Translations under genes and position numbers: made by a program | Shown here: piece by piece, positions 1 through 64,000 of the stretch | How the letters are laid out: each line of letters begins with the position of its first letter | Numbering within the stretch: the stretch's first letter is position 1 | Notes under the pieces: generated by a model | The model's database searches: none | What the model was told of the DNA's origin: nothing | What the model saw: only the letters and a program-made list of their open reading frames with translations | Source of the DNA: Candidatus Micrarchaeia archaeon | Lineage (GTDB): Archaea; Micrarchaeota; Micrarchaeia; CAILAH01 | DNA length: 64,000 bases | Direction of reading: 5' to 3' | Assembly (NCBI GenBank): GCA_038874595.1 | Contig: JAVZCB010000004.1 | Location: 65,061-129,060 of the forward strand

Positions 1-2
1 AG

Positions 3-200
3 GCATACCACTACGCACAAACAGCATACCATACTAACCCAGTTGTACAAAAGACTGTTGAATCTGCAAGTAGCATTACAAAGGACGCTATAAACAAGAT
101 TGAAAAGAAAATCCGAGACACACAGAAACTCGGGAACAAAGCAAAAAAGAAGGCCAAAAATGTTAGGGATTATATACGTGATAAACTGCACCTGAAATAA
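3..200 (+). CDS. 3' end of a hypothetical protein (truncated by window edge)
   Basis: Frame 3 is open from the window start to TAA at 198-200 (AYHYAQ...KKAKNVRDYIRDKLHLK*); not in the ORF track. Confidence 0.55.
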   Translation, partial: AYHYAQTAYHTNPVVQKTVESASSITKDAINKIEKKIRDTQKLGNKAKKKAKNVRDYIRDKLHLK

Positions 201-241
201 AACACAGGATATACAACCACAAATACTAGAGTGATAAAACG

Positions 242-1183
242 TTATGTATAACTTACAGATGCAGTGCGGCTTGGGGCTAGCAGCGTGTTAAAATTGATAT
301 TTATCTGCAACGGCCACGCTATCTCTTCTATAAAAGACCTAAGTATGCCGCGCTGTGGTGATATCTCGCACCTATCATACTCTTTTATGCCTGCAAGCTC
401 TGCCGCTTTATTAAACGCGCGTGTCTCATTGCCAAGCTCATCGACCAGCCCTATACCATACGCCTGCCTGCCTGATAAAATCCTGCCATCAAGCACCTGC
501 TCAAACTTCTCATCGCTAAATCGTGGCCGGCCGTGCCTGTTCTCATACACTGCATTGCGGAACTCATCGAATATTTCATCAATGATTGACTGCAGCACTG
601 CACGCTCTCTTTCAGTCAGGTTATGGCCCACATCACCTATCCCCTTAAGTTCTCCTGAAGTGATATCTGTATAATTTATGCCAACCTTACTGAACAGCCC
701 TGCGAGAGATATGGTTGTTGTCCGGACCCCTATGCTGCCAGTTATTGCTTCTGGCTCTGACACTATATAATCAGAGCCGGCAGCTGCATAATAACCACCA
801 GAAGCAGCCATACTCCTGAAATATGCAACAACCGGCTTTCTCGAATGCTTAACACGCTCATATATTTCCCTGCTTGGGATTACCTCACCACCTGGTGAAT
901 CGATATAAAGGACAATTGCCTTAACATCTTCACGGGATTCGGCAGAATCAATCATCTTAATGATATCTCTCGCGCTTGGTGGCGGCTCTGGTGAAAACAC
1001 ACTAGAAGGCCCTGAGTAATCAGATATCTCGGACTCTATCTTAACTTCAGCTATACACGGCTTTGAAAGAAAGACAATCCCAAGCACCTGTCCTATAGCT
1101 GCAAGCAGGACTGCACCTACAGCAAAGATGATCATTAAAAGCGCAATCATACCTAATATTGATATACCCTGCGGCCTTTTCAT
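242..1183 (-). CDS. sppA: Signal peptide peptidase SppA (peptidase S49)
   Basis: N-terminal TM; IDSPGG, AASGGYY, GSIGV and GLVDELG motifs. Confidence 0.93.
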   Translation of the reverse strand: MKRPQGISILGMIALLMIIFAVGAVLLAAIGQVLGIVFLSKPCIAEVKIESEISDYSGPSSVFSPEPPPSARDIIKMIDSAESREDVKAIVLYIDSPGGEVIPSREIYERVKHSRKPVVAYFRSMAASGGYYAAAGSDYIVSEPEAITGSIGVRTTTISLAGLFSKVGINYTDITSGELKGIGDVGHNLTERERAVLQSIIDEIFDEFRNAVYENRHGRPRFSDEKFEQVLDGRILSGRQAYGIGLVDELGNETRAFNKAAELAGIKEYDRCEISPQRGILRSFIEEIAWPLQININFNTLLAPSRTASVSYT

Positions 1184-1240
1184 AATGAAAGTTCGGGCCT
1201 ATAATTATTATAAGCTTCATCTTTTAGAAAAAGCGATATT

Positions 1241-1753
1241 ATGAGCTTGGACCTTGCTGCCATAATCCTATTCATCTTTCCGCCCTATGTTGCAAACGCA
1301 CTGCCAGTAGTATTTGGGGGAAAGCTTCCGATAGATATGGGCATTGTTGCATGGGACGGCAGAAGGCTTCTTGGTGATGGTAAGACGTGGAAGGGGCTCT
1401 TTGTTGGTGTTGTGGGTGGCGTGCTTGTAGGGTATGCTGAGGCGTTTGCCACTGGCAACTCAGCATTTGCATTCCTTGCACTGCTGTCAAGCACTGGTGC
1501 AATGCTTGGGGATATACTTGGAAGTTTTATCAAAAGGCGTATGAATTATGAGAGGGGCAGGCCATCTTTGTTTATGGACCAGCTCCTATTCATCATCATT
1601 GCATTTCTCTTGTCCTACCCGGTATTGGTGCAACTGCTGCCGGCGGTCCTGCTGCCTGAGAGCATAGCATTAATCCTGCTTACCACATATGTAATGCACA
1701 GGGTAATGAATATAATTGCAAACAAGCTCGGGCTGAAAAAGGTGCCATGGTAG
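1241..1753 (+). CDS. carS: CDP-archaeol synthase
   Basis: PPYVANALPV, DGRRLLGDGKTWKG, GDILGSFIKRR, DQL and C-terminal GLKKVPW. Confidence 0.93.
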   Translation: MSLDLAAIILFIFPPYVANALPVVFGGKLPIDMGIVAWDGRRLLGDGKTWKGLFVGVVGGVLVGYAEAFATGNSAFAFLALLSSTGAMLGDILGSFIKRRMNYERGRPSLFMDQLLFIIIAFLLSYPVLVQLLPAVLLPESIALILLTTYVMHRVMNIIANKLGLKKVPW

Positions 1754-1766
1754 TTGGGGGGATTTT

Positions 1767-2342
1767 ATGGTAAAGGTAATATGTGTCACTGGAATGCGTG
1801 GAGGGGGTAAAACTGTATTCGGAGGAATTGCACGATCAATGGGGCTACCTATATACGAGATGCGCACAATAGTTGTTGAGATGATGGAAAAGGAGAGCAT
1901 TGAGATAAGCAACAGGAATATCCGCGAATATGCAAAAAGCATACGTGAGCAGTTCGGAAAGGATGTGGTTGCGAAAAAGATGGTAGAACGGATCGGCAAT
2001 ACCCATACCAAAGATGATGTTATAGTTATTGTTGGGATACGTGGGATGTATGAGACAAGGACATTCAGGGAAGCTTTCGGGGAAAAAAATGTTATCTTAC
2101 TTGCCATATACGCACCCCCAAAATTGCGGTATGAACGCCTTGTTAAAAAGGAAGCTGGGATAAAAGAGAATAACAGCTATGAGGAGTTTCTTTGGAGTGA
2201 TGAGATGGAATTGGGGTTTGGAGTCGCAAAGGCGATTGCGCTTGCAGATGTTATGATTGTTAATGACGGCACGATTGAGGAATACACTGAAAATTGCAGA
2301 AAGATTATCAGGAAAATAATCGATGGGGAGGTGAAAGTATGA
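1767..2342 (+). CDS. P-loop nucleotide kinase, dephospho-CoA kinase-like (UPF0200-like)
   Basis: N-terminal GMRGGGKT Walker A; GIRG; AD-x-x-I-x-NDGT. Confidence 0.75.
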   Translation: MVKVICVTGMRGGGKTVFGGIARSMGLPIYEMRTIVVEMMEKESIEISNRNIREYAKSIREQFGKDVVAKKMVERIGNTHTKDDVIVIVGIRGMYETRTFREAFGEKNVILLAIYAPPKLRYERLVKKEAGIKENNSYEEFLWSDEMELGFGVAKAIALADVMIVNDGTIEEYTENCRKIIRKIIDGEVKV

Positions 2343-3052
2343 TGAAATTGAATTTTGACTATGGAAAGGAGGGGTTTTATTATGAGAGTGCAAGCCTTGA
2401 GGACGGGCTTGTAGATGCATATAATGCTATAGGGGATATCCCATATTCGCTGCTTGGGATAAGTGCAGAAAAAATCCGCCTGGAAATATCAAAAATCCAG
2501 GCAGCAGATTTTGAAAGCGTGCTTTCGCAGGTAAGAATGGCTGAGATCATAAAAGGCGCCGGCGGTGCAGAATTTGCACACCTGTGCGAGTCGGTGGTTT
2601 TTGACGAGCTTGTCAGAAAATATGTTGGTGAAGTTATACCTGTGCGCAAAGTTGGTCTAAAATCCCCACAATTCAAGGGAAAGATGGTATTCATGAATGA
2701 CACAAAGGACTGGATAATAGTAAAAAAAGCCACTGTATCCAAGGATACCACGCCGCGCGAGGCCGCTGCATTCCTGTTTGGGGTAAAAGCGGCCATATTA
2801 TCAAAATACTTATCACTCAAATATCCTGAGAGGGGTGCTCAAGCAGCTACAATGGCAAAGGCGCTTAAGGGAAAGCGAAAAAGCCTGGGTGCCCTGAAAG
2901 ATGTATATAATGCCAGCGGAAAAAACGTATGTGCATTTATGGAAGGTGCAGCACTGCTTGGGTATACGCTTACGCCGACCCAGGATGCGATTAAAGAGGC
3001 ATTCCCTGAGCTGAAGCTTCCTGGGATAAGAGGGCGAAAACCAAAGGGGTAA
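2339..3052 (+). CDS. Conserved archaeal hypothetical protein (DUF2666-like C-terminal half)
   Basis: ATGA overlap with the upstream stop; basic C-terminus FPELKLPGIRGRKPK; family recalled from memory, not searched. Confidence 0.5.
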   Translation: MMKLNFDYGKEGFYYESASLEDGLVDAYNAIGDIPYSLLGISAEKIRLEISKIQAADFESVLSQVRMAEIIKGAGGAEFAHLCESVVFDELVRKYVGEVIPVRKVGLKSPQFKGKMVFMNDTKDWIIVKKATVSKDTTPREAAAFLFGVKAAILSKYLSLKYPERGAQAATMAKALKGKRKSLGALKDVYNASGKNVCAFMEGAALLGYTLTPTQDAIKEAFPELKLPGIRGRKPKG

Positions 3053-3132
3053 ACACATAGGTTATTGGCGAGGGATGGCAATTCAATGGAGATGATAAAG
3101 TATATATAATAAAATGTACCTAATTTTATTGG

Positions 3133-6100
3133 ATGTTTATGCAAAGGCCGCAGTTATCGGTAGCATTGTTTATGCTATTAATCTTAACTGTTGCACCGGT
3201 ATCTGCAAAGCTGGTTAGCACGGCTGGAAGCAAGAACATCACAACAGCTGAAATACATATTGAAATGCTCCCTGAGCATAAGTATAATGTCACAGTTATA
3301 GTGTATGAATTAACACAATATATGGCAAGCAAGGAAGAAATAGAAACTGCTGCGGCAAGTGGTGGCTTTGTAGGTTCTGGGGCAGTGATGATGCCGTTGG
3401 CGTATGCACCTGTAAAACTTCTTGTAGGAAATAATATTTATGCTGTTGGTACAACCGCGGCAGATGGGAAAGCTAATTTTATTGTTGATACGGACCCCAA
3501 CAAAATGACATTTGATTCGCGCGGCTGCACCGAGGTTTATGCGCTGTATAGCGGTGACCAGAAGCACCTTCCATCCCAAAGCAAAAGTGAGATTATATGC
3601 AAGGATTCATCAGCGATTATAACACCTGCACTTATAGAGATAACCGGTATCATAAAGGAAAGAGAAAGGCTTCAAAATGCATGTATGCTTTTCTTTGTTC
3701 TGATAGGTTTTCTTGTTGCCGGCCTTTATGCCTCTGGGAAAGACCCATTGAGGCTCCTTGATATCACGACACCCCGGCTACCCGGGGCACGTAGGAAACC
3801 TGAAATAAAGGTAAGCTTTAACGAAGATAAGTTCAAAACACTCCGCGCAACACAGCTTAAGATGGTGGAAGAGTTTGATAACCAGATTAAGACAACTGCA
3901 AAAACAATTGCACGGAATGCATCAAGTGTAAGAAATGCCAACGGTATTGCAAGAAAACGTGAAGAGCAGAGAATATACGACAAGATAATTGATGAGATAA
4001 GTGGCATAAGAGATGCCTACAAAAAGAGATTGAAAGAGCAGACCGGCGGGTTACCTGTTAAGTCTGCCATTATGGTTGATAAGAAGTTGTTTGAGGGGAT
4101 GTATAAGGATATTGCAAATGCTCTAGTAAAAAATGCTTATGAGCATATCAAAGAGCCAGAAAACAAGGTACGCAAGCAGATTAACACGGAGTGGGGCGAG
4201 AATGGGCGACAGCAGAATACAATTAAAAAGATTGCTGAGGCCAGGCACGCTGCAGACTTAATTTCACTTACCCAAAGAGGGCCTACCTCTCCTGTTATGA
4301 AAGGGTTGGGGTACACCGGGACAATAAGCGATATAAGAAGAAAAGCCGAGGCAACCACTGGGATAGGATATGCTGTTAGGGTGGTTGACAACGTGCGTGG
4401 TTATGTTAATATGGCCGTCCAGTACGGGAAGTACTCATCAAAGTATGCCTCCACGGCCGTTGGGTATAAATTGGCAAAAAATGCGGAAGAGAAGGCGAGG
4501 AAAGAACTAAGGTCATTGCAGGAAAGTTATGACAGGGAAAGCGAAGCATTTGCGCGCAAGTATCGTGGGCTGAAACCGCTTGCTCAGTATTCTGATTTTG
4601 AGGATATTCAAAAGGATGCTGCAGGGCTCAATATAACAGTCCCAATTAAAGATTATCATGAAAGGCAGCTAAAGCTTGAGCAGATCAAACAAAAGATAGA
4701 CCAGCAGAAGGAGGAGGTTGAAAAGCTTAGCAAGAAAACCGCAGAGCAATGGGAAAAATTCGAGCCTGTTTATTACACTGGTGCACAGATACCTGATATA
4801 ATCAAGACAGACAAGGTTGCAACGATGCGTGTGAGTGCGCTTGCAAAGGAAGTGCTCAATGACATAAACCATCGCCTGTTTTATGAGCTGAGGCAAAGGG
4901 GGCTTATGACCGAAGATGAGATTGATAGGTTTAATGGTAAGTTGCAGGGGATCCCTGATATTGCAAAAAGGCGTGAGGCCATATTTGACAAGTTCAGGGA
5001 GCTTGGAAAAGAGGATCTATACAACGCGGTTATGAGCGAGAAACTTTACGTGGAAGTGATAAATTACGATGATAAAGAGAGGGGTTTCTATAAAAATGAT
5101 GATAACTCCGGGTACTACACACTGCAACAAATCGCGGAGATTGCTGAGAAAAACATTAATTCAACCAGCTATGAGTCATCTGCCCTTGTGATTGGCGCTG
5201 CAAGGGCGATTGCTGCAAACCCCATCAAGTTTGAGGCGCTTGTTGAGACACAGGAGCAGCAGCTCAGGAGATATATTGAGCTTGATGAGTTCGTTAAAAG
5301 TGATGTGATACAGGTATGTGTAAGAAGCGGTATGAAGAAAGGTATAGAGTACCTTATGAAGACTGAAAAAATAGAACCAGCCGCAAGAATAAGGGAAACA
5401 CACGCACAATACATAGGAGATGAAGTCCTTATTGAGTTGTGGGGCAAGAGATTAAGCAAAAAACATGAGCGTTTTAGGGGCAGATTAAAAAACATAAGTG
5501 AAGAGGAAACTGCATTCCTTATATACAGCGAGGCGTTCAAGCGTGTTTTATCATACGTGAATAAAAAATATGCCGGCGGGAAGATTAGCTATTCAGACCG
5601 GGATATCAACCTTGTGCGGCTACGTTATGCGAGAGAGATGGCCGAGCTTGAAAAAAGAGGAATAAGAGACCAAGAGGAGCGGCAGCGCAGGGAAGATAAA
5701 ATAAGAAATGCAGCCATTAATGGCATAATTGATGCAAGCAAAATTTTAGTTGACCAGAGCGATAGGGATGATATCTATAATGCGTTCACCACGAGCGAGC
5801 AAATAGTTGCCGACCCGCAAAACGTAAAGAAAATGCTAAAGGATGAGGCACTTTTGGAAGCTGCAGTTATTGAATGGTCGGCACTAATGGCACTTTACAG
5901 GGCTACTGGTATTACCGGGCTTACCGGCCTTAAGCAGAACATTGGGGATTTGGCAAACAGTGCGGAGTGGGAGCAAACGTGCAGGAAGGTGCTCTTTGAA
6001 AGGGCGCGAGAATTCAATGCGAATAAGAAACATCTTCTGTTAAGATTGAATAATGAGCTTGGAAACATTGTTAACTCTGAGAGAGCAAAAACAATGGATG

Positions 6101-9100
6101 CGGAGGACCTGCTCCTTGCAATAGATAAGGTTGCAAATGAGGTCGTTTATGATTCGCTGATGGAGTTGTTTAGAGAGGTTAGCCGTGAGAAGGGTTACGA
6201 GAATTTCTACAGAACAGAAATGATAAGGGGTAAGGAGCACATATTTGTCAAAGGGTTTGTGGACCCAACAATTGAGGAAACGCCAAGCCTTGTTACACTT
6301 TACAAGAAAGAGCTGCCAAATATGTCAGAGCGCTTAATGGCTATTATTAAAGACGAGCTTGCGAAAAGAGGTATCCAGGATCCGGAGAAATATGCACAAA
6401 ATTATGCAAACTATCACGATACTATTTCCTACAAATATCCTATGCTGCATCCTGGTGCGTACCCTCTTAAGGATGCGTTGCATAAGTACGCTTGGATACA
6501 AGAGATTGGAAACAACTATCTTGCGTGCCCCAAATTTGCACCTGATTATGAAACGATGGGTGCTCCGGATAAGATGGTTAATGCTGGTGTTGCGGAGATA
6601 GAAACTGAGATTGTAGAAGATAACCGTAAAGTTAAGGTAAAACGGAAAGTTGTGCTCCCAGTTCAGGATACATTTGCGAGGAAAGCGGCCGCGTTCCTTT
6701 CTACCCAGGCAAACCAGTTCCTGACCGGCGGGTATATTGGGACGATGGCAGAGGCCGCTGCGACAACAGTTACGTATACACGGCACGGTGCATTCCTTAA
6801 GAAGCTTGTCCAGCCGTATCAGGGGAAGGAGGGGTTTGTAAAGGATGTCACAAGGAATGAAGCGCTTGCTGAGAAGCTGTTGGAAGCATACAAGCTAAGG
6901 TACCTGCTTGAGAAAAGGAAGAGCTTAAAAGACACTGAGCTTGAGATGGTATTAAAAGAGCTAAGCCCAGATAAAATAAAAGATTCGATATTGGCCGAGC
7001 TTGAAAGCATCAGAGCTAAAAAGGAGCGTGAGAAAGTCCCGGAAGCTGCCAATATGGATATATCGCAAGTTGATAATCTTATAAATGAACGCGTTGCCGC
7101 GATGCAAAATGAGACAGACCTAAGGAAATTTGATGAGATGGACACATATATAAACGAGCTGCGGGAGTACAGGGATATTCTAAAGTGCATAGACACAATA
7201 AAGGGGATTTCATTTGTAGTTACTGGTGCTGATTTTGGGAAAGACCCAAAAAAAGCTCTACAAGACCTTAATCTCAACATAGAGGTTGAAAAAGAAAAAC
7301 TCGATAAAATGATTGCACAAGTTAAGCCCTACGTTGGAGAGTATGTAATGCAGGAATTGCTCAATGACCTGCTTGTTAAGAGCGGGAGCTATGCCAAAGA
7401 AAAGGGGGAAGAGCTTGTATATGTTACGCAGGAGATTGAGTTTGTTGACAGGGTGGCGGTGGATTCTCTATATACTTCAATTACTAATGAGGTGTCAAAG
7501 GCAGGCCTTGATAAAAACGAGTATGCTATGCTCCAGCCATACCTAGCGCCACCTAAGACTGCTGAGGAGCTTGAGAGGAACTATGAAGAGATAATGAAAC
7601 TCCTTAAGAAAATAAGAGAGGACCGGCTAAACGCAGTAAAAGATGACGTTGACGCACTTGATATGGCTGGCAGAACGGAAGCTGCCGTGAAAAAGAAGTA
7701 TTCCAGGAATATAGATAAGCTTATTGCTGATACTGACTCCTGGAAAGAAGGTTTAAGGTCTTTAAGAAGTGAGCTTATAGGATTGGCTTCAACTGTGCCA
7801 GAAGGTAAGAGAGCGATTGGGATCATTGATACAACAATCGCTTCCGGTAACGCTGAGGGCGCGTGCAATGAATTGATAAAAACGCTTGAAGAAGCCAAAA
7901 ACAAAAGTGGAGTGAGTGATTCTAATGCCCAAAAGCTGGATAGACTGCTTGGCTCGGTGAAAAATTTGGTCACAAAGGCGCAGGCACTTGACAATAGTGC
8001 GGCTGAGCTCGATAAGAGTGCAAAAGAGATTGCCGCACGGATAGCTGCTGACCCAGAATTTGCTAGAGCGCTTGAAATCATTTCAAGGTCTCCAGAGGCC
8101 GCAATTAGTGATATGGCTACTGGAATAAGAACTGTGAAGGATGGGCGTGAACTATCTACTGCTATTGATAACATCTTTGCAGCAATAAAAAACGAAAGAA
8201 GCAGGCTATTGCAGGGGGTATCTCTTATTGAGCAACAGGAGGAAGAGCTCATAATCACAACAGAAGATAAGATAAGAGCGCTTGCAGAACGGAGGAGAGC
8301 GATGCAAAAACGCAAAGAGAGCATAGAAGCGAACATCCACATTTACTCTGCAATAACGCCGTGGTATTTCTGGAAAGCTACTACAATTAGATACTCGAGT
8401 GCGTTGCTCGTAAGGGTATGGAGATACCTGAAGGAGAAATTCACTCGGCAAGAGATTGATAGGGAAACGCGGCGCAGGTCATATTTCTCAAACGGTAGCC
8501 TTGTCCAAGAGGTGTTTGAGTATTCACGGCTTGTTAAAGACAGAAAAGGGGAAATGACTGAGTTTGAAAACTTAATGGCACAGCACGCGCGCAACCTTGC
8601 ATACCTCACTGAAAAATTCCTTGTGCGCGCTTTTGGCATGTATGCATCATTTGAGGCCGGGATGCATACAAGAAAGAAAGCGTATGGATTAAACTTTTCT
8701 GGTGAGGCGGGTTACCAATTCGCCGGCCCACTGCCATCAACATTAATGCAGCAAATAACCACTTATGGAAGATTTGGGAATGCTGGCTGGTTTACATCAA
8801 TGCTGCTTGCATACCCGATACGTAAAGCACAGCAGACATATGCACGCAGGTATCCGTTGCTCAAACTTATATCTGGCATTCCTGCTGTATATGAGCCAAT
8901 GAAGAGCAGTACAAGCACATTCAAGGGCACTGTTAAAGGAATGATGACTGCAATGCTCTATATGAGATACAAGGACAAGTATGCACGTATGGGAGAGATG
9001 ATAAGGTCCACTGCCAAGGATACGGCACCGAGGGCATTCTTCCCATATCTTTTAACATCAAACCCGTATGGTGAAATGAGAATCAGTGAATTGCTGGAGC

Positions 9101-9822
9101 TTGCAGGGGACGGGTTCAGGACATCGCCACGCGGGCCGAGGGATATGTTGAACTACCTGCTTTACAAGCCGAATGATATAGTTGTGGACTTCCAGGACAT
9201 AATATACTCAATGAAAGACGGCAGGTCAATGAAGAAGACGCCTGAGCACCTGATGGATGTAGGCATTTATGGTGTTGTAGGAAATTCAGGGTTCATTGCA
9301 GGCAGGGAGATAAACTTCATTAATACTGCGCTTGGCGGGCCTGAATCAATGTATCAAAACCGGGCATTCAACATGTTCAACTATAACCCACAGCTTAGCA
9401 TACCACAGATGAGGTATTCTGCATATGGTGATATGTACAAGAGGATGTCAAAACCGATAGATATTGCAGAAGAGATGATACACCTAACACAAGCATCGCA
9501 GAGAATAGCTGTTGAGGCTCTCATCGTGCCTCCGCTAATACTTGCAACTACCTATTTTGGAGGATATATGGCAAACCTGATGTGGAATAGCCATACAATG
9601 CGTGCAATATCAAATGCAAGCGGTAGTGGGATGGCACTGTTCTTTGCTGGGAGCATAGGTGCCATAGGTATGATTTATAGGTATGAGAAGCTAAACTCAC
9701 TTAAAAGGATTGCACGCATACCTTATATGAGCGATGAATGGAAGACATATATAAAATTCAGTGAACGTATGAGAAATATGCATATGGGAACTTACAAATC
9801 AGAGGTATTTTACCATGAATAG
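3133..9822 (+). CDS. Giant (2229 aa) membrane protein of unknown function
   Basis: Signal peptide, beta-rich Ig-like region, TM at about aa 184-200, long charged helical/coiled-coil region, two hydrophobic segments near the C-terminus. Confidence 0.85.
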   Translation: MFMQRPQLSVALFMLLILTVAPVSAKLVSTAGSKNITTAEIHIEMLPEHKYNVTVIVYELTQYMASKEEIETAAASGGFVGSGAVMMPLAYAPVKLLVGNNIYAVGTTAADGKANFIVDTDPNKMTFDSRGCTEVYALYSGDQKHLPSQSKSEIICKDSSAIITPALIEITGIIKERERLQNACMLFFVLIGFLVAGLYASGKDPLRLLDITTPRLPGARRKPEIKVSFNEDKFKTLRATQLKMVEEFDNQIKTTAKTIARNASSVRNANGIARKREEQRIYDKIIDEISGIRDAYKKRLKEQTGGLPVKSAIMVDKKLFEGMYKDIANALVKNAYEHIKEPENKVRKQINTEWGENGRQQNTIKKIAEARHAADLISLTQRGPTSPVMKGLGYTGTISDIRRKAEATTGIGYAVRVVDNVRGYVNMAVQYGKYSSKYASTAVGYKLAKNAEEKARKELRSLQESYDRESEAFARKYRGLKPLAQYSDFEDIQKDAAGLNITVPIKDYHERQLKLEQIKQKIDQQKEEVEKLSKKTAEQWEKFEPVYYTGAQIPDIIKTDKVATMRVSALAKEVLNDINHRLFYELRQRGLMTEDEIDRFNGKLQGIPDIAKRREAIFDKFRELGKEDLYNAVMSEKLYVEVINYDDKERGFYKNDDNSGYYTLQQIAEIAEKNINSTSYESSALVIGAARAIAANPIKFEALVETQEQQLRRYIELDEFVKSDVIQVCVRSGMKKGIEYLMKTEKIEPAARIRETHAQYIGDEVLIELWGKRLSKKHERFRGRLKNISEEETAFLIYSEAFKRVLSYVNKKYAGGKISYSDRDINLVRLRYAREMAELEKRGIRDQEERQRREDKIRNAAINGIIDASKILVDQSDRDDIYNAFTTSEQIVADPQNVKKMLKDEALLEAAVIEWSALMALYRATGITGLTGLKQNIGDLANSAEWEQTCRKVLFERAREFNANKKHLLLRLNNELGNIVNSERAKTMDAEDLLLAIDKVANEVVYDSLMELFREVSREKGYENFYRTEMIRGKEHIFVKGFVDPTIEETPSLVTLYKKELPNMSERLMAIIKDELAKRGIQDPEKYAQNYANYHDTISYKYPMLHPGAYPLKDALHKYAWIQEIGNNYLACPKFAPDYETMGAPDKMVNAGVAEIETEIVEDNRKVKVKRKVVLPVQDTFARKAAAFLSTQANQFLTGGYIGTMAEAAATTVTYTRHGAFLKKLVQPYQGKEGFVKDVTRNEALAEKLLEAYKLRYLLEKRKSLKDTELEMVLKELSPDKIKDSILAELESIRAKKEREKVPEAANMDISQVDNLINERVAAMQNETDLRKFDEMDTYINELREYRDILKCIDTIKGISFVVTGADFGKDPKKALQDLNLNIEVEKEKLDKMIAQVKPYVGEYVMQELLNDLLVKSGSYAKEKGEELVYVTQEIEFVDRVAVDSLYTSITNEVSKAGLDKNEYAMLQPYLAPPKTAEELERNYEEIMKLLKKIREDRLNAVKDDVDALDMAGRTEAAVKKKYSRNIDKLIADTDSWKEGLRSLRSELIGLASTVPEGKRAIGIIDTTIASGNAEGACNELIKTLEEAKNKSGVSDSNAQKLDRLLGSVKNLVTKAQALDNSAAELDKSAKEIAARIAADPEFARALEIISRSPEAAISDMATGIRTVKDGRELSTAIDNIFAAIKNERSRLLQGVSLIEQQEEELIITTEDKIRALAERRRAMQKRKESIEANIHIYSAITPWYFWKATTIRYSSALLVRVWRYLKEKFTRQEIDRETRRRSYFSNGSLVQEVFEYSRLVKDRKGEMTEFENLMAQHARNLAYLTEKFLVRAFGMYASFEAGMHTRKKAYGLNFSGEAGYQFAGPLPSTLMQQITTYGRFGNAGWFTSMLLAYPIRKAQQTYARRYPLLKLISGIPAVYEPMKSSTSTFKGTVKGMMTAMLYMRYKDKYARMGEMIRSTAKDTAPRAFFPYLLTSNPYGEMRISELLELAGDGFRTSPRGPRDMLNYLLYKPNDIVVDFQDIIYSMKDGRSMKKTPEHLMDVGIYGVVGNSGFIAGREINFINTALGGPESMYQNRAFNMFNYNPQLSIPQMRYSAYGDMYKRMSKPIDIAEEMIHLTQASQRIAVEALIVPPLILATTYFGGYMANLMWNSHTMRAISNASGSGMALFFAGSIGAIGMIYRYEKLNSLKRIARIPYMSDEWKTYIKFSERMRNMHMGTYKSEVFYHE

Positions 9823-11902
9823 CAAAAACACATATATGATGTGGCTTATACTGATAGGCGTGCTTGGGGCAGTAATGCTCGTTGGCTGCCTGCAAAAGCC
9901 ATCAGATTACAAAACTTATGTTATTAATGCATCAACAAGCAAAATCAATTTTGACCAGTGCACGTGCATGCTGTGCACGAACTCTTCCGGGCACACTTAT
10001 GTTGACATATTCACGAGCGGGCTTGAGAGCGGCTCGTGCTTTTTTGCAAGCAACTGTTCACGTGCGTACATATACAATTACCTGACCGATAACAAGAAGA
10101 ACTATGTGCGTGATTTCCTAATTGGCCAGGGTGGGTCATACACGGAATATGAGGAATCAAACCTGAGGTGTGACCTGCAGGAAGGCTATGTGGTAAAGAT
10201 ACTATACGGGAAAAACAGGCCACCGTTCTATAACAGGAAGAAATTCTTTGGGACATATGACACATCAGAAGCTGATACCGTGGAATGTGCGCTTAAGAAA
10301 GGTGCAATACCTTTCTACATTATATATACAAAAGGTACTTACTACGGGACAGACTGGATACCTGACTTTATGAAAAGTACTGTGAAGGACCGTTTTTCAA
10401 CAGAGCCGGTGTTCATTGCACCAGAGGCCTTGTTTGAGGGGAAAAATGCAAAAGAGATTGCTGCCCAGATAGATGTGATCTATGATAATTGTGGTGTTAG
10501 GCAAGAAACAGGAAACTGCATTAAGTATAACCCGCAAACCGGCGATTGCATACAGAAGGAGACACTATATGTGCGAGGGTGCAAAGTTGCACTCTACCCT
10601 AAACAGGATACTGATGCGCTGATATTTGAGACATTGGATGTCATGAAAGCCAATCATCCGAAACAGATGGATAAGGTAAGTGCTGTGATACTTACGCTTA
10701 ATGTGGACAAAGGTGGGTTCAACTGTGATGGTGGCCAGGCAATTGCAAACATTACAAACAGGAGCAGGTTTGTGCTCAATAGATACGGAAAGCCATCATT
10801 TCTCCTGTTCTCGATTGATAAAAGCTGTGCCGGTGAAGCCTCAAACATAGCGCTTGAGTTTTATAATGGGATACCTTTCATGCGGATGACGGGAATTTTT
10901 GGGGCAGCATATTCCCAATTTTATGATTATGAGGACAACCCGCTGAATAACGGGATAAACGCATACAGCTTTGCAAATGCAGTAAGCGAAAAACCTGCGT
11001 TTAATACTGGAATGGATGACTGGATACGCTTATGCAAATACTACAATGAGCCGCCTTACAAGAGAGAGCCGATAGTGTTCCAGAGCAATGGTGTTAATAT
11101 CACAACCGCATGCGATTTCCTGGGCACATATGGTATGGTAACCTTAGGTGAGGATGAAACAGAACTTGCAAAAATAAACTCATACTCAACAGATAAAGTT
11201 AATGTGAAAAGTGGAAAAGTTGATTATGACATATGCATACCTGAGATTGATTTTGGTAGCATAGAAAGCGTGGCCAAACCGTGGTCTGGGTGGAGTTCGT
11301 TCACTGTGCCAGGGCTTGTTCAGGAGGATGGCGCCAATGCGGATAGTAAAGAAACCAAGGATGGCAGTGGTAGTGGCCAGGGACAACAGCAGCCAGTTAC
11401 ATATTCAACGATGTGCTGGGAGGGGTATCCAGAAGTTGAGGTTGTGGCCGAGAGATGCGGTATTAGCAGGCATCTTGTGAGGGCGTTTAAGAAACTTGGT
11501 GTACCCCTGATAAAGTGTGATGACTGGTATGATGTTGAGGGAGACGTAACCAAAAGTGGGCTTGTAAACCTTGCTGAGCTAAAACCAACCGGCGGTTATG
11601 AAACTGCATTTGGGAAGATTGCGTTTATGTATGTCCTGAAGAAGAGCTCTCCTGATTTGTATGCGCAATTGCTGGATAAAAAATCATCATTATCAAATTC
11701 GGTTGGGGGGAATCTGTATTTGTTATGTAATGGCGTACAAGCAAACAAGGATGGCCAGCAAGTAACCGTGCGAAATGAAAAACCATGTCAGGTACTTAAG
11801 GCATATTATGAGTATAAGGAAGAGTGCCCCATAGGCAAACTGCAGGAGAGAATCAGGCAGATGACAAGCGTGCAAAGCGGCGGCAAGGGTAGTAGCAGTT
11901 GA
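9815..11902 (+). CDS. Cys-rich secreted/lipoprotein, unknown function
   Basis: Hydrophobic leader ending LVGC (lipobox-like); many Cys; overlaps upstream gene by 8 nt. Confidence 0.75.
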   Translation: MNSKNTYMMWLILIGVLGAVMLVGCLQKPSDYKTYVINASTSKINFDQCTCMLCTNSSGHTYVDIFTSGLESGSCFFASNCSRAYIYNYLTDNKKNYVRDFLIGQGGSYTEYEESNLRCDLQEGYVVKILYGKNRPPFYNRKKFFGTYDTSEADTVECALKKGAIPFYIIYTKGTYYGTDWIPDFMKSTVKDRFSTEPVFIAPEALFEGKNAKEIAAQIDVIYDNCGVRQETGNCIKYNPQTGDCIQKETLYVRGCKVALYPKQDTDALIFETLDVMKANHPKQMDKVSAVILTLNVDKGGFNCDGGQAIANITNRSRFVLNRYGKPSFLLFSIDKSCAGEASNIALEFYNGIPFMRMTGIFGAAYSQFYDYEDNPLNNGINAYSFANAVSEKPAFNTGMDDWIRLCKYYNEPPYKREPIVFQSNGVNITTACDFLGTYGMVTLGEDETELAKINSYSTDKVNVKSGKVDYDICIPEIDFGSIESVAKPWSGWSSFTVPGLVQEDGANADSKETKDGSGSGQGQQQPVTYSTMCWEGYPEVEVVAERCGISRHLVRAFKKLGVPLIKCDDWYDVEGDVTKSGLVNLAELKPTGGYETAFGKIAFMYVLKKSSPDLYAQLLDKKSSLSNSVGGNLYLLCNGVQANKDGQQVTVRNEKPCQVLKAYYEYKEECPIGKLQERIRQMTSVQSGGKGSSS

Positions 11903-11911
11903 GGTGTGCAT

Positions 11912-12511
11912 ATGCCGGTAGTTGATGGGATAACCTACTCACTATTGGAGAAGGAATTTGCACAGAAGCTTAAAGGGGATGTCAAGCTCTGCCTGCTTAC
12001 CGGGCCTAACTGCCAGCTTTGTGATTCTTTGCGCGAGTTTGGAGAAAAGATTTCAGAAGCTTCAAAAGGAAAAATCATTGTAAGCGAAGAAAATGATATT
12101 AACTGTTGTCCTGGTATAAGGATATTTGATAACCTTATTTATATGGGCATACCGACTGGTAGGCAGACGTGGGTTTTCCTGAATTTTATTATGGATATAA
12201 CACAGGGGAATTACATTATGGATAAGGATGCGCGGGCAAGAGTGATGAAAATTCATACCCCTGTAGAGATTGATGTTTATATAAGTGCGGGTTCGCAGTA
12301 CTCACCATTACAGGTGAGATGGGCATATGAGCTTGCTGCACTAAATAAGAATATCAGGGCGCGTGTAATTGATGGCATGTACTTCCCGGAGATTACAATA
12401 AGAAACCATATCTCAAAGGTTCCAACCACGGTTATTAATAACAGGGTGAGAATAATAGGTGGGGCCACACCTGATGAGATGCTCAGGAAGATTAATGAGG
12501 CAATCCAGTAA
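11912..12511 (+). CDS. Protein disulfide oxidoreductase-like, two thioredoxin folds (PDO / AhpF N-terminal type)
   Basis: CQLC, YMGIPTG, VP cis-Pro motif and GATP; second active site reads SQYS; SD GAGGTG. Confidence 0.8.
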   Translation: MPVVDGITYSLLEKEFAQKLKGDVKLCLLTGPNCQLCDSLREFGEKISEASKGKIIVSEENDINCCPGIRIFDNLIYMGIPTGRQTWVFLNFIMDITQGNYIMDKDARARVMKIHTPVEIDVYISAGSQYSPLQVRWAYELAALNKNIRARVIDGMYFPEITIRNHISKVPTTVINNRVRIIGGATPDEMLRKINEAIQ

Positions 12512-12553
12512 TAAGAGTACGGAACATAGCCTGCCTGAAAAAAAGGGAAAAAA

Positions 12554-13654
12554 TTATTTTTTGACTTGTATTGTCTGTGTTGGGAACGCAAACTCAATCT
12601 TGTTCTTCTCAAACGCCTTCTTTATCTCAAGATTAACTTGGTGCACAGTCTGCCTTAGCTGTGTAGGGTCTTTAATCCAGTAGCGCATATTTATGTTCTG
12701 CGAGTATGCACCATATTCCATAAACCTTATATCGTGCCTTGAGATGTTTGGGTGCGAAGAGACAATATCTGTAAGAACCTGTATTGCTTTCTCGATTTTT
12801 TTGCTATCGTGGTCATAAATCAGCCCGATTACCTGCTCTATCATACGCTCATTGGCCATTGTAAAGTTCTCAACAACATCAGTAACAACCTTGTTGTTTG
12901 GGATTATGAGATAAGTGCCTGAAAGGAGCTCTATCCGTGTATTCCTAAGTGAGACCTGCCTCACTGTTCCTTGATACTGCCCAATCCTGACAAAATCGCC
13001 TACCCTGAACGGCTTGCTTGTGAATATTACAATCGCTCCTATGAAATTGCTTATCGAATCTTGCGCTGCCAGTGCAACCGCAATACCGCCAATTCCAAGC
13101 CCTGCAATCAGTGCCGTAACATCAAACCCAAGGTTTGAAAGCAGGAATATCAGTGTAAGCAGCACTATGATAATCCGCAGTAAATTGCGTACAAGTGAGA
13201 TGAGCTGTTCGTTGAGCTTGCTATCACCGCGCTCAGCGTGCTTTCTCATGTATCTTACAACAAAAGAGTCGATGAACCTAAGAATGAGCCATGCAACATT
13301 TATTGTGAGGAGTATCTCAAAAATGCTATCAATAAATATGTAAGGCACGGAATCTGGGTTCAATGCAATTGCCTTACCTATATATAAGCCAAGTATTAGC
13401 ACAAATATGATTATTGGGCCTTCTGATATCTCAATCAGTATGTCATCAATTTCGGTTTTTGTATTCTTTGCGATCTGGCGCAGGTACTTTGCAAAAATGA
13501 CGTACACGAGCTTTGAAAGCAGGTAAAACAGGACAAGAATCCCAAAAAATTCTGCGTACTGTATTAAGGAGTTGCCGTATATCAGGGAGCCTTCACTAAC
13601 ACCGCTATAAATCGCCTTAACGGATTCATTAAGCATATCTGTTGCATTGCCCAT
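12554..13654 (-). CDS. mscS: Small-conductance mechanosensitive channel
   Basis: GLGIGGIAVALAAQD, KPFRVGD, IPN and IEFAFPTQ; start chosen at ATG 13654. Confidence 0.93.
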   Translation of the reverse strand: MGNATDMLNESVKAIYSGVSEGSLIYGNSLIQYAEFFGILVLFYLLSKLVYVIFAKYLRQIAKNTKTEIDDILIEISEGPIIIFVLILGLYIGKAIALNPDSVPYIFIDSIFEILLTINVAWLILRFIDSFVVRYMRKHAERGDSKLNEQLISLVRNLLRIIIVLLTLIFLLSNLGFDVTALIAGLGIGGIAVALAAQDSISNFIGAIVIFTSKPFRVGDFVRIGQYQGTVRQVSLRNTRIELLSGTYLIIPNNKVVTDVVENFTMANERMIEQVIGLIYDHDSKKIEKAIQVLTDIVSSHPNISRHDIRFMEYGAYSQNINMRYWIKDPTQLRQTVHQVNLEIKKAFEKNKIEFAFPTQTIQVKK

Positions 13655-13715
13655 GGGCTTCTTTATACTGACCAAAAATTAAAAAAGTTAACAATTCCGA
13701 ACTATAACAAGTATC

Positions 13716-13884
13716 ACGGCACACATCTACAGTTGCCGTTGGTGGTAGGGCCAAGCAAGCAAAGATTTGCGGGCGCCGGCTCCCTACAGCTTCGGTTGCC
13801 GGGGGTTGATAAGGGTATGCTTTCGGCATCGGCCGAAAGATGCGCCTTTTGCTTTTTGCAAAAGTGCGCCGCGCTGGGGGCCCT
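13716..13884 (+). ncRNA. Unassigned GC-rich multi-hairpin RNA directly upstream of tRNA-Ser
   Basis: Closing helix AGGGCC/GGCCCT, a C(UUCG)G tetraloop and several perfect hairpins; no credible ORF. Confidence 0.45.
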
Positions 13885-13887
13885 TAT

Positions 13888-14010
13888 GCCGAGGTGGCAG
13901 AATCCGGTAATGCGTACGCCTTGAGAGCGTATGTCCGAAAGGACTTAGGAGTTCAAAAGGAATCACTGGCGATTTTCTGCTGGTGGTCGATGAGAATCTC
14001 CTCCTCGGCG
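13888..14010 (+). tRNA. tRNA-Ser(TGA) with a 39-nt intron at position 59/60 (13958-13996)
   Basis: Acceptor GCCGAGG/CCTCGGC+G; anticodon arm TACGC-CTTGAGA-GCGTA; long variable arm GTCC-GAAA-GGAC; T stem AGGAG/CTCCT; splicing restores TTCAAAT. Confidence 0.92.
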
Positions 14011-14127
14011 CTTTTTTCTCATTTCTCTTTATCGATAATCGATAATCAGTATATGCTCGCCTCGGAGGTTTTACCTAATGGTAAAAACCCTGCAGCACAG
14101 CTCCAGGTCTCCTCCTCGGCGCTTTTT
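13997..14127 (+). repeat. 20-bp direct repeat of the tRNA-Ser 3' exon plus T-tract (13997-14016 and 14108-14127)
   Basis: TCTCCTCCTCGGCGCTTTTT occurs twice, 111 bp apart. Confidence 0.9.
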
Positions 14128-14166
14128 CTGATTTTATCTTCTGCACACTTATGAGTAAAACTAAAA

Positions 14167-15528
14167 TTAGAATTCAAGGTTTTGCATCATATCCCTGATA
14201 TTATGCACTTCAACAAGGTTAATGATATCCTTCTTCTGCGTGCGCACCGCGGCAGTGAACACAACCGTATCCTTCTCCTCGATCAGGCCGTGCTCAAGGC
14301 AAAACAGTGCAGCACGTGGAAGGATATGCTTCTTTGGCATTGCTGTCCACATAACCGGTATAACATTATATAATAAGCTCATCTGCGCCGCAACTTCCTG
14401 GCTTGTTGTGATGGCAATGAGAGGTTTCGGCAACTTAAACCTTGAAATCACCTGCGCACCGTAACCGCCGCGTGTTACCACCACAATCTTATCAATCTCT
14501 TTGTTTGATGCAATCGAATATATTGTATTGCTTAATATCTGCGATGTTGGGTCAAGTGATTTGACGTGCTCGGTGCAATTAATCTTCGTTTTAACATAGG
14601 GCGCAATCCGCCTACCTACTTTCTTGATTGCACGCACTGCATTAAGCGGGTACTTGCCAACAGCGGTCTCATTAGAGAGTAGGATTGCGTCTGCACCATC
14701 CAAAACAGCGTTTGCAATATCACTCACCTCTGCACGTGTCGGTACAGGATTGTTTATCATGGAATAAAGTACTTGCGTGGCCACAATGCTCGGTTTGGCA
14801 TGCTGATTGGCAATATCAATTATTTCCTTTTGTATTATCGGAACTTCCTCTGCCGGAACTTCAACACCCAAGTCACCACGTGCAATCATAACACCATCTG
14901 CCTCCCGGATAATTTCGTTTATGTTGCGCACGCCATCCCAATTCTCTATCTTTGCGATTATCTTCGCGCGCGTATACTTCCGTGCCTCCCTGACATCGCG
15001 TGCAGTACGCGTAAACGAGAGTGCCACAAACGACGGGGCAGTAGAGCGGAGCACCTCAACATCGGGTTTCTTAAGAATCGGAAAATTAAACGTCCGCTCT
15101 TTCATATTAATGCTCATCCTGTCCTTTATAGTTACATTATCATGCGCTTCAAGCCCAATCATGCCTTTTGACCTTGACACAACCTCCATCTCAACAAGGC
15201 CATCATCTACATACAGTAAATTGCCAATACGTAAAAAAGAGTACATATCCTGGTCAAAACATGGCTGTGCGCCGCCCGGCCTTCCTATTTCCAGAGTTTC
15301 GCCTTTCTTGAGCGTGATTGCCTTTTGTGTGCGTATCCTTACCTCCGGCCCTGAAGTGTCAAGCATAACCGGCTTATTGTGTTTTGCTATGAGATTATAC
15401 TCACGCACCGCATCTGCAACTGATACGTGTGATAGGTTTAAGCGGACAACATCACTTTCAGCAAGCACCTGCGCAAGCACTTTGCTATCATAAAGCGAAG
15501 GCCCATACGTTGAGATTACCTTAACCAT
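14167..15528 (-). CDS. pyk: Pyruvate kinase
   Basis: RLNLSH, DTSGPEVR, IAKIEN, MIARGDLGVE, PTRAEVSD and LSNETAVGKYP. Confidence 0.96.
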   Translation of the reverse strand: MVKVISTYGPSLYDSKVLAQVLAESDVVRLNLSHVSVADAVREYNLIAKHNKPVMLDTSGPEVRIRTQKAITLKKGETLEIGRPGGAQPCFDQDMYSFLRIGNLLYVDDGLVEMEVVSRSKGMIGLEAHDNVTIKDRMSINMKERTFNFPILKKPDVEVLRSTAPSFVALSFTRTARDVREARKYTRAKIIAKIENWDGVRNINEIIREADGVMIARGDLGVEVPAEEVPIIQKEIIDIANQHAKPSIVATQVLYSMINNPVPTRAEVSDIANAVLDGADAILLSNETAVGKYPLNAVRAIKKVGRRIAPYVKTKINCTEHVKSLDPTSQILSNTIYSIASNKEIDKIVVVTRGGYGAQVISRFKLPKPLIAITTSQEVAAQMSLLYNVIPVMWTAMPKKHILPRAALFCLEHGLIEEKDTVVFTAAVRTQKKDIINLVEVHNIRDMMQNLEF

Positions 15529-15607
15529 GATGTATAATCTCAAGCCAAATTAATAAAATGTGCTGGCTTAAAAAGCAGTGTAAAGAAAAGAAATAAAGTG
15601 CTGCGTT

Positions 15608-15931
15608 TCATTTCTTTGTGACCTTCTCCTCTTTCAGCACCATCTTTGCAATCATAAATACAACAAGCGCAATTATGATGAAGTTAAGCAGTGCCGCCAG
15701 GAATGCGCCCCATCCTATCACAACCGGGCCGAGCGCAAGCGTTGCAGTCGCCCAGTCGCCGCCAGGGATGACCACTGCCACGATAGGCATTATTATGTTG
15801 TTTACGAGCGATTGCACAAGCGTAGTTACAGCTGCACCCATTATGAATGCGACTGCAAGCCCTACCACCTTATACTCTGCCAAGAATTCCTTAAACTCCT
15901 CTATGATGCCCAATATATCACCGAAATGCAA
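15608..15931 (-). CDS. mscL: Large-conductance mechanosensitive channel MscL family
   Basis: EFKEFL, LAVAFIMGAA, SLVNNIIMP and G-x-FL-x-ALLNFII. Confidence 0.9.
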   Translation of the reverse strand: MHFGDILGIIEEFKEFLAEYKVVGLAVAFIMGAAVTTLVQSLVNNIIMPIVAVVIPGGDWATATLALGPVVIGWGAFLAALLNFIIIALVVFMIAKMVLKEEKVTKK

Positions 15932-15971
15932 TCACCCTGAATAAATATAAACCCTACTATAAAATTGGAAG

Positions 15972-16137
15972 AGCTCCTGCCGGGATTTCCAATCCCTTCT
16001 TGGTACCGGTTCCTTGTGCAAAGCACAAAGAAAGGGCTTTGAACCCGGGTCTTCGGCGGTCTCCAGCACGTGGGCTTTCTGTGCATCTGGAAAGCATTGA
16101 GAGGCCAACGTCCTTGACCGGGCTAGACTACAGGAGC
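15972..16137 (-). tRNA. tRNA-Glu(CTC) with two introns: 37/38 (16059-16097, 39 nt) and 59/60 (15986-16037, 52 nt)
   Basis: On the minus strand: acceptor GCTCCTG/CAGGAGC; anticodon arm TTGGC-CTCTCA|C-GCCGA; T arm CCGGG-TTCAAA|T-CCCGG; TTTAAA box about 30 nt upstream. Confidence 0.92.
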
Positions 16138-16192
16138 CTGTATGATTTTTAGGGCGGATAACCATTTTAAATATTATTGAAGAAGGTAGTTT

Positions 16193-17203
16193 ATGAGAGG
16201 AGCTATAGTCGCACTTGCAATCGCTGTTGTCCTGTTTGTTGCTATGTCGGGATGTCTTGAGCCACAGAAGCCGACCATTCCCACAAAACCTGATAGTAAT
16301 GGCAAAGATAATCTGGCTGCCACTAACAAGACTGAAGAGAACATAACAAAGGAGATTGTTGTGGGGCCGTGCAGGGCAACCACACAGAAAGGTGTGGATG
16401 TATGCCTGCTCCAGAAGGGAATCTGCGACGATATTAGTGATGCGCTCATGAAAGATTCCTGTTATATGGCAGCAAGGGAGTGCAACAAAATTGCAGATGA
16501 TGACATGAGGCACAGCTGCCAGATAAGTGTAGGGTTCTCTGAATGCGAAGGCGTAAAGGAGCAGGCGTTGTGCAAAGCGCTCCTAACAAACGATTCCTAC
16601 TACTGCGGTGATAATACGGATTGCCTACTTAAGTTCGCGTATAAGATAAACAGCACTAAACCGTGCGCGCTTATTGTGGGTGATTACATAAGAAGCGGGT
16701 GTAGGGCAGCGGTTCTGGGAGACCCGTTCAAGTGCTATGTATACGAGGAGTTTGAGGCGAGCCGTAAGGAATGCATAAAAACATACGCGCGCGTCACTGG
16801 CAAGGATGGGGATTTGTGTGCACAGATAACAAACGATAATTATAGGGATGACTGTTACTACGGCGTTGCGGAGGCAAGTGGGGATTACTCAAACTGCCTG
16901 CTCGTGAAGGCGTACAAGACCAGAAAAGACTGCATCATAGCGGTTGCATCAAAGACCGTCAATCCAGATATCTGCGATTATAGCAGTGATTTTGATAATG
17001 ACAAGGCGTACTGCAAGGTGCGCGTCGCACAGTATAACTTAAAACCATCAATATGCCAGAACATTAATGTGGCTGGATATATCTGGGGCTGTTTTGCGGA
17101 CTCAATCGTTGATAATGAGACGCCGATATCAGAATGCGATGCAATAACAAACCCAATGTACAAAGACTGGAGGGATGAATGTTATAAGAGGGCACGAAAA
17201 TGA
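16193..17203 (+). CDS. Cys-rich repeat lipoprotein
   Basis: Leader ending MSGC; repeated D-x-C-Y...A...C..I units. Confidence 0.75.
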   Translation: MRGAIVALAIAVVLFVAMSGCLEPQKPTIPTKPDSNGKDNLAATNKTEENITKEIVVGPCRATTQKGVDVCLLQKGICDDISDALMKDSCYMAARECNKIADDDMRHSCQISVGFSECEGVKEQALCKALLTNDSYYCGDNTDCLLKFAYKINSTKPCALIVGDYIRSGCRAAVLGDPFKCYVYEEFEASRKECIKTYARVTGKDGDLCAQITNDNYRDDCYYGVAEASGDYSNCLLVKAYKTRKDCIIAVASKTVNPDICDYSSDFDNDKAYCKVRVAQYNLKPSICQNINVAGYIWGCFADSIVDNETPISECDAITNPMYKDWRDECYKRARK

Positions 17204-17231
17204 ATACTGCCTGCCTTTTTTTCAATATAGT

Positions 17232-17846
17232 TTAGTGCTTTGATTTTAGCTGTTTCAGCACGAAGAAGCTCTCCCTTTCCATCTCCTCAAGCCTAAGGGT
17301 TATCTGCTTTGCCTGCTCCTCAAGCCGCGGTATGAGTATATACTCAAGCGCATTCACGCGCCTTTTTGTCTTCTCTATGTCCTTGATTATCCTCTTCAGG
17401 GCATTCTCAGTCTCAGCAAGCTCGAGTATCATTGCCAGGACTTTCTGGAACGATGCAATGGTTTCATCCATACCGTAGTCTGTGGTCATAACACTATACT
17501 TATAGCCGTTATCCTTCCCCTCTTTTTTGACTTCCGGTATGCGCACACCCATCACGTTGCGCTCCGTGACTTCAAGAACATATGGCTCTGGCATGCCCTC
17601 AGCTGCTACATTAAGCGCCAGCGGGCCGTTCCGTATTTCAACAGTAACCATCTGCATATACGCGTTGTAAAGCTCATCGTTGAGCTGCTCGCGCATATTG
17701 CTCGCACGGCTGTAAATCTTGAAAAACTCCATAATGAGCGCATCGCGCTTCTGCTTAAGAAGCTTGTGCCCGCGCTCTGCAAGTTTCTTCCTGTCTTTTA
17801 TTTTCATAAGCTCCATGCGTGTCGGTATAAGCTGGTCAACCGCCAT
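17232..17846 (-). CDS. atpD: A/V-type ATP synthase subunit D
   Basis: PTRMEL, GHKLLKQKRDAL, NVMGVRIP and KTKRRVNALE. Confidence 0.95.
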   Translation of the reverse strand: MAVDQLIPTRMELMKIKDRKKLAERGHKLLKQKRDALIMEFFKIYSRASNMREQLNDELYNAYMQMVTVEIRNGPLALNVAAEGMPEPYVLEVTERNVMGVRIPEVKKEGKDNGYKYSVMTTDYGMDETIASFQKVLAMILELAETENALKRIIKDIEKTKRRVNALEYILIPRLEEQAKQITLRLEEMERESFFVLKQLKSKH

Positions 17847-17880
17847 GCTCGTATTAAGAATGCATAATATTTAAAGCATT

Positions 17881-19659
17881 TTGCGGGGAGAATATGCCGT
17901 GAAGGTCGGGATAGAAATACACCAGAGGCTGAATACTGGTAAGCTGTTCTGCAGGTGCCCATCAATTTCCAAGGGTATAACGCTTGGTGAAATCAGGAGG
18001 CAACTGCACGCAGTGAAAAGCGAGATGGGCGAGAAGGATATAGCTGCAGTGAAAGAGGAGCTCAAGAATGAATGGTTCACATACGTTGTTACTGATAACT
18101 CCTGCCTTGTTGAGACCGATGATGAGCCGCCGCATGAGCCAGACCGTGATGCGCTGCTTGTGGCGGTTGCGGTCGCAAAACATATGCACATGTCAATCGT
18201 GGATGAGATTTTCTTTATGCGTAAGATTGTGATTGATGGCAGTAATACCTCCGGCTTCCAGCGGACGGGTATGATTGGGCTTGGGGGATACCTTAAATGC
18301 AAGAGCGGAAAAATTGGGATACAGTCGCTGTTTCTTGAGGAGGAGAGCGCGGGCATAATCGATGAGAAGGGGAGTGCAAAATTCTCGCTTGACAGGCTTG
18401 GCATCCCGCTGATTGAGATTGCAACTGCACCTGATATTAAGAGCGGTGAGCAGGCGCGTGAGGTTGCAGAATCCATAGGAATGATGCTCAGGATGACCGG
18501 GATGGCTGCACGCGGTATAGGTACTATAAGGCAAGACCTTAACATATCAGCGGACGGCGGGACAAGATGTGAGATTAAAGGTGTGCAGGAGCTTGATGAT
18601 ATCCCGTTGATTGTTGATAAGGAGGTTAAAAGGCAGGAGCGGCTTCTCGAGCTGATACCTAAAATCCCTGCTGAAGAGAAACCGAGCGAAATCGTTTATG
18701 TTGATGTTACTGAACAATTCAAGAACGGGAAAGGATTCATACAAAAAGCCATTTCTGAAGGTGCGCGTGCCATAGGTGTGCTGCTCCCAGGAATGAAGGG
18801 ATTGCTTGGATACGAGTTATACGAAAACCGGCGGTACGGCACTGAGCTTGCGGATTATGCACGCGTGTTCGGGTTTGGTGGGATGATACACGGTGATGAG
18901 GATTTTGCAAAGTACGGTGTTGATAAGGAAGCTGTTGAGCGCGAGCTTAAGGTGGGCTTGAGAAGCTCGTATGCCATACTCATCGGCAAGTTTGATGAGA
19001 AGATGCGTATGGCATTCCAAAGCATCATTGACAGGGCGTATATGAAAAAGATACCTGCTGAAACAAGAAAAGCACTTAAAAACGGCGAGAGCCAGTACAT
19101 GCGCCCGATGCCTACAGGTGCACGTATGTACCCAGAAACAGATGTTGAGCCGATTATTGTTGATGAGCATATCCTGAAAGAGTGTGAGAAGTATTTGCCG
19201 CGCGACCCTGATGAAGTGCTCAGTGAGCTTGAAAAACAGACCAATAAGGAGCTTGCACTGAACCTCTTGCATTCGCCGCGGTTGGGTGCATACTATAAAG
19301 CTATTGAGAAAGGGGCAGATGCGAAAACAGCGGCAGTAACTTTTGTTAATACAATGAAGGCGCTGGCGCGCGAGGGGCTGCCTGTTGAGAAGATTGATGA
19401 TGATAAGATAATTGAAGTACTCGTGAGACAGGCGAGAGGTGAGATTACAAAGAAAGCTGTGGAAGAAGTGCTTAGGCAGATGTGCAGAAAGCCAAACGTA
19501 GATGTTGAAAGTATCATAGAAAAAGGGGATTTGAAAAGGATAACCGGTGATGCGCTCAAAAAGATAGTCATTGAAGAAAAAGGGGATATACAGAAAATCC
19601 TCTCAAAGTACAGGTTAAGGGTAGAGGCGGAAGAGCTTGCCGGCCTTATTGGGTCTTGA
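17881..19659 (+). CDS. gatE: Glu-tRNA(Gln) amidotransferase subunit E
   Basis: GIEIHQRL, RKIVIDGSNTSGFQRT, LDRLGIPLIEIAT, RGIGTIRQD and RMYPETD. Confidence 0.96.
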   Translation: MRGEYAVKVGIEIHQRLNTGKLFCRCPSISKGITLGEIRRQLHAVKSEMGEKDIAAVKEELKNEWFTYVVTDNSCLVETDDEPPHEPDRDALLVAVAVAKHMHMSIVDEIFFMRKIVIDGSNTSGFQRTGMIGLGGYLKCKSGKIGIQSLFLEEESAGIIDEKGSAKFSLDRLGIPLIEIATAPDIKSGEQAREVAESIGMMLRMTGMAARGIGTIRQDLNISADGGTRCEIKGVQELDDIPLIVDKEVKRQERLLELIPKIPAEEKPSEIVYVDVTEQFKNGKGFIQKAISEGARAIGVLLPGMKGLLGYELYENRRYGTELADYARVFGFGGMIHGDEDFAKYGVDKEAVERELKVGLRSSYAILIGKFDEKMRMAFQSIIDRAYMKKIPAETRKALKNGESQYMRPMPTGARMYPETDVEPIIVDEHILKECEKYLPRDPDEVLSELEKQTNKELALNLLHSPRLGAYYKAIEKGADAKTAAVTFVNTMKALAREGLPVEKIDDDKIIEVLVRQARGEITKKAVEEVLRQMCRKPNVDVESIIEKGDLKRITGDALKKIVIEEKGDIQKILSKYRLRVEAEELAGLIGS

Positions 19660-19729
19660 TAATTTGTGTGCTTTTTGGCGTTTCGTGCTGTGGCGACATT
19701 TTTATTGATTAGATAGCATTAAAGAAAAG

Positions 19730-20362
19730 ATGGAAGAATTGCTTTACAGGATTAGGTATGCGGATGACAGTATTACTGCACTGATTAACAAAAGATGGGC
19801 TGAATTCCAGAAGATGAAAAATGCCAGTGAAAATGATTGGTTTTCTGAGTTATGCTTTTGTATCTTAACGGCCAATGCATCTGCCGAGATGGGGATACGG
19901 GTGCAGAACGCGCTCGGGTATGAGGGGTTTGCAAAAATACCTGCCGGGCAACTTCCTGAATCCCTTAAAAAAGCCGGGTCGAGGTTTTATAACAGGCGTG
20001 CAGAGTTCATAATAGGCGCGAGAAAGTTTGATGGGAAGCTGAAGAAGATACTACTTGGTATTGAAAATGAGGGTGAAAGGCGCGAGTGGCTTGTTAAAAA
20101 CATCAAGGGCATAGGGTATAAGGAGGCGAGCCATTTCCTAAGAAATGTGGGTGCGGCACAGGATGTTGCAATCATAGATAAGCATATATTGAGGCTGCTC
20201 AAAAAGCATAAAATTATTGGTGAGACTAAAAAAATGGCTGGCAGGGAAAAATACATTGAGATAGAAAATGCAATTAAGAAAATTGCAAAAAAAGCCGATA
20301 TGCCTGTGGGAAAGCTGGACCTGTACCTGTGGCATATGCAAACCGGCAAAGTGCTGAAATAA
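19730..20362 (+). CDS. ogg: 8-oxoguanine N-glycosylase/AP lyase (Ogg2 type)
   Basis: ELCFCILTAN, KGIGYKEASHFLRNVG, AIIDKH and LDLYLW...TGKVLK. Confidence 0.93.
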   Translation: MEELLYRIRYADDSITALINKRWAEFQKMKNASENDWFSELCFCILTANASAEMGIRVQNALGYEGFAKIPAGQLPESLKKAGSRFYNRRAEFIIGARKFDGKLKKILLGIENEGERREWLVKNIKGIGYKEASHFLRNVGAAQDVAIIDKHILRLLKKHKIIGETKKMAGREKYIEIENAIKKIAKKADMPVGKLDLYLWHMQTGKVLK

Positions 20363-20379
20363 AAAGTTCTTATGATGAA

Positions 20380-22245
20380 ATGAATGTAGTGAAATCTGGG
20401 TACGGTGTTGATGTGATACTTGAGATAAAAAGAAAGATTGCAGAGAAGGTTGCCGAGGCACTCAAAAAAGAGTATGGGATAAGTGCCAGTGCTGAGGATA
20501 TAATCAACCTTGTGCAGGACGGCGGTGTTGAAGATGTTGATATTGAGTGTAGGGCAGCGTTCAGGTTTGCAAAGGAAGTGCGTGCAAGGCCAGCCGAGAT
20601 TGCAGAAAGGATTATGCCACATCTCAGGGATGAGCTGTACTCAACGAGCAACGCAAACGGATATATCAACTTCACGTTTACACATAAGTTCTATGAGAGG
20701 TTTGTCAGGGATTACGAGCTTAAGTTCCCGAAGAATAACATTAAGGTTATTGTGGAGTATCCAAGCGTAAATCCAAACAAGCCGCTGCATATCGGGCATT
20801 TGAGGAATGCAGTAATCGGGGACTGCATAGCAAACCTGCTTGAGTATTGCGGTTACGATGTAATACGAATGGATTATATTGATGACCTTGGGCTTCAGGT
20901 TGCGCAGAGCTTGTGGATGTGCATGCACGGTGCAGTGCCTGAGGAGGGCAAGAAATATGACCACTGGCTTGGCGAGATGTACGTTGAGGCCGCAAAGAAG
21001 TATGAAGAAAGCGAAGAGGTCAGGAAAGAAGTTGAGGAGATAATGAAAAAGCTTGAAGAGGGTGAGCATACTGTTGCACACCTCGGCCGTGAGATGGCAA
21101 TGCAGTGTGTTGAGGCACAGAAGGCCACACTCCAGAGAATGAACATATTCCAGGATGTCCTTGTATGGGAAAGCGATATCGTGCGCGCAAACCTGCTGAA
21201 GAGCGGTTTGGATATCCTTGAAAAGAAAAAGATACTGAAAACTGCCGGGAAGGACAGCAAATATGCTGGCTGTAAGATAATCGAGCTGAGCACGCACCCA
21301 CTATTTAAGCATCTTACAGATGCGGACAAGGTACTTGTGCGCGCGAACGGTGTTGCAACGTATACTGCAAAAGATATCTCATTCCAGATGTGGAAGTTTG
21401 GCATAATCAAGGATACGCTTGTGTTTGATAAGATGCTTATGCAAAAGAACGGCAGGCTGCTGTTTACGAGTTGTGCGCTCGGCCAGCCCGCAAACTTCAG
21501 CGGTGCAAAGAAGGTAATCAATGTTATAGGTGTGGAGCAGGAGTATCCACAGAGCGTAATCAGGGTAGCGCTTGAGATGGCGGGGTTTGCTGAGGAGGCC
21601 AAGAATTATAAGCACGTTGCGTATGGGCACGCGCGGCTTAAGGAGGGGAGGTTCTCAGGCAGGAAAGGGACGTGGATAGGATTCTCAGCAGATGAGCTCG
21701 CTGATGTAAGCGTCAGCAAGGCACAAGAGCGCATAAATGATAAGTTCAGGAATTATAGTGATGATGAAAAGAGAAACATAAGTGAAGCTGTTGGCATAGG
21801 TGCGATACGGTTCTCTTTTATCAGACTTGGCCCTGAGAAGGAGCTCGTGTTTGACTGGGACAAGGCACTAAGCTTTGATGGGGATAGCGGGCCATACCTG
21901 CAGTATGCGTATGCGCGTGCAATACACATCCTTGAAAAAGAGGCGATTGATGAGTATTGGGATGGGAGCATCGTGTTCACTGAGAAAGAAGAGATGCGGC
22001 TCATACGTGAGATTGCAAAGTTTGAGGAAGTATGCAGAAAAGCCGCTGATTCTTACGCACCGCACGATGTTGCAGATTATGCTATTAAGCTTTCAACACT
22101 GTTCAGCTCGTTTTATGTATCGTGCAGGGTCATTTGTGATGATAAAAATGTGTGCGAGAGCAGGAAACGGCTTGTAAGGAAGTATGCTGAGACGCTTGAG
22201 CGATGTTTGCGTATCCTTGGAATACCAATCATAAGGAATATGTGA
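20380..22245 (+). CDS. argS: Arginyl-tRNA synthetase
   Basis: VEYPSVNPNKPLHIGHLRN, FSGRKG and GPYLQYAYARA; start uncertain (20380 ATG or 20413 GTG). Confidence 0.96.
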   Translation: MNVVKSGYGVDVILEIKRKIAEKVAEALKKEYGISASAEDIINLVQDGGVEDVDIECRAAFRFAKEVRARPAEIAERIMPHLRDELYSTSNANGYINFTFTHKFYERFVRDYELKFPKNNIKVIVEYPSVNPNKPLHIGHLRNAVIGDCIANLLEYCGYDVIRMDYIDDLGLQVAQSLWMCMHGAVPEEGKKYDHWLGEMYVEAAKKYEESEEVRKEVEEIMKKLEEGEHTVAHLGREMAMQCVEAQKATLQRMNIFQDVLVWESDIVRANLLKSGLDILEKKKILKTAGKDSKYAGCKIIELSTHPLFKHLTDADKVLVRANGVATYTAKDISFQMWKFGIIKDTLVFDKMLMQKNGRLLFTSCALGQPANFSGAKKVINVIGVEQEYPQSVIRVALEMAGFAEEAKNYKHVAYGHARLKEGRFSGRKGTWIGFSADELADVSVSKAQERINDKFRNYSDDEKRNISEAVGIGAIRFSFIRLGPEKELVFDWDKALSFDGDSGPYLQYAYARAIHILEKEAIDEYWDGSIVFTEKEEMRLIREIAKFEEVCRKAADSYAPHDVADYAIKLSTLFSSFYVSCRVICDDKNVCESRKRLVRKYAETLERCLRILGIPIIRNM

Positions 22246-22423
22246 AAAATATGCAAATAAGGAATTATTCGTTAAGAAAAGAGTGCTTGAGGGAATATTG
22301 AGCATAAATAATGGGTATTAATTCTTAATAAGAATTATTTAGTTGTTAATATTCTTATAGGGAATACGCACAAAATAAAAAACTAATTTAAGCTTTGCTT
22401 GTGATTGCTTGCTAGGTGTCACT

Positions 22424-24748
22424 ATGGCATATGTTGTCTGGTTTGGTGATTTAAAGAAGGAAGATGTGGCAATTGCTGGCGGTAAAGGCGCAAACCTTGG
22501 CGAGATGACGAGAGCAGGATTACCGGTGCCGCCGGGGTTTGTGCTCACATCGGATGCATACTTCCAATTCATAAAAAACGAGGGGCTCGAGCAAAAAATC
22601 AAGAACATAATACGCAAAACAAATATCTATAATGCGGATGAGCTGCAAAAGGCAAGCAACGATATAAAAAAGCTCATAATGGATGGAAAAATGCCAAAGG
22701 ATGTTGAGAAAGAGCTCAGGAAGGCATACCAGATGCTGAGAGGCAATGAGAAGCAGTTCTTTGTAGCGGTGCGCAGCTCTGCAACTGCTGAAGACCTGCC
22801 TGAGGCGAGCTTTGCGGGCCAACAGGAATCGTTTGTAAACGTTGAAGATGAGGACGGCGTGGTTGAAGCGGTGCGCAAGTGCTGGGCATCGCTGTACGGT
22901 GCACGCGCAATATTTTATAGGGAAGAGCAGGGGTTCGGGGATAAGAAGGTTGGGCTTGCCGCAGTTGTGCAGCAGATGGTACAATCAGAGAAATCGGGTG
23001 TGATGTTCACAATAGAGCCGCAAACGAATGATGAGAATGTAATTGTGATTGAGGCGGTTTACGGGTTGGGGGAGGCAATCGTATCGGGTGCTGTAACTCC
23101 AGATACATACAAGATTGATAAGAAAAATATGGAGATTATTGATAAGCACATCTCAGAGCAGAAGTTCATGATCACGCGCGTTGGCAGTGATACCATACAC
23201 GTAAATGTTAAGGAAGATATGAGAGATAAGCAGAAAATCGATGATGAGCAAATACTTGAGCTTGCTGAGTTTGGAAAGAAGATTGAAGAACATTACGGGA
23301 AGCCACAGGATATTGAATGGGCAATGAGCGGGAAGAGCCTCTACATCGTGCAGAGCAGGCCGGTAACAACCACCAAGAAAAAAGGCACGGGCACCGCTGC
23401 ACAGCAGAAGCTTGCCAGTGTTGCCAATGCAAAGATTATAGTGAGAGGGCTTGGTGCAACAACGGGTGCAAGCGGCGGTAAGGTGCGCGTGCTCAGCAGC
23501 CCGAAAGATATTGGTAAGGTTGAGAGCGGTGACATACTGGTTGCCAAAATGACATCACCTGATTTTGTGCCTGCTATGCGAAAGGCAAGCGCGATAGTTA
23601 CAGATGAAGGGGGGATTACATCACACGCGGCAATTGTAAGCAGGGAGTTGGGGATACCGTGCATTGTCGGGACCACAAACGCGACAAGCGTGCTCAAGGA
23701 CGGAATGGTTGTTACTGTTGATGCGGACCACGGGCTCGTTTATGAAGGTATGGTGGATGTCGGCCAGAAGCATGCGGATGAGAAGCCATTATCACTCTCG
23801 GCTATAGAGGCAAAAATACCCACCGGCACAAAGGTATACGTAAACCTTGCAGAGCCCGCACTTGCAGAGAGTGTGGCGGCGCGCGATGTTGACGGGGTAG
23901 GCCTTCTCCGTGCAGAGTTCATGATTGCTGATATTGGAGTACACCCGCGCAAGATGTATGAGGAGAATAGGCAGGAGGAGTTCATAGATAAGCTTACTGA
24001 AGGGATAAGGAGGATTGCAGCGGCGTTCTACCCGCGCCCAGTGGTTTACAGGACAACTGATTTCAAGACCAATGAGTATAGGGCGCTTGAAGGCGGTGAG
24101 AAGTATGAGCCGCAGGAAAACAATCCAATGATAGGGTACCGCGGGTGCTCCAGGTATATACATGACCCTGAAGTGTTCAAGATGGAGCTGATGGCAATCA
24201 GGAAAGTGCGCGATAAGTACGGGCTGAAGAATGTGTGGGTTATGGTACCGTTCGTGCGCCGTGTAGGCGAGCTTGTGCACGTTAATGAGCTTATGAAAGA
24301 GGCAGGGCTGCACAGGACTAAGGATTTCAAATTGTGGGCGATGGTTGAAGTGCCTTCAGCGGTGTTTATGATTGATGAGATTGCAAAGCACGTTGACGGT
24401 GTCTCAATAGGTAGCAATGACCTTACCCAGCTCATTATGGGGATTGATAGGGATAATGTAATGCTGGCGCGCGAGTTTGATGAGAGAAATACTGCCGTGT
24501 TAAGGGCAATAAAACACGTAATAAAGGAGTGCAACAAACAAGGGGTTACCGTATCTTTATGCGGCCAGGCACCGAGTGTTTACCCAGAATTTGCAGAGAA
24601 GCTTGTTGAGTATGGGATAACGAGCATCTCCGTAAACCCGGATGTGATTGAGCGGGCAAGAAAGCTGGTTGCATCAGCCGAAAGAAAGCTCACACTAAAA
24701 ATGTTAAGAAACATACAAGAGAAGCTCTTAAAAGATGGTGATGAGTGA
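22424..24748 (+). CDS. ppsA: Phosphoenolpyruvate synthase
   Basis: GGKGANLGE, AVRSSATAED, GGITSHAAIVSRE (phospho-His), ENNPMIGYRG and SIGSNDLTQ. Confidence 0.96.
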   Translation: MAYVVWFGDLKKEDVAIAGGKGANLGEMTRAGLPVPPGFVLTSDAYFQFIKNEGLEQKIKNIIRKTNIYNADELQKASNDIKKLIMDGKMPKDVEKELRKAYQMLRGNEKQFFVAVRSSATAEDLPEASFAGQQESFVNVEDEDGVVEAVRKCWASLYGARAIFYREEQGFGDKKVGLAAVVQQMVQSEKSGVMFTIEPQTNDENVIVIEAVYGLGEAIVSGAVTPDTYKIDKKNMEIIDKHISEQKFMITRVGSDTIHVNVKEDMRDKQKIDDEQILELAEFGKKIEEHYGKPQDIEWAMSGKSLYIVQSRPVTTTKKKGTGTAAQQKLASVANAKIIVRGLGATTGASGGKVRVLSSPKDIGKVESGDILVAKMTSPDFVPAMRKASAIVTDEGGITSHAAIVSRELGIPCIVGTTNATSVLKDGMVVTVDADHGLVYEGMVDVGQKHADEKPLSLSAIEAKIPTGTKVYVNLAEPALAESVAARDVDGVGLLRAEFMIADIGVHPRKMYEENRQEEFIDKLTEGIRRIAAAFYPRPVVYRTTDFKTNEYRALEGGEKYEPQENNPMIGYRGCSRYIHDPEVFKMELMAIRKVRDKYGLKNVWVMVPFVRRVGELVHVNELMKEAGLHRTKDFKLWAMVEVPSAVFMIDEIAKHVDGVSIGSNDLTQLIMGIDRDNVMLAREFDERNTAVLRAIKHVIKECNKQGVTVSLCGQAPSVYPEFAEKLVEYGITSISVNPDVIERARKLVASAERKLTLKMLRNIQEKLLKDGDE

Positions 24749-24840
24749 AAAACAAATGTTGAACACACGTCATCTTCAAGCCGAGCAGCCACCCCATCAA
24801 TCACAACCTTTAAAAAATATGGATATCAAACCTTTTTGCA

Positions 24841-25776
24841 ATGAGGATACTATTGCAATTCCCAGAAGGATTAAAGCAGGATGCTCTTAGATACATAGAA
24901 AAATATGAGAACGAGGGGCACGAGGTAATTCTTTCAGGTGAGCCCATATACGGTGCGTGCGATATACCGCCACTTGAAAAAGCCAAACTGCTCAGATGCG
25001 ATAAAATTGTGCATTTTGGCCATACAAAATTCATGAATATTGCTGATATTAATGTTGAGTATGCTGTTGTGCCTGCTGATATACCGATTGAAGGGGTTTT
25101 GAAAGCTGCTGTTGAGGAGATAAAAAAGCACAAAGAGCATAAGAAAATTGGTTTGATAACAAACGCAAGCCATCTTCACCAGGTTGAACAAATAAAAACC
25201 GCACTTTCAAATGCAGGGTTTGAGTGCATAACTGCAAAAGGTAGCGCGAGATGTGATAATGAATGCCAGATCCTTGGGTGTGATGTAACAGCACTTAACA
25301 GCATCAGAAAAAATGTAGATTGCGTTGTTTATTTTGGTGCAGGGCAGTTCCACGCGTTTGCACCGGGTGCGATGGAAAAGAGCGAACTGCCACCAATCCT
25401 GTGGGTTGACCCTTACTCGCACGAGATAAAATGGATTAATGATGAGCTGAAACGCATACAAAAGATAAGGCAGGCTGCAATTGCACGTGCTTCAAATGCC
25501 TGTGTGTTCGGCATACTGGTGAGCACAAAAGCAGGACAGTATGCACTTGACAGTGCAGAGATAATAAAGGCTAAAATTGAAAATAGCACCAATAAGAATA
25601 ATGCCAAAAAGAGAAAGGCAGTCATAATTGTTAGTGATACGTTTGATTTTACAGCGCTCAATAATTTTACTGGAATTGAATGTTGGGTAAATACGGCGTG
25701 CCCGCGCATTGTAGATGACCAGAACAAGCTGCGCGCACCAATAATAAATGCGAGTGATGTTGAAGTTATACTTTGA
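24841..25776 (+). CDS. dph2: Diphthamide biosynthesis enzyme Dph2
   Basis: LQFPEGLK, YGACD, HFGH, QILGCD and TACPR (three Fe-S Cys). Confidence 0.93.
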   Translation: MRILLQFPEGLKQDALRYIEKYENEGHEVILSGEPIYGACDIPPLEKAKLLRCDKIVHFGHTKFMNIADINVEYAVVPADIPIEGVLKAAVEEIKKHKEHKKIGLITNASHLHQVEQIKTALSNAGFECITAKGSARCDNECQILGCDVTALNSIRKNVDCVVYFGAGQFHAFAPGAMEKSELPPILWVDPYSHEIKWINDELKRIQKIRQAAIARASNACVFGILVSTKAGQYALDSAEIIKAKIENSTNKNNAKKRKAVIIVSDTFDFTALNNFTGIECWVNTACPRIVDDQNKLRAPIINASDVEVIL

Positions 25777-25854
25777 TTTTTCTCTTACCACTCAAATCAA
25801 AAAAACCGGGGACACAAAAAAGAATAAGAAAAGAAAAAAAGGGTTTTTAGGACT

Positions 25855-28593
25855 TCAGCCTTGCAGCTTTGCAATGAAGTTGGCTGCTGCAGTCAGTGTG
25901 TCCTCAGCAGTGTAGCCTGCAACAACAATTTTGCCGTTGCCGACCTCCTGGACAACAACGTCACCGGCCTTCTCGAGCTTCACACCTGTGCCGCTGAGAA
26001 TTGCCTTTGTAACGGTGTTGACCTCGTCACCACCTACAGACACAACTGTCTCCAGGCTGCCTGCATTGGTGTCGAGCACCACGAGGTCTGCCGGGACGTT
26101 CTGCCTCTCACCGAGCTTGGACTTGTCAGCCACATTGAGCTGGCATGACACTTTGTCCAAACCAGAGACGCTTGCACTGCCCGCTGTACAGGAGCCAGTC
26201 TTCACGTCAATGCTCTTGACTTTGACCTTCACACCATCGGAGAGTGTTATTTCATCGCCCTCTTTCAGGTTGCTGTATGTCTCAGTCATTGAGCCGGACG
26301 CTTCAGCACTGACAGACTGCCACATGAAGGCAAGCGTTGCAACATCCTTTGCAAGGGTCACACCATACGTGCCAGAACCGGTGTCTGCAGAGTCAACATA
26401 GGAGCCCCTGTCTGTGTAGTAATAATCCTTCTCAATCTTCGTTGCAGTTGCACCTATGATGTTCCAGTGACCGGCATCCTCTGAAGCTGCGGTTGTATTT
26501 GCACCCAGACCAAATGGTGCAGGTGTGTAAGACTTGTAAATCACATAATTCTCTTCAGAGCCGTCGGTTGTGCCAGCAAAGTCGAACTCAAAGTCCATTG
26601 TTGAGTTCACTGGTACAGTACCAACCGGATTCTGTGTCTTCTGGATTGCCCTTATGCCGAGCCAGTCAGCGTTGCTGTTGCCTGCATCTTCACCAATGCT
26701 CACATAGAGTGTGTAGTAACCAGCACCACCAACTATTGCACCGTTAGCTGCCGCAAAAGCATAGTCACCACTAGCATTGTACTTGCCTACCATGAAGTAC
26801 ATCGGGTACTCTGCACCACCAAAGTTGTACTTAACCTTCCAGCCCTGTGCATATGTCCTGGTCATCTGGTTAGATTTTGCTTCCTGTACAGGCACGTAGT
26901 CACCACCTACATCCACAAGAACAACTGGGCTTGTTGTGTACATTGTATTTGTGGTTGTCAGGTTGCGTGAAACGGGCGCATAGATGAACTCATCTGTGGT
27001 TATCTCGTTGTTTATCTTATCCAAGAACTTGAAGATCTTGGAACCCGCAGATACACGTACAACCTTTGCGCTCGTTGAGCCGCGTGGACCTGTGTAGTAG
27101 GTTGGCCCTGCTGAGTTAGAGTGGTTGGATGCAGTTACCGTGTGGTCATATGAGAACCCGCCTGCACCTTCAAGCGAGAAGGTAACCGGCACGTAGTCCT
27201 TGTCCTGCAGCTTGTTGCCGCTGAACGTGAACCTCCACCTTGCAGGAACCTTCAGCACATCAAGTGAGTCGCCTGGGTTCATGTTGGTGTACTGCCCAGT
27301 CCTTGTCAGGTAGATCTGGATTTTGTGCAGTGCATCCATCTTTGGGCTCGCAGCATCCCTGTCCTTCCAAATGAGCCTTGCCTTGAAGTCCTTGTTGTTT
27401 GTGTCATCAATCTTCTGGCCGTTCTCAAGGGTAATCTCATTTGAGAACACTGCTACCTCTGCCCACTTCTCTGCAAGTGTATAACCTGGAGCTGCCTGGT
27501 AGACACGCACCCTGTATGTGTTGCCGCCTGCAGCAATCTCAGTGGTTGCACCCTGCGCAACAACCTTGTTTGCAATCTCTTCACCAGCAGAGTTCTTTAT
27601 GCTGAAGATTGCAAGGTCGGTTGGCTGGCCACCAGATGCGGGCTTAAGGTCACCGAGGACGAGCTTGTTGCCGTCGCCAAGGTCGAGGGACTCACCGATT
27701 TGCAGTTTTGGCGAGTATGCACTCTCCTTTGCGAGCTTTATCTTACCCGCGGTCGTTGTTGGAGGTGTTGGATAATCACTCATCTCAGACACGACCCACT
27801 CCTCACCGAGGTACATAACCTTAACCCTGTGGTTTTCAGTTGCCTTGTCAAGGTTGTAGTTCGGGTGGGCAGAATTCTTACAGTATGCCCAGTCGCCACC
27901 AACAGAGTCGCCACATACTGGGAGGCCATCGTTGCCGAACACTATCTCGTATGCAACCTGTGTGTTCTCAGACCTGAAGTCACCATCTACATCGTTTGAG
28001 AAGTAGACTTTGTCTGACTTCACGTAGAGATACTGGTTCTCATCATATGTGTTGCCGGAGTGTGTGTCGTGAACAACATAGTCCTTCAGCGGTGGGTAGT
28101 TGCTACCGCTAATCTTCAATGCGGTCAGCTGGGTTGCAGAGTTGCCATCCCATGGGCTACCAGTAACCTTGTCCTCTGCCCTGTTCTTTGTTGCCAGGTC
28201 GATGTAGTCAGAGATATATGTCTCAAACCCATACGCACCTGCGGGGATAACACCTGCCGGTGTGGTAACCTCAAGGGTCACGGACTTGCTGAGCACCTCA
28301 CAAGCACCTGCATTACTTGCAGCACAAGTCAAACCGTCAAGACCGGTTGGTGTTGCAGTGACTGCAGCCTGCTTAAATGCAAGGTTGCCCAAGACAGCCG
28401 CAATGTTCGCAGCAGCTACGCCGTCACTTGCCTTCGCAGCAGCACCAACAACGACCTTGGCCTGAGGTACGCCGTTGGCGTTAATCAGCTCAGTGTTCCC
28501 AAAGGACACTGCGCCTGCGCCCAGCAGTGCACTTCCCAATAGGGTTGCGCCAGCCGCCAGAGCGACTATCTTCTTCGTATTCAGACTTTTCAT
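25855..28593 (-). CDS. S-layer protein (Methanococcus/Thermococcus type)
   Basis: KKIVALAAG leader, VVVGAAA-x-x-SD-x-VAAANIAA N-domain, VGG-x-x-VN and IVVAGY-x-AEDT C-domain; SD GAGGTGA. Confidence 0.88.
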   Translation of the reverse strand: MKSLNTKKIVALAAGATLLGSALLGAGAVSFGNTELINANGVPQAKVVVGAAAKASDGVAAANIAAVLGNLAFKQAAVTATPTGLDGLTCAASNAGACEVLSKSVTLEVTTPAGVIPAGAYGFETYISDYIDLATKNRAEDKVTGSPWDGNSATQLTALKISGSNYPPLKDYVVHDTHSGNTYDENQYLYVKSDKVYFSNDVDGDFRSENTQVAYEIVFGNDGLPVCGDSVGGDWAYCKNSAHPNYNLDKATENHRVKVMYLGEEWVVSEMSDYPTPPTTTAGKIKLAKESAYSPKLQIGESLDLGDGNKLVLGDLKPASGGQPTDLAIFSIKNSAGEEIANKVVAQGATTEIAAGGNTYRVRVYQAAPGYTLAEKWAEVAVFSNEITLENGQKIDDTNNKDFKARLIWKDRDAASPKMDALHKIQIYLTRTGQYTNMNPGDSLDVLKVPARWRFTFSGNKLQDKDYVPVTFSLEGAGGFSYDHTVTASNHSNSAGPTYYTGPRGSTSAKVVRVSAGSKIFKFLDKINNEITTDEFIYAPVSRNLTTTNTMYTTSPVVLVDVGGDYVPVQEAKSNQMTRTYAQGWKVKYNFGGAEYPMYFMVGKYNASGDYAFAAANGAIVGGAGYYTLYVSIGEDAGNSNADWLGIRAIQKTQNPVGTVPVNSTMDFEFDFAGTTDGSEENYVIYKSYTPAPFGLGANTTAASEDAGHWNIIGATATKIEKDYYYTDRGSYVDSADTGSGTYGVTLAKDVATLAFMWQSVSAEASGSMTETYSNLKEGDEITLSDGVKVKVKSIDVKTGSCTAGSASVSGLDKVSCQLNVADKSKLGERQNVPADLVVLDTNAGSLETVVSVGGDEVNTVTKAILSGTGVKLEKAGDVVVQEVGNGKIVVAGYTAEDTLTAAANFIAKLQG

Positions 28594-28595
28594 CC

Positions 28596-28681
28596 ATTCA
28601 CCTCAATTTTTTGGGTATGGAGAAGGCTATGGCTTAGCCTCACTCCGATGGTATTCTGATTAACGAGGAAGATTTATAAAA
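28596..28681 (-). promoter_or_regulatory. S-layer promoter, 5' UTR hairpin and SD
   Basis: TTTATAAA box near 28673-28680; leader GGAG-TG-AGGCTA-AGCCA-TAGCCT-T-CTCC; GAGGTGA before the ATG. Confidence 0.6.
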
Positions 28682-28785
28682 CTAAACCCGTATTATTCAC
28701 TTTTGTATATATATCCTGCTTAATATTACGGCGTTTGCAATTGTTAATATCGCAAATGTCGAACTTAACGAGAGAGCTTATATTT

Positions 28786-30465
28786 TTAAAGGAGAGAGCG
28801 TACAATATAAAACACCCCAAACACCGACGGTATTATGAATACAAGATAAACTGCAAACCTCTTCCAGGAGCCACTATAATCAGCAATAAACAGGCTTGCA
28901 AGCACTGAAAATTCAAGCAGATATATGTTCACTGCAAACTCAACTGCCGGCAGCAGGCCGCGTGATGAATTGGTTGATAGCAATGTCTCTATATAACTCA
29001 GGTCAAGAGAAGAAACAAGCGAGAGCACTGCACCAAAGATTGCCGGCACAAGTATGCACGCCAGCATCAGGTTATACTTCTGCATTGAGAGGATGCTCTC
29101 ACGCTCACGCAGAAGCATAAACATATCGTGTATATCCTCAGCTGTGCTTTTAAGCGCCCTCTCCAAGGACGCGCCAACTTCTTGTATCTTTATTAGTAGC
29201 GATATGCCGCGCTCAATCACAGGTGAGCGGTTCCGGTCGACGATAGACTGGAGCGCCACACGAACAGGGAACCCTGCATTAACCTGCCTGCTGGCACGCT
29301 TAAACTCCTTTGAAAGCTCACTATAGTTTGCCTGTGATATCTCCTCTATAACCTTCTCCATGCCCAATGTGTGAAGTGACGCGGCATAAAACAGCGCATC
29401 CGGCATATAATCTTCCATTGACGAGATGCGCATATCATCGAGGTAAAGGAAAACCCCATAAACAAGAAGTGGCAAAAGCAGAATTATAAGAGAGAACGGG
29501 GACTGGGTAATGAAGAATAAAAGCAGTGAACCCAACAGCGAGCCTATTGTAAGGTAAGGGAGGAAACTTTGCGCAGGCATTTGTATGCCGTACCTGCCAA
29601 GGAATACTGTAAATTTGGTAAGCTCATCCTTGGAAAGGAAATCGGCACCGCGCTTTGAGATAGGCGGTGAGAAAAATCGCATCGCGAGCAGGAGCGAAAG
29701 TGTAAGCAGCGGAAGGGCAATCACGTATATTATAAATACTGATTCTGCGGTAAGCGAAATATCCATAAATGAGGAACCTACTAGTATATATGTAGTGGCA
29801 AGCGCAGGCACAACGGATGTAAGCGCAATCAGGATTACCCCCATCACCGAGCTTCGCGATGCGAACTCCTTTAGCCGCGCACGATGCTCAGAGCTTATCT
29901 CATCAACAAGCTTGTTAAGGCCGCTGCCCTCGTACCCATACGAATATAAGAATGCAAGGTGCGACAGTGCCTTATCAAGCATCCTGGAATCGGCCATTTC
30001 ACGCGCCCGGTTTATTGCATCCTGGGGGCTGACACCGTTCTTCAAGTCGTTTAGTATGCTCTGGAATATAGGCTGTGTGGAATCGCCGAAAGACGCTGCG
30101 GACTCAAGCGCACTCTCAAACGGGACACCTATTGCAAGCTCTGTTGAAAGCGCACGAAGCTGTATCGGGAGGTCCGCCTCAATCCTGAGTGCGCGGTTCC
30201 TTGCAAGCAGTTTTGGAACGCGCAGGGAAAGCAGGAAAAACAATATCACGAGCAGGATAACAACAACCGGCTGAAGCAATACATCAGTGATAACCCCTGC
30301 AAGAAAAATCCAGCCAATCAATACTGCTGCTATAAAAGATGCAATAAGCGCATAAGATGCATACTGCCCAGGGTCATATGTAAGCCCTGCACACCTGATA
30401 TCGCGTGCAAGCTCTGCCCTGCGCGCATCACTTAACAGCTTAAACGCCATAGCGGCTACCATCAC
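28786..30465 (-). CDS. Type IV pilus/T2SS F-family platform protein (TadC/PilC-like, two domains)
   Basis: Two IE-x-x-L/MP-x-x-L repeats, G-x-PFESALE, ELSKEF and multiple TMs. Confidence 0.85.
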   Translation of the reverse strand: MMVAAMAFKLLSDARRAELARDIRCAGLTYDPGQYASYALIASFIAAVLIGWIFLAGVITDVLLQPVVVILLVILFFLLSLRVPKLLARNRALRIEADLPIQLRALSTELAIGVPFESALESAASFGDSTQPIFQSILNDLKNGVSPQDAINRAREMADSRMLDKALSHLAFLYSYGYEGSGLNKLVDEISSEHRARLKEFASRSSVMGVILIALTSVVPALATTYILVGSSFMDISLTAESVFIIYVIALPLLTLSLLLAMRFFSPPISKRGADFLSKDELTKFTVFLGRYGIQMPAQSFLPYLTIGSLLGSLLLFFITQSPFSLIILLLPLLVYGVFLYLDDMRISSMEDYMPDALFYAASLHTLGMEKVIEEISQANYSELSKEFKRASRQVNAGFPVRVALQSIVDRNRSPVIERGISLLIKIQEVGASLERALKSTAEDIHDMFMLLRERESILSMQKYNLMLACILVPAIFGAVLSLVSSLDLSYIETLLSTNSSRGLLPAVEFAVNIYLLEFSVLASLFIADYSGSWKRFAVYLVFIIPSVFGVFYIVRSLL

Positions 30466-30535
30466 TTAAATGTAGTGAAAAAGGAATAAAAGCGCTTACA
30501 CTTACATAATAAAATAGTGTAAAAGGAAAAATCAA

Positions 30536-32077
30536 TCAAAACGCGTTCCTGTCAAACTCGCCGAGCACTATTTTTTGTAGCTCAACAGGCTTGACTTCTT
30601 CAGCAACTTTAAGTGCATAATCCAGCTTTGCTTCTGAATCTGAATAAATCTCAACAATCACTTCCCCTTTTCGTATGCGATCCCCGTGCTCGCATTTAAG
30701 CACGCACCCGGCCCCCTTTACTTTTGGTGCACCAGCGGCACGTGCAATCCTTGATATCTTAGAATTGCTAATATAATCAACGCGGCCATCCGCATCTGCA
30801 TAAATCTCTGCCTTGTACTTCCCAATTGGCAAATCGTCCACACGCAGGTTCGGCGAGCCACCCTGCGCCTCAACAATCTCGCGCAACTTATCAAACGCCT
30901 TGCCTGACTTGATTATGCTCATTGCCGTGTTATATCCTTCACCCTTACGCGCGAGTGCTGACAGCTCAAGCAGCGAGCCGGCGAGCAGGCAACTCTTATT
31001 GAACAGGTCCTGTGGGCCTCCTCCCTGCAACACCTCTATCACATCCCTACACTCAAGGGCAGGACCCACACCGTACCCTATCGGGTCACTGCCATCCGTA
31101 AGGAATACTTGCGTCTTAATGTCAAGCCGGCTGCCTATATCTATGAAATCCTTTGCAAGGTCTTTTGCGCGTGCCGGGTCCTCAAACTTTGACCCGCGCC
31201 CGATAGGCACATCTATAACAAGGTATTTTGAGCCCACCGCTTTCTTCTTTGCCATTATGCTTGCGAGCAGCATACCGCGCGGGTCAAGCCTGAACGGATA
31301 CCTAATTCGGATAAGCTTGTCATCGGCAGGTGCCAGGTGTGCACCACCGCCCCACACAATACACCCGTGCGTCTTCAGGACGATATCGCGGATTTCATCC
31401 TTGCCAAAATTAACATTGCAGAGTGTTTCCATTGTATCGGCAGTGCCAGCCGCAGATGTGATTGCACGCGAGGACGTTTTTGGGAAATATGCGCCTGCAG
31501 CCGCAAGTATTGGGACTACAACCATCGTTGTGCGGTTGCCCGCAACACCGCCAACACAGTGCTTATCAACAATTGGTGATACGCCTAGCTCAAGTGTATC
31601 ACCAGATTTCATTATCGCATTCGTAAGTGCCACCGTCTCCTCGGCGTTAAGGCCACGCGAATATACGGCCGCCACAAAAACAGCAAGTTCGGCCTCGCTG
31701 AGCTTGTTGCCCATCAGGTCTTTTACAATCTCCTCAATCTCACCAGCCCTCAGCTCATTGCCATCGAGCTTTTTCCTTATGTAATCTATTGATGCCGGCT
31801 TGCCGAGCGGGAATATTGCTACCTTATCACCAGGAACGCATTTGAGCGTATCAACTATCTCAATGAACGCGCCAACCTCACCCTCACGCACAAGCGTGGT
31901 TGAAGTGTCCACAATGGCGGACATTTTCTTGCCTTTATACTCAATCTCTACACGGTCGCCCATGAACAAGTCGCGCTGGCGCGCTTCAGTCTCATTAAGT
32001 ACAATTATGGGCAGGCCTGCACCTATATCAAAGACCTTAACCCTATACTCAACCCTAACATGCTCCCTTTGCGCCAT
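30536..32077 (-). CDS. AMP phosphorylase
   Basis: N-terminal extension; DKHCVGGVAGNRTT, PKTSSRAITSAAGTAD and PIGYGVGPALE. Confidence 0.92.
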   Translation of the reverse strand: MAQREHVRVEYRVKVFDIGAGLPIIVLNETEARQRDLFMGDRVEIEYKGKKMSAIVDTSTTLVREGEVGAFIEIVDTLKCVPGDKVAIFPLGKPASIDYIRKKLDGNELRAGEIEEIVKDLMGNKLSEAELAVFVAAVYSRGLNAEETVALTNAIMKSGDTLELGVSPIVDKHCVGGVAGNRTTMVVVPILAAAGAYFPKTSSRAITSAAGTADTMETLCNVNFGKDEIRDIVLKTHGCIVWGGGAHLAPADDKLIRIRYPFRLDPRGMLLASIMAKKKAVGSKYLVIDVPIGRGSKFEDPARAKDLAKDFIDIGSRLDIKTQVFLTDGSDPIGYGVGPALECRDVIEVLQGGGPQDLFNKSCLLAGSLLELSALARKGEGYNTAMSIIKSGKAFDKLREIVEAQGGSPNLRVDDLPIGKYKAEIYADADGRVDYISNSKISRIARAAGAPKVKGAGCVLKCEHGDRIRKGEVIVEIYSDSEAKLDYALKVAEEVKPVELQKIVLGEFDRNAF

Positions 32078-32086
32078 TGCAACACC

Positions 32087-33001
32087 TTACTTTGCAAACA
32101 TCATTATGGATTGCGGCGGCACTATGCCTTTCTCCGTTATATATGCAGTAACATAATCAGCTGGCGTGACATCAAATGCCGGGTTGGCTATCTTGAGCAT
32201 TTTCGGCTTTGTACCCTTATACACCTCATCTGGCGACCTTTGTTCAATCGGCTCATGCATCCCCCACCGCGTAAGGTAATCAAACTTGTACAACTCAGCT
32301 GCGGAATAAAAAGACACCTCAAACAGGTGCGCGCTGTGTGCAATAGATGCCGTCCCGATCTTGTTCACAAGGTTCCCTGAAGATGTAACCGCATCAGCAC
32401 CAACAAACACTGCATCGCAGTGCCTTATGTAAGAGTGCGCTGCACTGTCAACAATGAGTGTTGTCTGGATACCGTGTGAAGCCAGCTCTTTTGCGGTCCT
32501 GACACCTTGGTACAGTGGCCGCGTCTCGCACGCAATAACTGAGAAGTCCTTGCCTGTATCGTATGCTCTCGTGAATATGCCTACAACGGTTGAGCTGTGG
32601 CAGTGTGTCAAGTATGTCCTACCTTCCCGTATGAGCGAGGCACCGTACTCAACGATTGCTTCCTTGGAACGCTCCATATCCTTATGAATGCTCTTCTGCA
32701 ATGAAAGGACAAGCGCTTTCAGCTCTGGCACTGAAGCATCCTTGTCGCGCTGGACATAGTTCAGGATATAGCGCAGGCAGTTGCGCAGCATCGGCTCTGT
32801 CGGGCGTGCTGCTGCAAGCTCATCAGCCGCAACAAGAAGCGCTGATATATAGGAATTCCGGTTTGTACCCTTGAATGCCGAAGACTCGATGGCGAGCGCA
32901 TCCACAGCTGCTTTTGCTATGTTGCGTGCACCCTGGATTTTAAGGGATTTTATATCTCGCACAATCCGCTGTACCTCTTTATCCATACGGGAATAGTTCA
33001 A
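32087..33001 (-). CDS. Ribose-1,5-bisphosphate isomerase (eIF-2B-like family)
   Basis: IQGA, RPTEP, THCHS (catalytic Cys), ETRP, GAD (catalytic Asp), NKIGT and NPAFDVTP; adjacent to AMP phosphorylase. Confidence 0.9.
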   Translation of the reverse strand: MNYSRMDKEVQRIVRDIKSLKIQGARNIAKAAVDALAIESSAFKGTNRNSYISALLVAADELAAARPTEPMLRNCLRYILNYVQRDKDASVPELKALVLSLQKSIHKDMERSKEAIVEYGASLIREGRTYLTHCHSSTVVGIFTRAYDTGKDFSVIACETRPLYQGVRTAKELASHGIQTTLIVDSAAHSYIRHCDAVFVGADAVTSSGNLVNKIGTASIAHSAHLFEVSFYSAAELYKFDYLTRWGMHEPIEQRSPDEVYKGTKPKMLKIANPAFDVTPADYVTAYITEKGIVPPQSIMMFAK

Positions 33002-33063
33002 TATATAAATTTAAAAATGTTGATAGGTTAATTCTCCACGTCGTCTAAATTGGGGTAGGTTGA

Positions 33064-34182
33064 ATGGATGCTTCTCAGAAGGCAGGGAATGTGCAGGGTG
33101 CACCTGCAAATGTGGATAATATTGCCACCTCCCTTTCAATAGAAAAAAATGAGGATAAGGAACTCCTGGATTTTCTGCAGGAGAGCGTGCCTAAGATATG
33201 TGTTGTGGGTACTGGCGGGAGTGGGTGCAACACCATTAACCGCCTTTCACAGATGGGTATTGAAGGTGCCGAGCTTATTGCTGCAAACACAGATGTGCAG
33301 CACCTCCTGAAGATAAAAGCTGATAAGAAGATACTGCTTGGCAAGAAGCTTACACGTGGGATGGGTGCCGGCAGCAACCCGGAGATTGGTGAGGGCGCTG
33401 CAAAGGAGAGCATCAAGGAGATTGAGAAGGCGCTTGAAGGCGCATCAATGGTATTCATAACGTGCGGTATGGGCGGCGGTACAGGGACCGGCTCTGCGCA
33501 CGTCATTGCGGAAGTCGCAAAGAATATGGGTGCGCTCACAATAGGTGTTGTAACCCTGCCATTCTTCTCTGAAGGCAGGCAAAGAAGGAAAAATGCGCTT
33601 GAAGGGCTTGCAAAGCTCAGGAAAAAGGCGGATACAACCATAGTTATCACGAATGATAAGCTGCTCACAATTGCGCCCGACCTGCCCCTGAACACCGCAT
33701 TCAGGATTTCTGATGAAGTGCTCGCGGGCGCATCAAAGGGGATAACTGAGCTTATAACAAAGGCCGGGCTGGTCAACCTTGATTTTGCAGACCTGAAAAC
33801 GATACTACTCAACGGCGGATATGCGGTAATAGGTACTGGCGAATCATCAGCTGATTCAAAGCCGAATGAGCGCGCCAAGCTGGCAATTGAGGCCGCGCTC
33901 AACTCGCCATTGCTTGATGCGGACATTGCAGGCTCCAACAGGGCGCTCATCAACGTGACTGGCGGTGCGGATATGACACTGCGCGAAGCCGAGCTTATGG
34001 TAACAGAAGTGTCTGCCAGAATTGCAAAGGATTCGCACATAATATGGGGTGCACGTGTCGATGAGGACATGCCAAGGAATACTATAAAGGTTCTCGTGGT
34101 GCTTGCAGGGGCAGAGTTCCCAGAGTATAAGCTTGAGCAGGAGAAGCTCAGTAATATGGATATTGAGCTTGATGTTATATAA
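33064..34182 (+). CDS. ftsZ: Cell division protein FtsZ
   Basis: GTGGSGCN, GMGGGTGTG and NLDFAD. Confidence 0.97.
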   Translation: MDASQKAGNVQGAPANVDNIATSLSIEKNEDKELLDFLQESVPKICVVGTGGSGCNTINRLSQMGIEGAELIAANTDVQHLLKIKADKKILLGKKLTRGMGAGSNPEIGEGAAKESIKEIEKALEGASMVFITCGMGGGTGTGSAHVIAEVAKNMGALTIGVVTLPFFSEGRQRRKNALEGLAKLRKKADTTIVITNDKLLTIAPDLPLNTAFRISDEVLAGASKGITELITKAGLVNLDFADLKTILLNGGYAVIGTGESSADSKPNERAKLAIEAALNSPLLDADIAGSNRALINVTGGADMTLREAELMVTEVSARIAKDSHIIWGARVDEDMPRNTIKVLVVLAGAEFPEYKLEQEKLSNMDIELDVI

Positions 34183-34205
34183 GCGATTGAATGTGGTGAT
34201 TGAAG

Positions 34206-34379
34206 ATGGGGTTTTTCATTCTGGATTTCATAAACCAGGCGCAGAGGGTTATGACAGTTGCAAAGAAGCCTGACAGCGAAGAATTCAAGAAGATGTTCAG
34301 GATAGTTACACTATCTGCATTTGCAATCGGCATGATTGGGTTTATCATAGGCCTGGCGTTCGTGCTTGTTGGCGGGTAG
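34206..34379 (+). CDS. secE: Protein translocase subunit SecE/Sec61-gamma (57 aa, absent from ORF track)
   Basis: MGFFILDFINQAQRVMTVAKKPDSEEFKKMFRIVTLSAFAIGMIGFII...; conserved position between ftsZ and spt5. Confidence 0.9.
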   Translation: MGFFILDFINQAQRVMTVAKKPDSEEFKKMFRIVTLSAFAIGMIGFIIGLAFVLVGG

Positions 34380-34384
34380 ATAAT

Positions 34385-34834
34385 ATGGGTTACTATGCAT
34401 TGCGCGTCACTGCCGGGCAGGAGAAGATTGTTGCAGACCTGCTCAAAAACAGGATTAGCAAGTTGAAAATAAACATCTCATCAATACTTGTGCTTGATGG
34501 GTTCAAAGGGTATGTTATAGTGGAGGCCGCTGAAGAGGCAGATGTAAAAAAGGCGGCGTTCCAGGTGCCAAACATCAAAGGTGTGCTGCCAGGTGAAGTC
34601 TCGGCAGATGAAATAAAGAAAATGATTGATGCAAAACCGCAAATATTCAGCATTGCAAAAGGCGATGTCGTTGAGGTGATAAACGGGCCGTTCAAGGGCG
34701 ACAGGGCAAAGGTCGTTAAAATAGACCTTGAGAAGGAAGAAGCTACCATTGAGCTGCTTGAAGTGACGGTCCCAATCCCGATAACGACAAAACTGTCCTG
34801 GCTGAAAATACATCAGAAAGCTGAAAAAGAATAA
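34385..34834 (+). CDS. spt5: Transcription elongation factor Spt5
   Basis: TAGQE, KGYVIVEA and KOW motif GDVVEVINGPFKG. Confidence 0.95.
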   Translation: MGYYALRVTAGQEKIVADLLKNRISKLKINISSILVLDGFKGYVIVEAAEEADVKKAAFQVPNIKGVLPGEVSADEIKKMIDAKPQIFSIAKGDVVEVINGPFKGDRAKVVKIDLEKEEATIELLEVTVPIPITTKLSWLKIHQKAEKE

Positions 34835-34853
34835 GTGAAGGGTGTGGTATAGT

Positions 34854-35333
34854 ATGGCAAAACAGACAATAAATGCACTGGTCTCAGGGGGCAAGGCGTC
34901 TGCAGGCCCCCCACTTGGTCCCGCTATCGGGCCAACTGGAATAAACATACAGAAGGTTATATCTGCTATAAACGAAAAGACAAAGGATTTTGCAGGCATA
35001 CAGGTCCCGGTAAAGGTTATCATAGATACCTCTACAAAGGAATTTGAGATTGAGGTTGGTACGCCTCCCATGAGCGCGCTCATTGTAAAGGAGATTGGGA
35101 TTGAAAAAGGTGCCGGGAACAAAGAAACAATTGCAGGCAATATCACTATGGATAAGGTGGTCAAGCTTGCAAAGATGAAGCGCGACTCGCTCAATACGGC
35201 TTCGCTCAAGAATGGCGTACTCCAGGTTTTGGGGACATGCGTAAGCCTGAACGTCACATGTGAAGGCAAGAATGCAAAAGAGGTCATAAGAGAGGTCAAG
35301 CAGGGCGCTTACGACAAGCTCTTCAAGGAATAG
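34854..35333 (+). CDS. rpl11: 50S ribosomal protein L11 (uL11)
   Basis: GGKASAGPPLGPAIGP, VPVKV and GTCVSL. Confidence 0.96.
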   Translation: MAKQTINALVSGGKASAGPPLGPAIGPTGINIQKVISAINEKTKDFAGIQVPVKVIIDTSTKEFEIEVGTPPMSALIVKEIGIEKGAGNKETIAGNITMDKVVKLAKMKRDSLNTASLKNGVLQVLGTCVSLNVTCEGKNAKEVIREVKQGAYDKLFKE

Positions 35334-35344
35334 AGGGGGTTGCG

Positions 35345-36973
35345 TTGCAACGTGAAGCCGCCTGGGCATTCGTGATTGCGCTCCTAATCTTATCCTCAAC
35401 CGCTTACGCGGACAGGATAAAATGGTCAGCTGGATTGGATAGGGATGTCACGGGCGGGCTGATAGTTGATAGTGGGTACATTTATGTAACTGCGCTTGAC
35501 ACGCTTTACAAAATTGACATAATTGATGGAAAAACCATCTGGGCGCTCACACTGAAAGGTACACTTCTCAAGCCGGTTAAGAGTGAATCGCTCGTTATTG
35601 TTGCATCCAAGGAAGGAAGCATATACCTGGTAAATGACCAGACCAAGTCTGTAATGAAAACACTCAACACTAGCGGGGAGATTTTAAACAGCCCGCTGCT
35701 CATTGCAGCTAATGCATATTTCCCTACATCGAAAGGCATTGTAGCAGTAAATACACAAACATCCTCAATCTCCTGGAAGCAGTCGCAGGAATGCAGTGTA
35801 CAGGCAACACCAATTAGCGTCGGTGATATGCTAGTAGTGCCATGCGATAACGGAAATGTGATGCTCATTGCACGCTCAAACGGCGCAATTATCGACCAGA
35901 CAAAATATGATGATGTATTCTGGAAACCATCACCGGCGTTGCAGGACACGCGCGTTATCCTTGGAAGTTTTGGCGGGAAAATATATGCCGTCTCCTCAAA
36001 GTCACCAAAAAATATCGTATGGGTGCGCTCAACACAGGATGGCACAAGTGTTGCTGCGGATGTGTATGCAGACAACAGCAAGATAATAATAACAACTGCC
36101 GGCGGGAAGATATGTTCACTTAACGTTGATGGCAGCCTGAACTGGTGCAGGGATACTTCAAGCGAAGTTGCATCGCGGCCAATAGTTACTGACAGCTGGA
36201 TTTATGCAATAACCGATTCTGGCACTATATATGGGATAAGCCACGATGGCGAGGTTGGTTGGGTATATGAGTCCGGGCTGCAAACCAAGGCAGACATATC
36301 AAAAAAGGGAAGCATGATATATGCGGTTTCAAAGAATGGTACCCTGGCGGCACTGTCTACATCTTCTTGCAACATACTATTTCCTGAGGAGGGAAGCGAT
36401 GTTGCGGGTGTTGAGCAGGTTGAGGTTACAGTTGACCCATACGCTGATATGGAGATAACAAACGTGCAAGTCCGCGTTGAAGGAGGTGCCTGGGTTGACG
36501 CATCAAAGGTAGGGAATGTTTACATTGCCAAGATACCTATCAGCTCAATCCCTGCTGGAAACTCACAGTTGTCCTGTAGGGTTATCAGCAAGGACGGTGA
36601 AGAGCTTCCCCCCTACACTTCAATAAAGATTACCAAATCGGGTGCAGGAAAGAAAATGAAGGTTGATGCCCCAACAAATGTAGGGTTTGGCTCATCGTTC
36701 ATGGTTAAGATATCAGATGAAAATGGTGCACCTCTTGATAAGGCTACAGTTATATTTGGTGCACTGCAATATACCGATGTAAATGGTGCGCTCAAAATAA
36801 CACCGCCCGCAAAAGGTATTTACAGGCTAGAAATTAGGCGCGCAGGGTATGTGCCTTTCAGGCAGGATGTTACTGTAAGTGATGATTACACAATAATAAT
36901 AGTGATTGGAGGGTTGTTTATTCTTGCAGTTGCAGTGTTCTACATACTTTATAAAAAATGGATGGAGGAGTGA
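35345..36973 (+). CDS. Secreted PQQ-like (BamB-type) beta-propeller protein with Ig-like domains and C-terminal anchor
   Basis: Signal peptide; repeated G-x-x-x-W blades; C-terminal TM followed by a charged tail. Confidence 0.8.
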   Translation: MQREAAWAFVIALLILSSTAYADRIKWSAGLDRDVTGGLIVDSGYIYVTALDTLYKIDIIDGKTIWALTLKGTLLKPVKSESLVIVASKEGSIYLVNDQTKSVMKTLNTSGEILNSPLLIAANAYFPTSKGIVAVNTQTSSISWKQSQECSVQATPISVGDMLVVPCDNGNVMLIARSNGAIIDQTKYDDVFWKPSPALQDTRVILGSFGGKIYAVSSKSPKNIVWVRSTQDGTSVAADVYADNSKIIITTAGGKICSLNVDGSLNWCRDTSSEVASRPIVTDSWIYAITDSGTIYGISHDGEVGWVYESGLQTKADISKKGSMIYAVSKNGTLAALSTSSCNILFPEEGSDVAGVEQVEVTVDPYADMEITNVQVRVEGGAWVDASKVGNVYIAKIPISSIPAGNSQLSCRVISKDGEELPPYTSIKITKSGAGKKMKVDAPTNVGFGSSFMVKISDENGAPLDKATVIFGALQYTDVNGALKITPPAKGIYRLEIRRAGYVPFRQDVTVSDDYTIIIVIGGLFILAVAVFYILYKKWMEE

Positions 36974-36984
36974 AAGGTGATGTG

Positions 36985-37713
36985 ATGGTTGGCAAAAATG
37001 CAATTGCTATTGGCGTTATTACGACGGTGCTCATTGCCGTGGTGATGATGGGCTGCACTGGTGGAGACAGTACAAAATCGTGCGCGAAAGACTCCGACTG
37101 CCTCACCTGGCAGAAATGCAGCGACAAGGGGGTTTGTGTTGTGCGTGAGGGATTCTGCGGCAGTGCAGCAGACTGCGGTGCCACTGATAAGTATGATTGC
37201 GATAAGAAATCCCACAAATGCGTTTTCAAAAAGGGATTTTGTGCAACAGATGCCGACTGTGAAGGGTGGCAACAGTGCGACACTGTGCTTGGCAAATGCC
37301 AGGTTAGGGCAGGGTTCTGTGGCTCAAACGAGTATTGTGAGGGAAGCTGGCAGTATTGCAGTGAGGAGACACACACGTGCAAGCCACTGAAAGGAAAATG
37401 CCTAAATGATTTTGACTGCAGCGCGTGGGAGTTGTGTGATGTATCCACAAAGACGTGCAAGGTTATGGCTGGCAGGTGCAACAGCGATACTGACTGCAAT
37501 GCGTGGGAGCAGTGCGATGTTAAAACTAACTACTGCAAGGTTAAAGCAGGATTCTGCGGAAATGAAAGGGATTGCAAGGATTGGGAATATTGCAATTTAC
37601 AGACAAGAAGATGCGTTCCAAAGGCCGGCAGCTGCAATGTTGATGAGGACTGTGGCAAAGGTGAATACTGCGATAAGAGAAGCCATGCGTGCAAAGTCCC
37701 ATCAAATACCTGA
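36985..37713 (+). CDS. Cys-rich tandem-repeat lipoprotein (8 four-Cys repeats)
   Basis: Leader ending MMGC; eight ~26-aa C-x2-D-x-DC-x2-W-x2-C-x6-C units. Confidence 0.8.
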   Translation: MVGKNAIAIGVITTVLIAVVMMGCTGGDSTKSCAKDSDCLTWQKCSDKGVCVVREGFCGSAADCGATDKYDCDKKSHKCVFKKGFCATDADCEGWQQCDTVLGKCQVRAGFCGSNEYCEGSWQYCSEETHTCKPLKGKCLNDFDCSAWELCDVSTKTCKVMAGRCNSDTDCNAWEQCDVKTNYCKVKAGFCGNERDCKDWEYCNLQTRRCVPKAGSCNVDEDCGKGEYCDKRSHACKVPSNT

Positions 37714-37763
37714 TTTCGGCTTTTTCTTTCTTTTTAAAAAAGCATTTTAATAGTTCTGCAGAT

Positions 37764-38990
37764 ATGATTTGCATGCTATCAACAACCAGCACCAAACGCA
37801 AGGTCATATTCTTGCTTATTGATGGTATGGGCAGCCTGCCAGTCAAGAATGGAAAAACTGAATGGGAGTTGACTCCAACACCCCACCTTGATAAGCTAAT
37901 GCAAAATGGAGTGTATGGGTTAATGCATCCAATAGGCATAGGCATAACCCCAGGGAGCGACACGTCCCAGCTTAATATCCTAGGGTACCCGCCAGAGAAA
38001 TACTACCCTGGAAGGGGCCCGCTTGAAGCGCTTGGGATTGGGATACAGCTTGAAGATGGTGATGTTGCATTCAGGGCAAACTTTGCAACCGTAGGAAAAG
38101 GGCTTGTCGTGAAGGACAGGCGGGCAGGCAGGATTAGAACTGAAGATGCACATGCGCTTGCACGCGGGATCTCATATATGAAAATAGATGGGTTTGAATT
38201 CTTTTTCAGGGCGAGTGTGGAGCACCGTGGTGCTGTGGTGGTTCGCAGGAAAGGTGGCATACCTAAAAATATTAGTATCGGCGATACTGACCCTCACAAG
38301 GAAGGTGTTCCTGTTATGCTCAAAAAAGATAATGCGCTTGCGCGCGCCATAGCAAAGTATACATTAAAAACGCACGAGATACTTTCAAAAAGCGATATAA
38401 ATAAAGGAAAGAACTTGCCGGCAAACGCGCTTTTGCTAAGAGGTGCCGGCACTTATAAGTCTGTTGAGCCATTTGAGAAGCGGTTCGGGATGAAAGCGTG
38501 CTGTGTGGCAGGCGCAGCACTATACAAAGGCATTGCGCGGTATCTTGGCATGCACGTATGCAACGTAAATGGCGCAACTGGCACATACAAAACGGACTTT
38601 AAAGCTAAAGTGCGGGCTGCACTGTCACACCTAAATGAGTACGATTTTGTGTATCTGCACGTGAAAGCCATGGACAATGCGGGGCACGACGGAAATGTTA
38701 AAATGCGCACTGAGATAATAAGAAAGATTGATGGAATGGTTGGCATGCTCAGTAAACGGCAGGATGCCCTGTTGGTTATTACAGGGGACCATTCAACACC
38801 ACCAACAAAAAGGGAACACTCTTTTGAGCCCGTACCCTTCTTAATATCAAACGTTGCAGCGAGAGACTACGGTGCAAAAAAGTTCTGTGAGATTGAGTGC
38901 TCGCACGGTGAGCTTGGCACCATAACCGGCAGAGATGTGATGAGGCTCATCCTCTCATACTCGGGAAGATCTGAAAAATATGGGGAATAA
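37764..38990 (+). CDS. apgM: 2,3-BPG-independent phosphoglycerate mutase (archaeal)
   Basis: IDGMG, PGSDT, GRGPLEALG, DRRAGRI, HVKAMDNAGHDG and TGDHSTP. Confidence 0.93.
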   Translation: MICMLSTTSTKRKVIFLLIDGMGSLPVKNGKTEWELTPTPHLDKLMQNGVYGLMHPIGIGITPGSDTSQLNILGYPPEKYYPGRGPLEALGIGIQLEDGDVAFRANFATVGKGLVVKDRRAGRIRTEDAHALARGISYMKIDGFEFFFRASVEHRGAVVVRRKGGIPKNISIGDTDPHKEGVPVMLKKDNALARAIAKYTLKTHEILSKSDINKGKNLPANALLLRGAGTYKSVEPFEKRFGMKACCVAGAALYKGIARYLGMHVCNVNGATGTYKTDFKAKVRAALSHLNEYDFVYLHVKAMDNAGHDGNVKMRTEIIRKIDGMVGMLSKRQDALLVITGDHSTPPTKREHSFEPVPFLISNVAARDYGAKKFCEIECSHGELGTITGRDVMRLILSYSGRSEKYGE

Positions 38991-38997
38991 GAAGTTT

Positions 38998-39597
38998 TTA
39001 TGAAAGGAGGCCTTCCGCGGAAAGCAGTATCATGCACAGGAAAAGCAAAATGAATACGATTGTTACTCCTGTAAACAGTGCACCAAGTGATGAGATGGAC
39101 ACTCCAAACTCATTAGATGCACGCAATAATTCCAGGGAAGTTTTTTCATCAACCTTCCTCTCGTTTTTCCTTATGTCCTTTATGGTTTCTTTGGCATTTG
39201 CTATATCAACTTTTAGCTTCTTGAGTTGGTCCTCGCTCTTCTTAAGCTGAATGGTCTCATTGGCAAAGTTATATCCGCTCATTACCTGCAGTTTCGCTAG
39301 TGATAGGCGCGTTGTTGAAACACTGGCACTCGTGCTATCCAGGGATTCCTCAACGCTGTCCAAAGTTTCCTCATATGAATTAAGCAGGCTAATGACCGCC
39401 TTGCTGTTGAATACACTCGCATCACTTATTGTTAGGATTGAGCTAAATATGGTTTTAGAGGACGAATCAAGGGTGGCTATTGACGGGGAGATTATGAAAT
39501 ATGTAAGCAGCGTGAATATTATTCCTATTATTGAAAGAAGGGAAATTAGCAACGATGAAAGGCTCCTTATCGCTGTAAGCTGGTTCTTATTCTCCAC
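38998..39597 (-). CDS. Membrane protein with two TMs flanking a coiled coil
   Basis: Hydrophobic termini and heptad-like middle; overlaps the end of the protease gene. Confidence 0.65.
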   Translation of the reverse strand: MENKNQLTAIRSLSSLLISLLSIIGIIFTLLTYFIISPSIATLDSSSKTIFSSILTISDASVFNSKAVISLLNSYEETLDSVEESLDSTSASVSTTRLSLAKLQVMSGYNFANETIQLKKSEDQLKKLKVDIANAKETIKDIRKNERKVDEKTSLELLRASNEFGVSISSLGALFTGVTIVFILLFLCMILLSAEGLLS

Positions 39598-41255
39598 CTT
39601 TTCCTACCTCCACCTCTATGCAATAGCTTATGGGCAATTACTACCAAAGTAAATATGCACAATAACATTAATAATGTAAGCCCGAAGCTATCACAAAACA
39701 GGCTGGAAACACAACCGGCACCTGTATCGCCACCAGCAGTTATTGCATTCTTTGTAGATATGGCAGTTTCATTTTTCTGGCTTGTGCTTGTTATAGACGC
39801 ATCACTAAGATGCCTGTCTGCAATCACAGCAAACCTCCTAATTACGCCTGCTGAACCAACACCGTAATCCGGGTTGGACTCAAGATAATTTGAGTGCGCC
39901 TCCATCATCTGTACCCATTCGCTTGCAAGATAACTGTCAGGTTTTTCAGGGTATGTTGAGTTCACTTCACTTGCGTGCATTGAAAGCTCCATTAGTGCTG
40001 CACCGTAGTATCCTCTTAGGTATGCATCTACACCTTTTGCTAAATGGTCCCCACTGGAAGCAAAATAAAGGCGGAGCAGCTTCTCATCTGTGCCCTTCAG
40101 GCCGCCCACGTTTACCGGCGTGCCAGAAGCATCCCCTGTGGAAAGATCCTCTGCAATTGCACACCATAACTCCGCCTGCCTCAACGCATAAGCGGTTTGC
40201 AGCCTGCTCGGAAGTGTGACAGCTGGCAGTTTGAGCGTGTCCATTACGCTTCGTGCCCAATAATACCTGAGCTCGGCGTTTGCATATCCATCCAAAGGGC
40301 CCCTATAACTACGCAAGTTGTTCTCAACACGCTTAAGGCAGTTTGTTGTGCTTTCGCTTGATGCTGCAAGGCCATCATCAGATAAATCAGCTTCAAGTGC
40401 ATGCATTTTCGTAAGCGCTAAAAATGCCTCGTTCCCAGCACTGTATGTATAGCCCATTTCGTAAAGTGATTCTGCCAATTGTTGCTTGGCTTTAAAATAT
40501 GCATATGCAGATGGATGTGATTCTCTTATATTCTCGACTTCTGCAGATAACGTTGATATCATCTTACTAACAGCCCCGCTAAACTGCCTGTTTGGCGTGG
40601 CACGGGGCAACTTTGATGCTGAGGTGTATTGCACTGGCGGGTATGAAATATTCTTTATAGGCAGATTCTCCTCCGTAATAAACACGCGGTAAGCTTCTTC
40701 TATTGAAGAATAATGCACAACAATTATTCCACTTTCAGAGGATATTCGCTCAAGCATTGCAGAATCTTCTGCGGATGACAACGGGACAAGTATTGCTTTC
40801 TTGCCAGTTGCAGATGCAACAGCTGCCTTCTCAGGAAGCCCACCAACCGGGATTATGCTCCCATCCGCACCGATGCCTCCTGTAATAGTAATATCCTGCT
40901 GCAGTGGCTTCCCATCCACAAGGCTAAGTGAGATTATTGCCATTGCCGCACCTGCACTTGGGCCGTCGAGCAGGTACGCTTTGCCAGCAGCATTGCTCCT
41001 GATAAGAATATCCATATTGCTAATATTACGACTTGACCTAACATAATCCACTGCCGACTGGACTGATTGCTGGAATTCCTCACCCGCAAATGGTGCCACA
41101 GAAACATAGGTATCCCCATAGCCAGGGCGAAATTCAACACTCAGGGTGACGAGCGTTCCACCGTTATCATCTGATACGGCGGGGACATCAAGCTGTGCAA
41201 TGGTGCCAAATGCAATATTAATGAGAAGCACTACCAGGGCTAGAAATGGCCGCAT
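39567..41255 (-). CDS. Secreted, membrane-anchored Lon-like (S16) serine protease without ATPase domain
   Basis: DGPSAG (catalytic Ser), ITGGI and PVGGLPEK (catalytic Lys); signal peptide; C-terminal TM. Confidence 0.85.
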   Translation of the reverse strand: MRPFLALVVLLINIAFGTIAQLDVPAVSDDNGGTLVTLSVEFRPGYGDTYVSVAPFAGEEFQQSVQSAVDYVRSSRNISNMDILIRSNAAGKAYLLDGPSAGAAMAIISLSLVDGKPLQQDITITGGIGADGSIIPVGGLPEKAAVASATGKKAILVPLSSAEDSAMLERISSESGIIVVHYSSIEEAYRVFITEENLPIKNISYPPVQYTSASKLPRATPNRQFSGAVSKMISTLSAEVENIRESHPSAYAYFKAKQQLAESLYEMGYTYSAGNEAFLALTKMHALEADLSDDGLAASSESTTNCLKRVENNLRSYRGPLDGYANAELRYYWARSVMDTLKLPAVTLPSRLQTAYALRQAELWCAIAEDLSTGDASGTPVNVGGLKGTDEKLLRLYFASSGDHLAKGVDAYLRGYYGAALMELSMHASEVNSTYPEKPDSYLASEWVQMMEAHSNYLESNPDYGVGSAGVIRRFAVIADRHLSDASITSTSQKNETAISTKNAITAGGDTGAGCVSSLFCDSFGLTLLMLLCIFTLVVIAHKLLHRGGGRKRWRIRTSLQR

Positions 41256-41354
41256 GCATATAATTGCATCCCTATTAATATATCCTTCTCAGCTCCGACG
41301 TTATGTTTATAAATGTTCCTTCTGAATATGGTATTACACTTTGGAGGTGTATGA

Positions 41355-41579
41355 ATGGGAGTAAAGATTGGTTCTGAAAAAATAAAGCGCGAAAGCGGCT
41401 ACCTCTACTTTGTTGGGAAGGATGGTTATGTTTGGGCAGTCCCAATGAGGCACAACAAGGGTGGCAGGAAGAAGAAGGTCGGCACTGAAAAGATCCAGAA
41501 GGAGCCAGGGTTCCTTTACTATGTCGGTGACGACGGATATGTTTACAGAGCAAAGATGAAGAATGCTGGAAGGAGATAA
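41355..41579 (+). CDS. Small basic protein with an internal two-fold repeat
   Basis: TTTATAAA box, SD GGAGGTG and T-rich trailer; repeats KIGSEKIKRESGYLYFVGKDGYV and KVGTEKIQKEPGFLYYVGDDGYV. Confidence 0.85.
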   Translation: MGVKIGSEKIKRESGYLYFVGKDGYVWAVPMRHNKGGRKKKVGTEKIQKEPGFLYYVGDDGYVYRAKMKNAGRR

Positions 41580-41639
41580 TTCTCTTTCCTCTCTTCTATT
41601 CTAATTTTTATTTAGGATTACTAAACCCCGATATCATTT

Positions 41640-42575
41640 TCATTTGCCGCTGTTTGCGGGTAGTAGCCTCGGCTTTTGGCGTGTATCGACCAAACGGGTT
41701 GTGTCACTTTCTGCATAGATTAGCTCAGGGCTGAAATTCCTTATCGCATCTACGTGCTTTAAGACCGCATCACGCGGCAGCTTATAATTGAAAATAAAAG
41801 CGGTCCGTGCAATATCAAGACTATCTTTTCGCTTCTGCCTGCTGCAAATTGTATCATATGCATAAACTGCCTCAAGATACTGTGAAGGATTGCTTCTCTC
41901 AAGCCAGCCTGTAAGTTCAGAGAGGAAAGAAGGTGTGGCTTGTTGGGATTTCCTGCCACGCTGGCCCTGATGCGAATACGCAAGCATAACAAGCGGTTCA
42001 TATGGTTTATATGCACCACCTGAGAAATTCAGGTGCTCCTCAAGCATTTCAAGTTTTTTCTGAATGCGAAAATATGACCTCCTTATGTGCAGCAGGGATT
42101 TGCTGTAGTATGATATCTTCTGCCTGTCAGGTACTTCTTGGGAAGAAATATAATCTTTAATTGAAGATTGCACATCTGCCTCAAGCGTTTCAAGCATTTC
42201 TTGCATCTGGCTCAGGCTGATGTTCACCTTATCGAGCCGCTTAACGCGCGATTTCTTAAAATCACTGATAGAGATAAGCCATCTAAAGTTTGATATGTAA
42301 GTCTTGCCGAGCTTTGCAATGCTAGCAATCGTAAGCAAAAAATCCCCAATAAAAGATGGTGTTCTTGATGCACGAGGTGAGAAAAGAAGTGCTAATTCAA
42401 ATGCTGACCTGTGATATTTATGAAGGGCAATGTTCTTCTCAGTAAGTGATATGCAGTCTCCAGCCGCACTGCTACAGTTATCGTCACGCCCTGCAATATA
42501 TGCCTTAGTCATGCTGGAAATAAATTCCTTGTCAAGCATCATCCGCTTGTACAAAGTTTCTGAGAGCATTAACAC
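41640..42575 (-). CDS. Hypothetical protein
   Basis: 311-aa ORF filling the gap; no motif recognised. Confidence 0.6.
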   Translation of the reverse strand: MLMLSETLYKRMMLDKEFISSMTKAYIAGRDDNCSSAAGDCISLTEKNIALHKYHRSAFELALLFSPRASRTPSFIGDFLLTIASIAKLGKTYISNFRWLISISDFKKSRVKRLDKVNISLSQMQEMLETLEADVQSSIKDYISSQEVPDRQKISYYSKSLLHIRRSYFRIQKKLEMLEEHLNFSGGAYKPYEPLVMLAYSHQGQRGRKSQQATPSFLSELTGWLERSNPSQYLEAVYAYDTICSRQKRKDSLDIARTAFIFNYKLPRDAVLKHVDAIRNFSPELIYAESDTTRLVDTRQKPRLLPANSGK

Positions 42576-42706
42576 ACCCTTTTAATCATCACTTCAACAA
42601 TTCGGAGCGTATGGTATTTATATATGTTTCTATTTTAATTAACGTGGGGCATAAGAAGGAATAGCTTATTATTTGTTTATTAATCATAAATAATCCTGGT
42701 AACCCG

Positions 42707-42864
42707 GGGCCCGTAGTCGAGTGGTTAAGACGCCTCCCTTACAGGGCATTCTTTCCAGTGGAAGCGGGAAGAAAAGCCTTTGAAAGGTGGAGATCCCCAG
42801 TTCAATATCTTCGCTTCTGGCTCATTGAAATGCCAAAGTGATGATGAAAATCTGGGCGGGCCCA
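42707..42864 (+). tRNA. tRNA-Val(TAC) with two introns: 37/38 (42744-42784, 41 nt) and 59/60 (42807-42850, 44 nt)
   Basis: Acceptor GGGCCCG/CGGGCCC+A; anticodon arm CCTCC-CTTACA|A-GGTGG; T arm CCCAG-TTCAAT|T-CTGGG with a clean BHB. Confidence 0.9.
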
Positions 42865-42912
42865 CTCTTTAACAAGAGCAGACTTAAATTAGTTGAAGAA
42901 GAGATTGTTAAC

Positions 42913-43440
42913 ATGCAGGTTTATGAAGACTACGAAAAAGCCACATGCTACCAGATACCCCTCTCAAAAAGGAAGCTTATAAAGAAAGCAATTGAAGGGT
43001 TATCAAGATTGATGCTTATAATAATCGCCATCAGTTTCATTGCAAGCATGTGGGGCAACCTTAACTTTCAGGACCACTCAAGAATAATCAGCTCGGCCGT
43101 GATTGTATGGGTTTTTCTAACCATACTCACCACAGCCGCACTCCTCCTGTACAACCATGTATATATCAGGAATTACTATTATGACATAAGGGCAGAAGGG
43201 ATTGTGATACGAAAAGGCGTACTTATGAAAAAGGAGCTGTCGCTTGCTTATGAGAAAGTACAAGAGGTATATATAGACCAGGACCTGCTGGACAAATTGC
43301 TCGGAATTTATGATGTGCACCTTAAGACGGCCGCAGAGCATTCCGAGGATTTCGCACACATAGACGGGCTTTCTGGGAGCAGCGCACAAAAAATAAAGGG
43401 AATGATTATTGAAAATATCAGAAAAACTAACAGCGCATAG
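42913..43440 (+). CDS. Membrane protein with bacterial PH (bPH_2/YdbS-like) domain
   Basis: Two TMs, then IRKGV, KVQEVYIDQDLLDKLLGI and IDGL; start moved downstream of tRNA-Val. Confidence 0.8.
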   Translation: MQVYEDYEKATCYQIPLSKRKLIKKAIEGLSRLMLIIIAISFIASMWGNLNFQDHSRIISSAVIVWVFLTILTTAALLLYNHVYIRNYYYDIRAEGIVIRKGVLMKKELSLAYEKVQEVYIDQDLLDKLLGIYDVHLKTAAEHSEDFAHIDGLSGSSAQKIKGMIIENIRKTNSA

Positions 43441-43508
43441 ATGTGAGAGAATACTTAATAATATTTCAATCCATAATTTCCATAAGAGAAAGGAGTGTGA
43501 GTGATTTT

Positions 43509-44126
43509 ATGCTTGATTGGCTACAGGGCCTTATTGACAGGTTTTTTGGTTCAAAAAGCATAAGCCTTGGCCTTTATGGAGCACCTAACGCTGGAAAGAC
43601 AACGCTTGCAAACAAGATTTCTATGGATTTTGTCGGCGAACCGTTAGGTAAAGTTTCAGAAGTGCCACATGAAACGCGTGTGGTCCAGAAGAAAGAAAAG
43701 GTCACTATGAAGGTAAACGGAAAAAAGCTTACGATGAACCTGCTTGACATGCCTGGCATCGCAACAAAGGTTGACTACCGCGATTTCCTAAAGTACGGGA
43801 TTGAAAAGGAAAATGCCCGAGCAAGGGCAAAAGAAGCAACAAAGGGGATTATTGAGGCAATCAAATGGCTTGAGAATGTTGATGCCGCACTTGTAGTTAT
43901 GGATTCAACTGAGGACCCGTATACGCAAGTTAACATTACAATACTTGGGAACCTAGAGGCAAGGAATATCCCTGTTATACTTGTTGCGAACAAGACGGAT
44001 TTGCCAGGCTCAAATGTAAAGAGAATTCGTGAGGCGTTCCCGCAATATCCTCTTGTTCACATATCTGCAAAGAAAGGCCACAACATAGATGAGTTGTACA
44101 AGACAATTTTTGAAAAGGTGGGCTGA
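43509..44126 (+). CDS. oapA: Era-like GTP-binding protein (OapA type)
   Basis: GAPNAGKTTLANKI, PHETR, DMPG, EATKGIIEAIKWL, DPYTQVN and ANKTD. Confidence 0.85.
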   Translation: MLDWLQGLIDRFFGSKSISLGLYGAPNAGKTTLANKISMDFVGEPLGKVSEVPHETRVVQKKEKVTMKVNGKKLTMNLLDMPGIATKVDYRDFLKYGIEKENARARAKEATKGIIEAIKWLENVDAALVVMDSTEDPYTQVNITILGNLEARNIPVILVANKTDLPGSNVKRIREAFPQYPLVHISAKKGHNIDELYKTIFEKVG

Positions 44127-44497
44127 TGCCGGAAATCAGGATAGAGTTTGTATCAGCGGCTGTGTTGCGTGATATGGAAAGTGCTAAACGCATTGAGTAC
44201 TTGCTGCGCGTTATAAAACGCGGCTGCCTGGTTGTGCTTGAGGAAAGGCTCGGCCCAGAGGAAGAAAGGCTGCTTATAGAAGAAACAATGAATTTGGTGA
44301 ATGACAAATTTACTGGTATCGAAATATCAAGCCTCGGTGCTAACAGTACTAGCCAGTGGAGAGAAAAAATCATACGGTTCCTTGGAGGAAAAACAAGCGG
44401 GCTTACTGTAATTGGGCCGGCAAAGATGATAAAGGAGATAAAGAATGACCGCAGCAAGATTAACCTGCTTGCCGGATTCACAGGTGATAAGCCTTGA
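44126..44497 (+). CDS. oapB: DUF2073 family protein (OapB)
   Basis: VLEERLGPEEE-x-x-LIEETM, FTGIEI and GLTVIGPA; follows oapA. Confidence 0.8.
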   Translation: MPEIRIEFVSAAVLRDMESAKRIEYLLRVIKRGCLVVLEERLGPEEERLLIEETMNLVNDKFTGIEISSLGANSTSQWREKIIRFLGGKTSGLTVIGPAKMIKEIKNDRSKINLLAGFTGDKP

Positions 44498-44781
44498 AAG
44501 AGATTAAGGAAGGTGTGCACACCTGCATAAAATGCGGTGCCGAATACCAAAGCTGGGATTTTGTTTCCCTGCGGGCGTGCACCCAGTGTGGTAGCACGTC
44601 GTTTGTGTTCAAGGCAAAAGATGCAAAAGCGTTCAGGCAGATGATCGCAGAAACATCAGATGTAAAGGTGCTTGATAAAGGGATATTCGAGCTTAATATA
44701 GGGTCTCTTGCACAGCATGACCCAATTGTTATTGAAGGGGATGACGGCGTATTTTTCATAAAATTCCCAAAAAAGAAATAG
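44494..44781 (+). CDS. oapC: Zn-ribbon protein (DUF2072/OapC)
   Basis: HTCIKCG...CTQCG...F and GIFELNI; third gene of the oap cluster. Confidence 0.78.
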   Translation: MKEIKEGVHTCIKCGAEYQSWDFVSLRACTQCGSTSFVFKAKDAKAFRQMIAETSDVKVLDKGIFELNIGSLAQHDPIVIEGDDGVFFIKFPKKK

Positions 44782-44789
44782 TGGTGCCC

Positions 44790-45434
44790 ATGGAAAAGAA
44801 ATGCCTTGTAATCAAAAATGAGCATATATTTGGAAAGAACAATGAAAGGCTGTTTTACGGGTTTAAAGAGGCTGATGGGCTTGACTTTGATATTGAATCT
44901 TTAATTAAAGAGCACGGTGAGTACAAGGAAAGGTTTGGTGAGGAAGGAATGGAATCAAACCCGAACTACCAGCAGATAATACCTTACATAATATTCAGGC
45001 ATGGTGGGAAGTTCTTCATGTACGAGCGTCTCGGCGGTGGTGGTGAGAAGCGCCTGTATAACTTGAAATCGCTTGGGGTGGGCGGGCACGTTGACCCGGG
45101 AGATTTTGGTACCCAGACGCTTATGCAAGCACTAAAAAGGGAATTTTTTGAAGAAGTAGTATATGAAGGGAGGTTTGAGCCAAGAATGGTAGGGCTCATA
45201 AACGAGAAAGGAGCAGGGAATGGCAGGGATGTGCAGGATGTGCACCTAGGAGTAGTATTTCTTGTTGACGGCGACAACGATAAAATAGATATCTCACCTG
45301 AAGAAAAAGATTCAAACAAGAAAGTAGGCCTGCTCAGCTGTGATGAGCTTAAGCAATATTATGGACAAATGGAAGGATGGAGCAAAATTGTATACGATAA
45401 TTTTATAGCAAAAATAAGTACAAAAAAGGAATAA
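44790..45434 (+). CDS. NUDIX-family hydrolase / predicted phosphoesterase
   Basis: QIIPY, EKRL, SLGVGGHV, REFFEEV, VHLG and EGWS. Confidence 0.82.
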   Translation: MEKKCLVIKNEHIFGKNNERLFYGFKEADGLDFDIESLIKEHGEYKERFGEEGMESNPNYQQIIPYIIFRHGGKFFMYERLGGGGEKRLYNLKSLGVGGHVDPGDFGTQTLMQALKREFFEEVVYEGRFEPRMVGLINEKGAGNGRDVQDVHLGVVFLVDGDNDKIDISPEEKDSNKKVGLLSCDELKQYYGQMEGWSKIVYDNFIAKISTKKE

Positions 45435-45439
45435 TAAAA

Positions 45440-47629
45440 CTAATCCATAAAGAACGAAGCATCCGGCGGCTGTTCTGTCTCGCCCTTTCTCTTTCTTATT
45501 TCACGCACTATCTTATCCTGTAGCTCTTTTGGAAGCTTCTCATAACCAAAGTACTCATAGTACCATACCGCACGGCCCTGTGTTGCGCCACGCAGCACGT
45601 TTGCAAAACCGAACATTTCGGCAACAGGCACTTTCGAGTTAAGGTCAACAACCTCATCCTGCTGCTCAATGCTGAGTATTTGGCCCCTCTTACCCTGGAT
45701 GTTGTTAATCACTGTGCTCATATATTCCTGCGGAATCTGCACAAATAACTTCTGCTTCGGTTCAAGCAAAGTAACACCAGCACTCATCATGCCTGCATAA
45801 ATTGCACGCTTGATTGCAGGAATAATCTGTGCTGGACCGCGGTGCACTGGGTCCTCGTGAATCACTGCATCAACTATAGATACTTTGACACCAGTAACCT
45901 TTTCCTTTGCAAGAGGTCCCTGTTGCATAGCCTCCTCAAAGCCCTGCATTAAGAGCTCCATTACTTCATTCATATATTGCACTCCTTTTGTCATGTCAAG
46001 CAGGATGTTATTGCCGTAAATTATCTTAGCATTTTTTGCTTCCTCCCTTGGCAGGCCATACTGTATAAGGAGCTCCTGCACGGTCTTGCCGCGAATCTTA
46101 CCTTCAGGTATGTTATTCTCCTCCATCGCTTTCAGCACACTCTCTTCGAGCGGCTCAACAACAACCTGGAACTTTGAGTGCTTGTTGGGTGATTTCCCTT
46201 CAACAGGCCCAAACTTCTTATTTATTGTTTCCTTGTAAACTACAATCGGCGGGGATGTCTCAATCTGTATACCCTTCTCATTAACTATCTTTGTCTCTAT
46301 AATCTCAAGATGCAAATCACCCATACCATAAATGAGGTGCTCACCTGTATCCATATTCAGCTCAACCTTGAACGTCGGGTCCTCCTTGGCAATGCCTCGC
46401 AAGACGTCTATTAGCTTGACAAGGTCTTTGGGGTTCTTCGCCTCAATTGATTTTGTAACCACCGGTTGTGAGTAGTGCTTAATCTGGTCAAATGGGTCCA
46501 TCTCAACCTCGCTGATTGTCTCACCAACATAGAGGTCGTGAAGTCCTACAAGCGCCACAATATTGCCTGCCGGGACTTCATCGATGTTTATCCTGTCAGG
46601 GCCCATGTATATGCTTACCTGCTGTATCTTCCCGCCAGTCTGCTTTGATATTTGCTTCAGCTCAACTCCTTTCTTTGCTGTACCGCTGAAAAGCCTGCAT
46701 ATTGCGACCTCACCTGCGTGCGGGTCCATCGCAACACCAAACACCACGCCAATAAGTTTTGCATTCCTATCACAACTCGTCATATTCTTGTAAACTTCTG
46801 TATCACGCTCGCCATGCCAGAGCGCATCAATACGGTACTTCTGCGCCTCTGCTGGGTTGGGCAGGTGCTGGATTGCCATCTCAAGAATAACTTCGTCAAG
46901 AGGTGCTTTTTCCGACAATTCCTTGTGCTTACCCTCCTTGCAGTAGTTGTAAAGGTCTGTAAATGTGATATTTAGCCTTTTCATTGATGATGCACTAATC
47001 GCCCACTTGTTAAATGCAGAGCCAAACGCAACATTGCCTGCTGTAACGTTTATCTGCCATTTCTCCTTAAACTCCTGTGGGGCATACTGCGAAATCAGCT
47101 TGTTGACCTTCGTTATAATTTTTATTAACCTATCCTGCATCTGCTTTGCATCAAGCTGCAACTCATTTATGAGCCTGTCAACCTTGTTAATGAAAAGCAC
47201 CGGCCTGGAACGCTCCTTTAGTGCTTGCCTGAGAACGGTCTCTGTTTGAGGCATTACACCCTCAACAGAGTCAACAACTAAGATAACCCCATCAACCGCA
47301 CGCATTGCACGCGTCACGTGACCTCCAAAATCGACATGGCCAGGTGTGTCGATAAGATTAATCATATGGTCCTTCCCAAGATAAGTAAACCCAAGAGAAA
47401 TGTATGCTGCCTTGATTGTAATACCTCTCTTCTGCTCAATCTCATCAAAGTCCATTACGCGCTGTTCCCCAGCGAGCTCCTTGCTCATCAGCCCTGCACG
47501 CGCCACGAGGCTGTCTGAAAGAGTTGTTTTGCCATGGTCAACGTGCGCAACAATAGCTATGTTCCTGACATAGTTCAGGTCAGACATTAGCTTTTGCACT
47601 TCTGAAGCCATGAATTCTTTTCTTGTCAT
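45440..47629 (-). CDS. fusA: Translation elongation factor EF-2
   Basis: AHVDHGKTT, RGITI, DTPGHVDF and diphthamide loop HEDPVHRGPAQ. Confidence 0.97.
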   Translation of the reverse strand: MTRKEFMASEVQKLMSDLNYVRNIAIVAHVDHGKTTLSDSLVARAGLMSKELAGEQRVMDFDEIEQKRGITIKAAYISLGFTYLGKDHMINLIDTPGHVDFGGHVTRAMRAVDGVILVVDSVEGVMPQTETVLRQALKERSRPVLFINKVDRLINELQLDAKQMQDRLIKIITKVNKLISQYAPQEFKEKWQINVTAGNVAFGSAFNKWAISASSMKRLNITFTDLYNYCKEGKHKELSEKAPLDEVILEMAIQHLPNPAEAQKYRIDALWHGERDTEVYKNMTSCDRNAKLIGVVFGVAMDPHAGEVAICRLFSGTAKKGVELKQISKQTGGKIQQVSIYMGPDRINIDEVPAGNIVALVGLHDLYVGETISEVEMDPFDQIKHYSQPVVTKSIEAKNPKDLVKLIDVLRGIAKEDPTFKVELNMDTGEHLIYGMGDLHLEIIETKIVNEKGIQIETSPPIVVYKETINKKFGPVEGKSPNKHSKFQVVVEPLEESVLKAMEENNIPEGKIRGKTVQELLIQYGLPREEAKNAKIIYGNNILLDMTKGVQYMNEVMELLMQGFEEAMQQGPLAKEKVTGVKVSIVDAVIHEDPVHRGPAQIIPAIKRAIYAGMMSAGVTLLEPKQKLFVQIPQEYMSTVINNIQGKRGQILSIEQQDEVVDLNSKVPVAEMFGFANVLRGATQGRAVWYYEYFGYEKLPKELQDKIVREIRKRKGETEQPPDASFFMD

Positions 47630-47659
47630 CTGAATCTCCCCTTAAAAAGCGAATACAAA

Positions 47660-48268
47660 TTATCGTGCGCCAGCAGCTATCCTTTCTGTCTCATCCCTCT
47701 TCTTGATAGCATAGCTGTTCACATCACCTTTTGATGCAAGTATAAGCTCCTCTGCAAGAGCTTCTGCCATTGTCTTTTTCTTGGCAAACGATTGCATTAT
47801 AGTTGCAAGCGCAATATTACGGAGTGCCATATCCAGCCTTCTTGAAGGGGCAACATCAACCGCAACCTGGTAAAAAACCCCACCAAACTGGACACGCGTC
47901 ACATCCTCACGAGGAGCAGAGTTCTCAATGGCACTCACAAGAACCTGTATCGGGTTCTTCTTCTCCCTCTTTGATATTATCGCGAATGCCTCCTTAACAA
48001 TGCTGATTGCACGCGTCTTTTTGCCCTGCAGGTTACCATGTGTCCTGATAACCTTTCCGGAAAGCTTCTGACCGGTCCCACCGCGCATCAGCTTGTTGAT
48101 GAGACGCTCTACAACGTTGACCTCACTCTTGCCGAACTGCTTGCTTGCCTGCCTCCCAAAAGAATGCGGGAAAACTACAGGCTTGAGCGAAATATACTTA
48201 GCAATGCCTAAGTCAGAAACAGTTATCCCTTCCCAGTCATACAGGTTGAAAAGCCTTACATCACCCAT
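47660..48268 (-). CDS. rps7: 30S ribosomal protein S7 (uS7)
   Basis: VERLINKLM, NPIQVL, PRED and AVDVAPSRR. Confidence 0.96.
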   Translation of the reverse strand: MGDVRLFNLYDWEGITVSDLGIAKYISLKPVVFPHSFGRQASKQFGKSEVNVVERLINKLMRGGTGQKLSGKVIRTHGNLQGKKTRAISIVKEAFAIISKREKKNPIQVLVSAIENSAPREDVTRVQFGGVFYQVAVDVAPSRRLDMALRNIALATIMQSFAKKKTMAEALAEELILASKGDVNSYAIKKRDETERIAAGAR

Positions 48269-48304
48269 AAACACACCTTACTACATAATCATTAATTTGC
48301 CAAC

Positions 48305-48730
48305 TTACCTCTTTGTCTTCTGCTTCTTACCTTTCCTTAACTCGCTCAGAGGTATACCATTTACTGCAATAGTCTTGTACCTAACACCTGATATTGAGCC
48401 CATCTGCCCTTTCTGTGACCCCCCAAGGCCAACAACAGTAACTTCATCGTGCTCATCTATAAAGCTGATGGCCTTGTCGCGCGGCACGTGTGCAGTTACA
48501 ACACGGCCGTTCTTCCTAAGCTGCACCCTTATGCACTTGATAAGGCCGGAGTGCGGCTGTTTTTGCTCAATCACCCTTTTTTCAAGAACTATACCATTGC
48601 CCATAGGGGCACCTTCAAGCGCATCATACTTGTGCTTTATATACTTTGCCGCCAATGACTTCTTCTTAAGCCTTCTTTTGTTGCGCTGCTTCTTCAAAAT
48701 CCTTGCAGCATTTTCTCCTCTTGCCAACAT
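48305..48730 (-). CDS. rps12: 30S ribosomal protein S12 (uS12)
   Basis: GIVLEK, KQPHS, RVQL-x-KNG and IDEHDEV. Confidence 0.96.
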   Translation of the reverse strand: MLARGENAARILKKQRNKRRLKKKSLAAKYIKHKYDALEGAPMGNGIVLEKRVIEQKQPHSGLIKCIRVQLRKNGRVVTAHVPRDKAISFIDEHDEVTVVGLGGSQKGQMGSISGVRYKTIAVNGIPLSELRKGKKQKTKR

Positions 48731-48738
48731 ATCACCTT

Positions 48739-49152
48739 CTACTGTGTTTGAAGCTTTAGCTCCTTCCCAAATATCCTGCTGAAAAGCTCGCGGGCAAACG
48801 TAACGACGATGCCGCGCTTCATCGAATACTTGTCGGAAGCGTTTAATTTAACATAGATAACCTTTTTATTATTTCTCTCTTGCTCCTGAAGCTGTGGTGA
48901 CTCAACATTAAGGGATTTCTTCACAAACTCCTCCTCATCCTCAGGCTGCTCAAACAGGAAGACATTCCTATTTATCTTGCTGCGGAGGCGCTGCATATTG
49001 GACCCGCCTTTCCCAATCGCTTTGCCCATAAGGCCGCGCGGGACCATAAAAGCCACACCTTCCTCTGCAATTATGCAGTCCAGCGACTCTACACCTGTTG
49101 CATCATAAAACATGCGCATGCAAATGAGCTCATCGTTTGATATCTTTTGCAA
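48739..49152 (-). CDS. nusA: Archaeal NusA (KH domain)
   Basis: GKAIGKGGSN KH motif; conserved position in the cluster. Confidence 0.88.
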   Translation of the reverse strand: MQKISNDELICMRMFYDATGVESLDCIIAEEGVAFMVPRGLMGKAIGKGGSNMQRLRSKINRNVFLFEQPEDEEEFVKKSLNVESPQLQEQERNNKKVIYVKLNASDKYSMKRGIVVTFARELFSRIFGKELKLQTQ

Positions 49153-49470
49153 CTATTCACCTTTTTTAACAAGAGAAAGTATATCCGAATCCCCCTCATC
49201 AACTACTGCCATTACAGATATGGGGTAAGGCTTTCCACACAACCCTCCCAAGTCGCTTGATGTGCCCTCAAATACATAGTAGGGAATGCCTGCAAGCCTG
49301 GCTTTCTTCTCGATTGTAAGCTTAACATCTGAAGGAAGGTTCTGGGCAAGAACAACAAGCTTGCACTTGCCTGCGTGCAAAGAGCGCTGCGCCTCATTCT
49401 TACCTAGCAGAACTTCCCCTGTATCAACAGCCATCCGAATTGACTTCTGAACATCCATCATATCACCCAT
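49153..49470 (-). CDS. rpl30e: 50S ribosomal protein L30e
   Basis: AVDTG-x-V-x-LG, LGGLCGKPY and GDSDIL. Confidence 0.95.
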   Translation of the reverse strand: MGDMMDVQKSIRMAVDTGEVLLGKNEAQRSLHAGKCKLVVLAQNLPSDVKLTIEKKARLAGIPYYVFEGTSSDLGGLCGKPYPISVMAVVDEGDSDILSLVKKGE

Positions 49471-49475
49471 AAATA

Positions 49476-52990
<3,515 letters not shown>

Positions 52991-53003
52991 AGCATCACCT
53001 CAT

Positions 53004-54866
53004 TTATTTTCCCTTCTCGCCAACCTTGAGGCGCGGGAATATGCCGAGCGATTTTATTTCATCAAGCAGAAGCTTGAATGCGTAGCTCATCTCAATCTTC
53101 TCCATACGGGTGCTTTTGCACACCGGGCAATAATCACGGCGCTTCACGTAATCGTGCACACCGAGCGAGCCGCAGTTTGCACAAACAAGTGCGATCGTCT
53201 TGTCACTTTCCTCAAGCAGCCTTTCCTTAATAAGCTGGGATGCACCATACCCTATCAGGCAGTCGCGTTCCATCTCACCAAACCTGAGGCCACCTTCCCT
53301 TGCCTTACCCTCAGTAGGCTGGTGTGTGAGCAACTGCACGGGACCGCGGGAGCGCACGTGCATTTTGTTGCTTACAAGGTGGTGGAGCCGCTGGTAGTAT
53401 ATTACACCAATGAATATCTTTGCCTTGAGCTTCTCACCAGTTATCCCATCGTAAAGCTCCTCCTCACCGGCTTCATTGAACCCGTATTTCTTGAGCTCTG
53501 CACGCAAGTCCTCTTCCTTTTCACCTGAAAACATTGTACCGTCAACGAAACGCCCTGACAATGATGCAACTTTGCCGCCAAGCATTTCTAGGATGTGCCC
53601 AGCAGTTGTACGGCTCGGGATTGCGTGAGGATTAATCAAAAGATCAGGCACAATTCCATCCTTGGTAAACGGCAAATCCTCTTGCGGGCACAGGTAGCCC
53701 ACAACCCCTTTCTGCCCGTGCCTTGATGCAAACTTGTCACCAATCTCCGGAACCTTGAGCGAGCGCAGCTTGACTTTTACAAGCTTGTTGCCAGCCAGGC
53801 TTTCACTCAGCATTACTGAGTCTACCGTACCGTAATCTCCACCCTTTGCTGTGATTGAATTCTCCCTTCTTTTCTCTTCAGTGATACCAAAAGTTGCAAC
53901 CTCCTCCATAAATCTCGGTGGTGATACCTTGCCAATGAGAACATCACGCGGCTTTATGCTAACTTCTGGCATGATTATGCCATCTTCATCGAGGTTTTTG
54001 TACAGCTCCTCCTCCCTATACCCTACAATGTTGGGAGTCGGAATCATAAGCTTGTCTTTTTGGCCTCCAGGATATCTTCTCTCCTCGGTCTCATATGTTT
54101 TGTAGAATACAGAACGGCCGAGCGCACGGTCAATTGAGTTCTTGTTGAGCACAACTGCGTCGCTCATGTTATATCCATAATAACTCATTACTGCTACTAC
54201 AAAGTTCTGGCCTGCTGGCCTCTTGTCAAAGTTGAGCGCCCTATATGAAGATGTCTGCACCAGCGGGACCTGCGGGTAAAACTGGATGTGTGCACGTGAG
54301 TCTTGCCTGAAATTGAAATTCACCGAATAAAGCCCGAGCGATTGCTTCATCATTGAGGAAGCCATCGTGAGCCTTGGTGATGAGTTGTGGTCCGGGTACG
54401 GAAATGTTGATACAATCACACCTGTTATGCTTGAATTGTCTATCTCAAGATGCGTGTGGTCTTTGGTAAGCTCATCTTCCGTTGTTGCAATGTATGCAAG
54501 CGTTCCCTCCTCTTCAGCATCAAGGTATTCTATTATTCCCTTTGTGACAAGGTCGTTCCAGGAAAGCTCGTTAGCCTTAAGCTTCTCAAGGTGCTCTTTT
54601 GTAAGCATTGGCTTTCCATCTTTCACTATAATGTAGGGCTTGCGGATGCGACCGCCGCTCGTGTTCAGATGCACTTCACCTGAACCAGGCAGATATGAAA
54701 CGTTTAAGTTTGATGTGAGCTCACCATTCCTTCTTTTTGCAATTATCTCCTTTACGAGCTGTTCTGCATTATCATGAAATCCCATATACAAGCCGTTTAG
54801 ATATACTACAGCACGCTTGGATTTTTCTTTTGAGTGTTTTTCCGTATCCTTATGAGTGGCCATCAT
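53004..54866 (-). CDS. rpoB1: RNA polymerase subunit B' (Rpo2 C-terminal part)
   Basis: GDKFASRHGQKG and GGLRFGEMERD. Confidence 0.97.
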   Translation of the reverse strand: MMATHKDTEKHSKEKSKRAVVYLNGLYMGFHDNAEQLVKEIIAKRRNGELTSNLNVSYLPGSGEVHLNTSGGRIRKPYIIVKDGKPMLTKEHLEKLKANELSWNDLVTKGIIEYLDAEEEGTLAYIATTEDELTKDHTHLEIDNSSITGVIVSTFPYPDHNSSPRLTMASSMMKQSLGLYSVNFNFRQDSRAHIQFYPQVPLVQTSSYRALNFDKRPAGQNFVVAVMSYYGYNMSDAVVLNKNSIDRALGRSVFYKTYETEERRYPGGQKDKLMIPTPNIVGYREEELYKNLDEDGIIMPEVSIKPRDVLIGKVSPPRFMEEVATFGITEEKRRENSITAKGGDYGTVDSVMLSESLAGNKLVKVKLRSLKVPEIGDKFASRHGQKGVVGYLCPQEDLPFTKDGIVPDLLINPHAIPSRTTAGHILEMLGGKVASLSGRFVDGTMFSGEKEEDLRAELKKYGFNEAGEEELYDGITGEKLKAKIFIGVIYYQRLHHLVSNKMHVRSRGPVQLLTHQPTEGKAREGGLRFGEMERDCLIGYGASQLIKERLLEESDKTIALVCANCGSLGVHDYVKRRDYCPVCKSTRMEKIEMSYAFKLLLDEIKSLGIFPRLKVGEKGK

Positions 54867-54871
54867 ATCAC

Positions 54872-56344
54872 CTATTCTTTCTCCTTAACACCCTGTGCCC
54901 TAATCAGCCTTATCACCGCACTGTCGTCCACAGCAGCTGTTGGTAAGGACACTTCGGTCATCAGTGCATAATTCTTTACGAGCGAACAGCTCGGGCCTTC
55001 AGGTGTTTCTGCAATACAAACTTTGCCCCAATGTGTCCCGTGAAGGTCCCTCGCCTTGAAATGCGGATGTCTCCTGCTGAGCGGTGAAATCAGTCTTCTA
55101 AGGTGTGAGTTTGATGCAAAAAAGTTCGTCCTGTCAAGCATCTGTGAAACACCAGATTGGCCGGCAATCCAGTTGCCGGTGGCAAGTGCGTATTTTATCC
55201 TATCAGTAAGTGCATCTGGGCGAATCGCCGTTTTTGCTGTTATGCGCCTTCCACGCGCAACACTGCGCTCAACCTGGTATGTCACATCCTTTATCAGGAA
55301 CTGGAATGCATACCTGAACAGGTCCTGCATTAATTCACCTGCAAGCTTCACCCTCTTATTCATGTAATGGTCCCTGTCATCAGAGGAGGATTTCCCATTG
55401 GAAACCATAATCACCCTCTCAAGCATCCCAATCAAGTACTGCGCCTTTAAGATGCGTGCATCCGGCTCTGTCCCAAGATGCGGCAGCAAATAAGTGTCGA
55501 CAAGAATCTCTGCCCTCTTGAGCCTGAAATCCTTCGCCTGGCCGGGTGCAGCTTTCCTGCCAATAAGGTCAAGTGCTTCCTCGTAAGACTTCGCCTGGTC
55601 AAGCTCAATGTTATATAGTATATCCGAGCGAATAGAGGGGTTGTCAGAGAATGCTTCAAGGAGCTCCTTATCACTCTTAAAGCCGAGAACGCGCAAGAAA
55701 GGTATCACTGGCATTGATGGCGGTGCTGCCGGGAATGTAAGCTGCAGCTTGCCATCCTTTGTGCGCTCAACACTGCAACGTGCCCTGAATCCAAACTTGG
55801 TTGAGAACACCTTCGCGGTTACAATACCTTTTGCTGAATCCTTGCCCACGATGACACGATTCGGCACAAGGTCTTCAAGTGAAATAAGCACCTTCTCAGT
55901 ACCATTAACTATAAAGTAACCGCCTGGGTCAAGCGGGTCCTCACCCATATCTATAAGCTCGTTCTTGCCAAGGCCGTAGAGATGGCACGGCTTTGATTTA
56001 ACCATTATGGGAAGCTCACCAATGAATACCTCCTCCTGCTCCCTTTCAATCCCGCTTATTGTAGGCGTGATTTCAAGATAAATCGGTGATGCATACGTTA
56101 AGTTGCGCATCCTTGCCTCCATAGGGGTAATCAGGCGCCTGGAGCCGTCAGCTTCCTGCACCATCGGCTGCTCAATCCTGATGTTGCCTAGCTTGAATGA
56201 GTATCCCTCTATGCCTGGCTCGATAGTGCCAATTGAGCGAATCACTTCCCTCAAACCGTGATCGCAAAAGCGGTTAAAGGACTCAATATGCTGGTGCGAA
56301 GGAGGGTTTGCCCTAACATAAACTGGAAGAAGCTCTTCTTTCAT
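54872..56344 (-). CDS. rpoB2: RNA polymerase subunit B'' (Rpo2 N-terminal part)
   Basis: DPGGYFIVNG, DDRDHY-x-NKR and ETPEG-x-x-C-x-LVKN. Confidence 0.96.
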   Translation of the reverse strand: MKEELLPVYVRANPPSHQHIESFNRFCDHGLREVIRSIGTIEPGIEGYSFKLGNIRIEQPMVQEADGSRRLITPMEARMRNLTYASPIYLEITPTISGIEREQEEVFIGELPIMVKSKPCHLYGLGKNELIDMGEDPLDPGGYFIVNGTEKVLISLEDLVPNRVIVGKDSAKGIVTAKVFSTKFGFRARCSVERTKDGKLQLTFPAAPPSMPVIPFLRVLGFKSDKELLEAFSDNPSIRSDILYNIELDQAKSYEEALDLIGRKAAPGQAKDFRLKRAEILVDTYLLPHLGTEPDARILKAQYLIGMLERVIMVSNGKSSSDDRDHYMNKRVKLAGELMQDLFRYAFQFLIKDVTYQVERSVARGRRITAKTAIRPDALTDRIKYALATGNWIAGQSGVSQMLDRTNFFASNSHLRRLISPLSRRHPHFKARDLHGTHWGKVCIAETPEGPSCSLVKNYALMTEVSLPTAAVDDSAVIRLIRAQGVKEKE

Positions 56345-56363
56345 AAGTCACACCCGTAAAGCA

Positions 56364-56609
56364 TCAAACTACCACTCGGTAGTATACTGCCTCCCCCGTC
56401 GGCTCTTTCCGTAGAATGCGAATTACATCACCGCGCTTTGCCTTTAATGCTTTAACACAAGGGTCGTTTGGGAGAATCTTTGGCAGCCTGTCCTTTGATT
56501 CCACCCGAAGCTCAGCTAAAACCGCCTCAACTTCAGAATCAGGCACAATTTCGTGCTTGGGAACAAGGACATGGTCAAATACTGAAAACTGCTCCTTTTT
56601 CTTGCTCAA
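56364..56609 (-). CDS. rpoH: RNA polymerase subunit H (Rpo5)
   Basis: HVLVPKHEI, LPKI-x-x-x-DP and YYRVV. Confidence 0.95.
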   Translation of the reverse strand: MSKKKEQFSVFDHVLVPKHEIVPDSEVEAVLAELRVESKDRLPKILPNDPCVKALKAKRGDVIRILRKEPTGEAVYYRVVV

Positions 56610-56734
56610 GAAGTACCACCGGTGTAGATGGTTATTTAAAATGTATTAAGTTTAAAAGAATAATGGAAAAACCCAAAAAACCAGGGTATTAGTTTATAAG
56701 CTTTTGTGCAAAATGGGCTTTTGGTTTTTAAGCA

Positions 56735-59113
56735 CTATAGCCAATCTGCAAGCCCCTGCTGCCTTTTTCCGGATTTGAGGAGGTCACCTGTGTAGCCAAG
56801 CTCTCCAAGAATCCCTTCTACAACCGGTATGATTTGGTTGTTTACGTAATAATCTGCATCATAATCCCCCTCCTCGACATACTCCTCAAGCTCGGCCTTC
56901 TCCGAAATGCTCTTGCCTTTTGAGGTTATTATATAACCAACCATCATCCCTTCCCCGATATCTTTACCGCGCTCACGCGCCTTGATTGCAGCTGACACCT
57001 CCGGCCCTTTTGCCTTGTACTCACCAAGGTCTTTTCGGAGCAGTGTGTAAATAACAAGCTTTTCCTTTGGGACTTTTTTGTCGCGTAACTCCTGTATCAC
57101 CTGGTTTACTATCTGAATGGCCTTATCCAAGTCCCCCTCCCTTAAAATCATTTCCAGTACACGGCGCTGTGTTTCACCTGCAATCTGAGACCAATCGCGG
57201 CGGACAAGCTCAAATCCCCTTATCTTTATCCTGCCGCTGCGGGAGAGCAGCGCATACTTCTTTTTTGCGCCTGATAAGCCCGATTTCTTTGAGACGAATA
57301 TACCACGCGTATAGTAATCCTCAAGCTCAAGCTCCATACCCTCAGGAAGAGATTTGTTTACGCTCTCCATAAACGAAATCGCATCTTTTTCTGATTTGGT
57401 GTCAAGTAGTATGAACAGGCTGTCCGTGTCTGCGTAAAGGACATTAAACCCTTCCTTCTCTGCCCGTGATATCACATCCTGTATGTAAAAACGCTCCCAC
57501 GCAGTGGTGGCGGCAGCGCATTCCCGGCAGTACCATCGTGCGCGTACATTACGGAGCATGCCATAAAACGTGTTAGCAATGATCTTAAATGCATACTGCC
57601 TGGCATACGCATACATATACTCCTCTGAACCTTTTTCAAGAGATTTCATTTGCCGTTTCAGGGATGCACGGTGCTCAAGCAGATGGGAAAGCACATCTGG
57701 GATGAGACCGCGTTGCTTTGAGCAGAAACGCGAGCCGTCAGGTGCAACGTATGCCTCCTGTGCAGTACAACAGCCGCAGTTAAGGGTCTCAGGAGAAATG
57801 TTATGCGCAACAATTATGCTCGGGTACAGGCTCCGGAAGTCAAACACAATTATATCCCTGTAAACACCTGGTGTTGGCACTTTTACGTAAGCCCCCTCTA
57901 TGGGCTCATCTTCACGTGCGAGCAGCTCGCTCTCACGAGGGCGGTTCGGTGCTATTATGTTGCGTGCGTGCGCCTCTTTCAAAAGGACATAGTCCACTAG
58001 CTGGCCCGTTGTTGATGAAACCGCATCACTAACAGTTATAGAAGCAATGCGCGCAATCTCAATGAAAATCGGTAGGAATTTTGCCCCGAGCCGATATGTT
58101 GCAAATGCGTCATCAAGAGAATATTCTATCAGGCGCTCACGCTCATCTGCAACATTCCACATCTTCCATATGTCCATTTTGCTTACCATTTTCTTCTCTT
58201 CACCGAACACCTCACGGTAGACGTCACTAAGCGAGTATGTGTTTGTCTTTAGTGCACCTATAGTTGCAAGAAACCGTATCATATGAAAAACATCAATGTG
58301 CAAGCGACCATTTATTGAGGCTGTCGAGAAAAATGCCTGCCTCTTGAGCGTGAATGATGAGTTGTCACGGCCAAGTGCAAGTTGGGTGCGCAGTGCTTGT
58401 GCGCGGTCCCGCATATACGGCAGGTCAAAATCTGAGGAGTTGTAGCCGAAAAGAACATCTATATTGTTATCACGGATAAGCCTGCAAAAATGGTCAAGCA
58501 TCTCCTTCTCATCTTTCACCTTCGTAACGTGCCTGTTCCCTGAATCACCATAAGTAATAACACCTGTGCGCTTCCCATCAGAATAGCTTACCATCAATAT
58601 TGGGTCTTCCTTTGGGCGCGGCATCCCTGTTGGGTTATATGTCTCTATATCAAATGAAAGAATGTTAAGAGGCCGCATCTCATCGACACAGCTATTTACT
58701 TCAACATATGTGTCATCAAGCTCCGTATAATCAATCAAAGTAAACACGCGAATGCCAGTATCAATCAAAAACCTGCGGACGAATGGGATATCAAACTCAT
58801 AGCATTTGCCAAACTTGTCAAACAGCTGCCTTAGCTTCTGCGTATCTGCCGGGTTATAGCAGGTTATTTTGTATACATCCGTTTCTTTTGTGCCCAAACG
58901 CATCTTTACTTTATCAATTGATTTTATCTGGGGCACATCACTAAGCTCTTTCTCGAGAGCCCCTACAAAATAAAAGTATGGGCTGAACCGGACATTCTTG
59001 AAGAAAACCTTCCCGTTACTCCTGAGTATAAGACGGATTGATGCAACCTCTACACCGCTCTCAAGACGTGTGTCTACTACATAATCAACATCAAGAAGAA
59101 ATGCCCGGGGCAT
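56735..59113 (-). CDS. polB: Family B DNA polymerase
   Basis: Exo DIETY and YNSSDFD; polymerase DFRSLYPSII, KIIANTFYG, YADTDS and KKKYA; no intein. Confidence 0.96.
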   Translation of the reverse strand: MPRAFLLDVDYVVDTRLESGVEVASIRLILRSNGKVFFKNVRFSPYFYFVGALEKELSDVPQIKSIDKVKMRLGTKETDVYKITCYNPADTQKLRQLFDKFGKCYEFDIPFVRRFLIDTGIRVFTLIDYTELDDTYVEVNSCVDEMRPLNILSFDIETYNPTGMPRPKEDPILMVSYSDGKRTGVITYGDSGNRHVTKVKDEKEMLDHFCRLIRDNNIDVLFGYNSSDFDLPYMRDRAQALRTQLALGRDNSSFTLKRQAFFSTASINGRLHIDVFHMIRFLATIGALKTNTYSLSDVYREVFGEEKKMVSKMDIWKMWNVADERERLIEYSLDDAFATYRLGAKFLPIFIEIARIASITVSDAVSSTTGQLVDYVLLKEAHARNIIAPNRPRESELLAREDEPIEGAYVKVPTPGVYRDIIVFDFRSLYPSIIVAHNISPETLNCGCCTAQEAYVAPDGSRFCSKQRGLIPDVLSHLLEHRASLKRQMKSLEKGSEEYMYAYARQYAFKIIANTFYGMLRNVRARWYCRECAAATTAWERFYIQDVISRAEKEGFNVLYADTDSLFILLDTKSEKDAISFMESVNKSLPEGMELELEDYYTRGIFVSKKSGLSGAKKKYALLSRSGRIKIRGFELVRRDWSQIAGETQRRVLEMILREGDLDKAIQIVNQVIQELRDKKVPKEKLVIYTLLRKDLGEYKAKGPEVSAAIKARERGKDIGEGMMVGYIITSKGKSISEKAELEEYVEEGDYDADYYVNNQIIPVVEGILGELGYTGDLLKSGKRQQGLADWL

Positions 59114-59141
59114 AAGTTAAAATGGGTAATAAAATTAATAA

Positions 59142-59720
59142 CTAATTGCTGCTGTTGCCCTTCTTCATGATTGCGATATCCTCAAGGCTTATGAACAGCT
59201 CTTCATCTTTTCTTGGAAGCGGTTTCTGCTTGGGTGCAGCCTCACGCCCCTCAAGGCGCTTCTTATACTCTGCACGCTTCTTCTTGCGCTCTTCCCTAAG
59301 CTTGATTAGGGATAATTTCATCTCATCCAGTTCGTTCTTCAGCGCCTCAATCTCGCCATCAAGGCCCTTAATACGCGAAAGTATCTTCTTGCGCTCTTCC
59401 TCGCGCTGCTGCGCCTGCTTTATCTCCTGCTCAAGGCCTTTTATCGCTTTCATAAAGGCGCGCTCCTTATCAAGAGTAAGCGCCTCTGTAGCAATCTTAA
59501 ACTCGAGTTGCTCCTTTTTCTTTGTAAGCGCCCGCACACCTACCTTATTCATGTTTTGCAGCTTTTCCCTGAGAGATTTTATCTCTTCTATCTTTGACAT
59601 CAGGGCCTGGCGCTTATCCCTCATCATAGTTGTAAGCTCAACAAAAACGTTTTTTCGCTCCTTCTGCGCCTCACTTGGCATATCCGCCGGCTGCTCTGAA
59701 TTTTTCTCTGTTACTTCCAT
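59142..59720 (-). CDS. Archaeal coiled-coil protein
   Basis: Highly charged heptads; LEFKIATEALTLDKER. Confidence 0.7.
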   Translation of the reverse strand: MEVTEKNSEQPADMPSEAQKERKNVFVELTTMMRDKRQALMSKIEEIKSLREKLQNMNKVGVRALTKKKEQLEFKIATEALTLDKERAFMKAIKGLEQEIKQAQQREEERKKILSRIKGLDGEIEALKNELDEMKLSLIKLREERKKKRAEYKKRLEGREAAPKQKPLPRKDEELFISLEDIAIMKKGNSSN

Positions 59721-59794
59721 CTAAAATGCACCGTAAAATGGATTGTATTTTTTGGGGGGGAAAGCTTTTTATACATTGCCTAATCTAAATATGC

Positions 59795-59910
59795 TGCCAA
59801 CGGCCATAGGGAGGAGGTCACACCCGGTCTCTTCTCGAACCCGGAAGTTAAGCTCCTCTACGGCGTTGCTGGTACTGCTCTTCGAGCGGGAAGGCGCGCT
59901 GCTGTTGGCA
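59795..59910 (+). rRNA. rrf: 5S rRNA (stand-alone)
   Basis: TGCCAACGGC/GCTGTTGGCA terminal helix; CCATA, CGAACCCGGAAGTTAAGC and GTACTG; TTTATA box about 25 nt upstream. Confidence 0.95.
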
Positions 59911-60014
59911 CTTTTATGCTTCTTGATTTTTGGCTGCTGTTTCACCGGCGGTAATATTTTGGTGAGCACCTCTCCAAATCAATGTTTATATTGTTAGAAT
60001 ACATATTATAGATA

Positions 60015-60707
60015 ATGCAAAAAGAACTGCATAAGCCACGTTACCTAACTCTACAAAAACCGAATATTACACTGGCCAATCACATTTTTAGGAAGGCAGG
60101 TATTTTGTTTAGTAAGAACGATCCGTCGCACGACGTCAACCACGCACAAAGAGTGCTCGCTCTGTGCCTGCACATCGCGAGAGGCGAGAAGAAAAAAGTC
60201 GACTTGCAGGTTCTTATACCCGCAGCCATACTTCATGATATTATTGTGTATCCAAAGAACGGGCCGAAGGCGCACCTATCAACAGAGCATAGCGCAGAAG
60301 TGGCAGAGAAGATTCTCCTTGAGCTGAAAGGATATCCTAAGGAAAAGATCGCAAATGTAAAGACTGCTATTACGCAGTGCTCGTTCTCCAAAGGCGTGGT
60401 ACCGAGATTATACGAGGCGAAAATACTCCAGGACGCAGACCGGCTTGAGGCTACAGGCGCTATCTCAATCATGAGGACGTTCTCATCGACAGGCTCAATG
60501 AAGAGGACTTTTTATAACACAGAGGACCCGTTCTGCGAGAAGAGAGAGCCAGACCCGGTTAATTATGCGCTTGACCTGTTTTATGCACGGCTTCTTAAGG
60601 TTGGAAAGATGATGCATACCAAAACCGCAAAGAAAATTGCTGCAAGAAGGACAAAGTTCCTGTATAAATTTCTGAATGAACTGAAAATGGAATTTGAAGG
60701 AAAATAA
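60015..60707 (+). CDS. HD-domain phosphohydrolase (YedJ-like)
   Basis: HD-x-x-H-x-x-RV, LHDI and QDADRLEA-x-GA. Confidence 0.88.
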   Translation: MQKELHKPRYLTLQKPNITLANHIFRKAGILFSKNDPSHDVNHAQRVLALCLHIARGEKKKVDLQVLIPAAILHDIIVYPKNGPKAHLSTEHSAEVAEKILLELKGYPKEKIANVKTAITQCSFSKGVVPRLYEAKILQDADRLEATGAISIMRTFSSTGSMKRTFYNTEDPFCEKREPDPVNYALDLFYARLLKVGKMMHTKTAKKIAARRTKFLYKFLNELKMEFEGK

Positions 60708-60744
60708 ACAAAACGGGAGATTGCATTTTTTTGTTCATTAAAAA

Positions 60745-61359
60745 TTATTCCGTAATCTCTTTCTTTACACTCAATAAAAGCCTCATATCTGAGTACATTG
60801 CATCCTTTGTTATACTAGCTAAGTTTATGGGTGGATTGCCGTCAAGACCAAAGTAATCGCATATCTCTGACAGTGCAGTGTCAAATGCAGTTTGTGAGAG
60901 GTATCTCCCTACAACTATCGGCTCAAGCTCAAGCAAAGCACAGTACGCCTTGCGAAGCACTGCCGGGCTTGCACGCCCATTGCTTAATGGCTCTATGGAC
61001 TTATGGCTTAAGCAAAGCACCTTCTTGATAAACTCAATCTCAAATTCCGTAAACTTAAGGGGCAGCTCGGCGTTTTTTATCTTGCGGTCTATTTTTCTCT
61101 GGATTAATCTCCAGTACTGCCTGCTGTCAGCCGACCTCATAATCATTGACACTGCTTCCTCGGCGCTTATGCCGTTTTGGAGCGCGCTGCGAGTTAAGCG
61201 CTTTATCTCAAATAAGTCCCCTTTTCCTTTAAAATGCTCTGCCAACTGCTGGCAGTAAGAGTTAAACGAGGTTTCAATAATCGGGCCTTTAACTTTAAAA
61301 TCGCCTGCTTTTGTATTGTTTTGCTCTGCTTTTTGTGTTATACGCTTTTGGTTTGCCAT
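60745..61359 (-). CDS. Hypothetical protein
   Basis: 204-aa ORF divergent from tRNA-Gln; no motif recognised. Confidence 0.6.
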   Translation of the reverse strand: MANQKRITQKAEQNNTKAGDFKVKGPIIETSFNSYCQQLAEHFKGKGDLFEIKRLTRSALQNGISAEEAVSMIMRSADSRQYWRLIQRKIDRKIKNAELPLKFTEFEIEFIKKVLCLSHKSIEPLSNGRASPAVLRKAYCALLELEPIVVGRYLSQTAFDTALSEICDYFGLDGNPPINLASITKDAMYSDMRLLLSVKKEITE

Positions 61360-61474
61360 AATGAATGAAGAGAGGCAATATTAAAATATGTTACGGTCTA
61401 GCGCTGAATATCTGCAAAACTTATGAGGGCCACACTAATAATTAAAAAGGATTATCCTCTAAATTAGCTGCAAT

Positions 61475-61653
61475 AGCCCCGTCGTCTAGCGGTCAAGGAT
61501 GGGAGGCTCTGGACGAAGGGAGCCAGCGCCCCCTTCGCAACCCCGGCTACCCGTAGCTGACTACGAAGGGAGCCAGCGCCCCCTTCGCAAAAAATACACA
61601 TAACACAAAAAAGGGGAAACCTCCAGACAGCGGTTCGAATCCGCTCGGGGCTA
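61475..61653 (+). tRNA. tRNA-Gln(CTG) with a 106-nt intron at 37/38 (61513-61618)
   Basis: Acceptor AGCCCCG/CGGGGCT+A, with the A1-U72 pair typical of archaeal tRNA-Gln; GGAGG-CTCTGG|A-CCTCC; AGCGG-TTCGAAT-CCGCT. Confidence 0.93.
61513..61590 (+). repeat. 28-bp exact direct repeat inside the tRNA-Gln intron (61513-61540 and 61563-61590)
   Basis: ACGAAGGGAGCCAGCGCCCCCTTCGCAA twice, separated by 22 nt. Confidence 0.95.
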
Positions 61654-61680
61654 CTGCTTATTTTTTGCTTGTAATTTTAA

Positions 61681-63999
61681 TCAATCAAGCTCAAGCCAGA
61701 ATTCAACAACACCACTACTGCCTTTATACGAATCCAGATTTGATGGGACACGAATATCATAGTTAGGATTCCTTGTGCCATTTATAACACTCACAAATGC
61801 AACATCCTGGTTCACTGTAATATTGAACTCAGGTACCCCCTGTGATGAATCCCATACGATCCCTGTCTTGTAATCTGTTTGTGTTGAGGAGTTTGCAACA
61901 GGTATATAAGGTACAAGACGGCCGTATAGCGATATGTTCTGAGTGTTAAGAGGATTACTACCGTCAGGTGCATAAAGTTTGGTGATGCTGTCCCTCTCAC
62001 CACTCATGTTAAGAAGGATATCTAACTCGTTGAAATCGATTGTTGAGTTTGTGCCTAACGTGCTCCTGCCAAGGGCCACCAAACTTGCCCAATTTATGCT
62101 TGCATCACCGTTTATTGCATACACCTTGCCACCATTCTCCTTTTTCCATAACCACCTGTAAAATACCCAGCTGTCATTCCTCGCCAGGAGTATTGTACCA
62201 CTTACATTACCAAAGAACCTGTGCCATACCCTCGAACAGGTGTATGTACACCCTGAAAGGCCGTTTTCATACCAGTTATACCATCTATCACACCGGTCAT
62301 ATGCTCCCGTGTTTCCATTTTGAAGATTGTTTATGTCCAATGCATTAAAGCATACGGAATTATCAGACAAAGAAATGTTTGTGCTCAAAGCAGATATTTT
62401 GATACCGTTAACACTGCTGCCTATAATGGTGTTGTTAATCAAAGTATTGTTTGAGCTTGTTAAGAAGTTAATGCCATACTGCGATAAGTTGAGCGTGTTG
62501 TTTATCAATACGTTATTGTGCGCTGAACTTAAGTAAACATTTGCTCCACTGTTGTTAATTATCCTGTTCCCGATTATGGTGCTTAAAGAAGTAGATGTTA
62601 TCCTGATCCCGTAGTTTGAGGATGTAACGGTTGAATTAACAATGGTAACATTCCCTGAGATGCCTGCAAAAACCCCAGAATCAGAGCAGTTAGTGAATAA
62701 GCTGTTTTCTATTGATATGTTCTGTGAATTGGTGACTATAAGGCAATCACCAAACGTATCTTTAGAGGTAACATTCCTTGCAAAAACGTTATCGAAACTT
62801 TCAATATATATTCCGTTCTCATCATTGTTGTGTAATAGGTTGTTCGCCAAGTGCGCAGTTGTGCCCAATAATAAATGTATACCATAGAATGTATTATTAA
62901 ATATATGGTTACTTGAGATATTCAAGCCAGAGGAGGCATCGGATAAAAAGCCGCTTATCTCGCTAAGGTATAGTGTATTGTTAAATATCGTAATATCCTC
63001 ACTGCTAAGTGCAAGCATAGCGTAATCATAATTAAGCACATTACAGTTTTTCACTGTCACATTCCTTGATGACTCATCTATGAAAACACCGTATGAAGTT
63101 AAAGTTCCATTATCCTTGATGTAGTAATTATTACAGTCAAATGTTACGTTTTCAGCCTGGATATAAACACATGCATAACCCCCATAGCTCCCTACAGGGT
63201 TCGGTGCACCCGTGTAATTTTGTGTCTGCACATATGTTCCCGGGGAAGTTATAACCGGGCAGTTTGTATTTTCAAGAATAGCATATGTAGATAATGGATT
63301 TATGTTTTTGAGTGAGAGTTGATTGCTAATCACGTTTGGTGTGCTGTTTAGCCGTCTCCACCCAGATGAGTTATATTTCCAAAGCTCAAGCTCTTGTTCG
63401 TTATACCCAGATAACTCGCTATCAAACCATCTCCACGTTATTTTATCTATGTTCACCACACCGCCTTCAGGTGTTATGTTTACATACTTATTCATGAAAC
63501 TTCTGGTATGGGACGGCAAAGCAGATGGCTGGCCTGACCACTTTATACCATAAGCCTCTTCGAAAAGGAGATTGCCATAAATATCCTCTATATCTAAAAC
63601 CGTATAATTCTGATAGTTGCCAGAGGGATTATCTATAGTCAAATTCAAAATGCTAAGATTATACAATTGATTATCATCAGCGCTAACAAGAAGGTCAAAT
63701 TGTTGGTTGTTGTAAAGATGAGTGTTTTTAATGCGTATGCGATCGGAAACAAAAACTAATATACCAATGTTGCTGTTGTATATATCACTTTGGGTTATGT
63801 TGGTTGATATAGTATATTGTAGTTGGATACCATATTGCGTGTTGTTCCCAAATATATTGTTAATCAGTTCATTAAATGACGAGGAAATCGAATCGTAACC
63901 TATTGAGTTGTTGTAGATACTGTTATTAATAAAATATATGTTAGCCGCAGAATAAAGGAAATACCCGATTGAATTGTTATGCACTGTATTGTTAATCAC
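61681..63999 (-). CDS. Parallel beta-helix (NosD/CASH-like) surface protein, N-terminus outside window
   Basis: Many N-N-T-I/GI-x-L repeats, Asn-rich with NxS/T sequons; ORF runs off the window edge. Confidence 0.85.
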   Translation of the reverse strand: MINNTVHNNSIGYFLYSAANIYFINNSIYNNSIGYDSISSSFNELINNIFGNNTQYGIQLQYTISTNITQSDIYNSNIGILVFVSDRIRIKNTHLYNNQQFDLLVSADDNQLYNLSILNLTIDNPSGNYQNYTVLDIEDIYGNLLFEEAYGIKWSGQPSALPSHTRSFMNKYVNITPEGGVVNIDKITWRWFDSELSGYNEQELELWKYNSSGWRRLNSTPNVISNQLSLKNINPLSTYAILENTNCPVITSPGTYVQTQNYTGAPNPVGSYGGYACVYIQAENVTFDCNNYYIKDNGTLTSYGVFIDESSRNVTVKNCNVLNYDYAMLALSSEDITIFNNTLYLSEISGFLSDASSGLNISSNHIFNNTFYGIHLLLGTTAHLANNLLHNNDENGIYIESFDNVFARNVTSKDTFGDCLIVTNSQNISIENSLFTNCSDSGVFAGISGNVTIVNSTVTSSNYGIRITSTSLSTIIGNRIINNSGANVYLSSAHNNVLINNTLNLSQYGINFLTSSNNTLINNTIIGSSVNGIKISALSTNISLSDNSVCFNALDINNLQNGNTGAYDRCDRWYNWYENGLSGCTYTCSRVWHRFFGNVSGTILLARNDSWVFYRWLWKKENGGKVYAINGDASINWASLVALGRSTLGTNSTIDFNELDILLNMSGERDSITKLYAPDGSNPLNTQNISLYGRLVPYIPVANSSTQTDYKTGIVWDSSQGVPEFNITVNQDVAFVSVINGTRNPNYDIRVPSNLDSYKGSSGVVEFWLELD

Positions 64000-64000
64000 A

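What the first reader, a model, noticed from the sequence alone, without database searches (positions are those of the whole stretch)
3133..12511. Giant membrane protein, Cys-rich lipoprotein and disulfide oxidoreductase: candidate undescribed envelope machine
Seen: three tightly coupled genes (8-nt overlap; SD overlapping a stop codon) behind their own TATA-like box near 3100. The 2229-aa protein has a signal peptide, only about 150 aa of beta-rich domain and one TM followed by GKDPLRLLDITTPRLP. About 1900 aa of charged helical/coiled-coil sequence follows, then two more hydrophobic segments. Inference: most of the protein is cytoplasmic and tethered at both ends, the opposite of typical giant repeat adhesins. 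It could be a scaffold, conduit or ruler for a host-contact structure in a symbiotic archaeon, partnered with an external disulfide-bonded lipoprotein and a folding catalyst.
Basis: partly seen in the sequence, partly recalled or inferred. Interest (0 to 1): 0.72.

Follow-up and report, generated by a model that had tools for sequence, protein, structure and literature searches.

The report
Micrarchaeota giant membrane tether and lipoprotein
A tiny symbiont-type archaeon (Micrarchaeota) encodes a 2229-residue membrane protein that lies almost wholly inside the cell, next to a cysteine-rich surface lipoprotein with a sugar-cleaving-enzyme fold; this uncharacterised gene pair recurs across the phylum beside arrays of six related membrane proteins and is a candidate cell-envelope or cell-contact apparatus.

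Summary
The three genes are real and tightly packed, but only the first two form a conserved unit.

**Giant protein (P0001).** It has a signal peptide, one Ig-like ectodomain, one TM helix and an invariant juxtamembrane motif (G-x2-P-x4-D-I-T-T-P). About 1900 Cys-poor, helix-rich residues follow, then a C-terminal membrane hairpin. Residues 1-650 define a large family with no Pfam, NCBIfam, PHROG or PDB match. Every named member I looked up is from Micrarchaeota.

**Lipoprotein (P0002).** It has a confidently predicted clan GH-A (beta/alpha)8 barrel (Z 16-18). A degenerate remnant of an SLT lytic-transglycosylase domain follows.

**Linkage.**
- The lipoprotein gene directly follows the giant's gene in about 39 of 51 sampled genomes that hold both.
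- In other families the pair sits beside six paralogous membrane-protein genes. Here that array lies elsewhere, at G000 C3:36963-45143.
- Residues ~650-2229, including an orphan C-terminal domain, were found only in this family.

**Third gene.** It is a cytoplasmic PDO-type thioredoxin-fold protein with one active site lost. Its linkage is family-level synteny, not a sign of an external folding catalyst.

**Earlier scan notes.** The scan had already noted the six-paralog arrays with giant Cys-rich lipoproteins in at least 10 other genomes, calling them VirB6/CedA-like, and had read this giant gene once before. I could not confirm the VirB6 link by sequence.

Function remains inferred.

The parts
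3101..3109 (+). TATA-like box TATATATAA, 24 nt upstream of the ATG; likely promoter of a leaderless transcript
   Evidence: Read directly from the sequence. The promoter function is inferred, not tested.
3133..9822 (+). Giant type-I membrane protein P0001 (2229 aa). It is the 'c1a' member of a Micrarchaeota-specific family.
   Evidence: ORF and translation. Orthologues in 8 of 8 family genomes. The family profile finds 437 clusters at E<=1e-10. No Pfam, NCBIfam or PDB match.
3133..3207 (+). Signal peptide, residues 1-25, AXA-type site VSA|KL
   Evidence: Hydropathy 2.28. The alignment of 19 homologues shows no class III pilin-type leader.
3232..3606 (+). Single Ig-like (invasin/intimin, macroglobulin-type) ectodomain, residues 34-158, with Cys132 and Cys156 and two N-x-S/T sequons
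   Evidence: AF2 pLDDT above 90. VIA-align Z 9.7-10.2, rmsd 2.1-2.9 A over 78-94 residues, to 1cwv, 6tqd and 4zjh.
3679..3735 (+). Transmembrane helix, residues 183-201
   Evidence: Hydropathy 2.28. AF2 helix 178-200. Conserved in all family members.
3736..3783 (+). Invariant cytoplasmic juxtamembrane motif GKDPLRLLDITTPRLP, residues 202-217
   Evidence: G202 and P205 are invariant; D210, T212 and P214 are at least 90% conserved in 43 sequences. The exact degenerate DNA pattern gives 26 hits in 185,579 species genomes. All but one are Micrarchaeota or unnamed archaeal MAGs; the exception is a 3.4-kb contig filed under Patescibacteria.
3784..5082 (+). Conserved helical cytoplasmic core of the family, residues 218-650, including a confident antiparallel helical hairpin at 435-548
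   Evidence: Local jackhmmer coverage runs to about residue 650 in most family members. AF2 helices reach pLDDT about 95 at 440-540. Fold matches are only generic helical hairpins.
5083..8499 (+). Family-specific helix-rich extension, residues 651-1789, Cys-poor, without internal repeats
   Evidence: Covered in only about 12-17 clusters. No self-similarity, low Pro+Gly, heptad signal only at 1600-1800. Cys 0.44%.
8500..9492 (+). Orphan conserved C-terminal domain, residues ~1790-2120, with motifs HTR, QFAGP, GPRD, RSMKK..EHL.DVG, FIAGREI and YxNR
   Evidence: 79 invariant columns in 6 orthologues at 35-85% identity. Found only in family f1, 8 of 101 class genomes. No PDB, PHROG or Atlas relative and no shorter stand-alone form.
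9505..9675 (+). C-terminal hydrophobic hairpin, residues 2125-2181, followed by a basic conserved tail (W.TY..SER..NMY.G)
   Evidence: Hydropathy 1.67 and 1.46. A hydrophobic stretch at this place in all 12 aligned orthologues. Membrane insertion is inferred.
9815..11902 (+). Cys-rich surface lipoprotein P0002 (695 aa), the 'c2' partner of the giant
   Evidence: The start overlaps the giant's stop by 8 nt. The lipobox Cys25 is invariant in 23 of 23 homologues and 10 further Cys are invariant. It lies directly downstream of c1a in about 39 of 51 genomes with both.
9962..11194 (+). Clan GH-A type (beta/alpha)8 barrel, residues ~50-460
   Evidence: AF2 pLDDT 81.6, pTM 0.83. Foldseek E 2.6e-5 to GH5, GH53 and GH26. 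VIA-align Z 16-18, rmsd 3.3-3.9 A over 245-280 residues; every row shown is a glycoside hydrolase or glycosidase with a TIM-barrel fold. Glu204 at the beta4 end is kept in 17 of 23; there is no conserved beta7 acid.
11402..11872 (+). Helical C-terminal domain, residues ~530-686: a degenerate remnant of an SLT (lytic transglycosylase) domain
   Evidence: Pfam SLT hits 3 of 17 homologues, best E 2.2e-5. The E-S...GLxQ motif is visible in L016, L017, L019 and L021. hhalign of family f1 against the others gives probability 86% over 34 columns, with the catalytic loop deleted. The window reads LVRAFKKLG with Gly where the catalytic Glu would be.
11912..12511 (+). PDO-type double-thioredoxin-fold protein P0003 (listed as a GTG ORF from 11906). 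N-site CQLC at 12011-12022, C-site replaced by SQYS at 12293-12304. No signal peptide.
   Evidence: TIGR02187 scores 98 bits, below the 185-bit cut-off, and Thioredoxin_3 gives 5.6e-10. PDB 1J08 gives E 9.6e-15 over residues 13-193. Linked only within family f1.

Best explanation
**What it is**
Genes 1 and 2 are the family-f1 version of a Micrarchaeota-wide gene pair, which I call c1a-c2. The pair belongs with arrays of six paralogous polytopic membrane proteins (c0).

**Shown**
- c1a is a type-I membrane protein with one Ig-like ectodomain, one TM helix and an invariant motif at the inner face. A helical region follows whose length varies between lineages from about 350 aa to more than 2000 aa.
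- c2 is a disulfide-rich lipoprotein with a clan GH-A glycosidase-type barrel plus an SLT-type lysozyme-like domain. In this genome the SLT domain is degenerate.
- The two genes are adjacent, co-oriented and here translationally coupled.
- In families f3 and f4 they sit directly beside six c0 genes.
- A paralogous set (c1b, six c0, giant Cys-rich lipoprotein) exists in the same genomes.

**Inferred**
- c2 is exported and lipid-anchored, and binds or trims an envelope or partner-cell glycan. It probably binds rather than hydrolyses, because no full catalytic pair is conserved.
- The Ig domain of c1a pairs with c2 outside the cell.
- The juxtamembrane motif docks c1a to the c0 assembly or another partner inside the cell.
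- The helical interior forms an elongated sub-membrane scaffold. In this family it is lengthened, carries a new conserved globular domain, and is pinned back to the membrane by a C-terminal hairpin.
- The PDO is a cytoplasmic redox protein that is co-transcribed in this genus through local synteny. It is not part of the apparatus.
For: **Gene order**
- c1 is followed directly by c2 in 17 of about 20 fetched loci, and in about 39 of 51 class genomes with both. The other 12 have the two genes on different contigs.
- c1a and c2 were found in the same 15 families. Neither was found in f2, f5, f7, f9 or f11.
- Six c0 genes abut c1a in G016, G030 and G010.
- G000 holds a six-gene c0 array at C3:36963-45143. 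It also holds a second c1 paralog next to six c0 genes split over the ends of contigs C4 and C1.
- A quick tree places the window protein in the c2-linked clade.

**Folds**.

**SLT relationship**.

**Topology**
- Net positive charge follows the TM helix.
- The interior has Cys 0.26% and 0.47 sequons per 100 aa. The cytosolic baseline is 1.25% and 0.46. Secreted proteins of the same genome have 2.5-3.3% and 0.63-0.90.

**Family-specific parts**: the extension and C-terminal domain are confined to f1.

**PDO**.
Against: - There is no experimental or expression evidence.
- No interaction between c1, c2 and c0 has been shown. The link is gene neighbourhood only.
- In this genome and its family the pair is not next to any c0 array.
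- Families f5 and f9 keep one c0 array without a detectable c1 or c2, so the parts are separable.
- Topology rests on hydropathy, charge and composition. No dedicated predictor was run.
- The C-terminal hydrophobic segments are only moderately hydrophobic.
- Beyond residue 226 the c1 cytoplasmic core has almost no conserved single residues.
- The C-terminal domain's fold was not predicted.
- The adjacency count was tallied by hand from two tables.
- The c1 tree is a quick, unfinished run with weak deep support (69).
Confidence: 0.55

Rival explanations
1. The pair is an accessory part of a conjugation-derived (type IV secretion, Ced/Ted-like) machine. In this reading c0 is the VirB6/CedA-like channel and c2 is the VirB1-like wall or glycan hydrolase. 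The c1 protein would be a lineage-specific stator or scaffold, and the machine would move DNA or other macromolecules between the symbiont and a partner cell. This is a more specific version of the best explanation, not its opposite.
For: - SLT domains, the fold of VirB1-type hydrolases (my own knowledge), occur at the C-terminus of c2 homologues.
- Earlier scan notes call c0 VirB6/CedA-like and report a VirB4-type operon in this genome.
- G000 has an AAA_10 (VirB4-type) match at C3:91515-92432.
- In G010 a solitary c0 gene follows an 81-aa two-helix ORF with the layout of a conjugative pilin.
- Ced and Ted are defined by VirB2-, VirB4- and VirB6-like parts (PMC9905601).
Against: - My own sequence tests found no link from c0 to VirB6, TrbL or any solved T4SS chain.
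- No ATPase or pilin gene lies in the window locus or in any of the c0-c1-c2 loci I fetched.
- The VirB4-type hit is 46 kb from the C3 array and on another contig than the window.
- No described T4SS, Ced or Ted has a c1-like subunit.
- The SLT domain here lacks its catalytic Glu.
Confidence: 0.3
2. The pair serves the cell's own envelope, for example S-layer or glycan remodelling, cell shape or division. In this reading c1a is a membrane-anchored cytoskeleton-like tether and c2 an envelope glycan-processing or glycan-binding protein, with no role in host contact.
For: - The genes sit among housekeeping genes (CarS, pyruvate kinase, MscS, GatE, ATP synthase D) in conserved synteny.
- The architecture, long and helical with an anchor at both ends, suits a sub-membrane scaffold.
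- GH-A and SLT folds are typical of wall-remodelling enzymes.
Against: - The pair was not found in five sampled families with genomes at least 89% complete. That argues against a core housekeeping role.
- The catalytic residues of both c2 domains are not conserved.
- From my own knowledge, Micrarchaeota have no murein for an SLT domain to act on.
Confidence: 0.25
3. One reading: a three-gene machine in which the oxidoreductase is the external folding catalyst for the disulfide-bonded lipoprotein.
For: The third gene follows within a few nucleotides (3 to the listed GTG at 11906, 9 to the likelier ATG at 11912), with a Shine-Dalgarno sequence over the stop codon. The lipoprotein has 23 Cys. The PDO gene lies near c2 in all eight family genomes.
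Against: - The PDO has no signal peptide or TM segment.
- Its solved relatives are the PDOs 1J08 and 1A8L, which are cytoplasmic from my own knowledge.
- The C-terminal active site reads SQYS here and CxxS in relatives. One orthologue also lacks the N-terminal site.
- In four of five genera another gene on the opposite strand lies between c2 and the PDO.
- Outside family f1 PDO homologues are not linked to c1/c2, and two of the three such genomes lack c1.
Confidence: 0.04
4. The giant is a surface adhesin whose long helical part is an extracellular stalk.
For: Giant proteins of symbiotic archaea are often adhesins. An Ig-like domain and a signal peptide are present.
Against: - There is only one Ig domain and no repeats.
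- The long part lies after a TM helix that is followed by net positive charge.
- Its Cys and sequon content matches cytosolic, not secreted, proteins of this genome.
Confidence: 0.05

Closest known systems
Ced (Sulfolobales) and Ted (Thermoproteales) DNA-import systems, and monoderm type IV secretion systems
   Same: They are chromosomal archaeal envelope machines built around polytopic membrane proteins. In bacteria, T4SSs include an SLT-type hydrolase (VirB1). c2 homologues end in an SLT domain. Earlier scan notes regard c0 as VirB6/CedA-like.
   Different: The defining trio of VirB4 ATPase, VirB6 pore and VirB2 pilin (PMC9905601) is not in this locus, and I could not show it by sequence for c0. 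No c1-like bitopic Ig-TM-helical subunit and no six-fold paralog array are described there.
Clan GH-A glycoside hydrolases (GH5, GH26, GH53, GH10, GH2 and others)
   Same: P0002 residues ~50-460 adopt the (beta/alpha)8 barrel. VIA-align gives Z 16-18 and rmsd 3.3-3.9 A, and Foldseek gives E 2.6e-5. A Glu sits at the end of strand beta4 in 17 of 23 homologues.
   Different: Sequence identity is 12% or less, with no Pfam match. The Asn-Glu pair reads Pro-Glu and no conserved nucleophile sits on beta7. The barrel is stapled by many invariant cysteines and anchored by a lipobox. It is probably a binding module or an atypical enzyme.
Lytic transglycosylase SLT domain (PF01464; VirB1 and Slt70 type)
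   Same: The C-terminal domain of c2 homologues in other families matches PF01464 and shows the E-S...GLxQ signature. The window's domain aligns to them over the first helices, with hhalign probability 86%.
   Different: In the window protein the catalytic loop is deleted and the Glu position is Gly. PF01464 does not match it, although it does match two other ORFs of this genome.
Protein disulfide oxidoreductase of hyperthermophiles (PfPDO 1A8L, PhPDO 1J08; TIGR02187)
   Same: P0003 aligns over both thioredoxin-fold units, with E 9.6e-15 to 1J08. It keeps the N-terminal CxxC as CQLC.
   Different: It scores 98 bits against a 185-bit cut-off. The C-terminal CPYC reads SQYS here and CxxS in relatives. 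It is therefore a divergent paralog of uncertain activity.
Giant repeat adhesins and SPEARE-type giant proteins of DPANN archaea
   Same: It is a very large protein of a small-genome symbiont-type archaeon, with a signal peptide and an Ig-like domain.
   Different: The topology is the opposite, with about 7% outside and about 86% inside. It has no repeats and no protease, nuclease or lectin domains.

Membership tests
Ced/Ted or type IV secretion system | VirB4/CedB-type ATPase encoded with the system | tested here: not met
   No ATPase lies in the window locus or in the fetched c0-c1-c2 loci. The only AAA_10 match in G000 is at C3:91515-92432, which is unlinked.
Ced/Ted or type IV secretion system | VirB6/CedA-like polytopic pore protein | tested here: inconclusive
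   The c0 paralogs are polytopic and sit next to c1a-c2 in other families. Their profile finds nothing in Pfam or in PDB sequences. I predicted no structure, and the claim comes only from earlier notes.
Ced/Ted or type IV secretion system | VirB2/CedA1-like pilin | tested here: inconclusive
   An 81-aa two-helix ORF precedes a solitary c0 gene in G010, but it has no Pfam match. There is none in the window locus.
Clan GH-A glycoside hydrolase | (beta/alpha)8 barrel fold | tested here: met
   AF2 pTM 0.83. VIA-align Z 16-18 over 245-280 residues and Foldseek E 2.6e-5.
Clan GH-A glycoside hydrolase | Acid/base Glu at the end of beta4, usually as Asn-Glu | tested here: inconclusive
   Glu204 sits in Pro-Glu-Ala after the strand at 199-202. 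It is present in 17 of 23 homologues and is not invariant. Residue-level superposition was not available.
Clan GH-A glycoside hydrolase | Nucleophile Glu at the end of beta7 | tested here: not met
   No acidic residue is conserved after strand 361-366; position 368 reads Q/E/D/S/N/I. The beta6-end position 335 is D in family f1 only.
SLT lytic transglycosylase (PF01464) | Match to the family model | tested here: not met
   P0002 has no Pfam match at E<=1. The G000 genome search finds two other ORFs but not this one. Three of 17 homologues do match.
SLT lytic transglycosylase (PF01464) | Catalytic Glu in the E-S motif | tested here: not met
   The aligned column is Gly (LVRAFKKLG), and hhalign places a deletion at the catalytic loop.
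Protein disulfide oxidoreductase (TIGR02187) | Two thioredoxin-fold units | tested here: met
   TIGR02187 aligns over residues 14-198 with model positions 8-208 of 209. PDB 1J08 aligns over residues 13-193.
Protein disulfide oxidoreductase (TIGR02187) | Score above the curated equivalog cut-off | tested here: not met
   98 bits against a cut-off of 185.
Protein disulfide oxidoreductase (TIGR02187) | CXXC in both units | tested here: not met
   The N-unit CQLC is present, but the C-unit reads SQYS.
Archaeal type IV pilin | Class III signal peptide: short basic leader, then G/A, then a hydrophobic helix kept in the mature protein | tested here: not met
   Foldseek's best hit for the N-terminus is the pilin 9myg, at only E 4.5e-3. 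The leader ends in an AXA-type site, and no conserved G/A cleavage position appears in 19 homologues.
Giant repeat adhesin | Tandem extracellular repeat domains | tested here: not met
   Self-BLAST finds no internal repeats. There is a single Ig domain, and the bulk of the protein has cytosolic-type composition.

The most novel reading that the evidence does not exclude
c1a, c2 and the six c0 paralogs together form a previously undescribed trans-envelope machine specific to Micrarchaeota. Its outer face (Ig domain plus glycosidase-fold lipoprotein) would engage a partner cell's surface glycans. Its variable-length cytoplasmic helical arm would set the geometry of a contact or transfer site, or couple it to the cell interior. 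In this family the arm is a 1900-residue, doubly anchored tether carrying a new conserved, possibly enzymatic, domain. That would make it the long-sought host-contact apparatus of these symbionts.
Probability: 0.25. Interest if true: 0.88.

Novelty: categorically new. Interest (0 to 1): 0.68.

Why it matters
Micrarchaeota and other DPANN archaea depend on host cells, yet no molecular apparatus for contact or exchange is known in this phylum. The co-culture paper I read (PMC8975820) infers dependence on cell-cell contact without naming components.

This work defines three things:
- A large, phylum-restricted protein family with a sharp diagnostic motif.
- Its constant lipoprotein partner, built on glycan-active folds.
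- Their genomic tie to the six-paralog membrane arrays.

Together these give a concrete, testable parts list for an envelope complex.

The giant version is also an unusual membrane-protein design: about 1900 residues inside the cell, pinned to the membrane at both ends. Its conserved C-terminal domain has no detectable relative.

If the complex proves to be conjugation-derived, it would extend the Ced/Ted story to DPANN. If not, it is a new kind of archaeal envelope system.

Tried and rejected
**Searches that found nothing**
- Pfam, NCBIfam, PHROGs and PDB sequence searches of P0001, P0002, the c1 core, the C-terminal domain and c0 gave nothing beyond the PDO and the SLT hits in homologues.
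- The ESM Atlas returned only a low-confidence TIM-barrel hint for P0002, which AlphaFold2 later confirmed. It returned nothing usable for the C-terminal domain.
- A word-indexed search for shorter stand-alone forms of the C-terminal domain found none.

**Readings rejected**
- Pilin: Foldseek's top hit is an archaeal type IV pilin, but at only E 4.5e-3 and with no class III leader.
- Polymorphic toxin or effector (conserved N-terminus, variable C-terminus): within the family the C-terminal domain is the best-conserved part, with no swapping.
- Upstream gene c3 (2339-3052) as a fourth component: its core domain occurs class-wide, unlinked, and in families without c1.
- Mobile element or virus origin: GC content matches the surroundings and the synteny with housekeeping genes is conserved.

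**Steps that failed or were wasted**
- A solitary c0 gene in G010 was checked for a neighbouring VirB4 gene; none was found.
- The search for related loci could not use my alignments.
- A c0 class search at E<=1e-60 was too strict to show absence. Five genomes were re-searched at 1e-3.
- The careful tree search did not finish, so only the quick tree is used.

Full report
**Source and observation**

The window is G000:C4:65061-129060 of a 918-kb genome, 93.5% complete. Close homologues of its proteins are filed under Candidatus Micrarchaeota or Micrarchaeia. An intron-bearing tRNA and a 5S rRNA gene are also in the window.

The junctions are as described:
- ATGAATAG is shared by the giant's stop and the second gene's start, and a GAGGT lies 9 nt upstream.
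- GAGGTG lies over the TGA stop of the second gene. This makes the ATG at 11912 the likelier third start.
- TATATATAA at 3101-3109 lies 24 nt before the first ATG, as expected for a leaderless archaeal mRNA.

Neighbouring genes are housekeeping. Upstream are an S49 peptidase, CDP-archaeol synthase and an AAA_18 kinase. Downstream are MscS, pyruvate kinase, ATP synthase D and GatE.

**The giant protein**

Hydropathy gives a signal peptide (1-25), one strong TM helix (183-201) and two weaker hydrophobic segments near the end, at 2125-2147 and 2163-2181. AlphaFold2 on residues 1-660, with 43 aligned sequences, gives:
- a confident beta-sandwich at 35-156;
- the TM helix at 178-200;
- a helical remainder with a very confident antiparallel hairpin at 435-548.

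The sandwich matches invasin, intimin and macroglobulin Ig-like domains at Z about 10 and rmsd 2.1-2.9 A. The helical part matches only generic hairpins. Foldseek's best hit, an archaeal type IV pilin, is weak (E 4.5e-3), and the leader is not of class III type.

There are no internal repeats. A heptad signal stands out only at about 1600-1800, so 'helical' is fair but 'coiled coil throughout' is not.

Three observations place residues 202-2124 in the cytoplasm:
- Net positive charge follows the TM helix.
- Cys content is 0.26%. Secreted proteins of this genome have 2.5-3.3% and soluble-looking ORFs 1.25%.
- N-x-S/T density is 0.47 per 100 residues, equal to the cytosolic baseline of 0.46 and below that of the secreted proteins, 0.63-0.90.

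All 12 aligned orthologues keep a hydrophobic stretch, followed by a basic tail, at the C-terminus. The 'tethered at both ends' reading is therefore supported in silico but is not proven.

**A large family defined by its N-terminal module**

The single protein finds full-length orthologues in all 8 genomes of its family. In other families only residues about 130-230 match, in proteins of 243 to 3881 aa.

An alignment of 19 N-terminal modules shows a common plan:
- signal peptide;
- one Ig-like domain with a T-D-x-x-G signature and conserved cysteines;
- the TM helix;
- the motif Y-x-S-G-x-x-P-L-x-L-F-D-I-T-T-P-R-L-P, with G202 and P205 invariant and D210, T212 and P214 at least 90% conserved.

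A profile search of 1.84 billion representative proteins gives 1657 hits at E<=1e-3 and 437 at E<=1e-10. Most match the whole module at the N-terminus of proteins of about 400 to 2900 aa. A minority are multi-Ig proteins that match the Ig part only.

None of 38 members has a Pfam domain at E<=1e-5. Of ten representative hits looked up, five carry a source name, always 'hypothetical protein' from Micrarchaeota, Micrarchaeia or Anstonellales. One 839-aa fragment on a 2.6-kb contig is filed under Halobacteria.

I scanned 185,579 species genomes for the exact back-translated motif P-L-x-L-[LF]-D-I-T-T-P-x-L-P, and 26 places matched. All are Micrarchaeota or unnamed archaeal MAGs, apart from one 3.4-kb contig binned as Patescibacteria. 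That contig comes from a sample series that also yielded Micrarchaeia MAGs. My own estimate is about one match by chance.

**What is conserved and what is new in the giant**

Local iterative searches show that family-wide homology ends near residue 650. Residues 650-2229 are shared by only about 12-17 clusters.

The last part, about 1790-2120, is the best-conserved stretch among orthologues. It has 79 invariant columns across 35-85% identity. Its polar motifs are HTR, QFAGP, GPRD, RSMKK..EHL.DVG, FIAGREI and YxNR.

Its profile finds this domain only in family f1, in 8 of 101 sampled class genomes, and always as the C-terminus of the giant. It has no relative in PDB sequences, PHROGs or the ESM Atlas, and no shorter stand-alone form.

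Gigantism is therefore a lineage feature. Orthologues in other families range from 544 to about 1890 aa.

**The lipoprotein**

P0002 has no sequence-level relative in Pfam, NCBIfam or PDB. The lipobox Cys25 and ten further cysteines are invariant in 23 homologues.

AlphaFold2 gives a good model, with pLDDT 81.6 and pTM 0.83. Residues about 50-460 form a (beta/alpha)8 barrel. All 50 VIA-align rows shown are TIM-barrel glycoside hydrolases or glycosidases, largely clan GH-A families (GH1, 2, 5, 10, 26, 39, 42, 51, 53 and others). They score Z 15-18 at rmsd 3.3-4.4 A over 245-285 residues. Foldseek gives E 2.6e-5.

A Glu (E204, in P-E-A) follows strand beta4 in 17 of 23 homologues, but no acid is conserved at the nucleophile position. 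The barrel is therefore a glycan-binding module or an atypical enzyme, not a proven hydrolase.

In several other families the C-terminal domain carries the lytic-transglycosylase signature R-A-I-x-E-Q-E-S...G-L-A-Q. It matches Pfam SLT in 3 of 17 homologues, best E 2.2e-5. In family f1 the domain aligns only over the first helices, with hhalign probability 86%. The catalytic loop is deleted and a Gly stands at the catalytic position. PF01464 does find two other ORFs in this genome.

**Linkage**

Clustering the ORFs of 22 loci shows the c1 gene followed directly by the c2 gene almost everywhere. Runs of a third family, c0, lie next to c1 in many loci. The c0 proteins are polytopic, 300-540 aa, with a conserved L-P-x-G-x-x-L-R-x-F and a C-terminal G-G-D...S-K-L-I.

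In 101 evenly drawn class genomes:
- c1 is found in 58 and c2 in 52, in the same 15 families.
- Neither was found in f2, f5, f7, f9 or f11, which together make up 37 sampled genomes.
- By hand count, c2 lies immediately downstream of the best c1 hit in about 39 of 51 genomes with both.
- In the other 12, all fragmented assemblies, the two genes are on different contigs.

Most c1-bearing genomes have two c1 genes. A quick tree separates a c2-linked clade, c1a, which contains the window protein, from a second clade, c1b. Deep support is weak, at 69.

Full c0 maps of five genomes show two layouts:
- System A is six c0 genes plus c1a plus c2. It forms one co-directional block in G016 and is divergent in G010 and G030.
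- System B is c1b plus six c0 genes. A giant Cys-rich lipoprotein lies about 8 kb beyond the array in G016. It shares a 125- to 230-residue piece of the c2 barrel in some genomes.

In G000, System B is split over the starts of contigs C4 and C1. A c0 gene is cut in two there, with its N-terminal part at C4:3-686 and its C-terminal part at C1:67-336. The contigs therefore probably abut.

A six-gene c0 array also lies at C3:36963-45143. I take it to be System A's array by elimination, since System B's six c0 genes are accounted for. It lies on another contig than c1a-c2. Family f1 has therefore separated the pair from its array.

Families f5 and f9 keep a single six-gene array with no detectable c1 or c2. 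Families f2 and f7 have no c0 either. The parts are associated but separable.

**The oxidoreductase**

P0003 aligns over both thioredoxin-fold units of the archaeal protein disulfide oxidoreductases (1J08 E 9.6e-15, 1A8L E 1.3e-11). It scores below the TIGR02187 cut-off, at 98 against 185 bits.

It has no signal peptide or TM segment. The N-site is CQLC. The C-site is SQYS here and CxxS in three orthologues, one of which also lacks the N-site.

In four of five genera of the family another gene lies between c2 and the PDO. The block c1a, c2, (gene), PDO, (gene), pyruvate kinase, MscS is syntenic across the family. Outside the family PDO homologues are unlinked, and two of the three such genomes lack c1. 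I read the tight junction here as local compaction, not functional coupling.

The upstream gene (2339-3052) is also only a syntenic neighbour. Its core domain occurs class-wide, unlinked, and also in families without c1. One weak hit in that search is in an unpublished genome, G085. No claim here rests on it.

**Relation to known systems and to earlier notes**

Earlier notes of this scan describe the six-paralog arrays with giant Cys-rich lipoproteins in at least 10 genomes, including this one at C3. They call the paralogs VirB6/CedA-like and tie them to a VirB4-type operon. The giant gene itself had been read once before from another window.

I treated these notes as leads:
- I confirmed the arrays and their homology to the arrays next to c1a.
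- I confirmed an AAA_10 match at C3:91515-92432.
- My sequence tests found no link from c0 to VirB6, TrbL or any solved chain.
- A solitary c0 gene in G010 follows an 81-aa two-helix ORF but has no ATPase gene near it.

The SLT domain of c2 homologues is an independent, modest pointer to a secretion-type or wall-breaching machine. Ced and Ted are defined by VirB4-, VirB6- and VirB2-like parts, and no c1- or c2-like subunit is described (PMC9905601).

Large SLT-domain proteins have been noted in Pacearchaeota and Woesearchaeota, not in Micrarchaeota (PMC8204110). Papers on cultivated Micrarchaeota infer contact-dependent exchange but name no apparatus (PMC8975820). Searches for Micrarchaeota with VirB4, type IV secretion or giant proteins found nothing on these genes.

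**Verdict**

The best-supported mechanism is an envelope complex with three parts:
- a glycan-engaging, disulfide-stapled lipoprotein outside;
- a bitopic protein linking it, through an invariant inner-face motif, to the inside;
- a long sub-membrane helical scaffold, extended in this family and pinned back to the membrane.

The steps from gene neighbourhood to physical complex, and from fold to glycan binding, are inferred.

Noticed in passing
G000:C4:1-8009 and G000:C1:1-12045 (outside the window): A second, paralogous system: a c1b gene (C4:4371-8009, 1212 aa, motif ASGRNPFGVVDFTAPRG), then six c0 genes, a 257-aa ORF and a 2876-aa lipoprotein with 71 Cys. One c0 gene is cut by the contig ends, with its N-terminal part at C4:3-686 and its C-terminal part at C1:67-336, so contigs C4 and C1 probably abut.
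   Followed up: partly
G000:C3:34109-45146 (outside the window): A six-gene c0 array at 36963-45143, with a divergently oriented 1066-aa protein carrying 18 Cys. That protein is neither c1 nor c2 by my profiles. By elimination it is probably the array that sits next to c1a-c2 in other families.
   Followed up: partly
G000:C2:42229-42522 and G000:C2:133149-133454: Two ORFs (307 and 390 aa) match the bacterial-type SLT lytic transglycosylase model above its cut-off (E 7.7e-14 and 2.8e-10). This is unexpected in an archaeon without murein.
   Followed up: no
window 42707-42864: A tRNA gene of 158 nt (Rfam 38.9 bits), so presumably intron-bearing. ARAGORN found no tRNA anywhere in the window.
   Followed up: no
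window 2339-3052: A 237-aa protein without any Pfam match lies directly upstream of the giant in all family f1 genomes. Its ~80-residue core (residues 112-192) occurs in 55 of 101 class genomes, unlinked to c1.
   Followed up: partly
L033:8386-10177 (G010:C1): A solitary c0 paralog (336 aa) is preceded by an 81-aa ORF with two hydrophobic helices, the layout of a conjugative pilin, and by a 169-aa four-TM ORF. No ATPase gene is nearby and none of the three has a significant Pfam match.
   Followed up: partly
G012:C3:51066-58024, G017:C3:359171-366308, G037:C1:187281-194487: Families f5 and f9 carry a single six-gene c0 array, and G017 and G037 also carry a solitary c0. No c1 or c2 was detected with my profiles. 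Families f2 and f7 showed no c0 at all.
   Followed up: partly
L043 (JBAZMO010000078.1, 3.4 kb) and P0169 (2.6-kb contig): Two short contigs carrying c1-family genes are filed under Patescibacteria and Halobacteria. They are probably binning errors.
   Followed up: no

Follow-up and report, generated by a model that had tools for sequence, protein, structure and literature searches.

REP/REPIN sequences with RAYT are distinguished by a GTAG-type tetranucleotide at the hairpin foot and by a connection to the HUH Y1 family. PATEs are gene-less derivatives of IS200/IS605 ends and have been described in Haloquadratum (PMC3119063) and Geobacillus (PMC10055086). The IS200/IS605 elements themselves are cut at a terminal motif, and their targets are chosen by a motif located upstream of the insertion (PMC10055086). 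SMR-A of Haloquadratum has terminal inverted repeats and was described as targeting PATEs and IS605 elements (PMC3119063). For the BoxC/PIT/TM-ECO repeats a transposon link was not found, and tRNA goes unmentioned in their description (PMC4666352). Additionally, how archaeal tRNA introns arrive has been called an open question: in a 2026 census of Asgard archaea, neither copying nor mobile elements nor reverse transcription emerged as a general route (bioRxiv 10.64898/2026.10.13.758758).

The window analyzed here, a whole stretch of 64,000 nucleotides, belongs to a Micrarchaeia genome of 0.92 Mb that is 93.5% complete (G000). A block at 13716-13887, with a GC content of 58% against approximately 44% genome-wide, is flanked by a divergent mscS gene and by tRNA-Ser(UGA), which starts at 13888. 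This block is the 5' leader of the tRNA and consists of two tandem copies of a repeat of about 40 nt, each with a hairpin cargo. No description of the repeat was found in the literature searched.

Two repeat modules before tRNA-Ser(UGA)

The features of the locus, and the copies of the module found in an intron of the same window, are the following:

12554-13675, minus strand: mscS, the divergent neighbor outside the element, with three MscS Pfam domains
13679-13687, plus strand: TATA-like box, the putative promoter of leader and tRNA, with matching boxes at tRNA-Ser(UGA) of three related genomes (G001, G002 and G008)
13716-13730, plus strand: 5' remnant with a CTAC end, whose start pairs with 13734-13739; truncated first modules are also seen in arrays elsewhere
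13731-13787, plus strand: module A, with a degenerate G-run motif and a stretch that recurs nearly identically before other tRNAs of the genome
13794-13887, plus strand: module B, whose stem foot abuts tRNA +1 and which has a 35/41 match to a transposon right-end hairpin
13816-13868, plus strand: two-hairpin cargo within module B, a second repeat family with 8 copies in the genome
13888-14010, plus strand: tRNA-Ser(UGA) with a T-loop intron of about 39 nt (about 13957-13995), recognized by Rfam tRNA (33.7 bits), the spliced sequence and the intron hairpin
14012-14122, plus strand: downstream hairpin unit of a different repeat, repeated behind tRNA-Ser(GGA), whose last bases duplicate the tRNA 3' exon (14108-14122)
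61514-61590, minus strand: two reversed module copies that form the start of the 37/38 intron of tRNA-Gln(CUG), with matches of 48.1 and 22.5 bits to model R1

The repeat unit begins with GGTTGC and a G-run, followed by a hairpin in which a CGCYGG loop separates a 5' arm rich in purines from a 3' arm rich in pyrimidines. In module A the stem pairs 13745-13750 with 13782-13787 (GTAGGG/CCCTAC), and one cargo hairpin (13751-13771) and the loop motif (13774-13779) lie inside it. Module B, which belongs to the same subfamily as the tRNA-Phe leader of G002, carries GGTTGC and the G-run at 13794-13805, the stem at 13809-13815 and 13881-13887 (ATAAGGG/CCCTTAT) and the loop motif at 13872-13877. The cargo of both modules was inserted after the 5' arm. 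The eight copies of the module B cargo in G000 have varied yet paired stems; four are found in leaders and four elsewhere, two of the latter in introns of Cys and Arg tRNAs.

The stretch 13771-13804 is 100% identical to two copies located directly before tRNA-Ser(GGA) of the same genome, and 91-94% identical to copies before its tRNA-Cys and tRNA-Phe. In these three arrays, the foot of the last hairpin is once again flush with tRNA +1. Behind the tRNA, the unit at 14012-14122 shares 44-48 nt of its 3' part, without mismatch, with two near-identical units that follow tRNA-Ser(GGA) (G000:C3:54790-54990); its exon copy begins at the T-loop splice position. Two other features of the window were recorded: an ORF of 2229 aa (3133-9822) with a predicted N-terminal signal or membrane region, and a tRNA-Val(UAC) (42707-42864) with two introns, in the anticodon and the T loop, which ARAGORN missed, its scan of the window giving zero tRNAs.

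All the hairpins with located arms that had been described in a sequence-only reading of this DNA were recovered at their coordinates, and folding of the block was modestly above chance (RNA z about -2.0, DNA z -2.96). The RNA minimum-energy fold does contain the helix AGGGCC/GGCCCT, which that reading took to close the block, but this helix is formed by the 5' arm of module A and the 3' arm of module B and so joins two copies of the same repeat. Its pair probability was approximately 0.59 with RNA parameters, and the fold containing it reached -74.2 kcal/mol vs. -71.1 for the modular fold. With DNA parameters the closing helix was not favored, and the stem of module B had a probability of approximately 0.87. 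The two module stems, regarded earlier as mutually exclusive, are compatible with each other, and both covary across homologues; the closing helix is not a conserved feature. Across 23 distinct terminal stems, 39 of 46 outer pairs were formed; the shuffles gave 22, and 0 of 5000 were as high as observed, a significance that is overstated because the register was set by rule and the rows are related. As judged from these sequences, the covariation shows that the hairpin is maintained; it does not give the reason for its maintenance.

Folding predicted a further local hairpin at 13716-13739, where 13716-13730 is probably the decayed end of an earlier module. Conservation of an extra hairpin 5' of GGTTGC was not significant (mean best helix 4.66 vs. 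4.43 in shuffles, with a maximum of 4.97), and therefore the likeness of 13716-13739 to the inner hairpin of the transposon described below is a by-eye resemblance only. A positive outcome would have turned the first hairpin of the earlier reading and its UUCG hairpin into features of the family. At the other end, the element runs to 13887 (-1), flush with tRNA +1, and not to 3 nt before the tRNA as had been supposed. The hairpins are real, but the block is not a stand-alone ncRNA gene.

The remark that no TATA box directly precedes the tRNA needed a correction, as a TATA-like box lies 5' of the whole block (13679-13687). The matching box is found 33 nt upstream of tRNA-Ser(UGA) +1 in G001, 102 nt in G002, 191 nt in G008 and 209 nt in G000. 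In G001, of the same genus, the tRNA has no leader; in G002 the leader is an unrelated hairpin of 70 nt, and in G008 it is another subfamily of the same repeat. These empty and differently filled homologues, compared with one another, show that the block was inserted between the putative promoter of the tRNA and its +1. From the order of promoter, leader and tRNA we infer that the leader would be transcribed with the tRNA and removed by RNase P, the RNA of which is encoded in the genome, and this favors the co-transcription and the release by tRNA 5' processing that had been suggested earlier. At this tRNA the leader is probably neutral. The 70-nt hairpin of G002, another genome of the same genus (L181, about 345-416; G002:C3), has TTTCAT as its last bases, directly before the tRNA (-1), a resemblance to an intact IS200 right end that may be chance.

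Several known RNAs were considered for the block and rejected. An Rfam covariance-model search gave no credible match of the block to a known family, SRP and RNase P RNA included. Archaeal SRP RNA (RF01857) gave no match in 13500-14300 at E values up to 10, and archaeal RNase P RNA (RF00373) gave no match at the block; the true genes, both above cut-off, are at G000:C2:58425-58694 (103.8 bits) and G000:C5:56176-56512 (91.4 bits), respectively. Since these two RNAs are encoded elsewhere in the genome, the block is neither of them. Known self-cleaving ribozymes and other Rfam RNAs were likewise discarded, as the tRNA alone passes and the next best match over the block had 17.9 bits against a cut-off of 65. 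An H-type pseudoknot GCCGG/CCGGC as ribozyme core is lost in most homologues and is not kept with the CGCTGG loop, and an acceptor-stem intron with a bulge-helix-bulge motif was dismissed after no valid 4-bp central helix was found by hand.

Homology to an IS200-type transposon end

A pattern of 23 bases from the unit matched 30 stretches in a species-genome collection of 596 Gb. Most of them (24/30) belong to Woese-, Nano- or Micrarchaeota and one to a Methanosarcinales bin, the five bacterial ones being chance-like. In the copies of the Woesearchaeota type, the unit is located shortly 3' of a gene of 146-160 aa with an HUH motif, which scores as Y1_Tnp (PF01797; E 1e-11 to 1e-16), and is followed by TTCAT and then by unrelated DNA, with 49 different flanks. 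Two copies of one element have a common left boundary and different flanks, and no tRNA was found beside the Woesearchaeota-type copies scanned. The Y1_Tnp gene, the TTCAT end and the varied flanks therefore identify the unit as the last right-end hairpin of a dispersed IS200-type element. A conserved hairpin-rich region of about 280 nt extends from the left end to the transposase gene of these elements (L143, about 5650-5930; also L094, L116 and L125), and no Rfam match to it was detected in L143 or L094.

Module B without its cargo is identical to the Woesearchaeota right-end hairpin at 35 of 41 positions, and the unit of the Ser leader of G008 at 35 of 40. At the level of sequence, the homology of the module to the IS200-type right-end hairpin is thus shown, and descent may have run in either direction. 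The copies at tRNA junctions, including the one in the window, end at the hairpin foot and have no terminal TTCAT; TTTCAT is kept only between the units of one intron array, in tRNA-His of G000. The left end of the intact element was located, and no counterpart was seen by eye in the leader. Some right ends of Micrarchaeia Y1 elements have only the usual subterminal palindrome; in others an additional, similar hairpin is present, with its foot directly against the terminal pentamer. The extra hairpin is missing from related transposons and is therefore an accessory of the transposon, on which it may be a passenger too. The link between the repeat and a transposon end is new, no paper found in the literature search having made it.

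Moreover, a mobilizer was looked for. Y1_Tnp was found above cut-off in none of the nine genomes of the family, G000 (93.5% complete) included, in a set where the drafts are incomplete; in the whole class, Y1 genes are present in 26 of 151 genomes. G000 yielded neither RVT_1 nor the TnpB zinc-finger domain. The only reverse transcriptase of the family is that of G001, which looks like the diversity-generating-retroelement type and is located beside an RT-16 RNA (L238, 1255-2651; G001:C26). Neither the repeat motif nor the transposase was found in viral contigs.

Polarity at tRNA processing sites and the ways of spreading

The family was scanned with a covariance model of the short unit, and 44 matches were obtained in seven of its nine genomes. 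The terminal junctions, read by eye (n = 35 in the family), are not independent of one another, since an insertion in one tRNA gene can be carried to others through the sequence they share; three primary events, followed by conversion, could be enough to explain the pattern. Fifteen junctions are in sense orientation and exactly at tRNA +1 (Ser UGA, CGA and GGA; Cys; Phe). Another 15 are antisense and 0-1 nt from the 5' splice site of an intron, 12 in the T loop and three at 37/38, among them the tRNA-Gln of the window (61514-61590), where the module foot lies 1 nt after G37. The remaining five are outside tRNA genes, one with a duplicated gene end. The opposite polarity at a tRNA was not found among the 35 junctions.

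Every tRNA targeted at +1 starts with GCCG. Four of the six GCCG-starting tRNAs of G000 have the unit, a fifth has a degenerate copy, and tRNA-His (G-1) has none; the subfamily of the unit was not found at -1 of the other G000 tRNAs inspected. Across the class, an exact pattern matched few genomes (9 of 401), and several of these look like chance. Other repeats with a G-run and a hairpin, of different sequence, are present at G000:C2:58720-58873, C1:24517-24670, C3:52252-52300 and C3:50374-50420; their ends coincide with +1 of Ser(GCU), Leu(CAA), Leu(GAG) and Pro(GGG) or are no more than a few bases away from it, and two of them are tandem.

Additional copies deserve description. The T-loop intron of tRNA-His (L177; G000:C2:11957-12200) consists almost entirely of reversed modules, one long and three short, with TTTCAT separating the units and placed after the hairpin of the internal ones. 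In L046 (1471-1607, minus strand; G003:C17), three module copies of 48 nt stand in frame (a 16-aa repeat) at the start of a phosphomannomutase-like gene and directly precede an FGTNG motif, a possible coding insertion. In L188 (1417-1580; G001:C37), a module lies between two copies of the last 14 codons of a gene whose differences are almost all silent, as if an allele from a relative had recombined in. The modules of L088, L109 and L112 are flanked by similar diverged short duplications.

We think it fairly likely that the block is an orphan transposon-end repeat that is co-transcribed with the tRNA and removed by RNase P, and that owes its spread to template switching or gene conversion. Because RNase P would remove it from the shared precursor, such a leader would be close to neutral, and it would now be spread without a transposase of its own. 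A 3' end of DNA or RNA produced at a tRNA cut point, or a nascent strand, would switch template onto the foot of the hairpin and copy the module. This single rule would account for both orientations, forwards before +1 and backwards after the 5' splice site, and repeated switches would give tandem stacks with truncated 5' members, of the kind observed in arrays of G000. Once a few primary events had taken place, gene conversion between tRNA genes would become possible through short stretches of homology, namely GCCG at +1 and the T loop that they share. The candidate enzyme would be a host primase or polymerase; a host enzyme is plausible here, given that template switching by the Sulfolobus primase has been seen in vitro (PMC3333859). 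The tRNA copies have no terminal motif and their shared motif (GCCG) is downstream, and therefore ordinary transposition does not fit. A more specific reading, which we put forward tentatively, is that a hairpin shed from the right end of an IS200-type transposon has become a tRNA-processing-site element of Micrarchaeia, whose 3' foot would be captured by cut tRNA ends, so that a single donor would give rise to 5' leaders as well as to new spliceable introns; the capturing ends would be those left by RNase P at +1 and by the splicing endonuclease in the anticodon and T loops.

A non-autonomous IS200/IS605 derivative of the PATE type, moved as single-stranded DNA by a Y1 transposase acting in trans, appears an unlikely explanation. 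It would agree with the homology to the transposon right end, the TTTCAT after the hairpins of internal units in the tRNA-His array of G000, the five insertions of the family that lie outside tRNA genes, one of which has a duplicated gene end, and the Y1 genes in 26 of the 151 genomes of the class. However, the transposase would have to cut in an unusual way at the hairpin foot and to prefer folded tRNA genes as targets, and no Y1 gene was found in the nine family genomes. In addition, the tRNA junctions are devoid of the TTCAT where an intact element ends, a left end was not recognized in the leader, and the target motif of IS200/IS605 is upstream (PMC10055086) while the shared GCCG is downstream.

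We consider it rather improbable that the leader was domesticated to aid or regulate tRNA maturation, by stacking of the terminal hairpin on the acceptor stem or by a long-range pairing that switches RNase P cleavage. The exact -1 position, the covarying stem, the retention at Ser, Cys and Phe genes in two genera and the two folds within about 3 kcal/mol would be expected of such a leader. By contrast, it is missing at Ser(UGA) of G001 and replaced by an unrelated hairpin in G002, its copy number and subfamily vary, the module is also found backwards in introns and at non-tRNA sites, and the alternative pairing is a trivial consequence of having two similar repeats.

The novel single ncRNA with one closing helix that the sequence-only reading had proposed was not supported, as the block is a stack of repeat modules that recur in introns and beside other tRNA genes. 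A free-standing structured ncRNA, or a self-cleaving ribozyme, released from the pre-tRNA would be compatible with the GC-rich, multi-hairpin fold (z about -2), the lack of an Rfam family and the probable release by RNase P. It is nevertheless highly improbable, given the modular repeats in both orientations, the non-conserved closing helix, the GCCGG/CCGGC pseudoknot lost in most homologues and the match to a DNA transposon end. Finally, a minus-strand leader or regulator of mscS, also proposed earlier, would agree with the divergent start of mscS within about 60 nt and with the same neighbor in G008. It is barely credible, as near-identical modules are found at Phe, Cys and other Ser genes with other neighbors and G002 appears to retain the intergenic promoter stretch without modules.

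Significance and comparison with known systems

At tRNA genes, the repeat forms the start of at least 15 introns and occupies 15 leaders; away from them, it has a recognizable relative in a transposon end of which many copies are dispersed. This makes the repeat a candidate donor, and a testable source, of such introns. The strict orientation rule is a constraint that any mechanism must explain, and together these features give defined substrates for enzyme tests. If the more specific reading given above is true, archaeal tRNA introns could be traced back to a DNA transposon end by a route that is independent of the transposase. These results are also a warning for annotation, as GC-rich folds beside DPANN tRNAs can be repeats instead of new ncRNA genes.

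As in the Thermoproteales, where transposed tRNA introns have been reported (Fujishima 2010, as summarized in bioRxiv 10.64898/2026.10.13.758758), related sequences recur across tRNAs and positions. Unlike what that summary gives for the Thermoproteales introns, the repeat is also present in 5' leaders, in the opposite orientation, and has a relative outside tRNA genes, the transposon end. The BoxC/PIT/TM-ECO triplex repeats share with it a purine-/pyrimidine-rich hairpin, a G-rich flank and an intergenic location, but by eye the repeat does not fit the TM-ECO consensus (PMC4666352). Some copies have GTAG...CTAC ends, as in REP/REPIN; this identity was rejected, as GTAG is not conserved, the stem ends vary freely and no Y1 gene was found in G000. 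Moreover, the linked gene is an IS200-type TnpA of about 150 aa in a dispersed element, and not a single RAYT locus flanked by REPs.

SMR-A resembles the module in its small size, its unexplained mobilization and its location inside IS605/PATE ends, the hairpin here being located between the subterminal palindrome and the terminal pentamer. It differs, by its description, from a module with a one-sided G-run that is mostly found at tRNA cut points. Like PATEs, the repeat is short, non-coding and palindromic, is homologous to an IS200/IS605 end (35/41 to a hairpin 3' of PF01797 genes) and has no transposase of its own. In contrast to PATEs, only the last right-end hairpin is present, with no left end recognized and no TTCAT at the tRNA junctions, and the copies form tandem stacks with a strict polarity at tRNA processing sites. 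Neither a TTCAT at the right boundary nor a cognate Y1 transposase in the host was found, and therefore the repeat was not classified as a PATE. By analogy, it may work most like a PATE or a small mobile repeat (PMC3119063).

Follow-up and report, generated by a model that had tools for sequence, protein, structure and literature searches.

A tandem hairpin module in the intron of a micrarchaeal tRNA-Gln(CUG) gene belongs to a family-specific repeat at tRNA gene boundaries

The stretch of DNA analyzed here (the window, 64,000 nt) corresponds to positions 65061-129060 of contig C4 in the genome of a Candidatus Micrarchaeia archaeon, whose assembly comprises 918 kb in seven contigs and is 93.5% complete. 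It carries a tRNA-Gln(CUG) gene that is interrupted by an intron at the canonical position 37/38 (Table 1). With the intron taken out, the exons form a complete tRNA-Gln cloverleaf in which all stem pairs are standard. The cuts at 61512/61513 and 61618/61619 follow from the bulge-helix-bulge (BHB) geometry, with three unpaired bases on each side of the central helix, and these cuts fix the anticodon as CUG. ARAGORN, run with introns allowed, reported the same gene and the same intron length. Owing to repeated bases at both junctions, however, it slid the intron register by 2 nt and called the gene tRNA-Pyl(CUA); a second gene, at C1:93393-93557, received the same call. An amber suppressor, as the Pyl(CUA) calls would imply, was rejected as an annotation trap, the BHB geometry yielding CUG at 61475-61654. 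The Rfam tRNA model missed the tRNA-Gln(CUG) gene altogether. The source genome has a single gene for this tRNA, and its only other tRNA-Gln gene reads UUG. Thus, the CUG gene must be spliced to be used. The T6 run directly after the gene is likely an archaeal terminator. The convergent 772-aa ORF has no oligo-T run of its own before the tRNA gene; on the minus strand, the A/C-rich intron stretch reads as two T6 runs, approximately 70-90 nt past the stop of this ORF, and the intron tail might conceivably double as its terminator. Elsewhere in the window, positions 1010-1239 (minus strand) gave a weak Rfam match to the group I intron model, which at 22 bits (E 0.2) stays below the gathering score of 50.

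Table 1. Features of the tRNA-Gln(CUG) locus (positions in the window) and the splicing endonuclease gene of the source genome
Feature	Position	Strand	Basis or remark
tRNA-Gln(CUG) gene with intron	61475..61653	+	cloverleaf reading; ARAGORN in shifted register
5′ exon	61475-61512	+
3′ exon	61619-61653	+	discriminator A at 61653
Exon strand of central helix (61507-61510, tRNA positions 32-35) and 5′ bulge (61511-61513)	61507..61513	+
Intron, 106 nt, position 37/38	61513..61618	+	sequence reading, ARAGORN, enforced fold
Unit 1, 28 nt	61513..61540	+	exact repeat; model R1, 56.7 bits
Unit-1 hairpin, 24 nt, GC-rich	61514-61537	+	10-bp stem, one A.C mismatch, 4-nt loop
'Spacer', 22 nt, remainder of the conserved C-rich module tail	61541..61562	+	same tail at unrelated tRNAs
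Spacer hairpin, 6 bp	61544-61559	+	fold
Unit 2, exact copy of unit 1, tail absent after 3 nt	61563..61590	+	model R1, 32 bits, hairpin part only
A/C-rich unstructured stretch	61591..61612	+	sequence, fold
3′ strand of central helix (61613-61616) and two intron bases of 3′ bulge (61617-61618)	61613..61618	+
T6 run	61661..61666	+	sequence reading
Convergent 772-aa ORF	61681-63999	-
EndA, the only such gene of the genome (L181)	C7:3-733		matches ARMAN-2 ε2 enzyme 4FZ2, 5e-44 and 3e-40

The initial annotation had singled out the intron for its length and its internal repeat. Both observations were borne out. At 106 nt, the intron is more than twice as long as the other tRNA introns of the window (approximately 38-42 nt), and the described order of a 28-nt unit, a 22-nt spacer, an exact second unit, and an A/C-rich tail holds at the coordinates given in Table 1. 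The 28-nt unit occurs exactly twice and nowhere else in the window, and no such repeat arose in 100 shuffles; even with up to three mismatches allowed, the two units of the Gln intron are the only copies in the 918-kb genome. The period of the repeat is 50 nt. The hairpin of unit 1 begins 1 nt past the 5′ cut and is followed by the first 3 nt of a conserved tail. The intron tail as a whole (61591-61618, 28 nt) is A/C-rich apart from four G's. When the cloverleaf and the splice motif were enforced, the intron folded into three hairpins, namely unit 1, spacer, and unit 2, in agreement with the earlier claim that the units and the spacer each fold. Folded alone, the intron reached z = -3.9 relative to shuffles.

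We compared the locus with 40 relatives by BLAST. The intron part matched many places in genomes of the same family, and the matched places share one module in which a C-rich tail follows a hairpin. From 24 copies of this module, we built a covariance model (R1) and applied it at a threshold of E <= 1e-3. The module was detected in all nine genomes of the family, with two to nine hits in each and nine in the source genome, and in none of the 52 genomes from 19 other (sister) families of the class. Within the window, only the two units of the Gln intron score. BLAST against phages and plasmids and a scan of viral contigs yielded no module copy. A metagenome scan with the 19-mer spanning the exon-unit junction returned 15 matches, all of them chance matches in coding DNA, and a scan of a genome collection with a 16-mer, which is too short to discriminate, returned more than 119 chance matches in GC-rich bacteria. 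In the literature, we found no description of this repeat family.

According to counts made by reading the sequences, approximately 44 of about 50 module loci lie at tRNA genes. At these loci, the hairpin is always the end nearer to the mature tRNA sequence, with the tail on the far side. The module opens 37/38 introns in genes for Gln(CUG), Gln(UUG), Arg(CCG), Leu, and, in the source genome, Trp, and it likewise opens T-loop introns. At two loci, it follows a duplicated tRNA 5′ fragment. In inverted orientation, it lies at the 3′ ends of introns or, in 5′ flanks, adjoins the first base of the tRNA, and one copy lies just past a tRNA 3′ end, in the 3′ trailer. At nine flank loci, the Rfam tRNA model places the tRNA end 0-3 nt from the end of the R1 hairpin. 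In the two loci with a duplicated fragment (L035 on contig C17 of relative G005 and L039 on contig C21 of relative G002), the first 20-24 nt of the tRNA are repeated, and the module plus about 50 nt lies between the fragment and the full gene; the duplicated fragments could represent a D-loop intron or the footprint of an insertion. A further inverted module was recognized by eye in the window at 13790-13887 (minus-sense), where it adjoins the first base of a tRNA-Ser gene (13888-14009). Its tail is followed by a hairpin that is split by a second, nested module, and because of this nested insert the copy reaches only 9.4 bits with R1 (E 1.5).

Arrays of two to four modules, with identical units within each array, are present at several loci in the source genome and its relatives. 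Those of the source genome occupy one T-loop intron and the 5′ flanks of three tRNA genes. As a rule, an array opens with a hairpin, and its last element is again a hairpin, either truncated or interrupted by another module nested in it. Identity among the three flank arrays is 94-97%, and each is 85% identical to the Gln cassette over approximately 60 nt, an alignment that runs across unit, tail, and unit. Thus, the 'spacer' of the Gln intron is the module tail. Judged by these sequence comparisons, the repeat-spacer-repeat arrangement is the standard array form of the family and not peculiar to the Gln intron. The spacer had also been connected with the acceptor ends of its own tRNA through shared short words. 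Such 5- and 6-mers do exist, but they belong to the tail motif that recurs at unrelated tRNAs, and the first 11 nt of the spacer equal the family consensus except for one T. Since the letters in question are those of the conserved tail consensus, the match to the acceptor stem is a coincidence.

The orthologous Gln(CUG) introns of the family differ in size and unit content. The intron of relative G005 measures 57 nt and holds one unit, that of G003 measures 104 nt and holds two units of variant sequence, and that of G007 measures 180 nt with its unit split by a nested insert. Outside the family, no 37/38 intron was found in tRNA-Gln(CUG), and in the same genus no ortholog of the gene was found, only the UUG gene being seen in G001 and none in G002. 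A counterpart of the Gln cassette lies in a different tRNA gene of a different genus. The tRNA-Arg(CCG) intron of G007 contains unit 1 (28/28 identical), the start of the tail, and approximately 20 nt of unit 2, and its 3′ 75 nt are those of the Gln intron of G007 itself; the tRNA-Arg(CCG) gene of the source genome has an unrelated 34-nt intron. Near-identical intron sequence is thereby found in different isoacceptors, Gln(CUG) in the source genome and Arg(CCG) in G007. It does not amount to the transfer of a whole intron in sense orientation, as modules also occur inverted and outside introns. From the shared 5′ and 3′ parts of the Gln and Arg introns, we conclude that the introns are mosaics and that the cassette moved or was converted between tRNA genes. 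The C-terminal domain of EndA is only 77-84% identical between these genera, and a neighboring protein is 60% identical even within the genus. Measured against the EndA value, the 28/28 identity of a non-coding sequence across genera goes beyond what neutral drift would be expected to preserve and suggests recent exchange or selection. The recent duplication that had been proposed for the intron is only half right: the order unit, tail, unit is the usual array layout of the repeat, and the same layout is found in the Arg gene of another genus.

Across 55 distinct copies, the covariation of the hairpin amounted to 0.19, compared with 0.10 for shuffles (0 of 500 reached the observed value) and at most 0.10 for slid controls. 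One inner pair of the hairpin alternates between G-C (27), C-G (19), and U-G (7), and the pair adjoining the G-run differs by subfamily (A-T, C-G, T-A, or G-C). These data support a structural constraint on the hairpin; they fall short of proof because the copies share ancestry and were aligned by fitting them to the model. The G-run itself occurs in GGG and GGGG variants. A triplex code linking stem and tail was discarded, as the tail is constant in the subfamily of the Gln unit while the pair at the G-run varies among A-T, C-G, and T-A, and no covariation between stem and tail was seen.

The two strands of the module are not equivalent. Of 57 copies, 50 have a hairpin that is more stable on the strand running against the hairpin-to-tail direction. 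For the Gln unit, the values are -13.0 kcal/mol in intron sense and -18.2 kcal/mol on the opposite strand, because the A.C mismatch becomes a G.U pair. Perfect copies differ by approximately 1.3 kcal/mol between the strands, which represents the intrinsic part of the asymmetry. As the mismatches are inherited within subfamilies, the asymmetry rests on few independent events. It speaks against the intron RNA being the target of selection and is suggestive of an origin at the DNA level or on the opposite strand.

The central helix of the splice motif comprises 4 bp, formed between the exon strand and four G's of the intron, of which two are G-C and two are G-U pairs. The anticodon stem closes the 3′ bulge. 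On the 5′ side, the distal helix h′ that would close the bulge is lacking, and the hairpin of unit 1 is found there instead. The enforced fold confirms the initial view that the motif is reduced to the central helix and the 3′ bulge and that the outer helix is lost. With respect to the strict hBHBh′ motif, the position 37/38 and the 4-bp central helix are present, but the two bulges are not each closed by a helix. All parts of the relaxed hBH (BHL) motif are intact, namely the exon helix provided by the anticodon stem, one bulge on the 3′ side, and the central helix. The fold with enforced cloverleaf and motif was calculated at -66.6 kcal/mol and the unconstrained fold at -74.0 kcal/mol. Lying 7.4 kcal/mol above the minimum, the productive fold is therefore not the predicted optimum.

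The ε2-type EndA of ARMAN-2 cleaves strict as well as relaxed hBH motifs in vitro (PMC3239211). The EndA of the source genome matches residues 151-261 and 264-387 of this enzyme (4FZ2), which is its best match among solved structures, in keeping with the assignment of the genome to a Micrarchaeia-type lineage. The gene is cut by the start of contig C7 and contains a frame-shifting run of N, and its N-terminal unit lies outside the assembly; orthologous EndA ORFs in the family encode 385-446 aa. We classify the enzyme as a three-unit ε2-type endonuclease, with the N-terminal unit cut off by the contig end in the source genome. The genome also contains an RtcB gene and an RNase P RNA. Splicing of the 106-nt intron via the relaxed hBH motif by an ε2-type EndA and RtcB is plausible. 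In all module-bearing 37/38 introns of the family, the hairpin starts 1 nt past the cut, except for 2 nt in two Gln(UUG) genes. Because of this fixed distance of 1-2 nt across the family, we infer that the unit-1 hairpin may act as a surrogate for the missing inner splice helix.

Our preferred explanation, which we regard as somewhat better than even, draws on the observed anatomy of the intron, the family distribution, the covariation of the hairpin, the cassette in a second tRNA gene, and the enzyme genes. According to this model, the intron body consists of approximately 1.5 periods of a 50-nt, two-hairpin module, composed of the 24-nt GC hairpin and the C-rich tail with its small hairpin. 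The module is specific to the family and to tRNA boundaries. Arrays would arise through local amplification or through recombination between hairpins, and whole cassettes would be exchanged between tRNA genes. The ε2-type EndA and RtcB would remove the intron through the relaxed hBH motif (anticodon stem, 4-bp helix, 3′ bulge), with the unit-1 hairpin, 1 nt past the 5′ cut, replacing the missing inner helix. The remaining cargo would be a selfish or neutral passenger. Against this model stand the failure to find a mobilizing enzyme in the 93.5%-complete genome, the 28/28 identity of the unit across genera, and the position of the splice-competent fold 7.4 kcal/mol above the unconstrained minimum. 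The content of the Gln intron resembles a passenger that travels between sites more than an RNA device made for a purpose.

The strongest competitor, to which we give roughly one chance in four, places mobility at the DNA level. Here, the module would be the terminal part of a hairpin-ended, MITE-like element that inserts at tRNA genes in either direction; only insertions with a cleavable motif would survive inside genes, and the active folded strand would be opposite to the intron sense. The exon-proximal position of the hairpin at intron starts, inverted intron ends, inverted 5′ flanks, and the 3′ trailer fits such an element, as does the better fold of most copies on the opposite strand. 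The tRNA 5′ fragments duplicated on either side of the element at two loci resemble an integration model proposed earlier (PMC3293823). The strand asymmetry is, however, partly intrinsic, and the mismatches behind it are shared by descent. Moreover, no transposase, TnpB, or integrase was found in the source genome and no phage or plasmid copy of the module in the databases searched. None of the mobilizing enzymes looked for (Y1 transposase, TnpB, reverse transcriptase, tyrosine recombinase) was detected in the 93.5%-complete genome, while the control genomes were positive. This applies to PF01797 and PF07282, which served in the test for a Y1 transposase or TnpB partner, and to tyrosine recombinases of the Phage_integrase family, which were detected in 14/14 control genomes. 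A bolder version, which we hold to be equally tentative, would make the two-hairpin module the working end of a so far undescribed mobile element that targets tRNA maturation junctions, gives rise to new BHB introns or reshapes existing ones by bringing along a splice-site helix, and spreads without a recognizable transposase, reverse transcriptase, or integrase. The splicing endonuclease and ligase might drive such a spread by running backwards, or it might depend on hairpin recombination or on enzymes of a host or virus.

We consider it improbable that the excised and probably circularized intron is a functional, stable three-hairpin RNA, protein-binding or acting as a decoy, for which the tRNA gene would be the vehicle. 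The identity of the unit in two genera and the covarying hairpin agree with this idea, and circularization is known for archaeal tRNA introns (PMC3326292). In contrast, the number of units varies among orthologous introns (one, two, or split), and the module also occurs in the opposite orientation outside introns. In addition, the sense RNA contains the A.C mismatch, the second unit lacks the conserved tail, and neither an Rfam match nor a C box or K-turn-like motif was found in the intron. Likewise, a guide RNA or an expression vehicle, as the initial annotation had envisaged, gained no support, there being no C box, Rfam match, or antisense target, and the A.C mismatch lying in the intron sense. 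Much less probable still is a one-off local duplication or assembly artefact without wider meaning. The units are exact and are the only copies in the source genome at <=3 mismatches, but unit-tail-unit recurs in an independent assembly in another tRNA gene, related arrays are common in the nine assemblies, and the 22-nt tail is absent from the second copy, so that a simple tandem duplication does not account for the period-50 repeat. Hardly credible, and rejected, is the reading as a miniature CRISPR-like array or as a guide RNA that the intron carries and that is directed at tRNA-Gln: the repeat-spacer-repeat order with hairpin repeats and the 5-6-mers shared with the acceptor ends might evoke it, but the 'spacer' is a conserved tail of only 22 nt that also stands beside unrelated tRNAs and does not represent a variable insert, the genome has just two repeats and no array with this repeat, and the intron lacks a box C, contains a single CUGA (61557-61560), and has no Rfam match at E <= 1.

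The module resembles bacterial REP/BIME and MITE-like elements in that its units are short, GC-rich, palindromic, and multi-copy, occur in clusters, and have covarying stems. Bacterial REPs, however, lie outside genes, dispersed in the regions behind them, and are linked to RAYT (Y1) transposases. The family described here is associated with tRNA boundaries, and the search of the source genome for a Y1 transposase was negative. Among the options initially listed, a REP/MITE-like element comes closest, the unit being part of a family-specific hairpin repeat present at many tRNA genes.

Similar in host and enzyme is the system of ARMAN-2 (Candidatus Micrarchaeum acidiphilum; Fujishima 2011, PMC3239211; 4FZ2), which belongs to the same type of lineage and has the same ε2 type of enzyme. 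It likewise has many split tRNA genes, introns at 37/38 and in the T-loop, and splice motifs lacking one flanking helix. Its introns as published, however, are short, with 13-25 nt in the assays, and no build-up from repeated modules is described for them (PMC3239211), whereas the body of the Gln intron is a tandem hairpin repeat common to tRNA genes and tRNA flanks. The transposed BHB tRNA introns of Thermoproteales (Fujishima 2010, summarized in PMC4090602) are comparable in that near-identical intron sequence stands in tRNAs of different isoacceptors. Those introns belong to another phylum, and in the present case the shared piece is not an entire intron but a small hairpin module, which occurs in tandem arrays and also inverted at tRNA 5′ flanks and intron 3′ ends. 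The tRNA disruption model for Caldiarchaeum subterraneum (Sugahara 2012, PMC3293823) shares with two loci of the relatives the duplicated tRNA 5′ fragments beside an insert. The C. subterraneum element, however, measures 1.8 kb and encodes a recombinase (PMC3293823), whereas the insert described here is non-coding and about 50-150 nt long, and no recombinase was found in the source genome.

How archaea acquire and enlarge their tRNA introns is still being worked out, and a 2026 survey of these introns in Asgard archaea identified no general route of arrival (bioRxiv 10.64898/2026.10.13.758758). The Gln intron shows growth by module amplification and, in addition, the exchange of a recognizable cassette among different tRNA genes, in a lineage whose ε2 endonuclease tolerates relaxed motifs. 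The position of the module, fixed 1 nt from the cut, suggests that an inserted hairpin may supply the missing half of the splice signal. The repeat offers an entry point for studying the growth and spread of tRNA introns in archaea. If the mobile-element reading were true, the module would be an archaeal counterpart of the eukaryotic 'introners'. Taken alone, the Gln locus is of modest weight, as it is one more site of the repeat family and not a new RNA device.

At six module loci, no tRNA was seen. Locus L027 (G001:C37:24800-25300) contains two module copies away from any recognizable tRNA, each next to a repeated mini reading frame of 14 codons on the opposite strand. At locus L037 (G008:C31:3350-3850), a stretch containing box C-like and box D-like motifs, possibly a small guide RNA gene, precedes a module copy.
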